Shown here piece after piece: positions 1 to 64,000 of a stretch of 64,000 nucleotides of DNA (within the stretch, counting starts at the first letter, position 1; every line of letters starts with the position of its first letter). Both the position numbers and the translations under genes were made by a program. Source of the DNA: an uncultured delta proteobacterium (GTDB taxonomy: Bacteria; Desulfobacterota; RBG-13-43-22). The stretch covers positions 32,001-96,000 of the forward strand of contig CAVUPH010000014.1 in the NCBI GenBank assembly GCA_963743305.1, given 5' to 3'. The notes below the pieces were generated by a model. The model did no database searches, was not told where the DNA came from, and saw nothing but the letters and a program-made list of their open reading frames with translations.

Positions 1-786
1 GTAAACCAAAAAGCGTTTGCCCCGGGCCCGGGCGATGATGGTCATGTTCAGGCCCTGGGCCAGTTCCAGGCCCATGTGGGTGACGCCCGAACGGGACAGG
101 AGCACCGGGATGCGCATGATCGCGGCCTTCATCACAATCTCCGAGGTCAGGCGTCCGGTGGTATACAGGATCTTGTCCTCCCCCGGGATCCGTTCCAGCC
201 ACATCCGCCCGGAGATGGCGTCGGCGGCATTGTGGCGACCCACATCTTCGAAAAACAGCAGCACCCGGTCCTCCCGGCACAGTCCGCAGCCGTGCACCGA
301 TCCGGCCTGTTTGTAGAGGACGTCACTTTGAGAAACCGCCTTCATCAAACCATAGAGATGAGATTGGCGCACGGCTAAGGGGGGGAGGCGCAGTTCCAGT
401 ATCTTGTCCAGGGTGCAACTGAAGATCGTCCCCTGACCGCAGCCTGTGGTCACCGTCATCTTCGAGATTTTTTCTTTCAGTTCGGAGATGCCCTGACCGT
501 GGGTGGTCCGCAGGAAGGCGGTTTCCTTCTCCCAGTCCACGTCGACCGAAGCGATCTCTTCAATCCGCTCCACCAAACGCTGATTGCGCAGGTACCCCAG
601 GGCCAGTTCCTCCGGGTGGGTGCCCAGGGTCATCAGGGTGACGATTTCCTGTCCGTCGATTTTGATGGTCAGCGGCGTCTCTCCGGGGACCCAGATTTCC
701 CGCCGTTCCCCCAAATGGTTGACCACCGTGGCCCGATGGACCGGCGAGCGGCCGGCCTGCGTCATCTGGGGGCGGTAACCATCCAT
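1..786 (-). CDS. fdhD: Formate dehydrogenase accessory sulfurtransferase FdhD (3' end runs off the window)
   Basis: Manual translation gives MDGYRPQMT...ETPLTIKIDGQEIVTLMTLGTHPEELALGYL...TTGCGQGT...GRHNAADA...TTGRLTSEIVMK. The ATG overlaps the hisHF stop (TGATG). Confidence 0.85.
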   Translation of the reverse strand, partial: MDGYRPQMTQAGRSPVHRATVVNHLGERREIWVPGETPLTIKIDGQEIVTLMTLGTHPEELALGYLRNQRLVERIEEIASVDVDWEKETAFLRTTHGQGISELKEKISKMTVTTGCGQGTIFSCTLDKILELRLPPLAVRQSHLYGLMKAVSQSDVLYKQAGSVHGCGLCREDRVLLFFEDVGRHNAADAISGRMWLERIPGEDKILYTTGRLTSEIVMKAAIMRIPVLLSRSGVTHMGLELAQGLNMTIIARARGKRFLVY

Positions 787-2357
787 CAAGGTCTGATCTC
801 CACCTTGCCGGCCAGAAAGCGCTTCACCTCGCCGATCGGCACTTCCCGGCGGTGAAAGATCCCGGCGGCCAGGGCCGACTCGGCCTTCGTCCGGGTGAAG
901 ACCTCCAGGAAGTGTTCGGGGCTGCCGGCGCCGCTGGAGGCGATGACCGGAATGGTCACCGCCGCCTTCACGGCGTTGATCAGTTCCAGGTCGAAACCCC
1001 GATTGGTCCCGTCCCGGTCGATGCAGTTGAGCAGGATCTCCCCGGCCCCCAGCTTTTCGCAGACCTGGGCCAGGGTGACCGCGTCCACCTCCCGGCCCTC
1101 GCGGCCGCCCTTGATGGTGCACTGGTACCAGCAGTAGCGCTCACCCCCGGGACCCGGAAAGGTCGTCTCGATCACCGGGTGCTTCGTTTCCTCCGGGTCC
1201 TTCACGTAGACCCGTCGGGGGTCTATGGAAATGACTACCGCCTGGTTGCCGTAGACCCGGGAGATCTCTTCGATGGAACTCTTCCCGCCGGCCCGGCCGG
1301 CGGCCAGATATTCCTCGACGATCAGGACGGCGTCGCTGCCGATGGAGACCTTGTCGGCCCCGGAACGGAAATACCGGGAAGCCACCTCCAGAGCGGAATA
1401 CCGCCGGCCTTGCCGATCGGTGTAGTCCCGTATCCCCCCGCCGATGGTCAGCGGAACAAAGACGTTTTCCGAGGTCCGCTTTAGGACCTCCAGCATGGGC
1501 AGGTCTTCCAGGGGGAAATCCCGAAAGCCGGTGATGTTCAGAAAGGTGATCTCGTCGGCCCCTTCCTGGTAATATCTCCGGGCCAGATCCACCGGCCGGC
1601 CCAGGTTCCGGACCTCCCCTTCTTCCCGCACGTCATATTGATCGCCCTTGGTCACTACCAGGTCGCCTTGATCGTTGGCGCGCACATCGAGGCAGGCGAC
1701 GATCCGTTTGGCCAGTCGGGTCCGCTCCGGGCGGTAAGCCGGCCAGTCCGCTTCTTCGCCCGGTTTAAGGAAATTCTCCAGCAGCCGTAATCCGGCGGCC
1801 CCGCTCTTCTCCGGGTGGAACTGAGTGGCCACGATGGGGCCCTGCTGCACGGCGCTGACGAACCGCCGGCCGTAATCGGTCACGGTCAGCACAAGGGCTT
1901 CGTCCTCGGGAACCACGTGGTAGGAATGGACGAAGTAAAATTTTTCGTCACCCCGGATTCCCCGCAGAAAAGGCGACGGCTGGCGCACCTGCACGCCGTT
2001 CCAGCCGATATGGGGGACCGCCAGATCGATGGCGAAGCGCCGGACCGCGCCCTTAAAGATCCCCAGTCCGGGAACGCCGGGGGCCTCCTCACTGAACTCA
2101 AACAGGGCCTGGAGACCCAGGCAAATACCTAAGAAGGGCCGGCCCGAGGCCAGATAGGCCCGCAGGGGATCCAGCAATTGTTTTTCCCGCAGGATCCACA
2201 TCAGGTTCCCGAAATGGCCGACCCCCGGGAAAACGAGCTTTTCGGCCTCCCCGATATCTTCCGGGGTTTCCACCAGCCTGACCTTTTCCCCCAGGCTCTC
2301 AATGGCGTTGACCACGCTCCGCACGTTTCCCGCGCCGTAATCCAGAAGGGTAATCAT
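786..2357 (-). CDS. hisHF: Fused imidazole glycerol phosphate synthase HisH-HisF
   Basis: N-terminal GATase motifs (DYGAGN, LGICLG, QFHPEKS) are fused to the cyclase domain (RIVACLDV, GADKVSIGS, IDRDGT, LAAGIFH). Confidence 0.95.
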   Translation of the reverse strand: MITLLDYGAGNVRSVVNAIESLGEKVRLVETPEDIGEAEKLVFPGVGHFGNLMWILREKQLLDPLRAYLASGRPFLGICLGLQALFEFSEEAPGVPGLGIFKGAVRRFAIDLAVPHIGWNGVQVRQPSPFLRGIRGDEKFYFVHSYHVVPEDEALVLTVTDYGRRFVSAVQQGPIVATQFHPEKSGAAGLRLLENFLKPGEEADWPAYRPERTRLAKRIVACLDVRANDQGDLVVTKGDQYDVREEGEVRNLGRPVDLARRYYQEGADEITFLNITGFRDFPLEDLPMLEVLKRTSENVFVPLTIGGGIRDYTDRQGRRYSALEVASRYFRSGADKVSIGSDAVLIVEEYLAAGRAGGKSSIEEISRVYGNQAVVISIDPRRVYVKDPEETKHPVIETTFPGPGGERYCWYQCTIKGGREGREVDAVTLAQVCEKLGAGEILLNCIDRDGTNRGFDLELINAVKAAVTIPVIASSGAGSPEHFLEVFTRTKAESALAAGIFHRREVPIGEVKRFLAGKVEIRP

Positions 2358-2389
2358 TGTTCCTTATTCCTTGTCATAAGTACGCCCAT

Positions 2390-2528
2390 TGAACATCGAA
2401 CATCCAACATCGAACATCCAACCTCGAATGAAAAACAAATCGGCATTGCCGAACAGAAAACACCTCTTTCTGTTTTTCAATTTTTTTCATTTCACATTCG
2501 ATGTTGGACGTTCGATGTTCGATGTTCA
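2390..2528. repeat. Intergenic inverted repeat built of 7-nt units (AACATCG/AACATCC), REP-like
   Basis: tgaacatcgaacatccaacatcgaacatccaacctcgaatg is answered by cattcgatgttggacgttcgatgttcgatgttca. Confidence 0.8.
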
Positions 2529-2573
2529 TCTTTTCACTGATCCTCCGCCAGTCCATCCAAGGCTTACGTCCGA

Positions 2574-3819
2574 TCAGGCCATCAACTCCTGGACCGAAAA
2601 CCAGAGGAGGGCCAGGCTGAGCAGGATAAGGATGCCCACCGTCGCCCAGGACACTTTATTATAGAGGGGTGAGTTTTTAAAAGCTCCCATCAGCTTCACC
2701 CGGTTGATCAGGAGAAGGATAAAAATCAAAATAAAGGGCAGCAGCAGGCCGTTGATCACCTGGGAGAGCAGCATAATCAGAATCAAAGGGGCCTTAGGGA
2801 TCAACACCAACCCCCCGCCCAGAATGATCAGCCCGGTGTAGAGCCACATGAATTGCGGGGCTTCTTTAAAATCCTTGTTGATGCCCGCCTCCCAGCCCAT
2901 CCCCTCGCAGATCACATAGGCCGTGCTCAAGGGCAGGATGGAAGCCGCAAACAGCGAGGCATTGGCCAGACCCAGGGCGAAGAGGAGACTGGCATATTTG
3001 CCGGCCAACGGCGCCAGGGCCACGGCCGCGTCTTCGGCCGTTCGGATGGGGATGTTGTGCACATGAAGCGTGGCCGCACAGGCCACCACAATAAAGAAGG
3101 CCACCACCACGGCCATGATGCAACCGATAATTACGTCCCAGCGGACATACCGGTAATCCTTGGTCCGTATCCCTTTTTCCACAATGGAGGATTGCTGATA
3201 AAACTGCATCCAGGGGGCGATCGTCGTCCCCACCACTCCGATCAGCATCATCATATAGGAACGGTCCAGTTGTATCCGGGGATGGACCATTTCCTGAAAG
3301 ACCCCACCCCAGGCCGGATGGGCCATAAAACCGGAGATGATATACGACAAATAGATCGTGCAGGCCACCAGAAAAACCTTTTCCACGAAATCGATAACTG
3401 CCCTTGACCACCAAAAACCAGACCAGAAATCCCCCGGCGGGGATGGCTATATAGCGGTTCACTCCCAGGATTTCCAGGCTGGCGGCCAACCCGGCAAATT
3501 CCGCCATGATATTCCCCAGGTTAGTCAGCAGCAGGGCCAACAGGACCAGAAAGGTGATCTTGACCCCGAACTCCTCCCGGATCAGGTCCGAAAGACCTTT
3601 CCCGGTGACCACTCCCAGACGGGCCACCATTTCCTGCACCATAATCAACAGGACGGTGATCGGGATCAGGGACCAGAGCAACCCATAACCGTAATGCGCC
3701 CCGGCCAGGGAATAGGTGGTGATCCCCCCGGCATCGTTGTCCACGTTGGCCGTAATTATCCCGGGTCCCACGATACTGAGAAAAAAAAGGAGGCGCTTCC
3801 GGTTCATAGTCCAGCCCAT
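2574..3819 (-). CDS. NRAMP-family divalent metal transporter, NrmT-like Mg2+ type (frameshifted)
   Basis: GPGIITANVDNDAGGITTY and GTTIAPWMQFYQQS motifs are split over ORFs 2866..3819 and 2574..3386. Confidence 0.85.
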
Positions 3820-3828
3820 AATCCGGCC

Positions 3829-5064
3829 CTATCTTCTCCGCCTCAAGGGGGTGGGCAGGAGGATATCGACGATGTCATCCACGGTGATGATCCCCAGCAT
3901 CTGGTCTTCCTCATCGACCACCGGCACGGCCATGAGATTGTATTTGGAGACCATTTCCGCCACTTCTTTCTTATCCACCTCGGAATGGACCTTTTTGGGA
4001 TTGGTTTTCATCAACTCTCCCAACAGCATCTCCGGGGCAGCCAGGATCAAGTCTTTCAGCGAGAGGACCCCCTCCAGATGATCGTCCTTGTCCAGGATAT
4101 AGAGGTAATAGATCATCTCCACGTCGGGGGCCAACAGGCGGAGGGACTGCATGGCCTCGGCCACGGTGGCCTCCTTGGGAAAGGAAACGTAATCCGTGGT
4201 CATCAGGCCCCCGGCGGAATCCTCATCGTGTTCCAGAAGTTCCTGAACATCGCAGGCCTCTTTCTCCTCCATTAAATTCAGGATCTCTTTGGCCTGGCTT
4301 TCGGGGAGGTCCCCCAGGACGTCGGCGGCCTCATCCGGTTCCATCACCTCCAGGACATCGGCCGCCTCCCCGGGCTCCATCTGCTTGAAGATATTGGCCC
4401 GGGTTTCCTCATCCAGTTCATACAGGGCTTCCCCGGCCTTCTCTTTCCCCACCGCGTCGATCAGGCTGGAACGTTCCTGCATGGAGACTTCGGAGATGAT
4501 CTCCGCCAGATCCACGGGATGCATCTGAATCAGGTTCTTACGGGTAATGGTCAGGGTCAGGTGATCCAGCCCCGGCTCCAGGGGCTTGAGATACTGCCAG
4601 GGGATGGGGGTCCCTTTTTTGGATTTCTTAAACCCCAACCGCCGGACCAGCCCTCCCAGCCCCACGTCAATCGCCAGGAGACCGAAATCCCCGTTGACCC
4701 GGCCCAGCCGGACATCATTGACCCGGACCACCTTGACCCCGTTGATATCGACTACCTGCTTATCCATGATATGCTCGGCGATCAGGATTTCGTGGGCCTG
4801 GGGCTCAGCAGAAACCAGGGACTCTTCGGAACCCCGGAAGGCGATCACCTTGCGGTTTAACACGTCCACGTCCATCAGGAGAATATAGAACAGCCCCCGG
4901 CGCCCTTTGACATACAAGCCCTCCACCAGGGGATAGGCCTCCCCCGGCACCACCCGCAGGTCTTTCACCCGCCCGATTTCGTTTCCCCGCTGATCCAGCA
5001 CGGGATGATTCAGCAGTTCACTTAAGAATATGTCGTCGGTGATCATCGGAATTCCCTCAATCAC
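3829..5064 (-). CDS. MgtE intracellular-domain protein (PRC barrels, MgtE_N, CBS pair; no transmembrane part)
   Basis: KQVVDINGVKVVRVND, MHPVDLAEII, MEPDEAADVL, SAGGLMTTDY and GIITVDDIVD motifs. Confidence 0.85.
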   Translation of the reverse strand: MIEGIPMITDDIFLSELLNHPVLDQRGNEIGRVKDLRVVPGEAYPLVEGLYVKGRRGLFYILLMDVDVLNRKVIAFRGSEESLVSAEPQAHEILIAEHIMDKQVVDINGVKVVRVNDVRLGRVNGDFGLLAIDVGLGGLVRRLGFKKSKKGTPIPWQYLKPLEPGLDHLTLTITRKNLIQMHPVDLAEIISEVSMQERSSLIDAVGKEKAGEALYELDEETRANIFKQMEPGEAADVLEVMEPDEAADVLGDLPESQAKEILNLMEEKEACDVQELLEHDEDSAGGLMTTDYVSFPKEATVAEAMQSLRLLAPDVEMIYYLYILDKDDHLEGVLSLKDLILAAPEMLLGELMKTNPKKVHSEVDKKEVAEMVSKYNLMAVPVVDEEDQMLGIITVDDIVDILLPTPLRRRR

Positions 5065-5534
5065 TAAAATCGAAGCGTGGCCTTTAGCCGTTTGGGATTC
5101 AAGAGCAGATCCAGGCCGTCCTGGGCGCTGCGAACCAGTATGTTCGCCGCCTTGATCGCCTCCACCGCGCAGCCTTCCCCCTCGACGACGGCTATGCCCA
5201 CCCGGGCCGCGGAGAGCATCTTCCGGTCGTTGTTGCCGTTGCCCAGGGCCACCACCTTCTCCGGTCCCAGGTCTTTCACCTGGGCCTCTTTTTGAAGGTC
5301 ATGGTCGGCGCCGGTCAGAATAGCAATGGTACAGTTTACCTTTTCCAGGGCTTCCCTGGCCTTGCCAAAGGTATCCGCCGTGAGGATTTGGACCTGCATA
5401 AATTCACTTATTCGGTTCAATCGATCCTCCACACCCGGAAGAAGCTACCCCATCCACCGACAGGGTCCCGGTAAAATCGGAGACCAGATACTCCACCTTC
5501 ACTTCTCCAAAACCCGGAATATCAACAGATACAT
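5064..5534 (-). CDS. HAD-family soluble P-type-ATPase-like protein, copy 1 (frameshifted)
   Basis: SDFTGTLSVDG, LTADTFG and GNGNNDRKML motifs; paralog of 18436..18909. Confidence 0.8.
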
Positions 5535-5718
5535 AATCTCTCCTGGAGGCTGCGCTTAATAGAGAAGAATAACCCGATAAGGGGGCTAATGACAACCCCT
5601 TTTTTCATGTAAAACCTCCGGTCCCGGGGGATACGAGGCGGAGATGGGATCCCCAAGGGTGATGCCCGGGGGAAAGACCGAGTCGGTCTATCTTCGGGCG
5701 CGGTAAGATCTTTCATAA

Positions 5719-7350
<1,632 letters not shown>

Positions 7351-7361
7351 GAAAGATTACC

Positions 7362-7522
7362 GTGAAAGCCTTCCAGGGCGATCTTTGGGACCGATTTTTC
7401 AACGCCCTGGAAGGTTTTCAGGAAGCCCCCGAAGAGTTGACCCGGTTAAAACAGGAGGACCAAATGAGGGAGACGGTTGAACGGCCGCGAAATACCAAAC
7501 CAGCAGAGGTTGGAGCGGGTGA
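7362..7522 (+). pseudogene. HIT-family C-terminal remnant
   Basis: Encodes roughly FQGDLWDRFFNALEGFQEAPEELTRLK, homologous to YSGDPLDRFFNALEGFQETPTELSRLK of 13917..14378. Confidence 0.65.
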
Positions 7523-7537
7523 AGGAGTTATTCGGTC

Positions 7538-9085
7538 TTAGACGAGCACCCTGCTATAGGTGACTCGTCCATCCCCGGGGCCATAGAAATTCTCCAGCAC
7601 GGATTCGGCAGTATAACCGCATCTTTCATAGAAAGCCCTGGTGCCGTCGTAGAGGGGCCGCTGTGAGGTCTCAATGTATATTCTTTCCCCCTTGGCTTCC
7701 CTTATCAATCGCTCGGTTTCCTTGAGGAGTATTTTGCCTAAGCCCTTTCCCTGCCTATCGGGATGAACGGCAATCCAGTAGAAATCAAAGCTCGAGTCCG
7801 TACAGGGGATAGGACCGTAGCAGGCGTATCCGACCAGACATCCGCGGATCTCTGCAAGGACAAAATGATAGCCGCTGGCCTCGCCTTTGGAAAGACGCTC
7901 AAGGACCAGTTCCTCGGCCACATCCACCTCGGCGGGATGGAAGAACCCGGTCGCCTCTGCCAGTCTTCGAATGCCCTCAGCATCTTCGGGAATTACTTCG
8001 TAACGCAATTTTATATTCCGGGATGATTCGCCTTGAGGCTTTTGAGTGCCTAATTTCCGGGGGGAGGAGCAGCTTTCAGTGATGATCTTTTCTATGGTAT
8101 CTTTATAGGGAATCCCGAATTTCATGGCCGCGGCGGCAAACCCGGCATCAGGATTAAGGCACGGGTTGCTGTTGATTTCCAGAATCCAAGGCCACCCTCC
8201 TTCATCAACGCGGAAATCAACCCTGGCATATCCCCTGAGTCCGAACAGGTTCCAGCAACGCAGGGCCAGAGATTTTAACGCCAGAAGGATCGGCTGATCA
8301 TCGTCCGTGAAATCAAAAGACCTGTTGGTATGGAGGTATTCAGAGGATTCCATGTTCCACTTGGCGCGGTAGCCGACCATGGGAATACGTCCTCGGTCTA
8401 AACCATCAAAGACAATCTCCGCCGGGGGCAGCATTCTGGGGCCGTCAGGCCCTCCCAGGATGGAAAGGTTGAACTCCCGGCCAAGGATAAAGCGTTCCCC
8501 GAAACAGGCCCCCCCAAGATCGCTCGACCGTTCCTTGAGAATATCCCACAATTCCCCTTCGGTCTTCCCGGAAACGACATTATTATCAGCGAGACCCAGT
8601 GAGCCGTGTTCCCAAAGGGATTTGATAATCCACTGCCATTTCTTGCGAGGGGCATCCGTTTTATTATGATGCCACATAGCGATAGTCCGGGGATAAGGCC
8701 CTATCCAGGCCGGAGTGGGCAGGTGGCCGAGACACATCCGCTCCTTGGCCAGGATCTTATGGGTAGTTATGAAGATCGTCTCGGTACACGAGCCGGTGTA
8801 AAGGAGGCCCATGACATCAAGGAGCCCGGGGAAAAGATGCATCAGCCGATCCTTTCCCCCGAGGGATTCCACAAGGTTGAAGACCATATCCGGCCTTAAG
8901 TCCTCAAGCCGGCCCTTTATGTCCATAAGATCAAGGCCGCAGGGTATTTGAAAGGCCTTATGACCCAGATCATCCAGGACATTTGAAATAGCCTCGGCCT
9001 GGATCAAAACATCCTGTACGTCTGTCCTGTCGTTTGGTCCGACCTCGTTATGCACAATGGCTATGCGCATTATATTATTATCCAC
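7538..9085 (-). CDS. D-Ala-D-Ala-ligase-like ATP-grasp protein fused to a GNAT acetyltransferase
   Basis: VFNLVES, GREFNLS, YARVDFRVD and ILEINSNP motifs, then C-terminal GYACYGPIP, YWIAVHPDRQGKGLGK and RAFYERCGY. Confidence 0.85.
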   Translation of the reverse strand: MDNNIMRIAIVHNEVGPNDRTDVQDVLIQAEAISNVLDDLGHKAFQIPCGLDLMDIKGRLEDLRPDMVFNLVESLGGKDRLMHLFPGLLDVMGLLYTGSCTETIFITTHKILAKERMCLGHLPTPAWIGPYPRTIAMWHHNKTDAPRKKWQWIIKSLWEHGSLGLADNNVVSGKTEGELWDILKERSSDLGGACFGERFILGREFNLSILGGPDGPRMLPPAEIVFDGLDRGRIPMVGYRAKWNMESSEYLHTNRSFDFTDDDQPILLALKSLALRCWNLFGLRGYARVDFRVDEGGWPWILEINSNPCLNPDAGFAAAAMKFGIPYKDTIEKIITESCSSPRKLGTQKPQGESSRNIKLRYEVIPEDAEGIRRLAEATGFFHPAEVDVAEELVLERLSKGEASGYHFVLAEIRGCLVGYACYGPIPCTDSSFDFYWIAVHPDRQGKGLGKILLKETERLIREAKGERIYIETSQRPLYDGTRAFYERCGYTAESVLENFYGPGDGRVTYSRVLV

Positions 9086-9100
9086 ATCCTCTCTGGGTCT

Positions 9101-10087
9101 CTATTTTTTAATCCTCTTTGAAGCGGAGACCAGTATCCTTTCAATGAGCGCCTGATAGCTTAGGCCCACTCCCTTGGAGATAATGGGCAGGTCGGAATGA
9201 TCAGGGTGCAGTCCGGCCAGGGGATTTACCTCCAGGAAATAGGGATTTCCCCCATCATCACAGCGGATATCCACGCGACCTCCGTCCCTGCAACCCAGGA
9301 CGCGCCAGGCCTTGAGAGCAACCGCTTCGGACCTTTTAACCACTGAAGCCTCCGAGTTCTTTTTAATAGTATAACTCACCAGCTCTTCGGAATTCTCCTT
9401 GTTTACATAGGAATAGGCGCCCTGCTCCGCCTTCGGCAGCAGATGAATCTCCATCGTGCCCACGACCGTTGCCTCGGAATCCGTGCCTGTTAGGCCGACG
9501 GTAAATTCCCGGCCGGGAAGGTATCGTTCCACAAGAACAGGCTGGCTAAAGGCCTTACGCATAGCTTCGCAGGCCGGTCCAAGGTCCTCGGTCCGTCTTA
9601 TGATGGAATCCGGAGTTATCCCCTTTCCTGTGCCCTCCGCCACCGGCTTAATAAAAAAAGGGGGTTGAAAATTTATATCGCCTTCTTCTATTCTTCCTTC
9701 GAATACCCAAAAATCCGATGTGGGAATTCCGGCGTCCCGGATTACCCGTTTCGTCATGCTCTTATGAAGAGTCAGACTCATGACCAGGGGATCGGAAAAG
9801 GTGTACGGTATATCGTAGATATCAAGGACAGCCGGGACCTGGGCCTCGCGGCCTATCCCCTTCAGCCCCTCGGCTATATTGAAGACCAAATCCCAGCGGG
9901 CCCCCCGGGCCAGACGCTCAATCAGCCCGCGGGCATTGCCGATGCGTTCGGTATGGTGACCCAAGTGCCCGAGACTGTCCTCAATACCCTCAATGGTCTC
10001 TTCCCGGTCAAACTCGGCTGTCTCCAATTTGCTGTAACCTTGCGCCAGATAGTCGGACCTTAGATCATAGGTCAAACCGATTTTCAT
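9101..10087 (-). CDS. D-Ala-D-Ala-ligase-like ATP-grasp protein
   Basis: VFNIAEG, REAQVPA, KPVAEGTGKGI, GREFTVG, RVDIR and LEVNPLAGL motifs. Confidence 0.85.
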   Translation of the reverse strand: MKIGLTYDLRSDYLAQGYSKLETAEFDREETIEGIEDSLGHLGHHTERIGNARGLIERLARGARWDLVFNIAEGLKGIGREAQVPAVLDIYDIPYTFSDPLVMSLTLHKSMTKRVIRDAGIPTSDFWVFEGRIEEGDINFQPPFFIKPVAEGTGKGITPDSIIRRTEDLGPACEAMRKAFSQPVLVERYLPGREFTVGLTGTDSEATVVGTMEIHLLPKAEQGAYSYVNKENSEELVSYTIKKNSEASVVKRSEAVALKAWRVLGCRDGGRVDIRCDDGGNPYFLEVNPLAGLHPDHSDLPIISKGVGLSYQALIERILVSASKRIKK

Positions 10088-10139
10088 GGATTATTCTCTC
10101 CGCGGGATCAGTCCTTAAGACCTGTTAACGGGAAGTCTA

Positions 10140-11516
10140 TTAATAATTTTCCTGGGTCTCGGCAGGGGGTCTGGGGATGAAAACACTGGGAGCGGCCTCT
10201 GCGGAACTGTAAGCCGGATACTTATAAAGGACGCCTTTATAATTGCGAAGGACCAGATGGTCTCCATCCCGACCTTCCCGATACTCGGGCATAATCGGGA
10301 TCTTTCCGCCTCCTCCGGGGGCATCGATCACGTAACTGGGAATGGCATATCCGCTGGTAAATCCCCTTAATCCCCTGATAATCTCCAGACCCTTTTCAAC
10401 AGGTGTGCGGAAATGGGAAGACCCGGATATGGGATCGCACTGATAGAGGTAATAGGGTCTCACCCGCATCTTTAAAAGGTTATGGAAAAGGTCCCTCATG
10501 GTTTCCACCTTATCGTTGATCCCCGACAGGAGAACGGTCTGGGAACCAAGAGGGATGCCCGCGTCGGCCAGCAGGGAACAGGCCCTGTAGGCCTCGGGAG
10601 TGCATTCCTCCGGGTGGATAAAATGAAGGCTCATATAGAGCGGATGATGTCTCCGAAGCATGCAGACAAGCTGAGGAGTAACTCGTTGCGGCAGGACCGC
10701 CGGCACTTTTGTGCCGATACGCACTATTTCGACATGAGGAATTTTGCGGAGGTTGGTCAGTATCCAGTTCAGACGATCATCGCTCAAAGTAAGGGGGTCG
10801 CCGCCGGAGATAAGGATATCCCTGATCCCCGGATTGGCCCTGATGTAGTCAAAGGCCCTTTCAAGGCGGGACCTTGTTGGATGGAGAGACCCATGACCGA
10901 CCACTCTGGATCGTGTGCAATATCGGCAATAGGTGGAACAGAAATCCAGGGCAACCAATAGGACCCTATCGGGATATCTGTGCACCAGACCGGGCACAGG
11001 GCTTTGATGTTCCTCGCCGAGGGGATCATCATTTTCTCCCGGCGCAGCGATAAATTCATCGATGGTCGGGACAACGCTTCGACGCAAAGGGGAAGCCGCA
11101 ATATCAGGAGAGATGAGACTCATATAATATGGCGTTATCCCTACGGGGAGTTTGGGGGTAAACCTTTCCAGGGCAGCTTGCTCTGCGATTGAAAGGGTTA
11201 AAAACCTTTTTAAGCGGACGACCGTCTGGATGCGGTTGGTGATTTGCCAATGCCAATCGTTCCATTGTTTATCCGCTACCTCAGGATAAAATTGTCGTCT
11301 AAAGCTTTTGGTTTCTATTGATGTACGGGGTCTTTTCTTGCCGGTAAAAGGGATAAGAATCGCCGGATGGCGCTGGGGAATCCGGACGTCATGAGTCCAG
11401 GATATGGGGATCTCTAATGGCAAGCTGCTACTCGGAGGTTCCTCATCCTTATCAAGCAGGATCTCCTGCTGCTCCTGACCTCTAAAGCACGGCATTAGTG
11501 AACTTCCTTCCTCCAT
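10140..11516 (-). CDS. kamA: KamA-family radical SAM aminomutase (lysine 2,3-aminomutase-like)
   Basis: DPLGE, HRYPDRVL, CSTYCRYC, SGGDPL and YVIDAPGGGGK (PLP lysine) motifs. Confidence 0.9.
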   Translation of the reverse strand: MEEGSSLMPCFRGQEQQEILLDKDEEPPSSSLPLEIPISWTHDVRIPQRHPAILIPFTGKKRPRTSIETKSFRRQFYPEVADKQWNDWHWQITNRIQTVVRLKRFLTLSIAEQAALERFTPKLPVGITPYYMSLISPDIAASPLRRSVVPTIDEFIAAPGENDDPLGEEHQSPVPGLVHRYPDRVLLVALDFCSTYCRYCTRSRVVGHGSLHPTRSRLERAFDYIRANPGIRDILISGGDPLTLSDDRLNWILTNLRKIPHVEIVRIGTKVPAVLPQRVTPQLVCMLRRHHPLYMSLHFIHPEECTPEAYRACSLLADAGIPLGSQTVLLSGINDKVETMRDLFHNLLKMRVRPYYLYQCDPISGSSHFRTPVEKGLEIIRGLRGFTSGYAIPSYVIDAPGGGGKIPIMPEYREGRDGDHLVLRNYKGVLYKYPAYSSAEAAPSVFIPRPPAETQENY

Positions 11517-11619
11517 CTGTTACTCCCCCTTTGGAAAAAGATGTTTTTAATTAGCGCTAAAATAAGCCCATCTTAAAAAAAATCAAGCCTTTTTTCAATG
11601 CCTGCAAGGAACTACTAAT

Positions 11620-11745
11620 TTCCTTAAGCCATTTCCGATGGCCCGAGCGATCCGAGAGCCAGGCGGAAAAGATTTTCAGCAGGCTGGCCGTGCTATCAGA
11701 TCAATGACCGATTTGGGGACCCCGACTACGGAAGTTGGAAGCGTC
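11620..11745 (-). pseudogene. MFS transporter internal remnant
   Basis: DNA is nearly identical to 19880-20010 (ASLLKIFSxWLSDRSGHRKWL). Confidence 0.7.
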
Positions 11746-11844
11746 AGGGCTTTGTCCGCTGAAACTGTTTTTTCTCTTGACTCCGGATTGGTCATATTTT
11801 AAATTGTTTGGCATTTAAGACTGTCATAAAATAGGTTTTTGTGT

Positions 11845-11897
11845 AGCGATGGAGTTCGCTTAACCGTCCCGCGGATTCGGGACTGATAACTCCTGCC
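11845..11897 (+). ncRNA. Fluoride (crcB) riboswitch 1
   Basis: AGCGAUGGAGUUCGCU-UAACCG-UCCCGCGGAUUCGGGA-CUGAUAACUCCUGC matches the P1/pseudoknot consensus. A TAAAAT -10 box lies at 11827. Confidence 0.92.
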
Positions 11898-11926
11898 TAA
11901 TGAAATTTTTGGCAGGAGTTTTTTAT
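11888..11926 (+). terminator. Intrinsic terminator overlapping the riboswitch 1 aptamer (expression platform)
   Basis: AACTCCTGCC pairs with GGCAGGAGTT as a 10-bp stem followed by a T run; the stem competes with the aptamer 3' end. Confidence 0.85.
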
Positions 11927-11985
11927 TTCTTGGGTGACCCCAATGACCTCTGCTCCCGCCAAAATAAGATGATGGGAGGACAAAA

Positions 11986-13746
11986 ATGGTTCTCGATAAA
12001 TACGCGCAACTTAAAAATGAACTCGTAACCTGCATCAACTCCCTGGTGACCATCGAAAGTGACACCAGTGGCCTCTATGAAGAACTCAGAGAAAAAATCC
12101 AAAATAATGTCTTTAACCTCGTTGTTCTCGGACAGTTCAAAAGGGGGAAGACCAGCCTGATCAATGCCCTCCTGGGGGCAGAAATATTACCCACCGCGAT
12201 TGTCCCTCTCACCTCTATTGCCACGATTCTCAAATACGGCGAAACCGTAAATATCAATGTGTATTTCAATGACGGCCGGGTGATGGACATTGAACCGGCA
12301 ACCCTCCCCCAATATGTAACGGAAAAAGGAAATCCCAGAAATGAGAAAGAGGTGCAGGAAGTCATCATCGCTTATCCTTCGACCTATCTAAAAGACGGGG
12401 TCCGGTTAATCGACACCCCCGGCGTCGGATCGGTCTATGAACATAATACCGATGTGGCTTATCATTATTTACCCAAGTCGGATGCCGCCCTGTTTCTCCT
12501 CTCGGTAGATCAGCCGGTGAGCAAGGCCGAGCTTGAATTTTTGAAAGATGTCCAGGAATTCTCAAACAGGATATTCTTTCTCCAGAACAAGGCCGATTAT
12601 GTGGGCGCCGAAGACCTGGCCGAATCCATTTCCTTCTCGAAGAAAATTATTGAGGAGTGCCTGGGCAACGAAGTAAAGATATTCCCTCTTTCCGCCAAAT
12701 GGGCACTCGAAGGCAAATTGTCCGGAACAAAGGAATTTCTGGAGAAAAGTTTTCTTCCCGAATTTGAACGAGTCCTGAATACCTTTCTGATGCAGGAAAA
12801 GGGCCGGGTCCTGCTCCTTTCCGTGACGAATAATCTTCTGCGGCTGCTCGCTCAGGCCCGGTTCAAGCTTGATCTGGAGATGAAATCGTTCTCGACGCCT
12901 TTGGAGGAATTGAAGGAAAAGATAAAGATCTTCGAGAATAAAAAGAAAGAGATCCTGGTCGAAAAAGACGACTTCTACCTCCTGCTGGATGGCGCCACGA
13001 AAAATATTATCAAGAACGTCCTGGATGAAGACACGAAGGCCTTCAGGCAGGAGTTGCTTCTTAAGGTGTCGGAAAACATTGAAACCCGCTACCCGGAGTA
13101 TTCGGGCCTGTCCCTGAAGGAGATTCAGCGGCGTCTTGAAGAACAGATTGTCGCCGAAGTCAAACAGGCCTTTATGGCCTGGCGCGGCCTGGAGGATGAG
13201 AAACTGTCAAAAACCTTTGAGACGTCCTGCCAGAGGTTTATTACCAAGATCGACGAGACCGTGGATTCCCTCCTCAATTTCTCAGCCGACCTCTTCGCCG
13301 TTCCCTTCGATATCGTCCAGGCCGAGGCCATTTGGTCATCGAAGTCGAGGTTTTACTATAAATTCAAGGAGCAGCCGGGGGGGATTGAGATCGTGGCCTC
13401 ATCGCTGACCTTGTTGCTGCCGAAATTCATCGGCGAAAAGATCTTGCTGAAAAAGATGAAGGAATACCTCGAGGGAGTAATAGACAGGCAGTCCGCCAGG
13501 ATTGGTTCTGACTTTGAAGAAAGACTGGATAAGAGTAAGCTGGCTTTCAGGTGGGAGATGCTACAGAGGATTGAGGCCACCATGGAAGGGATATCCCAGG
13601 CTATCGAAACGGGGATGAGCCGGAAATTGCAGGGCGAAAAGGCCGTGGAGGAACAAAAGGCTTTCCTCCTGAAAAAGGAAAAGAGAATGGGTGAAATCAA
13701 GGAAAAATTGATGTGGATACGGGAAAATTTATCCAGTAAAATTTGA
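11986..13746 (+). CDS. Bacterial dynamin-like GTPase (DLP-A)
   Basis: G1 GQFKRGKT, G2 PLTS, G3 DTPG and G4 NKAD motifs, followed by a long helical/coiled-coil C-terminus. Confidence 0.9.
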   Translation: MVLDKYAQLKNELVTCINSLVTIESDTSGLYEELREKIQNNVFNLVVLGQFKRGKTSLINALLGAEILPTAIVPLTSIATILKYGETVNINVYFNDGRVMDIEPATLPQYVTEKGNPRNEKEVQEVIIAYPSTYLKDGVRLIDTPGVGSVYEHNTDVAYHYLPKSDAALFLLSVDQPVSKAELEFLKDVQEFSNRIFFLQNKADYVGAEDLAESISFSKKIIEECLGNEVKIFPLSAKWALEGKLSGTKEFLEKSFLPEFERVLNTFLMQEKGRVLLLSVTNNLLRLLAQARFKLDLEMKSFSTPLEELKEKIKIFENKKKEILVEKDDFYLLLDGATKNIIKNVLDEDTKAFRQELLLKVSENIETRYPEYSGLSLKEIQRRLEEQIVAEVKQAFMAWRGLEDEKLSKTFETSCQRFITKIDETVDSLLNFSADLFAVPFDIVQAEAIWSSKSRFYYKFKEQPGGIEIVASSLTLLLPKFIGEKILLKKMKEYLEGVIDRQSARIGSDFEERLDKSKLAFRWEMLQRIEATMEGISQAIETGMSRKLQGEKAVEEQKAFLLKKEKRMGEIKEKLMWIRENLSSKI

Positions 13747-13887
13747 TGGTTTCGAAAAAAGTCCCCAACGCTGTCATTGCGAGGAGTGAAGCGACGAAGC
13801 AATCCCCAAGAATCAGGCAATTACCATGGTGGGGATTGCTTCGCTTCGCTCGCAATGACAGGTTTTTGGACTTTTGCGAGGTTATCA
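13744..13887. repeat. MITE/REP-like palindromic element, copy 1
   Basis: TGATGGTTTCG...GTCATTGCGAG...GCAATCCCCA/TGGGGATTGC...CTCGCAATGAC...ATCA; an inverted copy lies at 45635..45782. Confidence 0.85.
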
Positions 13888-13916
13888 AAACTGAACCCCT
13901 TTGAGGGAGGTCTGCC

Positions 13917-14378
13917 ATGCCGGAAGAAAAATGCGTTTTTTGTAGTATTGCCGCCGGACAGGCGCCGGCCCATATCGTCCAGGAGGATGGTCTGTCCCTG
14001 GCCTTGCTGGATATAAATCCTTTGGCTCAGGGCCACTGCCTGATCATTCCCAGAAGGCATGTGCCCTGGTGGCATGACCTGACGAAAAAAGAAACCGACA
14101 GCCTCTTTCGAATGGCCCAAGAAGTTGCCGGAAAAATCATGGAAACCTTCCATCCGGATTTCGTTTGCATGTACGCCCGGGGGAGAAGGATCCCCCATAC
14201 CCATATATTTTTAGTCCCCACCTATTCGGGTGATCCCCTGGACCGCTTTTTCAATGCCCTGGAAGGGTTCCAGGAGACGCCGACGGAGTTGAGTCGGCTC
14301 AAACGGCCGGACCGGATGCGGGCGACAGCGGAACGTTTGCGGAAATCGGTCTGTCTCCGGGCAGGTGAAGGGGAATAG
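13917..14378 (+). CDS. HIT-family nucleotide hydrolase
   Basis: CVFCSI, LDINPLAQGHCLIIP and PHTHIFLVP motifs. Confidence 0.9.
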   Translation: MPEEKCVFCSIAAGQAPAHIVQEDGLSLALLDINPLAQGHCLIIPRRHVPWWHDLTKKETDSLFRMAQEVAGKIMETFHPDFVCMYARGRRIPHTHIFLVPTYSGDPLDRFFNALEGFQETPTELSRLKRPDRMRATAERLRKSVCLRAGEGE

Positions 14379-14411
14379 GCGATAAACCAAGGACCTATTC
14401 AGGCCAATAGA

Positions 14412-14440
14412 TTGAAATTGCTAAATAATTTATGCATAAT
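14412..14440 (+). promoter_or_regulatory. sigma70 promoter upstream of the mgtA leader
   Basis: TTGAAA-N17-CATAAT. Confidence 0.55.
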
Positions 14441-14770
14441 CCCCGCCGTTGGGCCTTTGAGGTCGGACCCCACAAAAAGCTTGCCCCCTTGGCGGATGGG
14501 GAGTAAACTACCGCCATTTTAGGTGACCAGGAAGCCTGTGGATAGATGGAATTTTAGTTGAAGGTATCGCAATGAATGACCCGGATGGTAGTGATAGACC
14601 GTCTGAATAAAACCGAAAGAACGAATTCCACCGAATTGGAAGACCCTGTACCTCAACGACCAGAGGTTGCCTTTGGAATAATGAACGGTCGGCGTTCCTA
14701 CCGAGCTTAACCCGCCGGTTCGCCCCCGGCCGCCTTCTCCTTCCTGCCGCGGCCTTAATGGAGGTGAACC

Positions 14771-14926
14771 ATGCAAATCAAGATTTCACTTCTCGTTCCC
14801 GTGTTCCAAGTAATGCCGGCGATCGGGACCGTCAACTCCTATCAAAAATTCCATGAGGCGGCACGCCCCGCCGTGATGGCCGAACGGCTTTCCACCTTAG
14901 CCGGGGAATCGAAGGTTGCGCCATGA
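14771..14926 (+). CDS. 51-aa small ORF translationally coupled to mgtA
   Basis: Strong RBS GGAGGTGA; MQIKISLLVPVFQVMPAIGT...KVAP*; its stop overlaps the mgtA ATG (ATGA). Confidence 0.45.
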   Translation: MQIKISLLVPVFQVMPAIGTVNSYQKFHEAARPAVMAERLSTLAGESKVAP

Positions 14927-17586
14927 AAAAGCGATTCCTTGCGCGATTCTCGAAGGGCTCCGGTATCCAATCGCCCGCAACCCAAACCTTGAACGGGCAT
15001 GAACGGCAATTGGTGGAGCTTTGCACGATCCCCATCCAGGAAGCGCTTAGGCACGCTCAAGACGACCCTTCAGGGACTCAAGGCCGAAGAAGCGGATCAT
15101 CGACTGGACGAGTACGGCCCCAACGAGTTGTCTCATCTCAAGCGCCTGGGTTTCTGGGCCGACATGGCTCACCGCCTGAAGAGTCCTCTGGTCGTTCAGC
15201 TCTTGGTGATCGCACTGGTCTCCGGGGTCATCGGCGAGTTGAAGTCAACCGCCATCGTCTCCGCGATGATCGTGTTGAGCGTCGGGTTGTCCTACATTCT
15301 CGACCGCCGCTCCAGCCGTACCGTCGAATCCCTCGGCAAGCGCGTTCAGTCCCGCACCTTCGTCTTGCGGGATGGCGTGGAGACCGAGGTCAGGATATCC
15401 GAAATCGTTCCGGGCGACATCGTGCTCCTCCAGGCCGGCTCCATCGTTCCGGCGGATCTGCGGTTGATCGCCGCCAAGGATTTTTTCGTCAGCGAGTCGG
15501 CCCTGACCGGGGAATCCATGCCGGTCGAAAAAACGAGTGCAAGCGCCGACTCATCCATCCAGTCGGCCATGGATCTGCCAAACGCCTGTTTTTTCGGGAC
15601 CTCCGTTACCAGCGGCACGGCCCGGGGCGTGGTCGTGAACACCGGCACCCGCACCCTGTTTGGAGCCATTTCGGAGCGGCTGACCGAAAAGCGGGAGGAA
15701 ACCAGCTTCGACCGGGGCGTGCGTTCCTTCACCTGGCTGATGATCCGGTTCATGGTGGTGATGGTCTGCGCGGTGTTCTTCATCGTGGGCATGACCAAGG
15801 GCAACTGGCTGGAGGCGCTGCTGTTCGGCCTGTCCATTGCCGTCGGCCTCACCCCGGAAATGCTGCCGATGATCGTCACCGTCAACCTGGCCAAGGGCGC
15901 GCTGACCATGGCCAAGAAAAAGGTCATCGTCAAACGGCTGCCGTCGATCCAGAACTTCGGAGCCATCGACATCCTGTGCACGGACAAGACCGGGACCCTG
16001 ACCCAGGACCGGGTCGTTCTGGAGCGCCATGTCGATATCGTCGGACACACCAGCGAAGAGGTCCTGAACTACGCCTATCTCAACAGCTACTTCCAGACCG
16101 GCCTGCGCAACCTGATCGACCGGGCGGTTCTCGAGTCATGCCGACCTGCATCCGGAGCAGGACTGCCGGCTTGTGGATGAACTGCCCTTTGATTTTCAGC
16201 GCCGCCGCATGTCCGTGGTGGTGGACTATGAAGAGGACCATGTCCTGATCTGCAAAGGCGCGGTGGAGGAGATCTACGCCTGTTGCAGCCATTATCAGAT
16301 CGAGGACGAGGTCTATCCGCTGATCGACATGATCCGTGCCGACCTGTTCGAAGAGGTCGAGAAGCTCAATCGCGACGGTTTCCGGGTCCTCGGCATCGCT
16401 TATCGGGAGTTTCCCCGGTCGACAAGACCGTTTTCACGGTCGATGATGAAAGCCAACTCATCCTGCTCGGCTATATCGCCTTCTTCGATCCGCCCAAAGT
16501 CTCCGCCACGGAGGCGATTGAGCTTCTGGCAAAAGCCGGAGTGAAGGTCAAGGTTCTGACCGGCGACAACGGCCTGGTGACCGAAAAGGTCTGCCGGGAT
16601 GTGGGACTCGATGCGGAACGGATCGTCACGGGAGCGGAACTCTCACGGCTTTCCCCGAGCGATTTCTCGAAAACGGTGCAGGACAGCAATGTCTTCGTCA
16701 AGCTCTCTCCGGCGCAAAAAGAGCAGATTGTGAAGGAACTGCGCGAACAACGGCCACGTGGTGGGGTTCATGGGCGACGGCATCAACGACGCGCCGGCGC
16801 TGAAGGCGGCGGATGTCGGCATTTCGGTGGATTCCGCGGTCGACGTGGCCAAGGAAGCCGCGGACATCGTGCTCCTGGAAAAGAGCCTCCTGGTCCTGGA
16901 AGAGGGCATCATGGAAGGCCGGAGGGTCTTCGCCAATATCGTCAAATACATCCGCATGGGCGCCAGCTCCAATTTCGGCAACATGTTCAGCGTGGTCGGG
17001 GCGAGCTACCTGCTGCCTTTCCTTCCCATGCAGCCGGTGCAGATTCTCACGAACAACCTGCTCTACGACTTCTCGCAGACCGGAATTCCCACCGACAATG
17101 TGGATGAGGAACTGATCGCCAAGCCCCTCAAATGGAATATCGACAACATCAAGCGCTTCATGGTCTTCATCGGGCCGATCAGCTCCATCTTCGACTACGC
17201 CACCTTCGCCCTGATGTGGTTCTTTTTCCATTGCAGCGCCTTTCTCGATCCCGCGACCGGCGCCATGCAAAAGGAATCGCTGGCGCGGCTCTTTCAGACC
17301 GGATGGTTCGTGGAGTCGCTGCTGACCCAGACATTGATCGTCCATATCATCAGGACCAGGAGGATCCCCTTCTTCGGAAGCCGGGCCTCCTTGCCACATG
17401 ACTATGACGACCCTGATCATCATGGCCATCGGGGCCTGGTTGCCGTATTCGCCTTTCGCGGCCGATTTGGGGATGGTTCCGCTGCCCGCGGTCTACTGGG
17501 CCTGGATAGCGGCTTTTCTGGTGACATACGCCGTGCTGACACACGTGGTGAAGACCTGGTTCTTCAAGCGTTTTGGAGGTGATTGA
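14923..17586 (+). CDS. mgtA: Mg2+-translocating P-type ATPase (several frameshifts)
   Basis: [43 protein letters not shown] and ASSNFGN motifs are spread over successive frames. Confidence 0.9.
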
Positions 17587-18393
17587 TCATGGATACTATT
17601 TTGGATGCCCTTCAGGAGGGCAGATTGTTCGAGCTGCCTGAAAACGACAAGGCCCATGCCTTGCAGTTTCTGGCGCACATCATCGAAGCCTTTCCGGAGA
17701 CCCCCGCCGGAACCGATGTGGTCGGACTTGTCATGAAAAGAGAAGAGGCGACCAACACCGCCATCGGCAAGGGCTGGGCCTGTCCGCATGCGCGGGTGCC
17801 CTATGACGAGGATCTCATGTGCGTGATCGGATGGAGTCCGACGGGAATCGATTACGGCGCGCCGGACGGCAAGCCCGTCTCGCTGGTCGTCATGTACCTG
17901 GTTCCGGACAACCAGCGGAATCATTACCTGCGCGAGGTATCGATGCTGGCCAAGGCGCTTGAAACCTATCCCGACCTTGAAAAGTTTAGTGAAGCCGGAA
18001 ACCTGGACGATGTCCGCAACTACCTGCTCGACCTGATTGACGCCACCAAGGGAACTGTCGGTCCGGATGCCCGGGCCAAGATGATCCGGCTGCAAACCAA
18101 GGCGGCTCTTGAAACATTCCCCCTTCGCGACCTTTCGAATCTGATTGTGGAGCCCGTCACGCTTGTCGCCGGTCCGGGAATAAAGCACATTGCTCTCACC
18201 CAGAATGCCGAGTCTTGCGGAATGGCTCGACTCCGCGAGCGATCTGATCGAAAAGATGGAAACCGACGGCGTGTACCAGAACGGCGGATGGCGCGTCTTG
18301 CGCCGGGGCGCGTTACCTATCAAGGCGGGACGGGTTGCCTATGATTGCCTGGCGATCCGGATGGCTTCAGGGAACTCGGTCACTATTAAATAA
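17583..18393 (+). CDS. PTS EIIA (Ntr/Fru-type) domain protein with C-terminal extension (frameshifted)
   Basis: REEATNTAIGKGWACPHAR (phospho-His motif) and GIDYGAPDGKPV. Confidence 0.75.
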
Positions 18394-18435
18394 CCGAATA
18401 AAGGTATTTCCCGGCGTTTTACCTTTTGCCCTTTA

Positions 18436-18909
18436 TTAAAAGCGTAAAGTCGCCTTCAACCTTTTGGGGTTCAGTAAAAGGTCCAGACCGTCCAGGATAC
18501 TGCGGACATGGATATCCGCCGAGGTAATCGCATCCACAGCGCAACCTTCCCCCTCGGAAACAGCAATACCTACTTTGGCTGTTTTGAGCATCCGGCGGTC
18601 GTTATTCCCGTTACCGAAGGCTATGGTATTTTCAGACCCGATTTTTAGCAGGTATGCTTCCTTTTGTCGGTCATGGTTTTCTCCGGAAAGGATATGAATC
18701 TGGCCCCCATTTATCTCCTGTAATTCTTCCCTGGCCTTACCGAAGGTATCGGCTGTTAAAAAGTGAATTTCCAAAAATTCGCTGATCTTATTCAATCTAT
18801 CTTTTACCCCGTCGATTAAGCGTCCATCAACCGAGAGTGTTCCGGTGAAATCGGAAACCAGATATTTTAATTGAATCGGCCCAAATCCGGGGATGTCTAA
18901 ATCAAACAT
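18436..18909 (-). CDS. HAD-family soluble P-type-ATPase-like protein, copy 2
   Basis: SDFTGTLSVDG, LTADTFG and GNGNND motifs. Confidence 0.85.
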   Translation of the reverse strand: MFDLDIPGFGPIQLKYLVSDFTGTLSVDGRLIDGVKDRLNKISEFLEIHFLTADTFGKAREELQEINGGQIHILSGENHDRQKEAYLLKIGSENTIAFGNGNNDRRMLKTAKVGIAVSEGEGCAVDAITSADIHVRSILDGLDLLLNPKRLKATLRF

Positions 18910-18938
18910 AAGTCCTCCTTATTTTTCCTTTTTAGGAA

Positions 18939-20130
18939 TTATTGTCTTTTCCGTTTAAAGAGTAAATAGATAAACAAAAGGGCCGACAGCCAGGCCGTGG
19001 CCGTACCGTACAGGAAGGTCGCCGGGGGGCCGAAACGATCCCAGAGGAGCCCGCCGATGAGGCTGGCCGGGAACACCGCCAGCCCAACCAGGGTATTATA
19101 AAGCCCGAATCCGGTGGCCTTGAACTCTTGAGGGATGATGGTGGCTAAGAAGGCCTTCTGCACCCCCTCGGTCATGGCCATAAAAAGGCCGTAGGCGATG
19201 AACAAAAACCAGATGTGGACTGGGCGCCCGGCCTGGGCAAATCCCAGGTAGATGAACCCAAAAAGGATAAAACTCAAAAAGATGATCGGTTTTGGTCCGA
19301 TTCGGTCCGATAATATACCGGCGGGCAAGGCCCCCAGGCCATAAATGACATTAAAAGTGAGATAGACCAGGGGAATGACAGCCAGCGGAATCCCCACATT
19401 TTGGGCCCGTAGGATCAGGAATACATCGCTGGAGTTTCCCAGAGAAAACAGGGCCGCCACCACGATAAAAAATTTATAGGAACCACTGAAACTTTTCCAA
19501 CCCAGCCTGGGTCTTCCCGCCTCAGGGATCGAACAGGCCCGGGTTTCCCGAATGAAAAAAATGATGATCAGGACGGCCAGGGCCCCCGGGATCATGGACA
19601 GCCAGAACACCAGACGATACTGGCCGTTAAAATAAGCCAGCAGCCCAAAGGCTACCGCCGGGCCGACCACGGCCCCCAGGGTATCCATGCCCCGATGGAA
19701 ACCGAAGGAACGTCCCAGGTTTGGCGCTTCACAGGATTCGGCAATCAGGGCGTCCCTCGGGGCAGTGCGGACCCCTTTGCCGAAACGGTCCATGAAGCGG
19801 GAGGCCAGGACCTGCCCCCAATTAGGGGCGGTGGCGATCAGCGGACGGCTCAGGGTGGAGATTCCGTAGCCCAGGGCCATAAGCCATTTCCGATGGCCCG
19901 AGCGATCCGAGAGCCAACCTGAAAAGACTTTCAGCAGGCTGGCCGTGCTCTCGGCAATTCCCTCAATCAGACCAATAACCGACTTTGGGACCCCGAGTAC
20001 GGAAGAAAGGAATAGAGGTACCAGGGGGTAGACCATCTCCGAACTGAAGTCCATGAAAAAACTGACCAGTCCGGTAAAGAAGATATTTCGGTTGAGGCCC
20101 GCAGATTTTGTTTGGGGAATTTGTTCCCAT
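18939..20130 (-). CDS. MFS transporter (5' frameshift)
   Basis: DFSSEM, GWLSDRSG, DRFGKGVRTAPRDALIA and GILSDRIG motifs with about 12 hydrophobic segments. Confidence 0.9.
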
Positions 20131-20170
20131 GGAATTATCCGTTCTATTTCATTTATTCGCCGGACAGTAG

Positions 20171-20188
20171 ATGTAACTGTAGTTACAT
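20171..20188. promoter_or_regulatory. Palindromic operator between the divergent MFS and chrB-like genes
   Basis: ATGTAACT-GT-AGTTACAT is a perfect inverted repeat. Further GTTACAT half sites occur near 20228 and upstream of the MFS remnant near 5945. Confidence 0.6.
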
Positions 20189-20278
20189 TATATAAATTGA
20201 ATTGTCAAGAAATAATTTAAAATTACTGTTACATTTATTTGTTTGACATTTTTATGGACTAACTTATATCATTGAACC

Positions 20279-20920
20279 ATGAAATGGCTTTTTTTTTCCT
20301 ATAGTCTCCCGACGGAACCGTCCAAGGCCAGAGTGTATACCTGGAGGCAGTTAAAAAAACTGGGAGCCGTAAATTACCAATCGGTCTGGGTCCTGCCGTA
20401 TTCCAAGGAATGGCTCGAAGACCTCACGAAGCTTATGGAGTCCATTGGAAGCCGCCGAGGGGAAAGCCTGCTGATTGAGGGAAAAAGCTTGACCAAGGAG
20501 CAAGAGGATCGAATCAATAAGGCCTTTATCGATTCACGAAATGAGGAATACGGGGAATTGATCGAAAAGTGTGAAGATTATTTCAAGGAGATCGATTTTG
20601 AAATCGAGAGGCAAAATTTCATCTTTGCCGAGGTGGAGGAAAATGAGGAGGAACTTGAAAAACTTAAACTGTGGTTTAAAAAGGTGGCCAAGCGGGATGT
20701 CCTGGATGTGCCGCTACGCAAGGTAGCAGTTGAGAAATTAATAGACTGCGAAAAGCGTTTTGAGGAATTTTCCCAAAAGGTTTTCGAACATGTTCAATTG
20801 AAAAATACGGAGAAAAAGGGGCCCACCCCAAAGAAGGCCTTGAGGAAAAAGAAAGATTCAGGAACGCTATTTTCCTGCGGGCTGAAAGGGAAGCCGAGGG
20901 AGGACGAACTTTTAAAATAA
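20279..20920 (+). CDS. ChrB N-terminal-domain protein (putative transcriptional regulator)
   Basis: WLFFSYSLPTEPSKARVYTWRQLKKLGAV, FIDSRNEEYGE and ENEEELEKLKLW...RD resemble ChrB-family short proteins. Confidence 0.75.
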   Translation: MKWLFFSYSLPTEPSKARVYTWRQLKKLGAVNYQSVWVLPYSKEWLEDLTKLMESIGSRRGESLLIEGKSLTKEQEDRINKAFIDSRNEEYGELIEKCEDYFKEIDFEIERQNFIFAEVEENEEELEKLKLWFKKVAKRDVLDVPLRKVAVEKLIDCEKRFEEFSQKVFEHVQLKNTEKKGPTPKKALRKKKDSGTLFSCGLKGKPREDELLK

Positions 20921-21042
20921 TCGAAGGCGAACCATTGTCAACCAGTTTTGCCGAAGATTTATATCAAGCACTTTGATCTCTGGGGAGAAGACAAACCTTC
21001 CGCCAATGCCCAGCCTGTGGAAAAAAACGATGAGGAGGAGGT

Positions 21043-22243
21043 ATGGCAGATTTTAATTTGATCCGTGAATTAACCGTAACCGCCGATACCAAGATCGTGC
21101 TTCTTGTCATGGACGGTCTTGGCGGGGTGCCGAATGCGCCGGGCGGACCCACCGAACTGGAGTCCGCCCGCACACCGAACCTTGACCGTCTGGCGGTCAA
21201 AAGCATGCTGGGCTCTCAATCCCCATCGGGCACGGTATCACCCCAGGCTCCGGACCGGGGCACCTGGCCCTGTTCGGCTACGACCCGCTCAAGTTTCTCA
21301 TCGGCCGGGGTGCTGGAGGCGCTCGGCATCGGTTTTGAGCTGACGCCGGACGACGTGGCCGCGCGGGGCAATTTCTGCACGGTGGATGACAAGCTGCTCA
21401 TCACCGACCGCCGCGCCGGACGCATTCCGACGAAAAAATGCGCCGAGCTGGTGGTTAAGCTGCGGGCGATCCGGCTGCCGCAGGTGGAGATCTTCGTCGA
21501 GCCGGTTCAGGACTACCGGTTTGCGCTGATCTTCCGTGGCAAGAGCCGTCCGCCGCCCTGACCGACACCGATCCGCAAAAGACCGGGCTTCCGCCGCTTC
21601 AGGTCAGGCCCGGGCCGAGGAGGCGCGCAAGACGGCCGAGATGGTCAATTGCTGGGTTGCGGCCGCCCGCGAGCTGCTTAAAGACGAGCAGCCGGCCAAC
21701 ATGGTGACGCTGCGGGGCTGGGCCAAGGAACCCGGTCTTCCCAAGTTCGACGACATCTACCGTCTCAAGGCCGAGCCATCGCCGTGTACCCGATGTACAA
21801 GGGCCTGGCCAGCTGGTCGGCATGGACGTGGTACCGGACTGCACAGTCTGGAGGAGCAGATCGAGGCGCTGAAGGCGAACTGGGAGGATTACGACTTCTT
21901 CTTCGTCCACTATCAAGTACACCGACAGCCGGGGCGAAGACGGCGACTTCGCGGCCAAGGCCGCCGAAATCGAGAAGGTGGACGCCGCGATCCCGCGTTT
22001 CCTGGATCTCAAGCCGGACGTGTTCATCGTGACCGGCGACCACAGCACGCCGGCCGTTTGGAAGGCGCATTCCTGGCACCCCGTGCCGACCCTGCTCTAC
22101 GCTCCGCATCTGGCCGGCCGCAACGACGTGAAGGGATTCGGGGAGACCGAATGCCTGCGGGGGCGCTCGGCCAGTTCCAGGCCATGGACCTGATGCCGCT
22201 GGCGTTAGCCTATGCCGGGCGCATGGCCAAGTTCGGCGCTTAG
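21043..22243 (+). CDS. apgM: Cofactor-independent phosphoglycerate mutase, ApgM type (several frameshifts)
   Basis: [39 protein letters not shown] and TGDHSTP...HSWHPVP motifs. Confidence 0.85.
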
Positions 22244-22249
22244 CCCTGC

Positions 22250-24128
22250 AGCGCCTTTCAGGCCGTCCTCCACTTGAATCCCTTCTCGTCAGCGCCTTGG
22301 GCCGCCGGCCAATCCTCCAACCTCAGCCATCTCAGGCATAATGTCGGCCAGGTCACGGCGGATCGCCTCGGCAGTCCTCCGGGCTCGCTTCCGCTGACCC
22401 GAGAAGCCGGTCCAACTGCGCCCGATACGCATGGGCGTACGAATCGAACCCCGTTTGAATCTCGCCGGTGACCCTCCGTACCCAGGCCTCGAGGAGCCGG
22501 CGATACGTTCGAAAGGCTTCCGAAACCGCCGGGCCGAACCGGTGCCGGAGTCGGCGTTCCACCCGCGCCCTTACCAGCGACGCAGCGATTGACACGAATG
22601 GTGAGCGCTTGTAGGACGGTATCTGCCCGGCGAAATCAAGTTGCGGCATTTCTCGGAGGCCCGAGACAAGCTCTTCCTCCTGAGGCATCTCAGTCATATT
22701 CAGTTCCCGGGCGGCCCGCTGAAGGGCAACGGTCAGCTCCTTGGCGAGGCCATTAAGCCTCACGAACAACTCCGTGGCGGCGCCGGCGGCAGTTTCCGCT
22801 ACGGAGGCGGTCAACAGGTCCGACTCCACTTTTTGCCCCTGGCGCCAGCGCGCAACTATTCGGGACGCGGCTTCCCGCAGTGCGGTCGATGCCAGGTTCT
22901 CCACTTCTTCGGCTGCCCGAAGACAGGCCGAAATTTCTTCAGGTATCCGGCCGGCCGACCGCCTCAACTCCTTTTCCACCTGTTTTAATTTTTCGGCATC
23001 CGTCGGACGGATTCCCTCCACACGATCCAGCCTGGACCGCAGCGCCGCCTCAACCGATTCCCGCAGGGCCGCAATTTTCCGCCGCACCGACTCACCCGCA
23101 AGCTGTTGGTGCCGTTGACAAAGCGGCTCGATCTGTTCTTTGAACCAGGCCTCCAATAAGGCCGCGGAATCTCCGACGATGCTGACCGGCTGGACATTCA
23201 GGGTCAGGCCCAACCGCCCCTGGATCTGCTCGGAAATATAAGTCCGTGCCGACTCACGGTCCTCCCGTGTCAGGAGGTCTGCCTTGCTGAGCAAGACCGA
23301 AGCCGGCACTCCCGCCTCCACCAGGGCCTGAATGGTCGCCAGGTCCTCTTCATCGAGCGTCGAGCCGGCGTCGACCAACACCATGCCGAGATCGCACTGC
23401 GGGAGGTAGGCCCGGGTCTCGTCGGCCCCGGAAGTCGCCAAAGAACCGAGACCCGGAGTGTCCACGAACACCATCCCATCACTGAGTCTGGCGCTAGGCA
23501 GCTCTGCTATAATCTTGGTGACGCCCTTGGAGTTACCCGGATTGCGTTGCTCGGTAACGAAATCCGGCAAGGCGGCGACTTCGAAGCGCTCAACTCGGCG
23601 GTCTGTGAAAGTGACCGTCAACCTCGGTTCCGGTCCGAAAACCAGCCGGGTCGGCACCGCCGTGATCGGATTCACGCCGACCGGAAGCACGGCCACGTGC
23701 AGCATCTGATTCAACAACGACGATTTTCCCGAACTCACCCGGCCGAAGACGGCTATTTCGAAGCGCTGGGTCTCCAGGCGATCCAGAATCATCGTAAGCT
23801 TGGGGCGAAACTCGACCAAACCCTGCGCGGAAATGATTCTCTCGATCTTATGAAGCAGATCCGCATCGTCCCCGTCCCATTGGAGTCTCTCGCTGCGGGT
23901 GCCGAGGTCCTGCCCGAGGCCTTGCACCAGATAGGCGTCGAGTGTGTCGACCAGCGCCTGGAGTTCGTTGACCAGGCCGTTGAGGTCGGCGATCGCGGAT
24001 TCCGGAACTTCTCCGTAGCCCCTCATGTATTTAGGGCCTATCTCGGTCAGGGCGATTCCGACAAATGATAGGTTATCCACATACTCGACACTGCTGATAA
24101 GACGACGTTGCTGGGATTCATTCAACAT
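22250..24128 (-). CDS. Bacterial dynamin-like GTPase (DLP-B); exact 3' end uncertain
   Basis: G1 GRVSSGKS, PITAVPT, DTPG and SKAD motifs with a helical C-terminus. The ORF track ends at 22353, probably at a frameshift. Confidence 0.85.
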
Positions 24129-24405
24129 TTTTCAATTCCATATTAAAAAATGGGTAGCCATTCTTGTTGCCGGCAATATGATTCAAAGCCCGAAGGTAAG
24201 CATCTTTTTCATCCTTATTAATCAGGTCCCTTCGTAAGGCATTACGTTTTATGGCGTAGTTTTCCAGATCCTCCATTGCATATTCTTCTTGGACCTCTGG
24301 GTCCTGGGAAAACGTATTCATCCAATGCGCATAATAATCAAGCGCTCGTTGGATAAGATGGGTGCACACCGGACACCCGCGGCTTTGCAGATCTTGAACG
24401 ATCTC
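24118..24405 (-). pseudogene. Fragment of a CPVC-containing Cys-rich domain
   Basis: Reading upstream in frame gives QDLQSRGCPVCTHLIQRALDYYAHW with no clear start codon. It abuts the truncated MFS. Confidence 0.45.
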
Positions 24406-24406
24406 A

Positions 24407-24949
24407 CTAAACCCTAGCCGGGTGGCCGGCTATCCAACTCAGCAAACCAAACGCGGTTAAAGGCCCCAGGATGGCACCGAGCGTATCGCTGGCCCGGTGA
24501 AATCCAAAGGCCTTCCCCAGGTCTTTGGGAGCAACCGATTCGGCCAGCAAGGCATCGCGGAGAGGACTGCGTATGCCCCGGCCGAACCAGCCCACTACCC
24601 GTCCCAGGAGGATTAGGGGCCAGGCCAAGGCGAAGGCAAAAACGGCCTTGGCGATGGCGGTAAGGGTATAGCCGATAACGGTCCACGTCTTGCGATGTCC
24701 AATTTTGTCACTGTGATAACCGGCCCCAATTTTGACAAAGCTGGAGAGGGCATCGGCTACCCCTTCGATAAAGCCCAAGGCGGCCGCCGAAGCCCCTATG
24801 GCCCGCATGAATTGAGGCAAAACAGCAGTGGCCATTTCATGACAAAAATCACTCAGGAGGCTGGTCAGACCAATGGCCAGGACATTACGATTGAACCATC
24901 GGTTGAGAGTTGTAGACTCCTTTTCCGGGCTTTGGGTTTTTTCATTCAT
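24407..24949 (-). pseudogene. MFS transporter, N-terminal half only
   Basis: SLLSDFCHEM, GRGIRSPLRDALLAE and AFGFHRASDTLGA motifs; the ORF stops after about 6 TM segments. Confidence 0.75.
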
Positions 24950-24971
24950 TTTAAGGTCACCAGTCTCCGAT

Positions 24972-25570
24972 TCAGCCCTGCCTCAGGAGGGCAAGTAAAA
25001 TTTTACCTTTTCCTATTATCCATATCCTAATTTTAAACCAACTCACTATTATGACCAGGGCACAAATCCCGCCCAAGAAAATGCCGCCCAGGACATCCAG
25101 AGGATAATGTTCCCCCACGTAAACCCTGGAATATCCTACGACTAAGGCCATCAATAGGAAAAGAGGGGTACCACAGTCGATAAGAAAAAGAAAGGAAAAT
25201 TGCGGCGGCAAAACAATTGGCCACATGATTGGAAGGGAAGGACAGAGAGCGTGGACAGGGCCAAAAAGTATGGATGCCGGACAAAACATGACAAGGACGG
25301 ATGCGGCCGAAGAGGGGCTTGATAAAAAAACTGTTTGAGTAATCAGTCGTCCCCACTAACAGGGCCAGCAAGACGGCTGTTATCTTTCCTTTCGGACCTC
25401 CTAAAAAAAACAACAGTAACCAAAGGACCAGCAAAGGAATCCGCCAGTAATTAAATTCAGTAATGATGGGCATGACCCAGTCAAAGAATGGATTGCGGCT
25501 GGCCTTGGTTGATCCAGTAAAATATCCAGATATCCCGAGCTAAAAGGCTATTGAAGAGATGTTCCATCAT
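24972..25570 (-). CDS. PAP2-family membrane phosphatase (frameshifted)
   Basis: KPLFGRIRP, SFPSNH and SRVYVGEHYPLDV motifs. Confidence 0.85.
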
Positions 25571-25631
25571 TTAAGATAACCCCTTAAGAAATAAAGGTTG
25601 CTAAAAAAATCGAGGATTTTGCTCAAAGGTT

Positions 25632-26382
25632 TTATTTATTGTTCCGATCAGATATAAAGGGATAAAATCGCGATTCCTCCTGATTAACCGAATCAGAAGG
25701 AGAAACCCGCGAAAAAAATAGCTTCCACCCGCTGCACCAGCCTACGGCGCTGATCAAGGCCGCTTTATCCTCTTCGGTTTCCGTCCCCTGGAATTCCATG
25801 CGGAAAGAGTGGGCAGTCAGACAATATGATGAAGAATTTCCTTTACAAAAGCCTGATGGCGGGGAAAATCATTTACGATCCCTGAGCGTATATCCTCCAT
25901 AAGATGGGGCCGGCATCTTTGAGCCGATTCATTTCCCAAACACCGCCCGCAAACGGCCTTCTGCCAGTATTTCTTGGTGTCCAGGGCAATTTTTGAAGCT
26001 CCGAGAGGTCCCGGCCTCTTCTGATGACATCCGCTTGGGCCTTCCCTATCGAGTTAGGTCCAAAACCTTCCTCACACATCAAACAGGGGCCCTGGTTCCG
26101 AAGGCGTCTAATCGTCCGGAGACGGGGCAGGGACCCCTGGAAATTAAGGGCCGACCACGCCTGCTCCATGAGATCCAGATAAAGGATGGCCGGTCCATGC
26201 ATCCATCCTCGGCGAAAAGAGGCATCCATGGAGATAAAGCCCCAGGCGTGGCGTCCACAGAAGCCCCAGGCCTTTTTAAGCCGCTCCCGTGTACGGGAGG
26301 ACATGATACTCCCCTGGATAAACCACCAGAGGAAGTGGATTTCACCTTCCGATAATTGAAAATCCTTTCTTTCAATGAGCAC
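25632..26382 (-). CDS. Conserved-looking hypothetical Cys/His-rich protein (frameshifted)
   Basis: HFLWWFIQGSIM, AWGFCGRHAW and CLMCE; coding continues in other frames to about DKAALISAVGWCSGW. Confidence 0.6.
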
Positions 26383-26876
26383 GGATATTTTCTTACTCTG
26401 TGTCGTTCACCTTCATCGTGTTTAAAATCTCTCGGGCGGCCTCTCGAACCGATTCGACCGGATCCGTAGCAGGCGGCGGATACGGATTCCAGGGCCGGTG
26501 CCCCCCCCAATTTGCCCAGGGCCTGAACGGCTTCTTTACGGACCAGGAACGAGGGGTGCCGCACGAAATCCTGGAGTTGTGGAAGGGAAGCCGGATCTTG
26601 GATTTCTCCTAAGGCCCAAACAATGTCCGGAAGCAAATAAATGTCCCGGGTCTCCTGCGCCGCCTGCATTAAAGCCGGAAGGGCTTGCTTGGCCTTTAAC
26701 AAACCCAGTATGCGGGCCGCCCGATGGCGGGTCTCCGGCTCCGGGTGCTTCAAGGAAAGGGCCAGGCGCTCCGCATAGCCCATCGCTTTCCATCGGCTAA
26801 GATCCTCCCGGCAACGGGGACAGGTTTCAAAGGAATCAGAGGATTCGAACCAGCAGAACGGGCAATAATAAGTCAT
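26375..26876 (-). CDS. Zn-ribbon plus HEAT-repeat protein (3' end uncertain)
   Basis: CPFC...CPRC followed by HEAT-like repeats (RHRAARILG, VWALGEI, RKEAVQALG). Confidence 0.75.
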
Positions 26877-26888
26877 GAAAGCCGCATC

Positions 26889-27770
26889 CTAACTTTTTTG
26901 AAAATCTTCGAGAACCTTCAAGGTGTTGATGGCCATGCAGGTATATTCCAGAGTTGCAATCCCCAACAAATGAGACCTTCTGAACCCAAATCCTTTGGTT
27001 TGACAATCAAGGACAAATTTCAAGATGGCCTCCTGGTACTTTGGTCGATAACCTGCCAGTTCAGAGCCTAATAAACCAAAATAAATATCCTCTAAAAAGG
27101 CCAATGTAGACATAGGGACATTGGTAAAACCGAATTCTTCTTGTTCACACAGAAAAATAAATTCAAAAAAGCCTGATGGGTCTGTGAGATAGCCCAGATC
27201 CTTTAGTATCCTTAAAGCCCAATAGGTCTCCCGCAAGTTGGAGATTTCTATACTAAAGCCAAAATCTTTTCGTTGGAACCTAAGGACATAATCCCGCCCT
27301 CTTTTCTTTAACGATTCCTCCATGGGGCACCCGATTAGTTCGATCAGTTCTGTCAGATAGCTCAAAGATTCAAGGCCTGATTCTTGGCCGGAAAGGGTTT
27401 TTTCAAAATTCCCTAATAGGGATCGAAACAGCTCCGGAGTGTTGATTTCTGTTTTGAAGAGTTTAAGGACTCGCAAGCCATAATAAGTCCCCCAGAGGCC
27501 GGGCAGGCCATCAGCATGGTCAAAGAATCGTTGAACGAAGGCAACGGTTTTGAAGGGATTAGGAGGTAAAGCGGATAATAATGATAGCGTCCGGGTGGCA
27601 AAAAAGGTATCGGCCAGATTGGGCTCTTCCAGCCCATAGAAACAGTATCCTCCTTCCCGGCATTCCAGGGAATGGATATATTCGATCACTTTCAAGGGCG
27701 TCACCCGGTCCATAAGCCCTCCATGGAGCCGGGGATCATTCTTTGTCGAAGGTAAGCCAGGGGAGGGCAT
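26889..27770 (-). CDS. Prenyltransferase/squalene-cyclase-repeat (alpha/alpha barrel) protein; start may be 27713
   Basis: Repeated motifs EGGYC..PNLADTFFA, FQRKDFGF..ETYWAL and CQTKGFGF..EYTCMA. Confidence 0.65.
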   Translation of the reverse strand: MPSPGLPSTKNDPRLHGGLMDRVTPLKVIEYIHSLECREGGYCFYGLEEPNLADTFFATRTLSLLSALPPNPFKTVAFVQRFFDHADGLPGLWGTYYGLRVLKLFKTEINTPELFRSLLGNFEKTLSGQESGLESLSYLTELIELIGCPMEESLKKRGRDYVLRFQRKDFGFSIEISNLRETYWALRILKDLGYLTDPSGFFEFIFLCEQEEFGFTNVPMSTLAFLEDIYFGLLGSELAGYRPKYQEAILKFVLDCQTKGFGFRRSHLLGIATLEYTCMAINTLKVLEDFQKS

Positions 27771-27959
27771 TCCATCCTCACAGATTATTTCCCCGACCTT
27801 TCCCGGGTTGCCCCCCTGATTTGAAGAAGCCCCGAATCACCCGAAAAGGGCATTCCTTCGGTTCGAATTCACTGTTGGCCCTTTACTCCCCATAGGAATT
27901 CCCGTTTCCAAAATTATATGCAGGCCATCCTTCTTTATCGAAGTTTCTACCAGTCCCAA

Positions 27960-27999
27960 AAATAAAAAACTTCTACCCCAATTATTTTGGAGTAGAAGT
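27960..27999 (-). terminator. Terminator of the riboswitch 2 expression platform
   Basis: On the minus strand ACTTCTAC pairs with GTAGAAGT, followed by TTTTTATT. Confidence 0.8.
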
Positions 28000-28061
28000 C
28001 ATGAGCTTCCTTTAAACCTACCGGTAATTAAAAGAAAGCGGTTCCGGTGAACTTCATCACC
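27992..28061 (-). ncRNA. Fluoride (crcB) riboswitch 2
   Basis: Minus strand reads GGUGAUGAAGUUCACC-GGAACCGC...GCUCAUGACUUCUAC; the GAAGU/ACUUC pseudoknot is complementary. Confidence 0.9.
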
Positions 28062-28122
28062 TTTTTATAATCTAAAAACCATCGTCGTCCGATATCATCG
28101 TTCAAAAAAATTTTCCCCGCTG

Positions 28123-28564
28123 TTAGTCCTTTTTCTTTTCAGACTGGGCCAGGATGACGGTACAAGGGGCATGGGTGGTGATCTGCACGGCCGTGCTGCC
28201 GCTTTGGGTATGCAGAATGGCAGATCGGCCTTTTTTACCCAAGAGCAGAGCATCAAACATGCCCTTTTGGGCATAGGCGATCACGGCCTCCACTTCATGC
28301 CCCGGAAGAATTCGGCATTTGATTTCCACCCCGTGTTCCCGGCGCATCTTCACAGACCAGGGTTTGCTCCTTTTCGATTTCCTTGGTGATCTCGGCCAGG
28401 GCCTCTTTGACCTCCCCGATCGTGGCCGCATAATGGGGGAGCTGTTCGATGATGGTCAGCAAATGGACTTCCGAATCAAACTTTCTGGACAGTTCCAGGG
28501 CGATCTCCAGGGCCTTCTTGGAATCGTCGGACCCGTCATAGGCCACCAATAATTTTTTAAACAT
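28123..28564 (-). CDS. Universal stress protein (frameshifted)
   Basis: KKLLVAYDGSDDSKKAL and GSTAVQITTHAPCTVIL motifs. Confidence 0.85.
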
Positions 28565-28582
28565 AGAACACCTCCTATTCTT

Positions 28583-29725
28583 CTAAATGCTCCGAAGTAG
28601 AGTAGAACCATTAAGATCGGGTAATTCATATTTGGGATTAAACCATTTCTGGGCGATAAAGGTGGGGATGATGGCGCTCAAGACCACAACGGCCACCAGC
28701 ACAGAAAACTGGGTTCGATTGATGATACCGGCCGTCAATCCAAAAACCGATGAAATGGCTCCCACATGGTCAGACCCGTGCTCATCAACAGGGTCGTGTA
28801 CATGGCATTTTCAGGAAGATATTTTTTAGCAGGGGATAAGACCCCCACTATTTTGGTGACTTGTTTGACCAAAAGCATCTGCACCAGCAAGCCTAAACTC
28901 AATAAAAGCAATTTCAAAGAGATATTCATCCCGCCGTTGATAAAGAAGAATGGGGTAATAATGGCAAAGGCCACTACCCGAAGTCGGTGCTGTAATTTAC
29001 GGTTTTCCATAAAAATTTTGGACATGGCCAGACCCAGGACAAAGGCCGGCAGGATGGCATGGCTGGCCCCGACTTTGGCGAAAAACATAAAAACAACCAG
29101 GATGAGAAAAAGAAAATTGATCTCGGCTCAATCACCCGGTCACCGTAGCGCTTGCAGATCCAGGGATAGATCCTGGGGATAATCAGAATCGAGCAGGGCG
29201 GAAACCCCCAGAAAGAGCAGGGTGAACCACGTTGAGCTCGAGAAACAGCAGAGTAAGGGCCAGGGTTGTTCCCAAATCAGTAAAAAAAGTGGCGGCCATA
29301 AGGATCTTGCCCAGTTCGGTATTGGTTAAACCGGTTTCGACCAAGACGGCATAGACGACGGCCAGGGAGGTGGTGGAAAGGGCTATTCCGGCGATCTCAG
29401 CGGCCGGCCAGGTCCAGTCCAACAGGTAATGGGTATAAAATAAGGCACCCAGAAAAGGAGCTAAAAAAGAAACGATGGTCCGACAAGAACTTCCTTAAAT
29501 TTGGCTTTCATGACCTGGGTGTCCACCTCGGCCCCGGCCAGGAAGGTCAAGAGGATACCGCCAAAGCCGGCCAGATAGGTACTCCAGGGAGTGGGATGGA
29601 GTTCCAAAAAGTTTCCTCCGATGACACCGAGGGACATTTCAATGATGCCACTGAGAGGCCCAGCTCAACCCGAAGAAGATTGGCGAGGATGGTGCGGAGA
29701 GGATAAATACGAAGATGGCGTCCAT
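28583..29725 (-). CDS. Cation:proton antiporter, CPA2-like (many frameshifts)
   Basis: ALSTTSLAVVYAVL, AATFFTDLG, ILPAFVLG, PFFFINGG and TTLLMSTGLT fragments occur in order. Confidence 0.8.
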
Positions 29726-29775
29726 TCAAAACCTCCATTACAAGGAAGCATCCTCACAATGAGCCTTCTTCGGCA

Positions 29776-29800
29776 TAAAAAAAACCGCCGGGTGGCGGGT
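29776..29800 (-). terminator. Terminator downstream of riboswitch 3
   Basis: Minus strand CCGCC...GGCGG hairpin followed by a long T run. Confidence 0.65.
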
Positions 29801-29845
29801 TCATCCGTACTCCCTAATGCCCCCCACCGCGGCAGTGACCTGCGC

Positions 29846-29896
29846 AGTAGGAGTCATTAGCTCGAATTCGGCGTTTATCGGGGGGACTCCATCCCC
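29846..29896 (-). ncRNA. Fluoride (crcB) riboswitch 3
   Basis: Minus strand reads GGGGAUGGAGUCCCCC-CGAUAAACGCC...GCUAAUGACUCCUAC. A TTGACA -35 box lies at 29926-29931. Confidence 0.92.
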
Positions 29897-29946
29897 ATCT
29901 AATAAATTAAAGGAATTTTAATAATTGTCAATTAGTTTTTGCCACT

Positions 29947-30924
29947 CTAATCAATAAAATATTGAGAAATATAACGCAAAGCCAGGAAGGTGATGATGAG
30001 GCCCAGCATGAGCTTTATGAATTTTTGGGGGACAAATTTCTGGGCCCGGGCGCCAAAGTACATACCTCCAAAGCCACCGACGCCGAAGAGGAAGCCTAAG
30101 AACCAATCCGGGGCGGTAGCCAGGCCGGGCTGGGCCGGGATGACGCTGTAAAAAAAGACTCCGGCAATGGAGGTGATGAAGGTCCCCAACAGGGCCGCGC
30201 CTGCTACAGTATAAACGGGCAGGCGGAAGACGGCCACGCAAAAAGGGGCAATGATCGCCCCCCCGCCTATGCCATAAGTGCCGCCGATAATGCCGACCAC
30301 GAAGGCTAATAGAAACATGGCTACGGTGCTATAGGAAAACCGTTCTCCCCAAAATTCGTATTCCACTCGGGTCAAGGAAAAATGAATGGTCTTGACCACG
30401 GCCTCGGCCGGCAAACCGGAAGCCAGCCGAGCCATCCGTCCTTCTTTGAGTTGCCTGGCTTGTTGATTGAATTTTTCTTCCAGGGCCTTCATCTCCTTCT
30501 TACCCTTTTGCGAACGCCCCGACATTTCGTAAAGAAGGCGTATCCCAATATAGAGTAAGACGCAGCCGACAAATAATTTAAAGGCCTTAGGATCGGGCAG
30601 GTAGAGGACCCGCAGATAGTAACCGATAAACACCCCCGGCAAGGTCCCGACAATGACCACCCAGGTCAGCGGCCAGGCCATCCGCCCTTCTTTCAGGTAA
30701 CGGTAGACGCCACTGGGGATCGCGACGATATTATAAACAAAATTCGTAGCACTGACTGAAGGACTGGTGAAGTTCAAAAAACTTACCTGAAAGGGAAGGA
30801 GCAGAAAAGCCCCGGAAACACCGCCCATCGAGGTAAAAAAAGATACGATAAAAGCCACCACGGGAGGGATAAAAAAATAGGTCTTTACCCCCGAAACCGG
30901 GAAAAGCCAATACCAGCTTTCCAT
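29947..30924 (-). CDS. TauE/SafE sulfite-exporter-family protein
   Basis: SMGGVSGAFLLLP and GGTYGIGGGAIIAP repeats. Confidence 0.85.
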   Translation of the reverse strand: MESWYWLFPVSGVKTYFFIPPVVAFIVSFFTSMGGVSGAFLLLPFQVSFLNFTSPSVSATNFVYNIVAIPSGVYRYLKEGRMAWPLTWVVIVGTLPGVFIGYYLRVLYLPDPKAFKLFVGCVLLYIGIRLLYEMSGRSQKGKKEMKALEEKFNQQARQLKEGRMARLASGLPAEAVVKTIHFSLTRVEYEFWGERFSYSTVAMFLLAFVVGIIGGTYGIGGGAIIAPFCVAVFRLPVYTVAGAALLGTFITSIAGVFFYSVIPAQPGLATAPDWFLGFLFGVGGFGGMYFGARAQKFVPQKFIKLMLGLIITFLALRYISQYFID

Positions 30925-30942
30925 ATAATTCCTCCTGTTAAT

Positions 30943-31490
30943 TTATAAGGTTGCCATTCGGGATTCATTCGATTTTTCTCTTCTCAAAGGGATTTGAAAG
31001 GTATTTCCTATCCAAACCCGACTAGAAACCAGTCTGGAATCCAGGTAATGAACCAGGGACGGGAGAGGCGGCACGGGAATTTTCTCAGGATTCCAACTGG
31101 GGTCCGTAACCTGAAAAATGACCTGACCTTGAACATCCAAGACCAGAATCCCCAAAACATCTCCTCCCATCATTTTTAAGGACCGGGTGATAATTCCATC
31201 AGGTTGAGTCATTAACCCGGTACCTCCCAACTCCCAGGCATTTTTTAAGTTAAGCAAGGTCGTCTCCAGAGCGGAGACCTGATTTTGAATATGATCGGAA
31301 ACTTTTCGAGCCAGAATTAGCTGTTGCTGGTTGAGTTGCTGGGTAACGGTATCCTCGATACTTTTGGACGTGCTATACCCGATAAAACCGACAAACAAGG
31401 TCAGCAGAAGGGCCAATAGATAGCCTAAAGGCAAGTAGTGACGCCAGGGATTGGGAAAGCCGCGAGTTTTTGTTTTCATAGTAATCGCCA
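30943..31490 (-). pseudogene. Truncated sensor-type membrane protein (TM helix plus partial periplasmic domain)
   Basis: A TM helix is followed by QQLNQQQLILARKV; the ORF ends with no second TM or kinase domain. Confidence 0.45.
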
Positions 31491-31548
31491 TTCCCTCTCT
31501 CCATTTTAACCTCTTTAGATTGATGAAATCCAGAATCGGCAGTACTAT

Positions 31549-31570
31549 CACGAAAATAATAAAATTCGTG
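31549..31570. promoter_or_regulatory. Candidate operator upstream of the TunR-like gene
   Basis: CACGAA-N10-TTCGTG inverted repeat. Confidence 0.5.
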
Positions 31571-31649
31571 TCAATTTATCAATGGTCACAAATCAATGTC
31601 AAGATTTTTTTAGGGCTTGCGGAAATTGCCGGATATTTTAGAATACAGT

Positions 31650-32765
31650 ATGGATAAAAATAACAAAGAGCTAGACAAGAAGGAGCGACCCCATCGCCCC
31701 TCGCCGATACCGGAACGGGCAAGTCACGGCCGCATGGTTTCCATAACCAATAAGATCCGGTGTCTGGACCCTGTGCAGCTCAGCCGGTTGGAAAAATCCT
31801 TTCGCGACTGGGCGGATAGCAAATCACGGTCGGACCTGCAATTGTCCCGCAAGCGTATTTTGCTGATCTTTCTGCTAATTCGTTATACGGGCGCCAAATT
31901 GAACGAGGCTTTGACCATAAACCCTCTCAGGGACATAGATCTCCATAGGCACTTGATTGTTTTGGGAAAACCAGGGGCTTCCCCGGATCGACCTCCACGG
32001 GAAATCCAAATATCGGCGACTCTTTCTTCCGAGATCCAGTCCCTGCTGAATGATCCTGTTTTCAAAAAGTCTCCGGAAAAGGTGTTTAGGGTGGACCCTG
32101 GCCATGTCCGACGCAAATTTTATGAACGGGCGGCGACTTGCGGTTTTCCAAAAAGTCTGGGGGCTCCGGACGTGATTCGGAAATCGCGCGCCATAGAGCT
32201 GATGCAGAACAATATGCCACTACCGGTTGTTCAAAGAATTATGGGACATTCAACGCCCAATTCAACTTCTTCGTTGGTTTCTTTTTCCGAAGAGGATATC
32301 CAACAGATGACTCGATTTTTTTTCGAAAGAGAATCTTTTCGAAAGACGAGTGCGCGTAACGCCTTTTTCGGCAAAATCCGGACCATCCAAAAGGGAGACA
32401 TCCAGGCGAAAGTGGAGATGGTTACCATCGGAGGCGGCCTGGTTACTACGGTGATTACCAATGAAAGTTTGGCCAGACTCGGTTTCAAGAAAGGAACGCT
32501 ACTCACGGCCGAAGTTAAAGCGCCTCAGGTGATTTTAGAAAAAACAGATAAGGAACCTCAATGTACGGCAGAAAACCGGTTTCCTGGAAACATCGCCCGA
32601 ATCAACAGAGGCAGGGTCACCACCGAGTACGTAGTCCGTATTGCGGATGGAACGGCGTTATGTTCGCTGGTGAGCAGCGAAATCAGTCAACGTCTTGATC
32701 TCAAGGAAAACGATCCGGTCTGGGTTATATTCAATAGTTTTTCCGTGGTATTGCGTGCGGATTAG
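31650..32765 (+). CDS. TunR-like regulator: tyrosine-recombinase-like domain plus two TOBE (Mop) domains
   Basis: RYTGAKLNEAL, RKSRAIEL and VQRIMGHS, then TSARNAFFGKI and TAENRFPGNI. Confidence 0.85.
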   Translation: MDKNNKELDKKERPHRPSPIPERASHGRMVSITNKIRCLDPVQLSRLEKSFRDWADSKSRSDLQLSRKRILLIFLLIRYTGAKLNEALTINPLRDIDLHRHLIVLGKPGASPDRPPREIQISATLSSEIQSLLNDPVFKKSPEKVFRVDPGHVRRKFYERAATCGFPKSLGAPDVIRKSRAIELMQNNMPLPVVQRIMGHSTPNSTSSLVSFSEEDIQQMTRFFFERESFRKTSARNAFFGKIRTIQKGDIQAKVEMVTIGGGLVTTVITNESLARLGFKKGTLLTAEVKAPQVILEKTDKEPQCTAENRFPGNIARINRGRVTTEYVVRIADGTALCSLVSSEISQRLDLKENDPVWVIFNSFSVVLRAD

Positions 32766-32795
32766 GTCATGCAGAATTTCCATCATTGCTTTCTA

Positions 32796-33947
32796 TTAAG
32801 AAAATAACCCAATGGAAACCACCCCGCCGAGAATTACCACATAGAGAAGGTCTATCTTCTTTATCAAGGCGATTAAGGCCACCACCCCCAGAAGGATCCT
32901 GATAATATCCCAGGGGACCGCTGCGGCAAATTTGATCAACACATAGAGCAGCAGACCAACAAAAGAAGCCAGGATACCCTTGGTCGCCTTTAAAAATAGC
33001 GGTGAGGCCTTTAATCGATCAAAGACAGGGTTTATGATAACCAGCATTAAAAAGGAGGGCGTGAATATGGAGAGGGTGGCCACCAGGGAGCCCCAAAAAC
33101 CATACAATAAATAGCCCACATAAGTGGCCGTAATGACAATCGGGCCCGGGGTGACCTGACCCAGGGCGATACCGTTCATAAAAGTCTTTTCATCCATCCA
33201 TCCCCTAACCTTCACAACCTCATGAAGCATCAAAGGCAGCGAAGTAAATCCGCCCCCGAAGGCAAAAAGATCTATTTTCATCATTAAAGTGGATAAAACA
33301 AAGGAATTGAAATTAAAGAAATAAAGAATTATCAACCCCGCCAAAAGAATCAATAGAAGGAAGAGCGTCGGCTTGATCTCCCATTGCTCGGCTTTTCGAT
33401 CCGCTGCCGGGGAGGGTTGGGTATTTCTAAATAAAAAAATACTGGCTAAACCGGCTCCCGGTATGACCAGAAAGGGACTGATCCCTATTCCCAGGAAGCC
33501 GGCTGCTGCAAAAGCAATAATAACATTTTGGTACCGATTGGCGATGCTTTTTCCAAAAGAATAGGTGGCCCGGGCAATAATGGCCACCACAATGACCTGA
33601 AGCCCGGCAAATAAGGATCGAACAAAAGAGAGTTCATGATAGTTTTTGTATAAGACCGAAAATATCAGCATCAAAATAAAGGCCGGCAACCCGAAACCCA
33701 CATAAGAGGCCAATGCTCCGCCTATCCCTTTTACCCTCAGCCCCACATAACCGGCCATTTGCATGGCCGTGGCTCCGGGAATGGATTGGCAGAGGACCAC
33801 GCCGTCCTTAAAGCGCTCCTCATCCAGCCATTTGTTTTTCATTACGGAAAGCTCTTTGATATAGGCGATCATGGCCGGGCCGCCGAAGGCGGTCAGGCCC
33901 AGCCGGAGAAAGGAGAAAAAAATTTTGGTTAGGGAAGGTAAAGGCAT
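32796..33947 (-). CDS. chrA: Chromate ion transporter (long-chain CHR)
   Basis: LTAFGGP...QSIPGA and FAFGGG...QVTPGP duplicated halves. Confidence 0.9.
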   Translation of the reverse strand: MPLPSLTKIFFSFLRLGLTAFGGPAMIAYIKELSVMKNKWLDEERFKDGVVLCQSIPGATAMQMAGYVGLRVKGIGGALASYVGFGLPAFILMLIFSVLYKNYHELSFVRSLFAGLQVIVVAIIARATYSFGKSIANRYQNVIIAFAAAGFLGIGISPFLVIPGAGLASIFLFRNTQPSPAADRKAEQWEIKPTLFLLLILLAGLIILYFFNFNSFVLSTLMMKIDLFAFGGGFTSLPLMLHEVVKVRGWMDEKTFMNGIALGQVTPGPIVITATYVGYLLYGFWGSLVATLSIFTPSFLMLVIINPVFDRLKASPLFLKATKGILASFVGLLLYVLIKFAAAVPWDIIRILLGVVALIALIKKIDLLYVVILGGVVSIGLFS

Positions 33948-33957
33948 GGGAAGAGCT

Positions 33958-35295
33958 TTAAAAATAATATCTGATTCGGAATTCCAGCCTATAATCATTC
34001 GGCTTTTCACCGAATTCACTCCCCCTTGAACCCACGATAAACCCGGTCCTGAGGCGCAGTTCCAGATTGGTAATCCCGGTGTAGACCAATTCAGGGGTTA
34101 GGGAAAAGCTCCGGTCGTCGATATTGGCCAGCAGGGTGATGGCCGGGGTGAAGTAAAGGATATCCAAAGGCTCCTTCTGGCTTACCCTCAGGTAAAGATA
34201 ATTCGTTTCCGGGGTCTGCTTCCCGTAATTGCCCTGGGACAGGTTATTGGCCCGGTTCAGCAAAGAGGGATTGCCCGTTGTGGTATAAAGGCTATACCCC
34301 TTGTCTATGAATGAAAAGAAATCCTGCATCTCCTGATTGTTGTACCCCTGGCCGTTCCGGTAATATTCGAGGATATACGTGGTATCCCGGACGGTAAGAT
34401 ACCTAAGGCCCAGCAGGGCGTTGAAGGCATTGTAACTGGACTGGAACATATTCCCGTTGGGATCGACGGAGGCCTTGGTAAAATTATTGATCAGGGAGAA
34501 TTCTCCATGCAGCTCGAGGTTGGTGGTGACATTTCTGGAAAAGTCCAGGCCGTAGCGCGCAGTTTTGCTCCCGTTGGTCAGGAAGATCAAATCGATATCC
34601 GTATCGTAAAGAAGAAAATAGAACTTAGCGGCCCCATTCAGATTTCCGGTCGACCCGAAATCCTCATTGACGCCGACGTAGGCGGGTAGCAGGACCGGGG
34701 TAAAAGAAAAGGTCTTCAGGGCCTGGCCCTCCCAACTTTTGGTATAGTCCACAGAGGCTACCACATATCCTTCCCGGGCCAGTTCGGGATCATCGGGGTT
34801 CTTCGGCCGGTCAAGAAAAGCCGCCGGGTTCCAGGCATAGCCCTTACCCCAATTGAGCGTTTTTTTGCCGAATTCGGTGATAAAGGTCGGTGAGGGCTTG
34901 AACGAAACATTGCCCTCGAAGACCAGAGTATTGCTGGCTGCCGTTTGATAGTTGTTGGTGTAGGAGGTATTGGTTTTGATGTAGAAACGGGAGATGCCTT
35001 TCTCCAGGCTCCCTTCCAACTGGAGCGTTCCATCATATTCCGGGGTGGTCGCCCCTATATTTCGGTTGTAAAAATTGAGTTTATAGAGGGCGGCGTTCTT
35101 ATCCAGTCCGAAGAGGATCGGAGAGGCTTCTATATAGCCACCGAGATGAAAGGGTTTCTTTTCCGTCTCTGAGACGTCAAACTTGTATTCCTCGGCCTTA
35201 TTTTCCTCTGAAAAAGCAGGAGTCCGAGCAATGAGCAGCAAACAGGAGGTGAGGAACAACAGGCTAAGAATCCCCACCAGCCGACGGATCTCCAA
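33958..35295 (-). CDS. Probable outer-membrane beta-barrel protein
   Basis: Signal peptide, GKKTLNWGKG and a C-terminal RIRYYF. Confidence 0.65.
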   Translation of the reverse strand: MEIRRLVGILSLLFLTSCLLLIARTPAFSEENKAEEYKFDVSETEKKPFHLGGYIEASPILFGLDKNAALYKLNFYNRNIGATTPEYDGTLQLEGSLEKGISRFYIKTNTSYTNNYQTAASNTLVFEGNVSFKPSPTFITEFGKKTLNWGKGYAWNPAAFLDRPKNPDDPELAREGYVVASVDYTKSWEGQALKTFSFTPVLLPAYVGVNEDFGSTGNLNGAAKFYFLLYDTDIDLIFLTNGSKTARYGLDFSRNVTTNLELHGEFSLINNFTKASVDPNGNMFQSSYNAFNALLGLRYLTVRDTTYILEYYRNGQGYNNQEMQDFFSFIDKGYSLYTTTGNPSLLNRANNLSQGNYGKQTPETNYLYLRVSQKEPLDILYFTPAITLLANIDDRSFSLTPELVYTGITNLELRLRTGFIVGSRGSEFGEKPNDYRLEFRIRYYF

Positions 35296-35319
35296 CCTCG
35301 AGCGATTGATTCTTGGTTT

Positions 35320-36067
35320 TCACCGCAATGAGTCCATTTTCGGCATAAAGGTTAAGGTGAAGACCTCATCCTTGAAGTCCTTCTTTTTGATCTTGGCGAA
35401 AATCATGATCGATTTGTAACCCTTGTAAAGGGGGCTATCCGTCTCGATGATGGCCGGTCGCACCAAACCCGCGCCGAACTCCTTGATGTCCTTGAAATAA
35501 AGGGTCTTGATCAGCATGTTGGCTTCGGTGAGACATTCGATCCTGGTCGGTAGATTTTTGTTCTTATCGACCCACATTTTGAGCCGGTCATAGGACACGG
35601 TTTTGGTCTTGGCCTTGAGAAAAAGAAGGGTTTCCTTGGGAGTGGAATCGACTTTTTCCACGTCATACTCTACCGAATAATCAAGGGCCAGATATATCGG
35701 CATTATTGAAAACGCCGCCGATGACCGATTGAAGGCTGGTGATGCGGATCGGCTTGCCCACGTTGGGGACATAGAGCCACATATTATCTCCCAGTCTGAG
35801 CGTGCTCCTGCCATTCTCACTGGCCGGCGAAAGAAACAACCCGGCCATTTTATCCGTCCCTTTTTTGGCCGTAAAATAGACGTATTCTTTCTTTTTTCCA
35901 TCCGGTTCGATGTTGATGATCTTCCGATAGGACTCATAAGATTCGGGACTGAGGTTCTTGTCTATCTGGGCAAGCAGTTGCGCCCCGTCCATTGCCTGAA
36001 GCGGTGCGGCACTACCCAGCAGCATGGCGCATAAGAGTATCCGTAAGAAAACTAAAGACTTGTTCAT
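35320..36067 (-). CDS. LolA-like outer-membrane lipoprotein-sorting protein (frameshifted)
   Basis: FLSPASENG, NMWLYVP, GGVFNNAD and LIKTLYFKD motifs. Confidence 0.8.
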
Positions 36068-36138
36068 CGATGGATCCTTTCGTTAAGGATTGAAACAACT
36101 ATCATCCCAAGAAGCTGTACTTTTTTCATTCGATCTTC

Positions 36139-37374
36139 CTATACATGTCTTAAGGCGGTAATCGGCTCCATCCGCGAGGCCTTGAGGGCCGGTTGGAGAC
36201 TTCCGAGAATGGCGACCACGACCACGATCACCGATACGATGATCAGGTCGGATAATTGCACCGCAGGCGAGAGCACGAAGGTCTGCCTGGCGAAGTTGAA
36301 GCTGATATGGGCTAGACGGAGCACGAAGACAATAACCAAGCCGATCACATTTCCGATGACCACCCCGAATATCCCGAGCAGCAGACCTTCCATTACGAAC
36401 ATGGAGAGAATCTTGCCCGGCAGCGTGCCAATGGCGGCAATGGTGCCGATTTCCCGTATCCGCTCGTAGACCGCCATGATCATCACGTTCATGACGCTCA
36501 CCAGCACGATCGCGATGAGCATGACCTTAATGAAAATGGTCATGAGGTTGATCATCTGGGCCAGGCTGAAGAACGGGGAAAGGCCCTCCCAGGTGTGGAC
36601 CTCGAATATCGGCTTGCCCTGTTTGTTTTTTTCGCCGGAGAGCGCTTGGTCCAGTTGACCATAAATTTTGTGGAGGGCGCCGAAGTCTTTCAGCCTAATG
36701 GCTATTTCGCTGATCTCCGGTCCGTCCATCCGGAGAATTTCAACGGCATCATCGATGTGAACGTAGCCGTCCCTTCCGCCAGGGCCCGTGGCGCTCTCCA
36801 ATACCCCGCCGACCTTGAGCTGCTTTCCATTCACCGAGCCGTCCTTGTTCGTGGCGATCACGACCACCATGGAGCCCACTTTTAGGTTCATGCCGCGCGC
36901 CAGGAGTTCGGGGATCATAATTTCCCCCTTCTTGATGACCTTCTCTCCTTCTATGACTCGCGCCATCAAAAGCGGAACGGTCCGGGCCTCTTTCTCGGGA
37001 TCGACCCCATTGAGCCGGATGGCGGTCGTCTCGGTGAAATTACTGAACATGCCCCCGAACTTGATTCTCGGAGAATAGGCCTCGATCCCCGGCGTCCCCT
37101 CCAGTAGCTTTTCCACCTTGGCCACGGCCTGGGGCTTCATGTTCATGGTCAGGGGTAGATTGTCGATGGAGGCCACATATCCCTTTCGATGGATCTGGAT
37201 GTGGCCGAGCATTGAGTCGGTGATCTGACTGATAATGAGATTTTTAAACGAGCCCGAAACAGCGGTGAAAACCAGGACAAAGACGATGCCAATGGCCACG
37301 AGCGAGGAGGTGAGCAAGGTCCTCCGTTTGTAGCGTATCAGGTTTCTTATGGCGATCTTCAGGACGTTATACAC
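36139..37374 (-). CDS. FtsX/LolE-like ABC permease
   Basis: IAIRNLIRYKRRT, ERIREIGTIAAIG and PALKASRMEPITALR motifs. Confidence 0.9.
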   Translation of the reverse strand: MYNVLKIAIRNLIRYKRRTLLTSSLVAIGIVFVLVFTAVSGSFKNLIISQITDSMLGHIQIHRKGYVASIDNLPLTMNMKPQAVAKVEKLLEGTPGIEAYSPRIKFGGMFSNFTETTAIRLNGVDPEKEARTVPLLMARVIEGEKVIKKGEIMIPELLARGMNLKVGSMVVVIATNKDGSVNGKQLKVGGVLESATGPGGRDGYVHIDDAVEILRMDGPEISEIAIRLKDFGALHKIYGQLDQALSGEKNKQGKPIFEVHTWEGLSPFFSLAQMINLMTIFIKVMLIAIVLVSVMNVMIMAVYERIREIGTIAAIGTLPGKILSMFVMEGLLLGIFGVVIGNVIGLVIVFVLRLAHISFNFARQTFVLSPAVQLSDLIIVSVIVVVVAILGSLQPALKASRMEPITALRHV

Positions 37375-38071
37375 GATTCCCCTCCCTTTCCCCTTTCCGG
37401 TTTACTATCATCCCATCTTCGAGTGTATAGATGATTTCCGCTTCTCCCACAATCTTCTGGTCATGGGTCGAAAAGATAAAAGTGGTCTTGAATTCATTTT
37501 TCATTTTCCTCATCAACCCTATGACCATGTAGGCCGTTGCCTTGTCGAGATTGGCCGTCGGTTCATCAGCCAGGACGAGTTTGGGGTTGGTCACCAGGGC
37601 CCGAGCCACGGCCACCCGCTGCTTCTGACCGCCTGATATCTGGTCGGGATACTTGTCCTTCTGTTCTATCATCCCTACGGCCTCAAGCAAGGCCGTTACC
37701 CGCTTTTGCCTTTCCTGCTGGGGAAGACTTTGCACCATCAGGAGGGGATATTCGATGTTCTCGTACACGGTCAGGACCGGGATGAGGTTGAAGTCCTGAA
37801 ATATAAAGCCGATATTTGCTCCTCTAAAAGAGGCGCTTTGTTTACGGTCCAGGGAAAGGACGTCTTTCCCGGCGACCGTCAGACGGCCTTCCGTAGGTTT
37901 ATCGAGACAGCCAACGAGATTTAAGAGCGTGGTTTTGCCACTTCCCGAAGGCCCTACGAAGGATACAAAGGAAGCCGGTTCGATCTCGAAACTCAAACCC
38001 CTTAGCGCCTGGACCGTCACCTCGCCCAGGCGATAGTCTTTATGAAGATTTTCTGCCGCTACTAATGCCAT
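37367..38071 (-). CDS. LolD-like ABC ATP-binding protein
   Basis: GPSGSGKT, SGGQKQR and DEPT motifs. Confidence 0.92.
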   Translation of the reverse strand: MALVAAENLHKDYRLGEVTVQALRGLSFEIEPASFVSFVGPSGSGKTTLLNLVGCLDKPTEGRLTVAGKDVLSLDRKQSASFRGANIGFIFQDFNLIPVLTVYENIEYPLLMVQSLPQQERQKRVTALLEAVGMIEQKDKYPDQISGGQKQRVAVARALVTNPKLVLADEPTANLDKATAYMVIGLMRKMKNEFKTTFIFSTHDQKIVGEAEIIYTLEDGMIVNRKGEREGNRV

Positions 38072-38179
38072 TTTTCCTCCTTACATTTGTTCTAAAAAAT
38101 AGTGTTTTAAACAGGTTTGACACCTTGAATAATAACCAGCCCTTCACCCCATTTCAATCATTTAAAATCATCTTCCCTG

Positions 38180-38776
38180 TTAGAATACACCCGGCCTCAT
38201 AAATGGGCCGCCCATTAAGCTCCGCATCCGGCCGAATCCCATGGGAGTATCACCGAGCTTCTGAATTTGCTCGGGCGAGAGAATCTTCCGCATCTCGAGA
38301 GGAATCTGGGCCATCCGGTCGAAGAGTTGCTCCCGCAAAGAGAACATCTCTTTCTGTTTTGCCTGCAATGTCGCTTCATCGGTCATCGGGTCCGTCATGA
38401 GTTTTTGCATTTCGAGTTGCTTCTGCGTCAGGTCATTTCTCAAGGCCTCTGTCTCTCCGTAGATGCGGTTTCTCAGTCCGCTCATCTGGTTCAACTGTTC
38501 CTCGGAAAGATTGAGATAACGGACGGGACCAAAGCCACCTTGAAAACCAGGACCGAAACCCTGTCTGAACCCCGGGCCGACGCCACCGGGCGCGAACCGG
38601 GTCCCAGATCCTGAAAAGCCCTCAGAACCGGTAAAAGGACCACGAAAACCGGCGGGCGGACCGGCGAAGGGCGGTCCTCCGTCACCGAAGGAGAGCCCGT
38701 AGCCCCAAGCCATAATCCCCAAGCCCGCAAAACTCAAAGCAAGAACCGTTAAATACCACTTTTTGATCTTTCTCAT
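38180..38776 (-). CDS. Spy/CpxP/ZraP-family periplasmic protein
   Basis: Signal peptide, Gly-rich stretch, LNLSEEQ and ILSPEQ. Confidence 0.8.
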   Translation of the reverse strand: MRKIKKWYLTVLALSFAGLGIMAWGYGLSFGDGGPPFAGPPAGFRGPFTGSEGFSGSGTRFAPGGVGPGFRQGFGPGFQGGFGPVRYLNLSEEQLNQMSGLRNRIYGETEALRNDLTQKQLEMQKLMTDPMTDEATLQAKQKEMFSLREQLFDRMAQIPLEMRKILSPEQIQKLGDTPMGFGRMRSLMGGPFMRPGVF

Positions 38777-38933
38777 TGTAACATCCTCCTTTTCAAATAG
38801 AATTTACTTCATTTACCAAAAGAATCGAACCCCTTTTCCCCACCCACTATGGCCGGGGCGATTCGTTCACTATATGGCCGACAGCTTCCTGCGCGCTCCC
38901 TAATTGAAACATGGGGACACCTTTCTGTTTTTA

Positions 38934-39431
38934 TCAACGACCCGCCCATCCTCGGCCTGCCCCCCGGCCAGGGCTGAAAGATGGAACGGGATCTTGTTGC
39001 TCGGGGGTCAGGAGATCTTGGCATTTGAATCGATAGTTAAAATTCTTTTCCCGGATTTTTTTCTGGAGGTCTTGAATGTCTTTTCTAAGACTGAAGATCC
39101 GGGACGCCTCTGTTTTCGAGCTGGAGTCCAACAACCTTAATTCCAATCTCTTAGCTCCAATCTCCTGCCGAAGAGGGGCCATTTCCTTCCAGTAATCCTT
39201 GTGTATTTTTTCCATTTTGGCCGATGGCTCAGGCGTCAAACCGTCATTCTCATAAAACCCCTGCCCAAGCCTCGATCCCATTCCTCTGCCCCGGGGTTGA
39301 GCCAGGGCCTTACCGGCCGACATGAGCATGAAAAGAAAAAAGAGCAGGGCCGCCATGAGAAACATGATGATCAAGACGGACAATTTATCCTTCCCGGCCG
39401 CCTTCTTGACATCTTGAGAATTCCAGTTCAC
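38934..39431 (-). CDS. ZraP/Spy-like periplasmic protein
   Basis: GRGMG, GLTPE, APLRQEI and LLTPEQ motifs. Confidence 0.7.
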   Translation of the reverse strand: MNWNSQDVKKAAGKDKLSVLIIMFLMAALLFFLFMLMSAGKALAQPRGRGMGSRLGQGFYENDGLTPEPSAKMEKIHKDYWKEMAPLRQEIGAKRLELRLLDSSSKTEASRIFSLRKDIQDLQKKIREKNFNYRFKCQDLLTPEQQDPVPSFSPGRGAGRGWAGR

Positions 39432-39449
39432 AAGGATCCCTCCTTTCTG

Positions 39450-39550
39450 TCATTCCGGTGAAAACCGGAATCCAGTCTTTTTAGTTACTTCCGGACCACG
39501 GCTTTCATCACACCGGGGTGACGGGTTTGGGACTTCTTACGATTCAACCA
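39450..39550. repeat. REP-like palindrome
   Basis: GTCATTCCGGTGAAAACCGGAATCCAG...CCGGGGTGAC, with a tail resembling the MITE ends. Confidence 0.55.
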
Positions 39551-39590
39551 AGATTGATCTTGAAAGCAAAAAAGCGGGGTGCTGTTGAAT

Positions 39591-39893
39591 TTAGCAACGA
39601 AGAGGAAAGATGGTTAAGCCATCGAGAGGAAAGGCCGTCATAAAACCGACAACCTGAATCTGTAGAAAAGCGGGTAAGGTTGAAGAGATAGAAGCCAAGG
39701 GCAAATGCATTATGGTCAAATCACCGGGGTTTGAATTGGAATTAATAATAGTCGGATTACACCGTTCAATCTTTAGGCCTGGCTTGAATGGGCAACCGGC
39801 CCCCATTTTTAAGGCCAATTTCAGGGGTGTTGCCCCGGCCAACCAAGGAACCAGAAGGATAACCACCATTAAGATAAGGATTCTTGATTTCAT
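39591..39893 (-). CDS. Small signal-peptide protein ending in PLRC
   Basis: Hydrophobic N-terminus and three Cys; first gene after the sigma54 promoter. Confidence 0.55.
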   Translation of the reverse strand: MKSRILILMVVILLVPWLAGATPLKLALKMGAGCPFKPGLKIERCNPTIINSNSNPGDLTIMHLPLASISSTLPAFLQIQVVGFMTAFPLDGLTIFPLRC

Positions 39894-39937
39894 GACTTGT
39901 ACTCAAATTTTGTGTTTCTATCTATTATCCTAAAATT

Positions 39938-39953
39938 AGCAACTATTGTGCCT
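39938..39953 (-). promoter_or_regulatory. sigma54 (-24/-12) promoter
   Basis: Minus strand AGGCAC-AATAG-TTGCT. Confidence 0.7.
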
Positions 39954-40039
39954 GACCTGATATATTTTCTAAAATATATTTATAATTAATGGGTTACATA
40001 ATTAATTTTGTATTTGATCCTTTAGGAAAAATAACCGGA

Positions 40040-40149
40040 TCGACAAATTTGTCGAGCAAGCCGATTCGATAATTTTGATTATCTCTTTGTTATTACTGAT
40101 AATCGTCACAAGGACACCCTTTACTGGATGCTCGACATATTTGTCGAGC
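40040..40149. promoter_or_regulatory. Two palindromic enhancer-like sites
   Basis: TCGACA-AATT-TGTCGA (40040) and TCGACA-TATT-TGTCGA (40132), each followed by GCnnGCCGATT. Confidence 0.7.
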
Positions 40150-40265
40150 GCGCCGATTACCGATTCTCCGAGATGAATAAAAAATGAATTAATTGAGTAA
40201 TTGTAATGGCCGAAACATCCCTTTTCATGAGCTTCTTATGACCTTCCACGGCCTTTACGGGGCCG

Positions 40266-41510
40266 TTACAGCTTCCTCAATATGTCCATCGGCTTCATCC
40301 GGGAAGTCCGCCTTCCCATGAAAAAGCTGGCCAGGGCACCGGCTATGAGCGACAGGGCCAAAGATGCAGCGCTGAGACCCGCCGAGACGCTCACCGGGAG
40401 TTTGACGGCTGTTGTTGTCGCGGTTGCCGCCTCCTTGGCAAAAGCGGGAGTGAGATTGATCTCCCAAGGGGTTGATACGGGAATGAAGAGATTCCCCCCC
40501 AACAGGTAAGAAATCCCATAACCAGCCATTAGACCCACGAGGCCCCCGGCGAAGGATTGCAGCAGGGCCTCGCCCATCAGTTGCTGTTGCACATCTTTCT
40601 CGGTCCAGCCTACGGCTTTTAAAATGCCGATCTCGCTGGAGCGGGCCACCAGGTTGGCCAGCATGGTCTTGATGATCAGAAATATGGCCCCGCCGAGGGC
40701 GATAATGGATACGAGAAACGAAAACTGGTCGGAAATTTTGGAAACACCCCCCATCAGTTCTAAAAAAGAATCGGAACTCGTGACGGAGGCACCGGGTACT
40801 TCTTTGGCGATCTGCGTCTTCACCTGGCTCAAAAGTGAGGGATTGGTAAGCCGCAGATAGACGATATTGACCCCCTGGGCCTTTTCGGAAAGGAGCTTCT
40901 GCGCATCAGCCAAGGGGAGGTAGATATTAGCCGATGCGATCTGGGAGCCTTCTTTGATCTCCAGGAGGCCCACCACCGTGAAGGGCCGGCCCTCAATCAT
41001 CATGGTCCCGCCCAGGGCCGCGTGATGGAATTTGGCATAGTGTTTTTCCAGGACGATCTCTCCGTCTTTCTCAGGGAAGCGGCCCTCTTTCAGCCACTCC
41101 TTGACTTTGACCGGTCCCAGGCTCGGTTGGGAAAGGTCTACGCCCATAATGGTCTGAAAACCGCTTCGGTCGAACTCCCAAAGGAGCAAGGAAGAGGCCG
41201 TGGAACCCACACCCTCTATGAAGGCCAGTTTCCTGACCTCTTCAGGCCCCAACAACTGGTTCGAGAAGGGCAGGCGAATCCCCCGCATCGAGGTAGCGGT
41301 TTGAACCCCATTAACCGCGCGCTTTTCGGGTTTCTGGACCACGAGGTCCGCGCCCAGATTTTTAAAAGGCAGGCTTACTGCCTTTTGATAGGCCGTCGAG
41401 ACGGCGTTGATAGCCACAAAGAGGGCGATCCCTATGGCAATACCCAGGACGTTCACCAAGGTCCGGTTATGATGGTGTCGAAGCTCATTCAGTACATACC
41501 GATAGTTCAT
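40266..41510 (-). CDS. MacB/FtsX-like ABC permease
   Basis: ARSSEIGILKAVGW and MKPMDILRKL motifs. Confidence 0.88.
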   Translation of the reverse strand: MNYRYVLNELRHHHNRTLVNVLGIAIGIALFVAINAVSTAYQKAVSLPFKNLGADLVVQKPEKRAVNGVQTATSMRGIRLPFSNQLLGPEEVRKLAFIEGVGSTASSLLLWEFDRSGFQTIMGVDLSQPSLGPVKVKEWLKEGRFPEKDGEIVLEKHYAKFHHAALGGTMMIEGRPFTVVGLLEIKEGSQIASANIYLPLADAQKLLSEKAQGVNIVYLRLTNPSLLSQVKTQIAKEVPGASVTSSDSFLELMGGVSKISDQFSFLVSIIALGGAIFLIIKTMLANLVARSSEIGILKAVGWTEKDVQQQLMGEALLQSFAGGLVGLMAGYGISYLLGGNLFIPVSTPWEINLTPAFAKEAATATTTAVKLPVSVSAGLSAASLALSLIAGALASFFMGRRTSRMKPMDILRKL

Positions 41511-41517
41511 AGCCCGC

Positions 41518-41925
41518 TCACTTTTTGCCCGTTGCCAGGTTGAGGGCACCTTTGAGGTCCTCCATTGTCCATTGGCCTTGAAAGAAGGCCGGGCCTGAAC
41601 CCGTAGGGAAGCCGGTGAAGGCGATGGGCTTCCCGGCAACGGTCCATTTGGGTTGGCCGTCTATCCAAATGACCAGCGGTATATGCTGTCGTATTCCCAT
41701 TTTGGCCTTGAACTGCTCCCCCTCTTCCGTGTCGAAGTCATGCCAAGCCACAATAATTTTGTCGCCATACGTGGAAAAAATACCCTTCATCTTGTTGAGC
41801 GTATCCAGGAGGGGGCCGTGGTTCATGTAGAGCACGTCAATCTTGATCGAGGTGGCCGCCTCGATTTTGCCCCCCAGGCTAAAAATGGCCAAGGCCAAAA
41901 AACACACAAAAATAATTTTTTTCAT
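41518..41925 (-). CDS. Exported hypothetical protein (possibly thioredoxin-like)
   Basis: Signal peptide and HIPLVIWIDG; in the operon with overlapping start/stop codons. Confidence 0.6.
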   Translation of the reverse strand: MKKIIFVCFLALAIFSLGGKIEAATSIKIDVLYMNHGPLLDTLNKMKGIFSTYGDKIIVAWHDFDTEEGEQFKAKMGIRQHIPLVIWIDGQPKWTVAGKPIAFTGFPTGSGPAFFQGQWTMEDLKGALNLATGKK

Positions 41926-42590
41926 GAGACCACCTTTCCATCGTGCATCCGGATCAGACGATCCGCGGTTTTGGCAAGTTCAGCATCGTGGGTCACCATC
42001 AGAATGGTGACTCCCTCTTGGCGATGGAGTCTTTCCAGGATCTCCAGGATGGCCTCACCGGTGGCCGAGTCCAGGTTTCCGGTCGGCTCATCGGCAAAGA
42101 GGATCTTGGGGTGGTTGATGAGCGCCCGGGCGATAGCCACCCTTTGTTTTTCTCCGCCGGAAAGGGCCGAGGGCAAATGGTCCGACCTGGGGAGTAGCTC
42201 CATTTTCTCCAGCAGCTCCATGGCCCGCATTTCCCGCTCTTCCGCCGGCATCTTTATTGGAAAAAGCGGGAGGGCCACATTCTCCCAGGCGGAGAGCGTG
42301 GAGATCAGGTTGAAGGACTGAAAGATGAAACCGACGTTATCCCGACGGAAAAGGGCCAATTCATCCTCGGTAGCGCTGGTAATTTCCTTCCCGTCCAGCA
42401 TGACCTTTCCCTCCGTGGGGCGCTCCAGTCCCGAAAGCAATGACAGGAGTGTCGTCTTTCCGGAGCCTGATTTTCCAGCCAGGCAGACGAATTCCCCGCT
42501 GGCCAGAGAGAGCGAGACATCCCGCACCACAGTCAGATCACCATATTTCTTGGTGAGACCGGCCCCGGTTAAGATCGTTCCGTTATTCAT
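41922..42590 (-). CDS. ABC ATP-binding protein
   Basis: GKSGSGKT, LSGGEKQR and DEPTGNLD motifs. Confidence 0.92.
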   Translation of the reverse strand: MNNGTILTGAGLTKKYGDLTVVRDVSLSLASGEFVCLAGKSGSGKTTLLSLLSGLERPTEGKVMLDGKEITSATEDELALFRRDNVGFIFQSFNLISTLSAWENVALPLFPIKMPAEEREMRAMELLEKMELLPRSDHLPSALSGGEKQRVAIARALINHPKILFADEPTGNLDSATGEAILEILERLHRQEGVTILMVTHDAELAKTADRLIRMHDGKVVS

Positions 42591-43839
42591 GTCGTAAAAC
42601 CTCCGCTGGTTTGATTTTTGAAATATTCCGGCCGAGCAACCCGCCGGTCACGCCGCCGATGACTACTGAAAGTAGAAGGGCAAAACAGGCCAGGGCCCAC
42701 GAGACGTGCACGGGGAGAGAAAGCGTTTTGAAGACCTGGTCTCCGCCCCCCGGCAGGAAATGGGGTTTAGGACTCATTTCCCAAGGAATAGGGATATTGA
42801 CCTTCATGAAGCTCAACCCAAAGGTGATTACGATGGCCAGGGCCAACCCTAGAAGGCCGGCCAGAAAGCACTGGACGATCGACTCCGAGAGGAGTTGCGT
42901 CACCACGTTCCGGTTCGTCCAACCCACCGCCTTGAGCACGCCGATCTCCCGAGTCCGCTCGGTGATGTTGCCGGCCATGGTCTTAAAGGCAATCAAGACG
43001 GCCACGATGACGGCGATCAGGGAGGCGGCCAGGGTGAATTTATCCGAGAGGGCAAAGAGGCTGCCCAGGAGCTTCAGGAAGGACTCGGGCGTCGCGATGG
43101 TCGCCCCTTTACCGATGAGCCCTCGCAAGGCAACGGCCAAAGCGGGAATCTTTTCCTGGTCGGCTTTGATAAAAAGGAGATTGACATCGGACGGGCCGAA
43201 GGGGGAGACGGATTGCACCAGGGGGGAAGAGGCGGCCATTTTTTGCGCTTCCACCAAAGGCAGATAGACGTTGGCCACGGCGATTTTAGCGGCCCGGGAG
43301 GCATCGATCAACCCAACGACCGGATACGTCTTGCCAGCCACCGACAGGGTATCCCCCACCTTGAGGCCGAACTGGCGGGCGTAAGACGCTTCCATGAGGG
43401 CTTCGGATCGACCTTCCGTAAGAAACCGTCCCTCGGTCACCGCGCGAGAAAGCGTTGCCGGACCGACCCTATTGTTCTGTTCTATTCCCAGGACGATCCA
43501 GGCCTTATGGGGATCAAAGACCCAAAGCAGAACGGCGGTACCTACCCCTTTCACCCCCCCCAGGCCTTCGATCTTTTTCACTTGCGCCTCGCGGATGGTC
43601 TCGGCCGAACAGGGAAAAACGACCCCGCTAAGCTGCTCCGGCACATTCCCCGACCGCTGGACCGTGACATCGGCCCCGATCTCTTCCAGGGGAACGCGAG
43701 CCGCCTGGCGATAGGCGGCGGAAAGGGCGTTAAGGATGATCAGCAGGGCGATTCCTATGGAAAGACCGATGATCGCCGCCAGAGTTCTTCGCCTCTGGTA
43801 ATAGAGTTCCTTAGCCAAGTAGTGATAATTCATTGCCAT
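42583..43839 (-). CDS. MacB/FtsX-like ABC permease
   Basis: ERTREIGVLKAVGW and KPAEVLR motifs; paralog of 40266..41510. Confidence 0.88.
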   Translation of the reverse strand: MAMNYHYLAKELYYQRRRTLAAIIGLSIGIALLIILNALSAAYRQAARVPLEEIGADVTVQRSGNVPEQLSGVVFPCSAETIREAQVKKIEGLGGVKGVGTAVLLWVFDPHKAWIVLGIEQNNRVGPATLSRAVTEGRFLTEGRSEALMEASYARQFGLKVGDTLSVAGKTYPVVGLIDASRAAKIAVANVYLPLVEAQKMAASSPLVQSVSPFGPSDVNLLFIKADQEKIPALAVALRGLIGKGATIATPESFLKLLGSLFALSDKFTLAASLIAVIVAVLIAFKTMAGNITERTREIGVLKAVGWTNRNVVTQLLSESIVQCFLAGLLGLALAIVITFGLSFMKVNIPIPWEMSPKPHFLPGGGDQVFKTLSLPVHVSWALACFALLLSVVIGGVTGGLLGRNISKIKPAEVLRHE

Positions 43840-43845
43840 CCTCCC

Positions 43846-44340
43846 CTACGGACATATCTCTCCCCGCCGCTGGGCCATGGCGCTCTCGATCAAATGCAGA
43901 AATTTTTTCTGCTGCTCCCGGCCGAGCATGGACTTGAATTCAAGCATGTGTGAAACGACGGTCTTTTGTATGTCTTCCTGAATCTTATTAATATGGCTTA
44001 TGGTCGCCTCGATGGCCTTGCGATCGGGGTTATCCGCCCGCATGAGGGTGATGAGGGAAGTCCTTAGCCGCTCCACTTCCTGTCTCTCCTTGGCCAGGCC
44101 ACTATGAAACTCCCCCGCTTTTTTCTGAAAGAGCTTGATTTGTTCCGGCTTTAAGGACAGCTCTTCGAAGAACATGCCCGGGCCGAAAGGACCTGGACGA
44201 ACCGGGCCGCCGATCAAGCCTGCTAAAGGAGGAGGACCGAACCGTGTCATCCGGTAATGGGTGAAGGCCGCGGCCCCGAGCAGCGAAAAATTCAACAATA
44301 AAGAGACGATCAGGATATACTTTAGGAGGTTATCTTTCAT
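43846..44340 (-). CDS. Periplasmic heavy-metal-sensor/Spy-like protein
   Basis: LIVSLLLN, LSLKPEQ and LGREQQKKF motifs. Confidence 0.75.
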   Translation of the reverse strand: MKDNLLKYILIVSLLLNFSLLGAAAFTHYRMTRFGPPPLAGLIGGPVRPGPFGPGMFFEELSLKPEQIKLFQKKAGEFHSGLAKERQEVERLRTSLITLMRADNPDRKAIEATISHINKIQEDIQKTVVSHMLEFKSMLGREQQKKFLHLIESAMAQRRGEICP

Positions 44341-44812
44341 CGGCTGCTCCCGCTAGGGTCACATAGACGCCTCCGATTGAATCCGGAGGAGTGGCCTGAA
44401 AGAGATCCAGAGAAAATGATTCTTGAACGGTCATGGGCCTTTCCGGGGTTCTACCGGTGACGAGCAGGTTACCGGAAACCATACCGATAAAGACGACGAT
44501 CAGGGCAAAGGCTACCTCCACCGCCCGCAGAAAGACGGGCTGAAGGGTAAAAAAACCCCAGAAAGGGGCACTTTTTTCATTTTCTTCGATTCGGGCCATG
44601 ACCCTCGTGGCAAACCCATAAGGGGCCTCGAACCTTTCTGCAGGGTCGAAGAGTTGATGGATGGACATGGTCTCTTCCAACGATTCTTGGCAAGCCGGAC
44701 ATCCCTGAATGTGGGAGATGAATATCTTCGCTTGGTCAGGACCGAGTTCATCGTCCACAAACGGGGAGATCATTTTTCTTATTTGTGAACACTTCATTTT
44801 TTCTCCCTCCAT
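44330..44812 (-). CDS. Zinc-binding (zf-HC2) anti-sigma factor
   Basis: MKC...FVDDEL...HIQGCPAC followed by one TM helix. Confidence 0.85.
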   Translation of the reverse strand: MEGEKMKCSQIRKMISPFVDDELGPDQAKIFISHIQGCPACQESLEETMSIHQLFDPAERFEAPYGFATRVMARIEENEKSAPFWGFFTLQPVFLRAVEVAFALIVVFIGMVSGNLLVTGRTPERPMTVQESFSLDLFQATPPDSIGGVYVTLAGAADER

Positions 44813-44819
44813 ACTGTTA

Positions 44820-44844
44820 AACGACTGAGATTCGATTTTGTTCC
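44820..44844 (-). promoter_or_regulatory. ECF sigma promoter 1
   Basis: GGAAC-N16-CGTT on the minus strand. Confidence 0.7.
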
Positions 44845-44861
44845 CAAAATTCTTCTTCGTT

Positions 44862-45407
44862 TCAACCCTTTTTTTGCAGGAGCTTGCGCAACTCCTCCCG
44901 CGCCCTTGATAGCCTCGATTTCACCGTTCCGATGGATGCCGGTAACACCGCGGCAATCTCTTCATAGGAAAGCCCCTCGATCTCCTTCAACACGATCACC
45001 GTTCGAAACTTCTTCGAGAGACTACGGAGAGCGGTCTCTATCAGCCGGCCGGTTTCCTTTGATTGAACCAGCCGTTCAGGAGAAGGTTGGTGGGTGGGTA
45101 GGTTGTTGACGGCAGATTCATCTTCGCAAGGCTCGGGGCGTAACTTTTTTCTGTAGTCAAGACAGGTGTTGACGGCGATGCGGTAAAGCCAGGTGTAAAA
45201 GGCGGCGTCAGGCTTAAAATTCTTGAGGGCGGCATACGCCTTGAGAAAACTGTCCTGCGCTGCATCCTGGGCTTCTTCGGCATCCTGAAGCATATAGCGG
45301 CAGAGATTGAATATCCTGTCCTGGTATTTGCGGAGTAGCTCCTCGAAGGCCGGACGGTCGCCGCCCTTAAAGCGTCGGATCAGGTCTAGGTCGTCGGAAA
45401 AGGCCAC
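44862..45407 (-). CDS. ECF RNA polymerase sigma factor
   Basis: AQDAAQDSFL, FYTWLYRIAVN, EGLSYEEIA and GTVKSRLSRAR motifs. Confidence 0.92.
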   Translation of the reverse strand: MAFSDDLDLIRRFKGGDRPAFEELLRKYQDRIFNLCRYMLQDAEEAQDAAQDSFLKAYAALKNFKPDAAFYTWLYRIAVNTCLDYRKKLRPEPCEDESAVNNLPTHQPSPERLVQSKETGRLIETALRSLSKKFRTVIVLKEIEGLSYEEIAAVLPASIGTVKSRLSRAREELRKLLQKKG

Positions 45408-45599
45408 GGGTCCGTCACTTTTCGTCTTGCCGGCATGGATTTATCATAAACCGCGGAAAAAATGATGGTGGTAAGCAAGACCGCCAAAGCCGGGGCCCTA
45501 TCCTTTGACCAGTCTCCCAGCTTTCTTGTCGTCAAGGGCATAGCACTCCTTCTTCGAGTCCTTTCGTCCAAATCTATTCTCATTAACCCCATATTCTTA

Positions 45600-45624
45600 A
45601 ACGATTGAGATTCGATATTGTTCC
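45600..45624 (-). promoter_or_regulatory. ECF sigma promoter 2
   Basis: GGAAC-N16-CGTT with a spacer nearly identical to promoter 1. Confidence 0.7.
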
Positions 45625-45634
45625 AAATCACTTT

Positions 45635-45782
45635 TGATGGTTTCGCAAAAAGTCGAAAAACCCGTCATTGCGAGGAGCGAAGCGAAGCAATCCCCACCAT
45701 GGCAACTAGCTGATTCTTGGGGATTGCTTCGTCGCTTCACTCCTCGCAATGACAGCCCGGGGGACTTTTTGCGAAACCATCA
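45635..45782. repeat. MITE/REP-like palindromic element, copy 2
   Basis: Terminal inverted repeat TGATGGTTTCGCAAAAAGTC / GACTTTTTGCGAAACCATCA; inverted relative to copy 1. Confidence 0.85.
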
Positions 45783-46229
45783 CTTTTCTTGATTCGTATT
45801 TTTTTGCAGGAGCTTGAACAACTCTTCTCTCGCTCTTGAGATCCTTGATTTTATTGTTCCATCTGAGGTATGCAGCACCTCGGCCATTTCCTCATAGGAA
45901 AGCCCTTCCATTTCCCGCAGGACGATAACGGCCCTCGAATCTCCGGGCAATCGATCCAGGGCCGCCTGGATGGCCCGACCGATCTCCTTCGATTGGTAGC
46001 GTTGCTCCGGGGACGCCTCGGTTGAAGCCAGATCCTCGGCCTGAAATTCATTTTTAAGGAATAGATCCTGGGCGGCATCCTCCGCGTCTTGAGGATTTCC
46101 GAGGAGATAACGGCAGAGATTATAAATTCTATTTTGATATTTCCTGAGGATTACTTCGAAAATGGACAGATCGCCGTCTTTGAATTGCTTAATTAAAGAG
46201 GGTTCATCTCGCTGGTCTTTGAGGCCCAT
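45780..46229 (-). pseudogene. ECF sigma factor paralog with an in-frame internal deletion
   Basis: AEDAAQDLFLK joins NEFQAEDL directly, so the WLYRIA part of region 2 is missing; region 4 is intact. Confidence 0.7.
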
Positions 46230-46239
46230 ACACTATAAT

Positions 46240-46264
46240 AACGTATCGGCAAGGATTTTGTTCC
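46240..46264 (-). promoter_or_regulatory. ECF sigma promoter 3
   Basis: GGAAC-N16-CGTT. Confidence 0.65.
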
Positions 46265-46358
46265 CTGGAATTTAACAGGAAGCATATTCCGCTCAAACTG
46301 ACCACCGGTTCCGGTCAAACTGACCAGAGATCGGAGCGCAGCGACGCAGGAGAAAAGA

Positions 46359-47117
46359 TTATACTACGGACTGGTCAGTTTGAGTCAAGGGGGAACGTGT
46401 TTTCCGCATGGATTCTCCTTTCAAGGTGATTTTGTGGGCCTGGTGAACCAGGCGATCCAGGATGGCATCGGCCAGGGTGGGTTCTCCGATGGTTTCATGC
46501 CAGGTGGCGATGGGGAACTGGCTGGTGACCAGGGTCGAGGAGCGGTCATAGCGATCCTCCAGGACCTCCAGGAGGTCATGGCGTTCGGCCGCCTGCAAAG
46601 GGTTGAGCCCCCAATCGTCTAAGATCAGCAAGGGGAGTTTGGCCAGGCGGGCCAAGACGCGGGAGTAGGAGCCATCGGCCTTGGCCATCTGGAGTTCATG
46701 GAGGAGCTTGGGGATTCGGGTATAGCGAGTGGCGAACCCCAGACGGCAGGCCTGATGAGCCAGGGCGCAGGCCAGGTAGGTTTTTCCGGAACCGGTGGGT
46801 CCGATGATGATGACGTTCTGGTGATGGGTCAGCCACTGACCGGAAGCCAGGCTTTGCAGGACGGCCTGATGCAGGCCCCGTTTGTGCCGGTAATCGACCT
46901 CTTCCAGACAAGCCGGTTCCCGGAGTTTGGCGGCTTTCAGCCGCCGGGCCAGGTGTCGGTTTTCACGAGAGGTCCACTCCCGGTCGACGAGCAGACCGAA
47001 GCGTTCTTCGAAGCTGAGGGCTTGGGTGGCCGGTTGATTGAGTTGTTCTTCGAAGGCGCGGGCCATACCGAAGAGCTTCATCCGTAACAGGTAGTCGATG
47101 GTCGGTTGGATCAGCAT
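46359..47117 (-). CDS. istB: IS21 helper ATPase IstB
   Basis: GPTGSGKT, LLILDDWG and DAILDRLVH...GESMR motifs. Confidence 0.95.
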   Translation of the reverse strand: MLIQPTIDYLLRMKLFGMARAFEEQLNQPATQALSFEERFGLLVDREWTSRENRHLARRLKAAKLREPACLEEVDYRHKRGLHQAVLQSLASGQWLTHHQNVIIIGPTGSGKTYLACALAHQACRLGFATRYTRIPKLLHELQMAKADGSYSRVLARLAKLPLLILDDWGLNPLQAAERHDLLEVLEDRYDRSSTLVTSQFPIATWHETIGEPTLADAILDRLVHQAHKITLKGESMRKTRSPLTQTDQSVV

Positions 47118-47127
47118 GATTTCTCCT

Positions 47128-48670
47128 TTACTGGTAATAGTCCTTCCCCCGGATATGGGGGTGCAGACGGAGCGGGGGTTCTGGGATAGGGATTAACGTT
47201 TGACGGTCCAAACCGGAAGTCAGGATCGACTTGATGTTTTGATAACGGTATTGCTTCATCCGAGTTGCCCGTTGACAGGCGGCCTCCAGTCGTTCGTGGG
47301 AAAAGCGATCCCCCAGGCGGATCAAGCCTAAACAGGCCCGGAAGCCCTGTTCCGGGTAGTCTTTGGCCTGGAGGATTTCCCGGGCGACGGCGGCGGTGTA
47401 GGGGCCTATTTTTTCGATCCAGCCCAGGATCCGTTCCGGGGTCCAGGCCCGGTGGTGTTGATGGGCCGGCGGGAGATGTTCCGGCCGGGTGGTGTAGCCG
47501 CCCTTACGGAAACTGCGGACATGGCTAGCCACCCGGCGGTTTTTAAACAGGACCTCGACGATGGCCCGGGTGAGACGGACATCGACCTGTTCCCGGACCA
47601 GCGGATAGGGAACACTGTAAAAGTGGCCGTCCACTTCGATGTGGACGTCGACATTGACCCGGGCCTTGAGCCAGTCGGCGTATTCGTAAGGAGGTCCGCT
47701 TACGGGTTGGGCGGCTGGTTTATCCAGGGTGAGGAAGCGCTCCTGCCGGGAACCGGGGAGTTTTTTGAAGGGTCTTTGGTTCAACCGGATCAACAGTTCC
47801 CGGATGGCCTGGTTGGCCTCGGCCAAGGAGAAAAAGGTCCGGTGTCGCAGGGCGGCCAGGATCCAGCGCTCGACTAAGAGTACCCCCGCCTCCGCCTTGG
47901 CTTTATCCTTTGGTTTGCGGACCCGGGCGGGGATGACCGCTAGGCCATAATGGCGGGCCATTTCTTGATACGTGGGGTTGATGTCCGGATCATAACGGCA
48001 GGCTTTATTAACGGCCGCTCCCAGATTGTCGGGAACCAGGACCTTGGGCAGACAGCCGAAGAAACCAAAGGCCCGGACATGGGCCCCGATCCAGTGGGGT
48101 AGTTTCTCGGACAGACAAGCTTCGGCGTAGGTATAGTTGCTGGCGCCCCAAACCGCTACGAAGAGGGTATGAAAGGTCACCTCGCCGGTTTCCGGATGGG
48201 TGATGGGGATGCCTTGGCCGGAGAAGTCCACGAACAGCTTTTCTCCGGCCCGGTGTTCCTGCCGAAGGCACCAGTCCAGTTTTTTGGCCCAACGCCGGTA
48301 TAGTTCGCAGAACTGGCTGTAGCGATACCCCTGGGGATGTTGCTCCTGGTATTCATGCCAGAGCAACTGGAGGGTCATGTCCGGCCGACGGAGTTCCTCA
48401 TGGAGCTCAGACCAATCCGGAACTGGCCGAGGATGAGTCGGAAACAGGAAGCGTGGGAGATGGAAACATCTGGGCCGCTAAGGCCTGATCGTCCAGATGC
48501 TCCGGTAAAGGCCAGAACAGTCCGGCCGCCTGAGCCCGCTGTTCGTACTCGGCTACGGTATTGTGGGAGATAGAGCAGATTCGTCCCGTCTGACGACGCC
48601 CTAAACCTAACTCCCAGCGTAAACGTAAAACTTCTTTGATCTTGCGCATGGATAACCTCCGATTGGCCAT
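47128..48670 (-). CDS. istA: IS21 transposase IstA (frameshift near 48400)
   Basis: [25 protein letters not shown] and KPKDKAKAE motifs. Confidence 0.93.
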
Positions 48671-49017
48671 TCCCGTTACCTCCCCTGTTGAGTTGGGAGG
48701 CAGGGTAGCACCAGATTTTATCCTGCGCCGCTGTTAACTTTTTCGATTCCGGGCCAGTCGGTTTACTGGTCAGTTTCCCACCGGAATCAGTGGTCAGTTT
48801 GCTCCGGAATCACTGGTCAGTTTCGATCGGAATGGGTGGTAATATAGGTGGTTACGCAGAAAATGAGTGGACAGAGATTGGCCCGTACAAGGGCCGGCAG
48901 GACGGTGGAGATACCCAAGGGTAAAACAGGCCGAGGGTAGCAGGTGAAAAAGCCCAAGCCCGACCCCAAGCACTCCGCCAGGGTTAACAAGGAAAGGGGA
49001 TGCTTTCCTTTTCAATC

Positions 49018-49809
49018 TCATCTATCTTTAAAACTTGGTTTCCGTTTATCTATAAAAGCCTGGAACCCCTCTCGGCCGTCTTCGGAAACATAGGCGATGA
49101 CAAAACAATTATTCTCATACGTTATCGCCGACTGAAGATCCATATTCATTCCATTATCTATGGTATTCTTAAGGAGACTCAGGGCTACCTTTGGTTTAGA
49201 GGCCAACTTTTTCGCCCAGGCTTTCGCCTCTTCCAGTAAGGCCTCTTTGCCCACAACCTTATTCACCAGGCCTAGGGAACAGGCTTCCTCGGCATTAACC
49301 GTATCCCCCATAAACAAAAGTTCCTTTGCTTTGGCGATGCCGATCAACCTGGGGAGCCTCTGGGTACCGCCTGAGCCCGGTATGATGCCCAAATTAATCT
49401 CCGGACAGCCTATGGAAGTATCGCTTGCCGCAATCCTCAGATCACAGGCCAGGGCCAGCTCACAGCCGCCGCCCAAAACAAAGCCAAAGATTGCGGCGAT
49501 GGTGGGTTTTTCAATACCGGCGACCTTGTCGAGACACATTCTGGAGACATTCCGAAAGGCAAAATAATCCGGTATCGATTTTCCGGCCACTTCTTTTACA
49601 TCGAGACCCGCCGCAAAGGCTTTATCGCCGGTCCCGGTCAGGATAACCGCCTTAACCGATTCGTCTTTTTCGAGATCGCCAAAAGCATCATAAATCTCCT
49701 GGTACATTTTGACATTGAGAGAATTTACTGGAGGTCTGTTCAGCTTGACGACCGCAATATTTCCCTCTTTTTCAACCAGCAAGGTTTCATAATCCATATT
49801 CCCCTCCAC
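49018..49809 (-). CDS. Enoyl-CoA hydratase/crotonase-family protein
   Basis: AFAAGLD, GGGCELALACD and PEINLGIIPGSGGTQRL motifs. Confidence 0.92.
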   Translation of the reverse strand: MEGNMDYETLLVEKEGNIAVVKLNRPPVNSLNVKMYQEIYDAFGDLEKDESVKAVILTGTGDKAFAAGLDVKEVAGKSIPDYFAFRNVSRMCLDKVAGIEKPTIAAIFGFVLGGGCELALACDLRIAASDTSIGCPEINLGIIPGSGGTQRLPRLIGIAKAKELLFMGDTVNAEEACSLGLVNKVVGKEALLEEAKAWAKKLASKPKVALSLLKNTIDNGMNMDLQSAITYENNCFVIAYVSEDGREGFQAFIDKRKPSFKDR

Positions 49810-49812
49810 CGT

Positions 49813-50574
49813 TTAAAACACAAAAAGATCCAGACCGCCCATCAGATTCATGATGGATCCCGTCATATAGGCAGCGCTGTCTGAGCATAGGTAGGCGATG
49901 GCATCGGCGATTTCCTGGGGATGGGCCGGTCTGCGGAAGACCGTCTTTTTCTCCACGGCCTGACGGACCGGCTCCGGGAGCAGATCATAGCCATCCGTGG
50001 CACAGATGCCGATGAGCACGCTGTTGGCCGTAATATTGAACCGCGCCCCCTCCAGGGCCGCCGATTTGGCCAGCGCAATGAGACCGGCCTTGGCCGCCCC
50101 GTAGCTCGTCTGCCCCGCGCCGCCCAGAACCCCGGCCACGGACGTCATATTGACGATCCGGCCCCACTTTTTGGCGCACATATCCGCCCAGGCCTCTTTA
50201 AGGCAATAGAACGCGGAATTGAGACAGAGCTTCACTTCATAATCCCATTCTTCCGTGGTGGTCTTGGCAATGCTGATGTTGTGCCCCATCAGGGCGGCAT
50301 TGTTCACCACAATATCAACGGGCCCGAGCTCCGCCTTAATGGCCGCAAAGCCTTTGGCCACATCGGCGGCCACACTCGCATCCATCCGGACGGCCATAGC
50401 TTTCCGGCCCATAGCCTTAATCTCTTCGGCCAAGGCCTCCGCCCCTTCCAGGTGATGAAAGCCGGTTACCACTACATCCGCCCCCTGTCTCGCGAGCGTC
50501 AGGGCGGCGTGCCTCCCGATACCTTTGGGCCTGGAAGCGCCTGTTACCAATGCCAGTTTTCCTTCTAAAGACAT
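49813..50574 (-). CDS. Short-chain dehydrogenase/reductase (FabG/PhaB-like)
   Basis: TGASRPKGIG, VNNA and YGAAK motifs. Confidence 0.9.
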   Translation of the reverse strand: MSLEGKLALVTGASRPKGIGRHAALTLARQGADVVVTGFHHLEGAEALAEEIKAMGRKAMAVRMDASVAADVAKGFAAIKAELGPVDIVVNNAALMGHNISIAKTTTEEWDYEVKLCLNSAFYCLKEAWADMCAKKWGRIVNMTSVAGVLGGAGQTSYGAAKAGLIALAKSAALEGARFNITANSVLIGICATDGYDLLPEPVRQAVEKKTVFRRPAHPQEIADAIAYLCSDSAAYMTGSIMNLMGGLDLFVF

Positions 50575-50890
50575 AATTTCCTCCTTGGTAATGATTCTAT
50601 TGAAAAAGTCCTGCGGTTCTTTATCGATTTCGGCTTTCGCTAGAACATGAAAGTCGCACGTCATAGCCGAACATTATTCTCGATGACCGGTATCCCCCGG
50701 CCCAGTATCTCTAGATAAGGAGAATCTGGTCTTTGGGAAGATCCCTTCACGGCAAGGACTTGTTTTGGTTGGTCGGCTATTTTATTACTGCCGGTCTTTT
50801 TTGTTTTCTATATAGAATTAATGTTTTTGTTATAGAACAACCGGTCATTGGTGTCAAGAAAAATTGGATATTAAACACTAAGTCAAGATC

Positions 50891-51085
50891 ATGGACCTTC
50901 TCCTGGAGCTTAACCAGTATCAGCGGCTGACGATTTTAATCGCCTCGCCTGACATCAACCTCGCGGCCCAATATTGTCAACGGCTGATTTTATTGCGCGC
51001 CGGACGGATCCAGGGGATGGGTCCTCCTCGAGAGGTCATTGAAGAGGCCCTGATTCAGGAGGTTTTCGATACTCCGGTCCTGCAG
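50891..51085 (+). pseudogene. C-terminal fragment of a FecE/BtuD-type ABC ATPase
   Basis: DINLAAQYCQRLILLRAGRI...GPPREVI. Confidence 0.65.
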
Positions 51086-51260
51086 GATCCGGTCGAAGGG
51101 AGCTATCTGGTGATTGACAAACACGTGCAGAAACAGATCGGACCAGTTTTCCGGGGACCCTAAAGCCGGGAGCCGCAGTAGCAATTCCTGCATAGGAGAA
51201 CCGGGGGCCAACTCCAGGGTCACATCGCAGTCTTCATCGAACTGGGAAGGAAAGGTCCGT
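51075..51260 (-). pseudogene. Truncated MoaD/ThiS-like copy
   Basis: LGSPENWSDLFLHVFVNH matches 52429..52710, but the C-terminal GG is missing. Confidence 0.65.
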
Positions 51261-51469
51261 TGCCAAAAACCAAGGGGGTTTTTGTTATTATTTTTCGATT
51301 GACATTACCTAAAAAATTGATCTAATCGAACTACCTTTACAGATAATCCTACAAACCGGTCCGGTGTTAAAGCGAAGGGATGGGCCTTTTTCGGCAAGCT
51401 GTTAATTTCCTGGTTTGGCATCGGACAGAATGACGGGTGGAACAAAGGGGGCAAACCGTCAATGATCTA

Positions 51470-51583
51470 TTACAGCTTGTCGACGGGGCTTACCACGCCC
51501 AGGGAGCCTTGGTTCAAGAGATGGGTGTAGATCATGGTGGTCTCGACATCGGAATGCCCGAGATGTTCCTGTACCGTGCCGAC
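51470..51583 (-). pseudogene. intI: Integron integrase C-terminal remnant
   Basis: Manual translation [37 protein letters not shown]. Confidence 0.8.
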
Positions 51584-51716
51584 GCGGTTGGGGGTTCAGT
51601 GGCGCGAAACCCCGGCGAGTCGTTAGCGGCCTAGCATTCCGGGGCGTCCAATTAGGAATGCTATTTTCAATGTATAATACTATCTTAGGCCCTGGAAGTA
51701 GAGAGAGGAGAGCAGG

Positions 51717-52061
51717 ATGAGCAACGAACAGGCGGCACCTGAGACGAAAGGTGTTACGATGAAGCTACTTGCAACGGTTGACCTTGGCCCTGAGATCGAG
51801 GGCCTGGCAGGGCGCCAACTTCGAATGCGTATGGTGACCATTGAGCCTGGTGGCGTCTTCGGCCCGATTCACGACCATAAAGACAGACCAGGCACCGTCT
51901 ACATACTGCAAGGAACGATCACTGACCATCGAAATGGAGTCGCTACGGACTATGGGCCGGGAGTGGGCTGGCCCGAGGATAGGAACACCACACACTGGCT
52001 TGAGAACAGAGGAACGATTCCGGCAGTGGAGATCTCGGTCGATATAGTCAGGCAAAAGTAA
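51717..52061 (+). CDS. Cupin-domain protein (integron gene cassette)
   Basis: IEPGG...HDH..RPGTVYILQGTI...HWLEN; flanked by GTTAGC (51622) and an attC site. Confidence 0.85.
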   Translation: MSNEQAAPETKGVTMKLLATVDLGPEIEGLAGRQLRMRMVTIEPGGVFGPIHDHKDRPGTVYILQGTITDHRNGVATDYGPGVGWPEDRNTTHWLENRGTIPAVEISVDIVRQK

Positions 52062-52089
52062 GCTCCTGCCCGACATCTGACACGGTCGG

Positions 52090-52167
52090 TCCTAACACGC
52101 GGCTCAACCGGACGCGCTTCAGTCGGCTTCGCCTCCTTTCGCGCGCCGGTTAGCCACAACGTTGGGC
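52090..52167 (+). mobile_element. attC site
   Basis: TCCTAAC...GGCTCAACCGGACGCGC...GCGCGCCGGTTAGCC...GTTGGGC imperfect palindrome with extrahelical bases. Confidence 0.8.
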
Positions 52168-52428
52168 CAAGGGGAAAACTGCATGAATGTAATCGAAGAA
52201 TTCAAACGGTTAGTACTGGAATTGGAAAGTCAGAAAGTGCGGTATGCCCTGCGATTCGACGTGTTCATATCTTGTCGCCAGACAGACGATAATGGCAGTT
52301 CAACCCGCGACGGTCTTCTCACAAGGCTTTTTTCAGGTTTCGCGGGTGACCCCAAGGCCAAGAGGGTTTACGATGAAAGCATTGTTCCTGACAGTGTTTA
52401 TCCAGATGGCGCTTGGTTAGATCGACTC

Positions 52429-52710
52429 TTAGCCCCCGGTCAGGGGAATGTGGATGTCGATGACGTCTCGATCTTCCAAAACCCGGTCAAAGGGAGCATT
52501 TTTATGATTAACAAACACATGGAGGAAAAGGTCGGACCAGTTTTCCGGGGAGCCCAAACCCGGGAGCCCCAGCAGCAGTTCTTGAATGGTGGTACCGGGT
52601 TCCAATTCCAAAAGTAAATCACCGCTTTGATTAAATTGCGAGTTAAAGGCCGCAGTATTGCCTATCGCAAAAGTAGTATTGATTTTTACCTTGATTGGCT
52701 TGTTTTTCAT
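52429..52710 (-). CDS. MoaD/ThiS-family sulfur carrier
   Basis: 93 aa with VFVN...LEDRDVIDIHIPLTGG and a C-terminal GG. Confidence 0.85.
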   Translation of the reverse strand: MKNKPIKVKINTTFAIGNTAAFNSQFNQSGDLLLELEPGTTIQELLLGLPGLGSPENWSDLFLHVFVNHKNAPFDRVLEDRDVIDIHIPLTGG

Positions 52711-52960
52711 CCGGCTGTCTATCGATAATCGTTTTATACCCCTCTTATTTTATAATATGTAATACTCCCCTTCCCCCAAAGCAAGTTTTTATTAAATCCC
52801 TAGCCAAAAATATTTGAAATATTTTTGGCTGTAGTAAAAGCCACTTAACAGATTTAAAGATAACGTCTTTTAATCTAGATTCTTACCTCCATGGTTAGAG
52901 ACAAATTCTCAGAAAAAAGGTGAAAAAAATCTTGCATTGAAGAAGGCTCTTCGAGTATAT

Positions 52961-52990
52961 ATTCACATTATGAATAGTCATAATGTGAAT
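52961..52990. promoter_or_regulatory. 13-bp perfect inverted repeat, candidate PadR operator
   Basis: ATTCACATTATGA-ATAG-TCATAATGTGAAT; related sequences overlap the padR starts at 53987 and 60826. Confidence 0.65.
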
Positions 52991-53134
52991 TATAAAGAAC
53001 CCGATGTTAGCCATCCTGGAGAATGGGGAGAATATTTCATCGGGAAAACCACCGCCCTGGGGCATGGGAGGTTCTGCCGCAACTGTCCCCAATGCCGGTA
53101 TCCCATTTGTCCTTTCAGTAAAGGGGGATTCTAA
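52970..53134 (+). pseudogene. Deletion junction: padR-like 5' end fused to a moeA-like 3' end
   Basis: MNSHNVNYKEPDVSHPGE is joined to ALGHGRFCRNCPQCRYPICPFSKGGF*, a copy of 59785-59867. Confidence 0.7.
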
Positions 53135-53934
53135 TGAAGCGGAGAGAAGATCTTATCCTGATCCGGGGAGCCGGCGAGATGGCCAGCGGGGTTGCCTGGC
53201 GCCTGTTTCAATCCCATTTTAAGGTCCTGCTGACCGAGATTCCCAAACCCCTGGCGGTCAGGCGGACGGTCTCCTTCTGCGAAGCGGTCTATGAAGGCCG
53301 CCAGACCGTCGAAGGGGTCGAGGCGGTATTGATCCCGGCCGCCGATCAAGCAGAGGAAGTTTGGCGACATAATCGACTTCCCCTGCTGATCGACCCCGAT
53401 TTGTCGCAGGCTAGGACACTGAATCCGGAGGTGCTGGTGGATGCCATTCTGGCCAAAAAAAATACAGGGACCCGCCTCTCGGACGCTCCTTTGGTGGTGG
53501 CCCTGGGACCGGGGTTCCGGGCCGGAACCGACGCCGACCTGGTGGTGGAAACCAACCGGGGCCACAACCTCGGACGAATCTATACCGAAGGAGAAGCGGA
53601 AGCCAATACGGGAACTCCCGGCAATATCGGCGGTTTTACCTGTGAGCGGGTCCTGCGAGCTCCTGTAACCGGTGTTTTCCGATCCGATAAAACCTTCGGG
53701 GACCGGGTGGAAGCCGGCGAGTCGGTGGCGGAGGTGGACGGGCATCCGGTCCGGGCTCAAATCCGGGGTATTATCAGGGGTTTGATTCGGACCGATACGC
53801 CGGTAACCGTCGGTCTTAAGGTGGGCGATGTGGGCCCACGGGACAATCCAGCCTATTGCTCCACTATTTCCGAAAAGGCCAGGGCCATAGGCGGGGCGGT
53901 GCTGGAGGGAATTTTACGGCGATACAACGGCTAA
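53134..53934 (+). CDS. yqeB: Selenium-dependent molybdenum hydroxylase system protein YqeB, copy 1
   Basis: IRGAGEMASG, AVRRTVSF, VDAILAK, ETNRGHNLG and ISEKARAIGG motifs. Confidence 0.9.
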   Translation: MKRREDLILIRGAGEMASGVAWRLFQSHFKVLLTEIPKPLAVRRTVSFCEAVYEGRQTVEGVEAVLIPAADQAEEVWRHNRLPLLIDPDLSQARTLNPEVLVDAILAKKNTGTRLSDAPLVVALGPGFRAGTDADLVVETNRGHNLGRIYTEGEAEANTGTPGNIGGFTCERVLRAPVTGVFRSDKTFGDRVEAGESVAEVDGHPVRAQIRGIIRGLIRTDTPVTVGLKVGDVGPRDNPAYCSTISEKARAIGGAVLEGILRRYNG

Positions 53935-53986
53935 CAACCGATCGGGATTGATCCGGGGGGTATATGGACTGGATGCTTGGGTAACT

Positions 53987-54526
53987 ATGAATAGTCAAAA
54001 TAAAAATTTAGAACCGCAGGAACGAGACCGCAACCCTGCAGAATATCTGGTTCTCGGCGCTCTGGCCGGTGGCCCCCTGCACGGGTACGATCTCTATCAA
54101 TACCTGGAGGAACATCTGGGCCGAATCTGGACCCTGGGCCGCAGCCGGACCTATGCCCTGCTGTCCCGGATGGAACAGGCGGGAATGGTGACCCACGAAC
54201 GCCAAGCCCAGGAGAAGAGGCCGGATCGTAAAGTTTTTTCTTTAACTCCGGCAGGCCGAAAAAAGTTCAAGGCCTGGGTAAAGACCCCGGTGGAACATGT
54301 CCGGGACCTGCGTCTGGAATTTCTGGCCAAAATCCATTTTCTGGAAAAAGGAGATCAGAAATCATTGCAAAAACTTTTCGCGGCCCAACAGGAGGTCTGC
54401 CAGCACAAAATGGACCGGCTGATTGTCCGAAAAGACTTGGCCACATCCAGGATGGAGCGACTGATTAACGAATTCCGTTTATCCCAATCGGAGGCGGCAT
54501 TGGCCTGGTTGAAGCATTTGAAATAA
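53987..54526 (+). CDS. PadR-family transcriptional regulator, copy 1
   Basis: PLHGYDL, YALLSRME and PDRKVFSLTPAGR motifs. Confidence 0.9.
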   Translation: MNSQNKNLEPQERDRNPAEYLVLGALAGGPLHGYDLYQYLEEHLGRIWTLGRSRTYALLSRMEQAGMVTHERQAQEKRPDRKVFSLTPAGRKKFKAWVKTPVEHVRDLRLEFLAKIHFLEKGDQKSLQKLFAAQQEVCQHKMDRLIVRKDLATSRMERLINEFRLSQSEAALAWLKHLK

Positions 54527-54544
54527 AAAAATAAAGGAGAAGGT

Positions 54545-55975
54545 ATGAAAAAGAGCTTTTGGTCAATTTTGTGCGTGGCGGCTTCTTTATTTGTTGTTTT
54601 TGTAGAGTTTATGCCCACGTTGGTTCAGGCCAAGTCGGTGAATGAACAGATCCTGGAAATCCTGCTGAACAGCAAGATGGTCACTCCGGAAAAGTATCAG
54701 GAACTGAAGAAGCAGGCGGAAGCCGAGGATGCCGAACTGCAGCGCCTGCGGGCACTGGAAAAGAAGGTCCAGGAAGAAAAGGCTCCGGCGGGCAACGCCA
54801 AGGTGGATTTCAAAAAGGGCTTCACCATGGAGTCGGCGGACGGTGAGAACAAGCTCAAACTTTCCGGACGGCTGCATGCCGATTACCGCTGGTTCCTGAA
54901 CGACCACCCCAGCAACGACACCTTCCTGATCCGGCGAGCCCGTATTGCGGCCCTGGGGACTTTTTACAAACATTACGACTTCAGCGTGGAATACGACATG
55001 GGCGAGGGCAATGCCCGGTTGAACGATGCCTTCATGAACATCCGTTATTGGCCCGAGGCCCAGTTGATGTTCGGCCAGTACAAGATCCCCTTCAGCCTGG
55101 AGGAACTCCATTCGGACAACTGGATCGATTTCATCGAACGCTCGCTGGCCAACAACTTTGCCCCTTCCCGCGACATCGGGATCATGCTGCACGGGAACAT
55201 CAGCAAAGATTTCCTGTACTATCAATGGGGTGTCTTCAACGGCAGGAAGATCAATTCCAGCGACGTAGACGACCAGAAGGACGTGGCCGGTCGGGTGACC
55301 CTGGCGCCCTTTTCCCAAATGGGCAACAAGCTCCTGAAAGGGCTGCATATTGGCGGCGCCTTCACCACCGGGGCCCAGCATACTACCAAACCCTCGACGG
55401 ACTGGTGGCGCTATCAATATAAAACCGAAGGCGGGACGACCTTCCTGCAGTTCGATGATACGGTGACCCAGGACGGGAGCCGCAACCGCATGGGGGCTGA
55501 ACTGGCCTGGATGATGGGGCCGGTTTCCCTAAAGTCCGAGTACATGACTCTGCAGTTGAATGACCTGACCTACAACAAAAAGAAGGCCAGCTTCGAAAAC
55601 AATGCCGGTTACGTTTCACTGGGGTGGTTCCTCACCGGCGAGGAGGAGCCCTGGCGGAACGGGTTGCCGCAACAGATTACCCCGAAAAAGCCCTTCAAGC
55701 TCGGTAAGCCGGGCTACTGCGGGGCCTTCCAATTGGTGGGGCGGTACGAATGGATCGAAATGGACGACGATATCCTGAAACTGGGCTTTGCCGACCCGAA
55801 ACGCTACACGGACAAGGCTTCCGGATACACGTTTGGTCTGACCTGGTACCCCAATGACATGCTGCGGTTCATGGTGAACTTCTATTACACCAAGTTCGAT
55901 GACGCCATCACCGTGAGCGGCAAAAAAATCGACAACGAACAGGCCATCCTTACGCGGTTTGAAGTGGTCTGGTAA
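54545..55975 (+). CDS. OprO/OprP-family anion-selective porin
   Basis: IRRARI, GQYKIPFSLEEL, FIERS, WFLTGE and a C-terminal W. Confidence 0.85.
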   Translation: MKKSFWSILCVAASLFVVFVEFMPTLVQAKSVNEQILEILLNSKMVTPEKYQELKKQAEAEDAELQRLRALEKKVQEEKAPAGNAKVDFKKGFTMESADGENKLKLSGRLHADYRWFLNDHPSNDTFLIRRARIAALGTFYKHYDFSVEYDMGEGNARLNDAFMNIRYWPEAQLMFGQYKIPFSLEELHSDNWIDFIERSLANNFAPSRDIGIMLHGNISKDFLYYQWGVFNGRKINSSDVDDQKDVAGRVTLAPFSQMGNKLLKGLHIGGAFTTGAQHTTKPSTDWWRYQYKTEGGTTFLQFDDTVTQDGSRNRMGAELAWMMGPVSLKSEYMTLQLNDLTYNKKKASFENNAGYVSLGWFLTGEEEPWRNGLPQQITPKKPFKLGKPGYCGAFQLVGRYEWIEMDDDILKLGFADPKRYTDKASGYTFGLTWYPNDMLRFMVNFYYTKFDDAITVSGKKIDNEQAILTRFEVVW

Positions 55976-56007
55976 ATCATAATCCAACACGATCAGTAAC
56001 CATCGAA

Positions 56008-56905
56008 ATGGAAAAAAAAGAAGGAGGCGTTATGTTGATTGGGAGTAAGTCAGGTTGTTTTTTGTTGATCAGTTTGTTGGTAATTTCGTTTAGTTGGACT
56101 TCGGCTGAAAACTCAGTGGCCGCAGAAAGCTTGATGGTCTTTGCCGGGGCGGCCAGCCAGCCGCCGACCACCGAGGCGGCCAGGGTTTTTGAGGCCAAGA
56201 CCGGGATCAAGGTGGACGTAACCTTCGGCGGGTCCGGGTATGTGCTGTCGCAGATGATCCTGGGGAAGAAGGGCGATCTCTATTTCCCGGGGTCATCCGA
56301 TTTCATGGAGTTGGCCAAGCAAAAGGGAGTGTGTCTTTCCCGATACGGAAAAATACGTCGTGTACCTGGTCCCCGCCATCAACGTCCAAAGAGGCAACCC
56401 CAAGCAGATCAAAACCTTGAAAGACCTGACCCGGCCCGGAATCAAAGTGGCCATTGCCAACCCGGAAGGGGTGTGTGTGGGACTGTATGCCGTAGAAATC
56501 ATCGAATCCTTCTTTACTCCGGCCGAGAAGGAACACCTCAAGAAAAACCTGATCAATTACACCGAGAGCTGTGAAAAAACCGCTACGGCCGTATCGCTGA
56601 AGATGGTCGACGCGGTCATCGGCTGGCGGGTTTTTGAACACTGGGACCCGGAAAGGATCGAGACCATACCCCTGAAACCGGCGGAGATCCTTCGGATCGG
56701 CTATATTCCGATCGCCATATCCCGGTTCACCAAGAACCGGCTGTTGGCTCAGAAGTTCATGGACTTTCTTTTTTCGGATGAGGGTAAAGCGATCTATCGA
56801 AAATACCACTATTTCATGAGCAGCGCCGATGCGGCAACCTGGATAGGGGAACAAAAACCGGTGGGGGGCGAATATGTGGTTCCCAAGGACTGGATCAAAA
56901 AATAA
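56008..56905 (+). CDS. modA: Molybdate/tungstate-binding protein ModA-like, copy 1 (frameshifted)
   Basis: VFAGAAS, FGGSG, VQRGNPKQI and IANPE motifs. Confidence 0.8.
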
Positions 56906-57681
56906 TGACCTTCCGGAAGGCCACCATCCTCTGCGCATTTCTGACCTTCGGTCTCTATGCCGCGCTGATCGGGTCCCTTTTTTATTTTTTTAAGGGGGAA
57001 ATGCTCTGGGAGACGATTTTTTCGGAAAGGACCCTTTTTTCCGTGCGGTTGAGCGTCGTGGCCGCCACCGTTAGTACGGGTTTGGCCATGGTGATCGCCG
57101 TCCCGTCGGCCTACGCGCTCTCCCGCTACGCCTTTCCCTTTAAGACGGCCGTCGATACGATCCTGGAACTCCCGATGATTGTGTCTCCGGCGGCGCTGGG
57201 CGCCATGCTGTTAATTTTTTTCAATAACCCGCTGGGATTGTGGGTTCAGGGGCAAGGGATCCAGGTCGTTTTTACCTCCATCGGGATTTTTCTGGCCCAG
57301 TTCGTCACGGTTGCCGGTGTAGCCACGCGGCTGACCAAGGCGGCCATGGATGAAATACCGGTTCGCTATGAAGCGGTGGCGCGCACGCTGGGGGCCACTC
57401 CGCTGCAGGCCTTTTGGACCATTACCCTGCCGTTGAGTAAAAGGGGATTATGGGCGGCCGCGATTTTGTCCTGGGCCAAGGCCGTAGGGGAATTCGGGGC
57501 CACCATCACCATCGCCGGGTCGATGGCTATGAAGACCGAGACCCTGCCGATCGCCATATTCATGCGGCTCTCCAGCGCCGACATAGAAGGAACGGTCATC
57601 CTGATCCTTCTGCTGCTGTCCATTGGATTGGGGACCCTTTATGGAGTTCGCCTTATTTCCAGAAGGGCCGGCCATGCTTGA
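56905..57681 (+). CDS. modB: Molybdate ABC permease, copy 1
   Basis: YEAVARTLGA and GEFGATI motifs. Confidence 0.85.
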   Translation: MTFRKATILCAFLTFGLYAALIGSLFYFFKGEMLWETIFSERTLFSVRLSVVAATVSTGLAMVIAVPSAYALSRYAFPFKTAVDTILELPMIVSPAALGAMLLIFFNNPLGLWVQGQGIQVVFTSIGIFLAQFVTVAGVATRLTKAAMDEIPVRYEAVARTLGATPLQAFWTITLPLSKRGLWAAAILSWAKAVGEFGATITIAGSMAMKTETLPIAIFMRLSSADIEGTVILILLLLSIGLGTLYGVRLISRRAGHA

Positions 57682-58768
57682 AGTAGCGGGACTTTCTGTT
57701 CGAGCCGGAGGGTTTTCCCTTAGCAACATTTCCCTGCAAGGTGATCCCACCTCGTGCCACGTTTTGCTGGGGCCTACCGGGAGCGGCAAAACCCTGCTTC
57801 TGGAATCCATCATCGGATTGAGAAAACCAGACAAAGGCAAGATTTTACTGGATGATAAAAATATTATCGGGCTTCCGGCCGAACGCCGCGGGTTGGCCTA
57901 TGTTCCGCAGGACCTGGCCCTGTTTCCTCACCTGACGGTCAGGGAAAATATTCTCTACCCCCTGCGCATCCGAGGCAGTAAACAGAAGATTGAAGACGGG
58001 ATTGTACGAGAATTGATCGCATCCCTCGATATCAGGCATGTTTTAGATCGCGCGGTAGCGCATCTCAGCGGCGGCGAGCGGCAGCGGACGGCCCTCGCCA
58101 GAGCGGTGGCTTCGGGCTGCCGGACGCTGGTCCTGGACGAGCCGCTTTCCGCGCTTCACCAGTCGCTGAAAAGGGAGTTGTGGCTCGTCTTAAAAGGCAT
58201 CCAGAGGCGATACGATCTGACTATTTTGATGGTGACCCATGACTTGCATGAGGCCTTTTTCCTGGGAGATACCCTAAGCATCCTCATCGATGGAAAACTT
58301 CACCAACAGGGTGCCAAAGAAGAAGTTTACCGTCGCCCGAACAGCCGGGCGGTGGCAAAATTTCTGGGGATTTCAAATCTTTTTAAGGTGAAAGACCCTG
58401 AGGCCTCCGGGGATTCGATATCCGTTCGGTGTGAAGAGCTTGGTATTATGCTGAACCTGCCGAACCGATCGACGGAGGCCTTCCCCGCCTTTTCGGCTGT
58501 GGGCATAAGGTCTGAAGAGGTGGAAGTCCTGATCCCGGGTGGATCGTTTTCCTCAACCTCCAACAGGGTGGTCGGGACCATCCAAGACGTTTATGAGCAT
58601 GAAAAATCATCAACCATTATAGCCCGCTGCGGGCCGGAGGCCGTTACCCTGGAGGCGGTGGTCCCTTTCAGCCTGTCCAGAAAATGTTCCTTTTCGAAGG
58701 GGCAGTCTTTTACCTTCTTATTGCCGGAAGAATACCTCTTTTTGATCTCCGGCGTCCCGCTCCAGTAA
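57674..58768 (+). CDS. modC: Molybdate/tungstate ABC ATPase, copy 1
   Basis: GPTGSGKT, QDLALFPH, LSGGERQR and a C-terminal TOBE-like region. Confidence 0.8.
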   Translation: MLEVAGLSVRAGGFSLSNISLQGDPTSCHVLLGPTGSGKTLLLESIIGLRKPDKGKILLDDKNIIGLPAERRGLAYVPQDLALFPHLTVRENILYPLRIRGSKQKIEDGIVRELIASLDIRHVLDRAVAHLSGGERQRTALARAVASGCRTLVLDEPLSALHQSLKRELWLVLKGIQRRYDLTILMVTHDLHEAFFLGDTLSILIDGKLHQQGAKEEVYRRPNSRAVAKFLGISNLFKVKDPEASGDSISVRCEELGIMLNLPNRSTEAFPAFSAVGIRSEEVEVLIPGGSFSSTSNRVVGTIQDVYEHEKSSTIIARCGPEAVTLEAVVPFSLSRKCSFSKGQSFTFLLPEEYLFLISGVPLQ

Positions 58769-58837
58769 CAGGTGGTTTAAAGTGGTTTAACGAGGCGCAT
58801 CTATAACCAATTTCATTATCGGAAAGGTCGCTGATCC

Positions 58838-59867
58838 ATGAAAAAAGTTAGTGTGCACAAGGCCGTGGGCCTGGTTTTGAGCCACGATATAACCCGCATC
58901 GTCCCGGGTCAATTCAAAGGGGTGGGTTTTAAAAAAGGCCATGTCATTCGCCCGGAGGATATTCCGGCCCTGCTGGATCTGGGCAAGGAGTCCGTTTTTG
59001 TCCTGGAAATCCAGCCGGGGATCCTGCATGAGAACGACGCAGCCTATCGCCTGGCCAACGCCTTGATCGGTGAAAACCTGGCGTTGCAGGGCCCGGCGGA
59101 GGGAAAGATCAACTTCGTGGCTCAAATCAAAGGCCTGCTGAAAATCAAGGTCACGGCCCTGAACCAGGTCAACCTCGTCCCCCGGATCATCGTTTCCACC
59201 TTGCACAATCATTCGGTCGTCCAGCCGGGGAATCCGGTAGCCGGCACCCGGATCATCCCGTTGACCATCGCGGAGAAAGCCATCCTCCGGGCTGAAAGCA
59301 TCTGCGCCCGCTTTCGACCGATCATCACCCTCAAGCCGTTCATCTCCAAAAAAGTCGGTGTAGTGGTCACCGGGTCCGAGGTCTATACCGGGCGGGTCCA
59401 AGACGGATTTGACCACTGGGTGGGAGAAAAACTGGCCGCCTCGGGCTGCCAAATCATTAAGCGGGCTACCGTCCCGGACAAGGCCGGACTTATTTCCCAG
59501 GCCATCCGGGAAATGGTTGAAACGGGATGCGACCTTATCGTTACCACCGGCGGGATGTCCCATTGATCCCGACGACGTGACCCGTAAAGGGATTCGCCAG
59601 GCTGGGGCGCGGATTATCTTTTACGGGACCCCGGTCCTGCCGGGGGCCATGTTCCTCTACGCCCGTCTCGGGGAAATCCCCCTGCTGGGCCTGCCGGCCT
59701 GCGTCTTTTACCATCGGGTCACCATGTTTGACCTGATGCTGCCGGTGATCCTGGCCGGGGAGCAGCCCACACGTCGGGAAATCGCCGCCCTGGGACATGG
59801 GGGGTTCTGTCGTAACTGCCCCGAATGCCGCTATCCCATCTGTCCTTTCGGCAAAGGGGGGTTTTAA
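58838..59867 (+). CDS. MoeA-like molybdopterin-binding protein with C-terminal Cys cluster (frameshifted)
   Basis: HDITRIVPG, TGSEVY, TGGMS/DPDD, PVLPGAM and GGFCRNCPECRYPICPFGK motifs. Confidence 0.85.
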
Positions 59868-60666
59868 TGAAGTTGCGCGATCGAATCATCCTGCTCCGGG
59901 GGGCCGGAGAGATGGCCAGCGAGGTGGCCTGGCGCCTGTTTCAATCCCATTTCCGGGTCCTGCTGACCGAGATTCTCAACCCCCTGGCGGTAAGGCGGAT
60001 GGTCTCCTTCTGCGAAGCGGTCTATGAGGGCCGCCAGACCGTCGAAGGGGTCGAGGCGGTATTGATCCCGGCCGTCGATCAGGCGGAAGAGGCCTGGCGG
60101 AATCATCGGCTTCCCCTGCTGATCGACCCTGATTTATCCCAGGCCAGGACACTGAAACCGGATGTGCTGGTGGATGCCATCCTGGCCAAAAAGAACCTGG
60201 GGACCCGCATAACGGACGCCCCCTTGGTGATCGGCCTGGGACCCGGTTTCCGGGCCGGAACCGACGTCCATCTGGTGGTAGAAACCAACCGGGGTCACAA
60301 TCTCGGACGAATTTATCCCGAAGGGGAAGCGGAAGCCAATGCCGGAATTCCCGGAGACATCGGTAGTTTTACCGGTGAGCGGGTCCTGCGAGCCCCGGTA
60401 ACCGGCCTTTTCGATCCTACAGAGCCGTTGGGGACCGGGTGGAAGCCGGGGAATCGGTGGCGCAGGTGGACGGGCGTCTCGTCCTGTCCCGAATCCAGGG
60501 CCGCCTCCGGGGCTTGATTCGGAACGAGACCCCCGTAATCGTCGGTCTGAAGGTGGGCGACGTAGACCCTCGGGACAATGCGGCCTATTGCTCCACCATT
60601 TCCGAAAAGGCCAGGGCCATCGCCGGGGCCGTACTGGAGGGCATTCTACGGCATTACCATCATTAG
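59867..60666 (+). CDS. yqeB: YqeB, copy 2 (frameshifted)
   Basis: Highly similar to 53134..53934. Confidence 0.85.
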
Positions 60667-60825
60667 AGGAGAGATGTCGGAAAGGGGCTTCTTAAAACGT
60701 CTGATCCTTCTGGCGTGATCCATCTCTTGGCCAGGGTTGCTTCGATCTTCCTGAACCGAAATAGGCGGATCGGAGGACAAGGTAAAAAAGTTGCTTTGGC
60801 CATTAAGACAGGATATATTCAAATT

Positions 60826-61390
60826 ATGAATAGTCCAACTGAAAATATACACTCGCTCGAGCGGGATCGGAACCCGGCCGAATATCTGATCCTGGGCGTC
60901 CTGGCCGGCGGCCACCTGCACGGGTATGATCTGTATCAACACCTGGAAGAAAATTTAGGCCGGGTCTGGACCCTGGGCCGCAGCCAGACCTATGCGCTGC
61001 TGTCTACGGATGGAGCAGGCGGGACTGGTGGCCCATGAACGCCAGGCCCAGGAAAAAAGGCCGGACCGTAAAAACTTTTCCCTTACCCCGGCCGGAAGAA
61101 AATTATTCAACCATTGGGTAAAAGCCCCGGTGGAGCATATACGGGACCTGCGTCTGGAATTCCTGGCCAAAATACATTTCCTGGAAAAAAGTGACCGGAA
61201 ATCGGTGGAAAAACTGATCGAGGCTCAGCAGGAGGTCTGCCGGGATAAATTGTCCCGAATGGAAGAACGGACAATGTTCGGCCCCTTCCGGGATGGAACG
61301 TCTGACCTATGACTTCCGGCAGTCCCAGGCCCGGGCGGCCCTGGACTGGCTGCAGGGTCTCCAAAACAAATTGAGAAAGGAATGAATAGG
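60826..61390 (+). CDS. PadR-family regulator, copy 2 (frameshifted)
   Basis: Highly similar to 53987..54526. A TTGCTT-N17-TATATT promoter places the predicted TSS at about the ATG. Confidence 0.8.
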
Positions 61391-62216
61391 ATGGGACCCC
61401 AAAAAGAACCGACAGATCATCCCGAACGAAGGGAAGTATTCTTTAACTTGTTGACAGGTCTTTTTATTTTCATTTTGTTCACCCTGGTCTTGACCTTTCC
61501 GGTCCAAGCCCAGGAGATCACCGTTTCGGCTGCCATCAGTTTGAAAGATGCCTTCTCTGAATTGGGAAAATCATTTGAAGGCCGGACAAAAAGGGACCCG
61601 GGTGCAATTCAACTTTGGGGCCTCGGGGGACTTGGTTCGTCAGATTTTAGCCGGGGCCCCGGTGGATGTATTTGCCTCTGCCGGGCTAAAAGAAATGGAT
61701 GAACTGGAGCAGAAAGGTTTTACGGCCCCCGGGACGCGGATGAATTTCGCCGGGAATACCGTCGTGCTGGCTGTCCCGAAGGCATCGACATTAGGCCTGG
61801 AGGCATTTTCCGACCTCACCCGGAAAACGGTTAAAAAAATTGCCATTGGCAATCCCCAAACCGTTCCGGCCGGGAGATACGCCGAGCAGGTTCTAAGGAA
61901 CTTGAATCTCTGGGAGCCTCTGAAAGACAAGCTGGTTTTCGCCGAAAATGTCCGCCAGGTCCTGGATTATGTGGCCCGGGGCGAGGTCGACGCGGGGTTG
62001 GTCTATGCCACCGACGCCGCAACCCGTGCCAGGGACCTGAAGAAAGTTCTTCCGGCCCCCGAGGGGAGCTACCAGCCGGTGGTCTATCCGATCGCCGCCG
62101 TCAAGGGCACCAAAAACGAAGGACTGGCCCGGGCCTTCATCTCCTGGGTGATTTCTGCCGAGGGGAAACGCATTCTCGAGCGATATGGGTTCAAAACCCT
62201 GGCTGACAAAAAATAG
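61382..62216 (+). CDS. modA: Molybdate-binding protein ModA, copy 2 (frameshifted)
   Basis: VSAAISLKDAF, FGASGDL, VPAGRYA, ENVRQVL and VYATD motifs. Confidence 0.9.
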
Positions 62217-62219
62217 ATC

Positions 62220-62882
62220 ATGACGGAAGAAGTCTGGTTTTCTCTTCGGCTCTCCCTGCAGGTCGCCTTACTGGCCACCTGCTTCATCGTGATCGTTGGG
62301 GTGGCGGCCGGATATCTGTTGGCCCGGAAAAACTTTCCGGGCCGGGAACTGGTCGATATCCTGTTTACCCTGCCGCTGGTCTTACCCCCCACGGTAACCG
62401 GATACTATTTGATCATCCTCTTCGGCCGGAACGGCTGGCTGGGTAAGAGTCTGTATGCCTGGACCGGTTGGAGCCTCATGTTCACCTGGTACGCGGCCGT
62501 CCTGGCCTCCTTTGTAGTGGCCCTGCCGCTCATGGTCCGGACCACCCGGGCGGCCATCGAGTCGATCGACCCCCACCTGATCCAGGCCTCTTACACCCTG
62601 GGCCGATCAGAACTAGAGACAATTTGGAAGGTCATTTTGCCGCTGGCCCGCCGGGGGATCATCGCGGGGACGGTCCTGTCTTTCGCCCGGGCCATGGGTG
62701 AATTCGGGGCCACTTTGATGCTAGCTGGAAACCTTCCCGGGAAAACCAACACCCTGCCCTTGACCATCTATACCCTGGCCGGGAGCGGCGACTGGCCGCA
62801 GGCCCAGGGGGTGGTACTTTTACTCACGGCCACTTCCGGTATATTCCTGTATCTGGCCAATTGTTTCAGCCGGAAGGCCTAG
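62220..62882 (+). CDS. modB: Molybdate ABC permease, copy 2
   Basis: LPLVLPPTVTG and FARAMGEFGAT motifs. Confidence 0.92.
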   Translation: MTEEVWFSLRLSLQVALLATCFIVIVGVAAGYLLARKNFPGRELVDILFTLPLVLPPTVTGYYLIILFGRNGWLGKSLYAWTGWSLMFTWYAAVLASFVVALPLMVRTTRAAIESIDPHLIQASYTLGRSELETIWKVILPLARRGIIAGTVLSFARAMGEFGATLMLAGNLPGKTNTLPLTIYTLAGSGDWPQAQGVVLLLTATSGIFLYLANCFSRKA

Positions 62883-62884
62883 TG

Positions 62885-63598
62885 ATGGCCCTTTCCCTCC
62901 AACTGCGTAAAAAAGTGGATGGTTTTGTCCTGGAGGTGGAATGGGCTATCGAGGAGGAGCTGACCGTCCTCTTTGGGTTTTCCGGGGCCGGGAAATCCAT
63001 GACCCTTCAGATGATCGCCGGGCTGATGAAACCGGGTCAGGGATCCATCCGTTTAGGCGGGCGGGTCCTTTTCGATAGCCGGGCCGGAATCGATGTCACC
63101 CCCCAGGACCGATCCATCGGTTACCTTTTCCAGGACCTGGCCCTGTTCCCACATATGACGGTCAGGGGCAATATCATCTACGGGGCGAAAGGGCTGGGGA
63201 AAAAGGAACGACGGGAAAAAACGGAAGAGATGATCGAGAGTTTTCGCCTCAAAGGGCTGGGTGACAAAAAGCCGGGCGAGATTTCCGGGGGGCAGCGGCA
63301 GCGAGTGGCCCTGGCCCGGGCGCTCATCCGTCGGCCAAAGTTGCTCTTGTTGGATGAACCGTTTTCAGCCCTCGATAATCCTCTCCGTTTGGAGATGCAC
63401 CAATACCTGATCGGAGCGGCGAGACGGTATAAAATCCCGGCAGTCATAGTCACCCATGATCTGAAGGAAGCCTACAGGCTGGGCGACAAAATCATTGTTT
63501 ATTCCGAGGGCCGCGTAACCCAGGCCGGCACTCCGGCAGAGGTTAGGGATAATCCCGTTATCCGTGAAGCGGAAAGGTTTTATGATTCTTCCGAATAA
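62885..63598 (+). CDS. modC: Molybdate ABC ATPase, copy 2 (short, no TOBE domain)
   Basis: GFSGAGKS, SGGQRQR and DEPFSALD motifs. Confidence 0.85.
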   Translation: MALSLQLRKKVDGFVLEVEWAIEEELTVLFGFSGAGKSMTLQMIAGLMKPGQGSIRLGGRVLFDSRAGIDVTPQDRSIGYLFQDLALFPHMTVRGNIIYGAKGLGKKERREKTEEMIESFRLKGLGDKKPGEISGGQRQRVALARALIRRPKLLLLDEPFSALDNPLRLEMHQYLIGAARRYKIPAVIVTHDLKEAYRLGDKIIVYSEGRVTQAGTPAEVRDNPVIREAERFYDSSE

Positions 63599-63613
63599 AA
63601 TGATGGCCTGACC

Positions 63614-64000
63614 TCAGGCACAGAGGGTTGCGCCGCCTCAGGAAAAGCCGCTGCCGGCCGTGCAGGCGTAGCAATGGTCTCCTACCCGAATGGAGGTGCC
63701 GGCCGGAGGTGGACCTTCCATTTCCGAGACATGGACCTTTCCCTCGCCATAAGGGAGGTCCAAGGCCAGGTTGAAGTCACAATCGTAGAGGATTCCTTCC
63801 CAGGAAACCGAAACCAGGGAACGGCACATAACCCCCACCAAGGTGGCCGGGTTGAAGCCGAAGGTCAGCTTTTCCTGGTAACGCTGCAAGTTTCCCGACC
63901 GATCCAGCCAGTCCCGGTAACGGCCCAGGGGGACATTGGCGAAAACGTACAGATGATTGAAAAACAGGCCTCGCCGGTTTTCCAACTCCTTCCGAAAGCG
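63614..64000 (-). CDS. C-terminus of an ArsS-like radical SAM/Cys-rich protein, probable selenoprotein (5' part off the window)
   Basis: FNPATL..VMCR..VSVSWEG.LYDCDFN...HCYACTAGSGFS-TGA-GGATLCA*. Confidence 0.8.

Follow-up and report, generated by a model that had tools for sequence, protein, structure and literature searches.

A gene for a dynamin-like GTPase, DLP1, lies directly behind a fluoride riboswitch in the 64-kb stretch of DNA that we analyzed (here called the window), and over a hundred further bacterial genomes have the same pairing. A fluoride aptamer with a terminator stands directly before a dynamin-like protein (DLP) gene in more than 100 loci overall. From the sequence, from the way in which riboswitches of this class are known to work and from conservation, we consider it very likely that this transcription-terminating riboswitch acts as an ON switch for the DLP1 operon. 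The full reading, a fluoride ON switch that drives a membrane-protective DLP together with a HIT-family protein, has in our judgment a slightly better than even chance of being right. The recurrent pairing points to an unreported role of bacterial dynamins in coping with fluoride.

The leader of DLP1 and the recurrence of its riboswitch

The aptamer of the DLP1 leader scored 43.5 bits over the full RF01734 model (positions 1 to 64) in the 64-kb window (gathering score, 34; E-value, 9.2e−9), and its P1 helix begins at position 11845. In an alignment of 43 related aptamers, which favors the conserved core because it was seeded by a motif regular expression, 97.7% of the cells in P1 and P2 were paired, compared with 31 to 52% in slid controls; 5 of the 8 P1/P2 pairs had changes on both sides, and the covariation score was reached by 0 of 500 shuffles. 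The segments GAUGGAGUU (11848 to 11856) and ACUCCU (11889 to 11894) hold the conserved pseudoknot partners, GGAGU in the P1 loop and ACUCC in the 3′ tail, which presumably pair as in the solved structure of the fluoride riboswitch.

The conserved ACUCCU tail is at the same time the 5′ arm of an intrinsic terminator, in which AACUCCUGCC (11888 to 11897) pairs with GGCAGGAGUU (11911 to 11920) around a loop of 13 nt, followed by UUUUAUUUC. Its predicted folding energy is −18.5 kcal/mol (z, −3.76; equaled by 0 of 200 shuffles). A consensus terminator scan did not pick it up because the loop exceeds the 8 nt allowed by the scan. Without fluoride, the 3′ tail of the aptamer (ACUCCUGCC) would pair into the 10-bp terminator, and transcription would end before DLP1; with fluoride, the tail would be kept in the pseudoknot, no terminator would form, and the DLP would be made, probably along with the HIT-family protein.

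The first-pass annotation had described a promoter, an aptamer with an overlapping 10-bp terminator, a ribosome-binding site, an intact 586-residue DLP and a HIT gene, and we found all of them at or near the places described (Table 1). The promoter candidate is weak evidence, given that sites of this kind are only about twice as frequent in the leader region as in shuffles (6 versus 2.7 ± 1.7). A search of sequencing runs for the locus returned no RNA run containing it and DNA shares of 0.09 or less.

Table 1. Features of the window
Feature	Position	Strand	Basis or remark
Sigma-70-like promoter candidate, TTGACT-17-TAAATT	11777..11805	+	9/12 consensus matches
Fluoride riboswitch aptamer (RF01734), DLP1 leader	11836..11902	+	Rfam covariance model
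Intrinsic terminator, 10-bp stem then U-tract (putative expression platform)	11888..11929	+	Sequence reading and folding
Ribosome-binding site, GGGAGG	11974..11979	+	6 nt before ATG at 11986
DLP1, BDLP/IniA-type dynamin-like GTPase, 586 aa	11986..13746	+	ORF, Pfam, homolog alignment, structure matches
HIT-family protein, 153 aa, degenerate triad (IPHTHIF)	13917..14378	+	Pfam, motif scan
DLP2, second divergent dynamin-like GTPase, 591 aa	22353..24128	−	Possibly distal gene of the RS2 unit
HEAT-repeat/zinc-ribbon protein, downstream of RS2	26079..26876	−	Recurs in DLP operons elsewhere
Second fluoride riboswitch, RS2	27986..28070	−	Rfam; heads minus-strand gene string down to DLP2
Na+/H+ exchanger and universal stress protein (USP) genes under RS3	28123..29760	−	Each split into several frames in the assembly
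Third fluoride riboswitch, RS3	29841..29905	−	Upstream of Na+/H+ exchanger and USP reading frames

The whole 4.9-Mb genome has three fluoride riboswitches, all inside the window, so that the juxtaposition of one of them with a DLP gene is far from chance. RS2 has its own terminator, of 14 bp, which overlaps the aptamer (28000 to 27968, minus strand). DLP1 is thereby part of a fluoride island with several riboswitches, whose other units are Na+/H+ exchanger-USP, CrcB-DUF190 and enolase. MFS and P-type ATPase genes also appear as broken frames in the assembly between 14.4 and 29.8 kb.

How often do DLP genes carry this sensor? The sampled loci are related to each other, and the counts that follow are not counts of independent events: in the closest set (the best 80 of 563 DLP1-relative loci, with 124 aptamer hits among the 80), 79 have an aptamer upstream on the same strand and one has none. 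It lies within 350 nt of the DLP gene in 67 of the 80 and 909 to 2,891 nt upstream in 12, 10 of which head Na+/H+ exchanger-USP-DLP or DUF6062-DLP strings; two distal-aptamer loci (L060 and L011) have opposite-strand ORF calls between aptamer and DLP. The overlapping terminator that starts from the conserved (A/G)ACUCCU is retained in 59 of the 67 proximal leaders. When the 11 weakest proximal aptamers were rescored, three (L061, L072 and L076) came out below the Rfam gathering score.

Rfam's own model gave a similar picture in a sample of 401 genomes from the phylum of the window, with an aptamer upstream of 35 of the 40 DLP genes tested (19 of 20 full-length matches, 5 of 7 intermediate ones and 11 of 13 that match in the G domain only). 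A second phylum sample gave 18 of 20 (14 with the aptamer no farther than 1.5 kb away and another 4 with it about 1.7 kb away). The second DLP lineage of the window, DLP2, is unrelated to the first, and its relatives have the aptamer in 5 of 6 metagenome loci, three of which (L137 to L139) are near-identical contigs and hence not independent. These relatives came from metagenome contigs only; at an E-value of ≤1e−40, no DLP2 relative was found in 400 genomes of the window's phylum. A homolog search with the L137 DLP returned 2,749 proteins, listed without organism names. Five loci (L091, L094, L103, L109 and L119) have no aptamer within 1.5 kb of the DLP, and in the exceptions L075/G403 and G979 the riboswitch is on a different contig from the DLP. 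Most loci have a single DLP; where two were called (L031, L083 and L084), the pair is one gene split between frames.

A census of fluoride riboswitches in 15 whole genomes placed one upstream of the DLP operon in 13, and in 8 of the 15 it is the only fluoride riboswitch of the genome. The order is riboswitch-CrcB-DUF190-DLP in genome G197 and riboswitch-DLP-HIT in G394, a one-contig genome (99% complete) that gave no match to CrcB or CLC and has no second fluoride riboswitch. The sole riboswitch likewise serves the DLP in G401, G402 and G404; as in G394, no transporter was seen in the operon or the flank examined. The direct control of DLP1 by the riboswitch, as proposed in the first-pass annotation, is thus supported by the anatomy of the leader and by its recurrence in homolog loci. 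A one-off rearrangement, with homologs that never carry the riboswitch, had been named as an outcome that would speak against it, and we found the opposite.

The GTPase and its HIT neighbor

DLP1 is intact, with 99 to 100% of its length aligning with 584-aa homologs, and it matches Dynamin_N (PF00350) at residues 45 to 191 with 101.6 bits (cutoff, 27; E-value, 6.1e−29). The segments that we take, from general knowledge of GTPases, to be motifs G1 to G4 (GQFKRGKT at 49 to 56, T76, DTPG at 143 to 146 and NKAD at 201 to 204) either do not vary or are at least 90% conserved across 24 homologs. Behind the G domain, helices are predicted at residues 257 to 303, 306 to 372, 377 to 437, 480 to 549 and 551 to 583, which would form a long stalk. 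The structural model is of moderate confidence (pLDDT, 70; pTM, 0.59) and was matched by Foldseek to BDLP (TM scores of 0.62 to 0.67) and IniA (0.53 to 0.54), the same proteins that were found by sequence matching to solved structures (E-values of 6.8e−30 and 1.7e−17). The predicted tip, residues 445 to 482, has conserved W450, F456, Y457, Y458, F460, L476, L478 and F481 and a pLDDT below 50.

No transmembrane segment was found in DLP1 (beyond the G domain, the hydropathy of 19-residue segments peaks at 1.35, at residue 469). NCBIfam holds no equivalog for it, and the best match there, DynA, reaches 68 bits against a cutoff of 1600. Neighboring Protein Atlas clusters are all of the dynamin family, and their sparse phylum labels, Thermodesulfobacteriota and Acidobacteriota, serve as leads only. 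By sequence and model together, DLP1 is a BDLP/IniA-type GTPase with intact G motifs and a putative membrane remodeler.

The gene that follows 170 nt after the DLP1 stop codon encodes a HIT domain (PF01230; 68.4 bits against a cutoff of 21.5). The gap has no terminator-like site on the plus strand, and a promoter-like site lies near the junction (13714 to 13742). The HIT gene probably shares the DLP1 transcription unit. Its product has no match to the H.H.H pattern of the H-x-H-x-H-x-x triad and keeps only the last two histidines, as does the ortholog in G394; its sequence marks it as a variant member of the HIT superfamily. The G394 ortholog is 59.7% identical and starts 18 nt after a distant DLP. 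A HIT gene also comes next after the DLP in L010, L011, L031 and G370, and HIT is a recurrent partner of the DLP.

Possible functions under fluoride

Why would a cell place a dynamin under the control of a fluoride sensor? To our knowledge, direct damage to membranes by fluoride is not an established effect. An excerpt of one study (PMC12700350) describes extensive lysis of diverse bacteria by fluoride. By analogy to the stress-induced IniA and DynA, which preserve membrane integrity, we hypothesize that the DLP guards or repairs the cytoplasmic membrane during fluoride or HF stress, a role that we rate at somewhat less than an even chance. The membrane role is transferred by homology, and the tip of DLP1 is where a model of moderate confidence is least certain. 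The HIT enzyme may act alongside by removing fluoride-derived nucleotide adducts.

In lineages without recognizable fluoride exporters, such as that of G394, the riboswitch-driven DLP and HIT could even be the main fluoride defense, although we consider this improbable. The DLP, possibly locked by GDP-metal-fluoride, would then reshape the membrane or seal it again, with HIT removing fluoridated nucleotides. If true, this would amount to a route to fluoride resistance that is independent of a transporter.

GDP-AlFx is well known to trap the G domains of dynamin-family proteins, and the first-pass annotation had offered, next to fluoride-induced membrane remodeling, the idea that the riboswitch replaces a trapped GTPase. 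GDP-metal-fluoride mimics of the transition state (Mg2+ or Al3+) would poison the DLP, and the cell would make more of it, as for enolase. Enolase, the classic fluoride target, is indeed riboswitch controlled in the same islands, and the title of PDB entry 8eew describes an OPA1 assembly bound to GDP-AlFx. However, riboswitch-linked enolases are extra copies of an essential enzyme, unlike the DLP, which is the only one in most loci and genomes and stands behind a terminator expected to silence it without fluoride, so that there is no evident basal pool to top up. Because the DLP is mostly single and would be kept off without fluoride, unlike a topped-up housekeeping enzyme, replacement fits less well than membrane remodeling, and we regard it as unlikely.

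Slightly less probable still is that the DLP works for a transporter, by organizing, inserting or stabilizing the coinduced CrcB/Fluc, Na+/H+ exchanger or MFS protein or by shedding fluoride-loaded membrane or vesicles. The DLP gene is predicted to be cotranscribed with Na+/H+ exchanger-USP genes in nine loci and in G817 and with CrcB-DUF190 in G197, and an MFS gene is present in 27 of 81 islands, but in the four genomes described above the sole riboswitch serves the DLP, and no transporter was seen alongside. A further step down in probability, fluoride might both induce the DLP and lock it, via GDP-Mg/Al-fluoride, as an assembled protective scaffold on the membrane. Such a coactivator would be in keeping with the close and ancient linkage of two DLP lineages to the fluoride sensor and with the known metal-fluoride trapping of dynamin G-domain dimers; however, nothing pointed to it among the sequence features examined.

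It is very unlikely that the DLPs are antiphage "Dynamins" (LeoA/LeoBC-like) that merely sit in a stress island: PADLOC scores of 57.4 bits for LeoA and 53.7 bits for LeoBC are at the family level only, and a dedicated aptamer with its terminator stands directly upstream in more than 100 loci. The paired or triple gene set of LeoA/LeoBC was looked for and not found at the DLP1 loci, which have one DLP each. Equally improbable is a decayed leader with the DLP regulated by other means, since the deviations of the window aptamer (P1 closed by U-A instead of G-C, and A replacing G within the GAUGAC block) are common to many homolog leaders with compensatory changes, the aptamer scores above the Rfam threshold and the terminator design is conserved.

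Relation to known systems

The DLP1 leader shares the aptamer class and the terminator-overlapping ON design with the fluoride riboswitch regulon (crcB motif RNA, RF01734), and the island partners CrcB, DUF190, Na+/H+ exchanger, USP and enolase are the same. As excerpted, the 2010 paper of Weinberg (PMC2864571) describes terminators of this overlapping kind and names mutS, K+/Cl− transport and formate hydrogen lyase genes; the target here is a dynamin-like GTPase, a class unnamed in that excerpt. Our literature search found no paper that links a fluoride riboswitch with dynamin; the gene-association list of Baker et al. (2012), which might name a GTPase among rare associations, was outside its coverage. 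Hits for fluoride with bacterial dynamin or dynamin family protein were structural or eukaryotic by title, those for fluoride riboswitch and GTPase held nothing relevant by title (PMC9971707 names GTPases in its references only), and the paper examined for fluoride riboswitch and "Nitrospir" did not mention dynamin.

Among known DLPs, IniA of the mycobacterial IniBAC operon is of the BDLP type and similar in size to DLP1, with the sequence match extending over residues 14 to 407. IniA is induced by chemical stress and is tied to tolerance and membrane integrity; its inducers, cell wall inhibitors, act via protein regulators, and its neighbors are IniB and IniC. In contrast, the DLP here is alone, sometimes with HIT, and is placed under an RNA sensor for an inorganic anion. 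We know of no link between fluoride and BDLP of Nostoc punctiforme. This protein (PDB 2j68, 2j69 and 2w6d) is the best match of DLP1 in sequence and fold, at about 19% identity; both have a G domain, a helical neck or trunk and, as predicted for DLP1, a tip region, but BDLP is about 100 residues longer and has a defined hydrophobic paddle. DynA of Bacillus subtilis and LeoABC/"Dynamins" resemble DLP1 through weak profile matches (68 bits for DynA and 57 bits for LeoA), and DynA is a two-headed fusion and Leo a multigene set, whereas the DLP1 loci have neither architecture. These Dynamin_N GTPases have been linked to protection of the membrane, tolerance of phages or release of vesicles.

What bacterial DLPs do in the cell is still largely unsettled, and an inducing signal has been defined for few of them. 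At least two of their lineages, sampled in two phyla and in metagenome contigs, are here tied to a chemical sensor that ranks among the most specific known, and in some genomes the DLP operon is the only target of that sensor. NaF would hence be a clean and cheap inducer for the study of a DLP, with fluoride tolerance and membrane integrity as phenotypes. A membrane-remodeling GTPase would be a mechanistically distinct class in the fluoride regulon, which until now comprised exporters, ion exchangers and fluoride-sensitive enzymes, and suggests an overlooked membrane component of fluoride stress. The recurrent partner genes of the DLP operons provide further leads; besides the variant HIT, they encode a STAND-like NTPase, the HEAT/zinc-ribbon protein, a small HAD-like protein and DUF6062.

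Anatomy of the DLP1 locus

The gene for the bacterial dynamin-like protein (DLP) DLP1 lies downstream of one of three fluoride riboswitches (Rfam gathering score, 34 bits), and these three, all inside the window, are the total found in the whole genome (4.9 Mb, 43 contigs, 90% complete). The first-pass annotation had described a promoter, an aptamer, an overlapping terminator, a ribosome binding site, a DLP gene, and a HIT-domain gene, and every element is present at the locus (see the table). The terminator fold of the leader has a free energy of −18.5 kcal/mol (z, −3.76). Sequence and conservation show the leader as a predicted fluoride ON switch in which terminator and antiterminator compete, as the discovery paper (Weinberg 2010, PMC2864571) describes for riboswitches of this class.

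Features of the window and of related loci
Feature	Position	Strand	Basis or remark
Promoter-like site TTGACT-17-TAAATT	11777-11805	+	candidate, weak evidence
Fluoride riboswitch 1	11836-11902	+	Rfam model, 43.5 bits
Terminator stem, aptamer 3' tail AACUCCUGCC with GGCAGGAGUU, then U-tract	11888-11897 with 11911-11920	+	fold
GGGAGG	6 nt 5' of ATG at 11986	+	read from sequence
DLP1 ORF, 586 aa	11986-13746	+	Dynamin_N, 101.6 bits
HIT ORF, 153 aa	13917-14378	+	HIT domain
DLP2, second DLP	22353-24128	-	32% identical to DLP1 over G domain
Prenyltransferase-like ORF, 293 aa	26889-27770	-	first after RS2; prenyltransferase/terpene-cyclase alpha-alpha toroid repeat
Fluoride riboswitch 2 (RS2)	27986-28070	-	Rfam model, 45.9 bits
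Fluoride riboswitch 3 (RS3)	29841-29905	-	Rfam model, 46.7 bits
STAND/AAA_16-like P-loop protein, 268 aa	L065 2826-3632		recurrent DLP-operon member
Zinc-ribbon and HEAT protein, 128 aa	L047 7749-8135		recurrent DLP-operon member
HAD-like protein, 157 aa	L076 6213-6686		recurrent DLP-operon member
DUF6062 protein	L078 5153-5920		recurrent DLP-operon member

Among 7999 candidates scored, 2779 were DLP1 homologs at an E-value of ≤1e−10, and the closest were 584-aa proteins that aligned end to end. The P-loop GQFKRGKT, T76, DTPG, and NKAD are all conserved in an alignment of 24 homologs, and the DLP1 profile matched the PDB sequences of BDLP (6.8e−30), Cj-DLP1 (1e−17), IniA (1.7e−17), and Cj-DLP2 (4.7e−14). 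In an AlphaFold2 model (pLDDT 70, pTM 0.59), five long helices accompany the G domain; the tip (residues 445 to 482) is modeled with low confidence and has W, F, Y, and L residues that are conserved. With this model Foldseek placed BDLP at the top (TM score, 0.62 to 0.67) and IniA second (0.53 to 0.54), followed by Cj-DLP, LeoA, SynDLP, and mitofusins. DLP1 has no transmembrane segment, and no NCBIfam equivalog fits it.

Fluoride riboswitches upstream of DLP genes

One genome per species was scanned for relatives of DLP1, and the best 80 of 563 loci were kept (50 to 89% identity; 78 assemblies, 868 kb). Our own covariance model, built from 43 aptamers, found 124 aptamers in this sequence. Whether DLP homologs carry the fluoride motif upstream, a point raised by the first-pass annotation, can be answered in the affirmative for 79 of the 80 loci: 67 have an aptamer on the same strand within 350 nt 5' of the DLP gene, and 12 have one 909 to 2,891 nt upstream. 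The exception, L075, had only 407 nt of upstream sequence covered. In nine distal cases a riboswitch, a Na+/H+ exchanger gene, a universal stress protein (USP) gene, and the DLP gene follow each other codirectionally; in L078 the intervening gene encodes DUF6062, and in L060 and L011 opposite-strand ORFs were called between aptamer and DLP. A terminator whose 5' arm begins at the conserved (A/G)ACUCCU accompanies 59 of the 67 proximal aptamers. When the Rfam model was applied to the 11 proximal aptamers scoring weakest by our model, 8 were above the gathering score and 3 (L061, L072, and L076) were below it. In P1 and P2, 97.7% of alignment cells are paired, five of eight pairs show changes on both sides, and none of 500 shuffles reached the covariation score. 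Some aptamers contain long P2-loop insertions (about 30 nt in L071 at 2930 to 3026 and 5813 to 5908, and 22 nt in RS2), with scores still above the threshold.

The pairing extends to wider samples. In the window's phylum, 74 of 401 genomes matched the DLP1 profile at an E-value of ≤1e−15, and 1.5 kb of upstream sequence was taken for 40 of the 79 matches listed (20 lower-tier full-length, all 7 intermediate, and 13 of about 30 G-domain-only matches). By our model and Rfam's in agreement, a correctly oriented aptamer precedes 19/20, 5/7, and 11/13 of these, respectively, mostly no more than about 150 nt from the ORF. Three lie at 660 to 840 nt; the one inspected, in genome G197, has CrcB and DUF190 genes between aptamer and DLP. 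A second sample was drawn around genome G403, with members labeled Nitrospirota or Thermodesulfovibrionales, and was taken as a second GTDB phylum because it had no hit in common with the first and a different hit profile. DLP1-type genes occur in 19 of its 201 genomes (20 loci), with an aptamer within 1.5 kb at 14 loci and at about 1.7 kb at 4 more (L042, L047, L087, and G817); none was found upstream at G403 and G979. This sample is not fresh, because 15 of the 20 loci are records already counted.

DLP1 scores like the type common in the second sample (829 to 1029 bits), whereas most DLPs of its own phylum, except in five genomes, reach at most 563 bits. Of 13 other genomes in the window's own family, 3 carry it, and its GC content is 0.48, versus 0.54 for the window. 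Lateral acquisition of the riboswitch-DLP cassette is possible.

The divergent DLP2 points to a second lineage with the same arrangement. No relatives were found in the sample of the window's phylum, and six metagenome loci contain relatives at 46 to 72% identity. Five of the six have a same-strand aptamer upstream: the near-identical contigs L137 to L139 (133 nt 5' of a 700-aa DLP), L141, and L142, where enolase and a 278-aa protein intervene. The sixth, L140, showed none in the only 118 nt of upstream sequence covered. L137 contains three fluoride riboswitches in 4.3 kb (2538 to 6823), two directed toward different DLPs (one via a HEAT gene) and one toward DUF6062. On the minus strand of the window, RS2 is followed by a prenyltransferase-like ORF, HEAT, PAP2, an MFS fragment, and DLP2, with no strong terminator-like site between RS2 and DLP2; cotranscription is possible. 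A stretch of about 990 nt with the prenyltransferase-like ORF is missing from L010, where RS2 directly precedes the HEAT gene.

Weight in the regulon and proposed role

In a census of RF01734, the Rfam fluoride riboswitch model, in 15 genomes, 13 have a riboswitch upstream of a DLP operon, including G891, whose aptamer (31 bits) is under the Rfam threshold. In eight genomes (G401, G402, G404, G405, G394, G197, G029, and G817) it is the sole fluoride riboswitch found. Neither G394 (one contig, 99% complete) nor G402 has a match to CrcB or CLC, the fluoride exporter families looked for, and both use the riboswitch only for the DLP operon. In G394, the single riboswitch precedes the gene for a 559-aa DLP, and a gap of 18 nt separates this gene from the downstream one for a 164-aa HIT protein. 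In the genome of the window, CrcB gave no match, and the one CLC is on another contig.

IniA and DynA are stress-induced DLPs. By analogy, we hypothesize that fluoride would induce synthesis of the DLP, which would help the membrane to withstand fluoride stress. Fluoride is reported to trigger lysis in diverse bacteria (PMC12700350). Less probably, the DLP could compensate for a poisoned GTPase, partner a transporter or drive vesiculation, form a fluoride-locked scaffold, or serve in phage defense, or the switch could be dead. The gene classes named in the available text of fluoride-riboswitch reviews and of the discovery paper (Weinberg 2010, PMC2864571) are other than DLPs. Our literature search found no paper joining fluoride riboswitches with dynamins, though Baker et al. 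2012 or its supplement may list the pairing as a rare association; the sensor and the protein family are each known, and, that source aside, their widely conserved pairing is unreported.

The HIT gene is a recurring neighbor. It was found in 11 of 81 islands and lies immediately 3' of the DLP gene also in L010, L011, L031, and G370. The HIT proteins of the window and G394 (L143, 6675 to 7169) are 59.7% identical, far better conserved than the neighboring DLPs (33% over 200 residues). Fhit-branch HIT enzymes act on adenosine 5'-phosphorofluoridate (PMC4613722), and a title cited in that paper reports fluorolysis by them. Such activity makes fluoride-linked chemistry plausible for the HIT partner, though the window protein has IPHTHIF in place of H-x-H-x-H-x-x and lacks the first triad histidine, as does the G394 ortholog.

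Gene content and broken genes of the islands

When 973 ORFs from the window and the 80 loci were clustered, three recurrent riboswitch-led units emerged: Na+/H+ exchanger and USP (39 to 41 loci), CrcB and DUF190 (18 to 25 loci), and DLP followed by partners in varying order. These partners are MFS (27 loci), small HAD-like (25), enolase (16), STAND-like P-loop (15), HEAT/zinc-ribbon (14), and HIT (11) proteins. Four poorly characterized proteins recurrent in riboswitch-controlled DLP operons are listed in the table. Non-DLP aptamers precede 56 first ORFs, 49 of which were run against Pfam; the seven left out were near-duplicate or very short (L011:5035-5217, L018, L022 enolase, the second L031 entry, L038, L040, and L069). 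The 49 comprise 32 Na+/H+ exchangers, 4 DUF190, 2 CrcB, 2 DUF6062, and one each of enolase, HEAT, HAD, STAND-like, NADH dehydrogenase, beta-propeller, and DUF2934 proteins, with no Pfam family for two. DUF190 appears as a first ORF because the ORF picker passed over short CrcB genes.

The exchanger and USP genes behind RS3 (28123 to 29760, minus strand) are split across several frames. Against the 81%-identical L010 stretch, this region has 54 gap positions in 2,129 nt, versus 12 in 1,967 nt for the DLP region, and the L010 exchanger (385 aa) and USP copies are intact; the breaks look like assembly indel errors or recent decay. The HEAT gene and RS2 follow the HIT gene by about 1.1 kb in L010 and by about 12 kb in the window. 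The intervening 14400 to 26000 (GC content, 0.556 overall; DLP2, 0.61, versus DLP1, 0.48) looks like an insertion or rearrangement. It contains P-type ATPase pieces, a PTS EIIA-like ORF, a HAD-like gene, MFS, ChrB_N, phosphoglycerate mutase pieces, DLP2, an MFS fragment, and PAP2. At 14923 to 17582 (plus strand), ORFs that overlap in different frames and carry HAD-hydrolase and Cation_ATPase_C domains resemble the C-terminal half of such an ATPase and may be another broken gene; the 441-aa ORF preceding them has no Pfam match. An enolase gene without its own riboswitch (5776 to 7350, plus strand) lies 4.5 kb upstream of the DLP1 leader; its domain begins at residue 102 of the ORF, which makes a true start near 6079 probable. 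Enolase stands beside DLP in 16 related islands, in some with its own aptamer.

Follow-up and report, generated by a model that had tools for sequence, protein, structure and literature searches.

Three protein families, a prenyltransferase-beta-like alpha/alpha toroid (PT-like), a protein joining a Zn-ribbon to HEAT repeats (ZnR-HEAT) and a Cys/His-rich all-helical protein (CYS), are encoded behind fluoride riboswitches in many bacteria, and thus look like a previously undescribed part of the fluoride response. All three occur in one operon of the window (by which we mean the whole stretch of 64,000 nucleotides analysed, from an uncultured delta proteobacterium), together with a PAP2-family phosphatase. 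The explanation that we favour, to which we give a probability of about 0.6 as a whole, would combine a riboswitch of the ON type, two joined gene sets, a soluble complex working with an MFS transporter and a dynamin-like GTPase, PAP2 as an extra, and an accessory unit that is damaged in this genome.

A fluoride riboswitch with an overlapping terminator

The operon is headed by the second of two fluoride riboswitches, whose aptamer (27986-28070, minus strand) matches the full Rfam model RF01734 (positions 1-64) at 45.9 bits, above the gathering cut-off of 34 (E 1.6e-9); the end coordinate 28061 given in the initial annotation leaves out 9 nt of it. In the RF01734 alignment the P2 loop has an insertion of 22 nt, and the two pseudoknot strands are GAAGU/ACUUC against GGAGU/ACUCC in the consensus, a two-sided change that keeps the pairing. 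By family match this is a genuine fluoride-sensing RNA switch, predicted to bind fluoride and to respond to it. An intrinsic terminator, the putative expression platform, lies at 27958-28000 (minus strand), with a 14-pair stem followed by the U-run TTTTATTTTT. Its 5' arm includes the 3' pseudoknot strand, overlapping the aptamer end at 27986, and the hairpin is part of the minimum-free-energy fold (the fold of the 121-nt leader has a z of -4.63). How might these elements act together? We propose a transcription-terminating riboswitch of the usual ON type, in which bound fluoride would hold the pseudoknot, so that the overlapping terminator could not form and RNA polymerase would continue into the genes. 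A riboswitch and terminator leading into tightly spaced, co-directional genes had been recognized at the outset, and that description holds. A consensus scan of the minus strand from 27968 to 24000 gave no convincing terminator-like site, and we infer co-transcription of the operon solely from gene spacing and this absence of terminators.

The operon in the window and its frame breaks

Four closely spaced genes follow on the minus strand, in the order PT-like, ZnR-HEAT, CYS and PAP2. The first (26889-27770) is an intact open reading frame of 293 aa; a 100% identical database entry (P0112) has 274 aa, implying a start at about 27713. The other three are frameshifted, which the initial annotation had not noticed. 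ZnR-HEAT (26393-26876) has about 160 aa when read across one frameshift (family members have 148-160 aa), the uninterrupted frame as assembled being 26079-26876. The break lies near 26467, where one base is missing in a related contig, and the other frame, read from 26464, finishes with a HEAT-like repeat and a stop at about 26393. A run of eight G near 26505 was considered as the site of this frameshift and rejected, as the related contig and the other frame both point to about 26467. CYS (25632-26382) is split between three frames by breaks near 25987 and 25822, at each of which the related contig has one extra base; joined, its three pieces span profile positions 6-235 of 238. PAP2 (24972-25570) is likewise not encoded in a single frame: it has at least two frameshifts, one near 25497 (where two related contigs have one base missing) and one between about 25150 and 25290. 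Behind PAP2 lies the N-terminal half of an MFS transporter gene (24407-24949, minus strand; MFS_1, 2.4e-17), to which full-length homologues of 407-430 aa align over residues 14-201 only, at up to 62.7% identity.

The flanking genes are also on the minus strand. Downstream, a small 83-aa frame from the ORF list (24118-24369; weak tblastn matches in loci L034, L049 and L087) overlaps with its end the start of a gene for a dynamin-like GTPase (22353-24128; Dynamin_N, 2e-23; weak PADLOC LeoBC/LeoA matches). Transcription may continue into this gene from the operon; alternatively, its different G+C (0.63, compared with 0.48-0.50 in the operon) may mark it as a unit of its own. Upstream, a unit at 28123-29905 comprising fluoride riboswitch 1 (29841-29905; RF01734, 46.7 bits), an Na+/H+ exchanger and a universal stress protein runs straight into riboswitch 2; the exchanger appears in several frames (as tblastn pieces) and the stress protein in two pieces. 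The window genome, 90% complete, gave no match to CrcB (PF02537).

At least five single-base frame breaks within 3.1 kb, together with the truncated MFS gene, raise the question of whether the operon does anything in this organism. We see about equal grounds for and against regarding it as a decaying remnant, in which the riboswitch may still work but the ZnR-HEAT, CYS, PAP2, MFS, upstream antiporter and stress-protein genes would all be pseudogenes. Decay would fit with the loss of the C-terminal half of the MFS gene, which base-calling error does not explain, and with the contigs of an approximately 90%-identical relative, in frame at four of the breaks (a comparison with partial contigs of relatives from two DNA runs, with shares of 0.08 and 0.06, and not of the same strain). 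Likewise, frames of at least 200 aa cover 31% of the interval 24001-30000, against a genome median of 77%, a value among the lowest 2% for the 790 bins. However, PT-like is intact, a locally under-polished long-read consensus also gives single-base indels, and the jump in composition at about 24.1-24.4 kb could reflect a mis-join. An assembly rich in indels throughout was considered as the source of all the breaks and rejected: long-ORF cover is normal over most of the genome, so indels are not a general feature of it. The breaks thus may represent decay or assembly error, and the window copy may be non-functional. Searches of 40 relatives for CYS, and of 15 relatives of the same genus or family for PT-like, gave no hit; the unit, damaged as assembled, is accessory in this genome and was probably acquired. 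A decaying remnant in the window would be compatible with what we conclude on fluoride linkage at the level of the families.

Three unusual protein families

The PT-like protein matches Pfam Prenyltrans (7.5e-11), and its AlphaFold2 (AF2) model (pLDDT 90.6, pTM 0.89) has the toroid fold, with RabGGTase and GGTase-III beta subunits as best Foldseek matches (TM 0.70-0.73, E 4e-6). The catalytic zinc ligands of prenyltransferase beta subunits are Asp, Cys and His. Among 52 PT-like sequences, no column that is invariant or nearly so is a histidine, so the canonical triad cannot be conserved; a low-confidence HMMER alignment to RabGGTase beta puts N-L-R just ahead of the aligned YSWW in the window protein. 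No PFTA-type alpha subunit was seen, and PT-like falls into no NCBIfam family.

ZnR-HEAT matches HEAT_2 (1e-24), HEAT_PBS (1.5e-12) and DZR (0.006), and combines its HEAT repeats with two N-terminal CxxC pairs, CPFC and CPRC. The same architecture is found in loci L014 and L009, in the latter with a riboswitch directly ahead of it.

CYS carries the motifs HFLWWFIQGSIM, WGFCGRHAW and CLMCE in the window. It has 111 homologues of about 240 aa, its family comprises 456 representatives, and the invariant residues of the family make up the motifs C-x2-H, CxxC, CxxC and C-R-x-H. A protein 81% identical to it (P0001) is modelled by AF2 at pLDDT 92.3, and has no NCBIfam family and no PADLOC match. Searches for relatives by structure gave nothing below E 0.8 in the PDB (Foldseek) and, in a wide VIA-align search, generic helical bundles with a best Z of 4.5. 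Pfam has no family for CYS, and none of 23 members matched PF19538 (DUF6062) even at E <= 1. Profile comparison by hhalign, on the other hand, aligned CYS with a true DUF6062 family (13 proteins, with a representative scoring 58.7 bits on PF19538) at 91.5% probability and E 8.5e-7 over 132 columns. Moreover, a 524-aa protein of locus L035 matches both PF19538 (8e-12) and CYS (tblastn, 1e-5), and in the ESM-Atlas clusters nearest CYS, 16-27% of members have PF19538. On such sequence comparisons, CYS belongs to the DUF6062 superfamily, though distantly. A true DUF6062 protein has no NCBIfam family and no PADLOC match, and a 278-aa protein also belongs to no NCBIfam family.

Recurrence behind fluoride riboswitches

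We surveyed 159 other loci: 79 genome loci with CYS (85 copies) and 80 metagenome loci with PT-like. Riboswitch matches were present in 60 of the 79 CYS loci (163 matches in 1.28 Mb); the background rate was 9 matches in approximately 73 Mb across 20 relatives. A riboswitch on the same strand lies upstream of 32 of the 85 CYS copies within 400 nt and of 53 within 3 kb, while about a third (32/85) have none within 3 kb. When CYS proteins were clustered at 50% identity, 8 of 11 clusters included a member whose riboswitch lies no more than 400 nt away. Low-scoring matches in Paraburkholderia are RF01734, at 46-56 bits. A dynamin-like GTPase is encoded within 2.5 kb of 37 of the 85 copies (30 of them sharing its strand), and either gene may come first.

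For PT-like, riboswitch matches occur in 64 of 80 loci (133 matches in 0.48 Mb), a fraction that overstates the number of independent cases, as one clade contributes 66 of the 76 proteins. The riboswitch is upstream within 300 nt in 35 of the 80 and within 1.5 kb in 57, and all four clusters at 40% identity have riboswitch-linked members (51/66, 2/5, 4/4 and 1/1). An Rfam check of sampled loci confirmed 34 matches in 13 of them. The usual order behind these riboswitches is DUF6062, PT-like, ZnR-HEAT, MFS: ZnR-HEAT directly follows PT-like in 17 cases, and PT-like is preceded by DUF6062 in 19 and by CYS in three, true DUF6062 proteins being thus themselves encoded behind fluoride riboswitches and directly upstream of PT-like. 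In the three contigs arranged most like the window (CYS, then PT-like; L084-L086), the 400-500 nt available upstream showed no riboswitch. The islands around the surveyed loci include genes for enolase, pyrophosphatase, NhaP, Hyc/Hyf-like subunits, USP, DUF190 and CLC.

Where does this leave PAP2? The two pieces (25033-25473 and 24972-25289) score 33.8 and 41.0 bits on the Pfam profile, against a cut-off of 27.2, and cover positions 4-75 and 83-127 of 130; the translations show KPLFGRIRP, PSNH and SRVYVGEHYPLD, presumably the three PAP2 signature motifs, and the protein can be placed in the superfamily. Its best NCBIfam similarities, to undecaprenyl-diphosphatases, are weak and far under cut-off (36.8 against 250 bits). 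The pieces found no match in the other 79 and 80 loci (tblastn, E <= 1e-4), and PAP2 was absent among the ORF representatives of other loci scanned with Pfam. As judged from this distribution, PAP2 is an addition peculiar to the window lineage and not a conserved part of the module.

The initial annotation had proposed a novel fluoride-induced module, including PAP2, for lipid or membrane modification. The linkage to riboswitches is borne out for CYS, PT-like and ZnR-HEAT, which in many genomes are syntenic with one another and with fluoride riboswitches, and also with dynamin-like GTPases. Membership of PAP2, which none of the other 159 loci contained, is not supported, and nor is lipid or membrane modification: PT-like lacks a conserved zinc-site histidine, and PAP2 is the sole clear lipid enzyme. 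Literature searches, with a scope that excludes the supplementary tables of Baker et al. 2012, found no paper linking the CYS, PT-like or ZnR-HEAT families to fluoride, and there was no report in them of dynamin-like proteins under fluoride-riboswitch control. A divergent candidate fluoride riboswitch has been described from crcB leaders, with none of these genes mentioned in the accessible part of that account (10.64898/2026.10.21.760802).

A proposed mechanism and its alternatives

We read these observations as pointing to a fluoride-induced set of cytoplasmic proteins that works with an MFS transporter and a dynamin-like GTPase. The window operon would join two gene sets, each of which has its own fluoride riboswitch in other bacteria: in one, PT-like (usually preceded by a DUF6062 protein) is followed by ZnR-HEAT and the MFS transporter; in the other, the DUF6062-superfamily protein CYS usually adjoins a dynamin-like GTPase. 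From gene order alone, PT-like, ZnR-HEAT and the DUF6062-type protein may be soluble partners in one complex, acting at the cytoplasmic membrane with the co-regulated transporter and GTPase as a branch of the fluoride-stress response; PAP2 would contribute by dephosphorylating an isoprenoid or lipid diphosphate. A prediction of CYS in complex with the adjacent GTPase (the L055 pair, with chains given as alignments) scored 0.00, which is evidence neither way. Because the zinc triad is missing, the toroid is better seen as a putative binding subunit, with the helical-repeat protein perhaps standing in place of the prenyltransferase alpha subunit. The two might even be a bacterial, fluoride-induced equivalent of the alpha/beta heterodimer of prenyltransferases, acting on an isoprenoid or lipid ligand or else on the DUF6062-type protein, a speculation on which we would place little weight.

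The switch might instead serve to raise the dosage of phosphoryl-transfer enzymes that fluoride inhibits (PAP2, the dynamin-like GTPase, MutS-like ATPases), with the non-enzymatic proteins as passengers. Such compensation is accepted for enolase and pyrophosphatase, and a dosage logic of this kind is given for enolase and phosphatases in the accessible part of PMC11139923. Moreover, riboswitches of the same islands precede genes for enolase, pyrophosphatase, HAD and histidine phosphatases and MutS-like ATPases. We nevertheless think it rather unlikely here, as it leaves unexplained why the non-enzymatic toroid, HEAT and DUF6062 proteins are among the most tightly riboswitch-linked genes, and PAP2 is not conserved in the module.

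Still less probable is a role in organofluorine metabolism, as entertained initially, in which the module would deal with fluoride released from fluorinated organic acids, or with their toxicity, and not with mineral fluoride. Many carriers are titled Desulfomonilaceae in database records, a dehalogenating group, and in the related locus L006 a riboswitch is immediately followed by a gene for an FlK-type fluoroacetyl-CoA thioesterase (Pfam FlK, 1.1e-34). However, that is the one locus of 159 in which FlK is known, and the one with that ORF scanned; the riboswitch senses the fluoride ion; and the window operon has neither a dehalogenase nor an FlK gene, and nothing else in the window points that way. 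Least probable is control of the first gene or genes only, the remainder being unrelated neighbours or an anti-phage defence island of dynamin-like, STAND-like and MutS-like NTPases: weak PADLOC matches (LeoA/LeoBC for the dynamin-like proteins, Avs/mad8 for a neighbouring 221-aa ATPase) and a promoter-like site at 27941-27913, downstream of the terminator (one of 7 such sites, with 5.5 expected by chance), are set against the lack of any PADLOC match for PT-like, CYS or the true DUF6062 protein and the fact that other genomes have each family immediately after a riboswitch of its own.

Significance

Fluoride riboswitches are among the best understood, and their accepted regulon consists of fluoride exporters, functions in pH and ion homeostasis, and fluoride-sensitive enzymes. 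To find among the genes most tightly tied to them three families annotated without function (a catalytically atypical toroid, a Zn-ribbon-HEAT protein and a Cys/His-rich protein of DUF6062 type) would open a testable way into cellular effects of fluoride beyond enolase and pyrophosphatase, and would give DUF6062 and one class of bacterial dynamins their first physiological context. Desulfobacterota-type lineages, Paraburkholderia and further bacteria all show the linkage, usually with dynamin-like GTPases and an MFS transporter encoded alongside. Genetics should be feasible, as culturable Paraburkholderia carry the CYS/dynamin pair.

Comparison with known systems

The window operon resembles classical RF01734 operons in its aptamer family, its terminator-type expression platform and the classical cargo of the surrounding islands. 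Classical cargo of the riboswitch (crcB motif), as given in the accessible part of PMC11139923, comprises crcB/Fluc, eriC-F/CLC-F, Na+/H+ antiporters, enolase, pyrophosphatase and formate hydrogen lyase; the toroid, HEAT protein, DUF6062-type protein and PAP2 of the window differ from these, none being named there or met with in the literature searches. The window PAP2 is like the undecaprenyl-diphosphate phosphatases of the PgpB/YbjG/BcrC type in its Pfam match and weak NCBIfam similarity, but unlike lipid phosphate phosphatases in being frameshifted and in its link to a fluoride riboswitch, seen in the window alone. The neighbouring GTPases recall LeoA/LeoBC, DynA and IniA/IniC in their Dynamin_N domain and weak LeoA/LeoBC matches; these bacterial dynamin-like proteins are likely partners lying outside the four operon genes. 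CYS shares with DUF6062 (PF19538) a length of about 240 aa and the motif order G-x-C-x2-H-x-W, CxxC, C-x2-H, whereas the N-terminal CxxC of DUF6062 is replaced in CYS by GEIHFLWWFIQGS, and CYS has an extra CGxC. PT-like, finally, resembles the prenyltransferase beta subunits (RabGGTase/GGTase-III/FTase) in its alpha/alpha toroid (about 300 columns superposed at an rmsd of 3.2-3.6 A), its recurring GGF-type hairpin motifs and its Prenyltrans match, and differs in being bacterial, riboswitch-controlled and only about 15% identical. In the alpha/beta architecture of prenyltransferases, the beta subunit is paired with a helical-repeat alpha subunit, and the succession of a PT-like gene and a gene for a helical-repeat protein suggests, from gene order, a parallel pairing.

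The operon behind riboswitch 2

The window contains three fluoride riboswitches, which are also the genome's total (Rfam; 4.9-Mb genome). The aptamer of riboswitch 2 (27986-28070, minus strand; 45.9 bits against an Rfam cut-off of 34, E 1.6e-9) matches the Rfam model from end to end, with its P2 loop enlarged by a 22-nt insertion. A 14-pair hairpin followed by a U-run (28000-27958, minus strand; fold z -4.63 for the 121-nt leader) has ACUUCUAC in common with the 3' pseudoknot strand of the aptamer, and from this overlap riboswitch 2 is predicted to be an ordinary terminator-type ON switch. Directly upstream, riboswitch 1 (29841-29905, minus strand) heads genes for a Na+/H+ exchanger and a universal stress protein, after which riboswitch 2 follows directly, so that the two riboswitches stand in series. 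The genome (90% complete) gave no match to CrcB (PF02537), despite its three fluoride riboswitches.

The genes that follow, all on the minus strand, begin with an intact one for a 293-aa prenyltransferase-beta-like toroid protein (PT-like; 26889-27770; Pfam Prenyltrans, 7.5e-11). After it come a Zn-ribbon-HEAT protein (ZnR-HEAT; from 26876) with CPFC and CPRC ahead of HEAT_2 (1e-24); a Cys/His-rich protein without a Pfam family (CYS; from 26382) bearing HFLWWFIQGSIM, WGFCGRHAW and CLMCE; a PAP2 phosphatase in two pieces (25033-25473 and 24972-25289; 33.8 and 41.0 bits, cut-off 27.2); the N-terminal half of an MFS transporter (24407-24949); and an 83-codon ORF (24118-24369), the end of which overlaps by 11 bases the start of a gene for a dynamin-like GTPase (22353-24128; Dynamin_N, 2e-23). 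Gaps between genes are short throughout, and a consensus scan found no convincing terminator between them, so the initial annotation was right to describe an operon led by riboswitch 2. The 83-codon ORF, which has weak matches at three comparison loci (L034 and L049, E about 1e-5; L087, 8e-9), may encode a small partner of the GTPase.

Condition and origin of the window's copy

Three of the four operon genes (ZnR-HEAT, CYS and PAP2) are out of frame. ZnR-HEAT changes frame near 26467, the alternative frame encoding a HEAT-like repeat and stopping at about 26393; read across the break, it comes to about 160 aa, compared with a family length of 148-160 aa. CYS is spread over three frames, which jointly cover positions 6-235 of the 238-position family profile, and PAP2 is split over two, with an additional break near 25497. 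Public contigs of a relative (roughly 90% identical) differ by exactly one base at 25822, 25987, 26467 and 25497, so that the relative keeps its reading frame at each of these positions (the first three had been located from the frames before the contigs were compared; 25497 was recognized as a break afterwards). The MFS fragment represents only residues 14-201 of homologues of 407-430 aa, and the exchanger and stress-protein genes of riboswitch 1 are likewise in pieces. This damage is not genome-wide, since ORFs of at least 200 aa cover 31% of the bin 24001-30000 (among the lowest 2%), against a median of 77% over 790 six-kb bins; hence the island in the window is either decaying or locally badly assembled. 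G+C content rises from 0.48-0.50 over the operon to 0.63 over the dynamin-like gene (22001-24000) and falls to 0.53 further downstream; the jump lies at about 24400, where the MFS gene is truncated. Truncation and jump could stem from a real rearrangement, from acquired DNA joined as a patchwork or from a mis-join. At 21043-22243 (plus strand), a 172-aa and a 235-aa ORF overlap in different frames and are probably another frameshifted gene of the island; by eye, the start of the first resembles cofactor-independent phosphoglycerate mutase.

No CYS turned up in 40 relatives (three at genus, 17 at family and 20 at phylum level), and no PT-like in the 15 searched from the same genus or family, a single weak match (E 7.5e-5) coming from a relative in another family. 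Given these absences, the riboswitch 2 unit is accessory in this genome, and was probably acquired.

The PT-like family and its gene order

An AlphaFold2 model of PT-like is a confident alpha/alpha toroid (pLDDT 90.6, pTM 0.89), closest in structure to RabGGTase beta and GGTase-III beta (TM 0.70-0.73, about 15% identity, E 4e-6); at the sequence level, similarity is weak (E 4e-4). Protein prenyltransferases are defined by an Asp/Cys/His zinc site. This site cannot be conserved in PT-like, because an alignment of 52 members has no invariant or nearly invariant histidine. We do not class PT-like as a prenyltransferase, though it has the fold of one.

A word-indexed search gave only six close relatives of PT-like, and scanning metagenomes with the family alignment gave 80 loci. 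A custom covariance model, built from 24 riboswitches of the window and the CYS loci, made 133 riboswitch matches in the 0.48 Mb of these loci, 64 of which were positive (in 13 sampled loci, Rfam made 34 matches at or above its cut-off, compared with 36 by the custom model). A riboswitch lay no more than 300 nt from the predicted start of PT-like in 35 of the 80 loci and within 1.5 kb in 57, eight of the 80 having less than 150 nt of upstream sequence. The loci are not independent, since 76 PT-like proteins (from metagenome loci, genome loci and the window) form four clusters at 40% identity, the largest holding 66. Riboswitch-linked members occur in all four clusters (51/66; 2/5, one being the window's; 4/4; 1/1). 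The last two clusters have the order riboswitch, dynamin-like, PT-like. Three contigs of the window's cluster (L084-L086) have CYS and then PT-like, with no riboswitch in the available 400-500 nt upstream.

Loci of the large clade are laid out as a chain of riboswitch-headed units. One riboswitch precedes a 97-aa DUF2267-like protein and another a 278-aa cysteine-rich protein (weak PHF5-like match); a third is followed by DUF6062 (246 aa; 58.7 bits on PF19538), PT-like, ZnR-HEAT, MFS, a 145-aa protein, a second DUF6062, a small AAA/STAND-like ATPase and a histidine phosphatase; and a separate unit has a riboswitch and then a dynamin-like GTPase. The gene immediately after PT-like (n=72) was ZnR-HEAT in 17 cases, MFS in four and dynamin-like in three, with none called in 40 (many contigs end there); immediately before it stood the 97-aa protein (20), DUF6062 (19) or CYS (3). 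From this conserved order, the window's operon (PT-like, ZnR-HEAT, CYS, PAP2, MFS fragment) is the PT-like/ZnR-HEAT/MFS set, interrupted by a DUF6062-type gene and by PAP2.

In L121, L129, L139 and similar loci (e.g. L129:3743-5960), three riboswitches in series, about 400-900 nt apart, each precede one small gene (97-aa, 278-aa, DUF6062), all ahead of PT-like: an unusual checkpoint chain in one gene row. At L009, ZnR-HEAT has a riboswitch immediately in front of it and two MutS-like genes behind. Upstream on the opposite strand in L094, L109, L111, L129 and others are genes for formate-tetrahydrofolate ligase, a RACo-type activator and a CbiA-like ATPase, which suggests that the carriers in this clade use the Wood-Ljungdahl pathway.

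CYS proteins in fluoride islands

The CYS family is real. It comprises 111 clusters of proteins of about 240 aa in a word-indexed search, and among 1.84 billion representatives its profile matched 456 at E <= 0.001, 259 at <= 1e-10 and 99 at <= 1e-30. Four motifs are invariant (C-x2-H, CxxC, CxxC and C-R-x-H), and from these residues two metal sites are predicted; N-terminal GEIHFLWWFIQGS and C-terminal GWCSGW are also conserved. A homologue 81% identical to the window's CYS (P0001) gave a confident, all-helical AlphaFold2 model (pLDDT 92.3, pTM 0.90) with no match among solved structures (best E 0.8 by Foldseek; best Z 4.5 in a wide VIA-align search). No Pfam model reached any of 23 members at E <= 1. 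By profile-profile comparison with a genuine DUF6062 family, CYS is a distant relative of DUF6062 (91.5% probability, E 8.5e-7, with shared motifs aligned); PF19538 is found in 16-27% of the members of the nearest ESM-Atlas clusters, and a 524-aa protein at L035 matches both PF19538 and CYS.

Scanning one genome per species gave 79 CYS loci, in taxa labelled Desulfomonilaceae, Syntrophales, Chloroflexota, Rokuibacteriota, NC10, Actinomycetota and many Paraburkholderia, and on a Cupriavidus plasmid. The custom model made 163 riboswitch matches in 1.28 Mb, 60 of the 79 loci being positive; as background, about 73 Mb from 20 genomes related to that of the window yielded nine matches in all. In three loci of the lowest-scoring group (Paraburkholderia), all 16 fluoride matches scored 46-56 bits with Rfam, well over the cut-off, and as one of these had been overlooked by the custom model, its counts are lower bounds. 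Among 85 CYS copies, a same-strand riboswitch lay upstream within 400 nt of 32 and within 3 kb of 53, with none within 3 kb of 32; by cluster, at least one member has a riboswitch within 400 nt in 8 of 11 (50% identity) and in 18 of 38 (70% identity). A dynamin-like GTPase lay within 2.5 kb of 37 of the 85, on the same strand in 30 (16 upstream, 14 downstream). The typical order is riboswitch, dynamin-like, CYS, enolase, NhaP, MFS in Desulfomonilaceae, and riboswitch, CYS, dynamin-like in Paraburkholderia. The surrounding genes are those of the classical fluoride regulon (enolase, pyrophosphatase, NhaP, Hyc/Hyf-type subunits, USP, DUF190, CLC), together with HAD and histidine phosphatases and MutS-like ATPases.

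Three Paraburkholderia loci (L039, L043, L053) have 5-6 Rfam-confirmed fluoride riboswitches per 20 kb, their cargo including enolase pairs, pyrophosphatase, DUF190, Hyc-type genes, MutS-like pairs, CYS and dynamin-like genes; L053 has two divergently transcribed CYS paralogues, each with its own riboswitch. A ChrB_N-domain protein (family 34; four loci including the window, at 20279-20920, plus strand, L019 and L021; Pfam 3.3e-39 on the L021 member) recurs beside an MFS gene in fluoride islands.

A possible fluoride-induced complex

For the PT-like, ZnR-HEAT and DUF6062-type proteins, these data establish regulon membership, mutual linkage and fold. They resemble binding or scaffold proteins more than any known type of enzyme. 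Inspection of their sequences revealed no signal peptide or membrane segment, and an MFS transporter and a dynamin-like GTPase are repeatedly encoded with them. In protein prenyltransferases a toroid beta subunit is paired with a helical-repeat alpha subunit, an architecture that the putative pairing of the PT-like toroid with helical-repeat ZnR-HEAT recalls. On these grounds we propose, with a probability of about 0.6, that fluoride, acting through the standard riboswitch mechanism, would induce a cytoplasmic complex of the three proteins, which would act at the membrane together with the transporter and the GTPase. Any specific chemistry for the complex is much less likely than the complex itself.

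Dosage compensation, in which the riboswitch raises the amounts of fluoride-sensitive enzymes, would account for PAP2 and the NTPases, but not for the three non-enzymatic families. PAP2 itself was not found in the other 159 loci searched (79 genome and 80 metagenome), and its best similarities, to undecaprenyl-diphosphatases, are weak and far under cut-offs. A role in organofluorine handling has a single related locus in its favour, L006, from a delta-proteobacterial MAG, where a 141-aa protein (12806-13231, plus strand) matching Pfam FlK, the fluoroacetyl-CoA-specific thioesterase (1.1e-34), is encoded directly behind a fluoride riboswitch (12554-12614); this hints that some fluoride islands also deal with fluoroacetate-type compounds. 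An anti-phage island found no support for the core families with PADLOC.

Literature searches outside Baker et al. (2012) and its supplements, which may list some of the families, found no link between fluoride riboswitches and dynamin-like GTPases, no mention of DUF6062 and nothing relevant on fluoride riboswitches with prenyltransferases; nor are cargo families of the toroid, HEAT or DUF6062 type mentioned in the consulted passages of a review on fluoride resistance from 2024 (PMC11139923). That riboswitches control fluoride-response genes is already known; to this the present analysis adds the PT-like toroid and a conserved gene order (DUF6062, PT-like, ZnR-HEAT, MFS).
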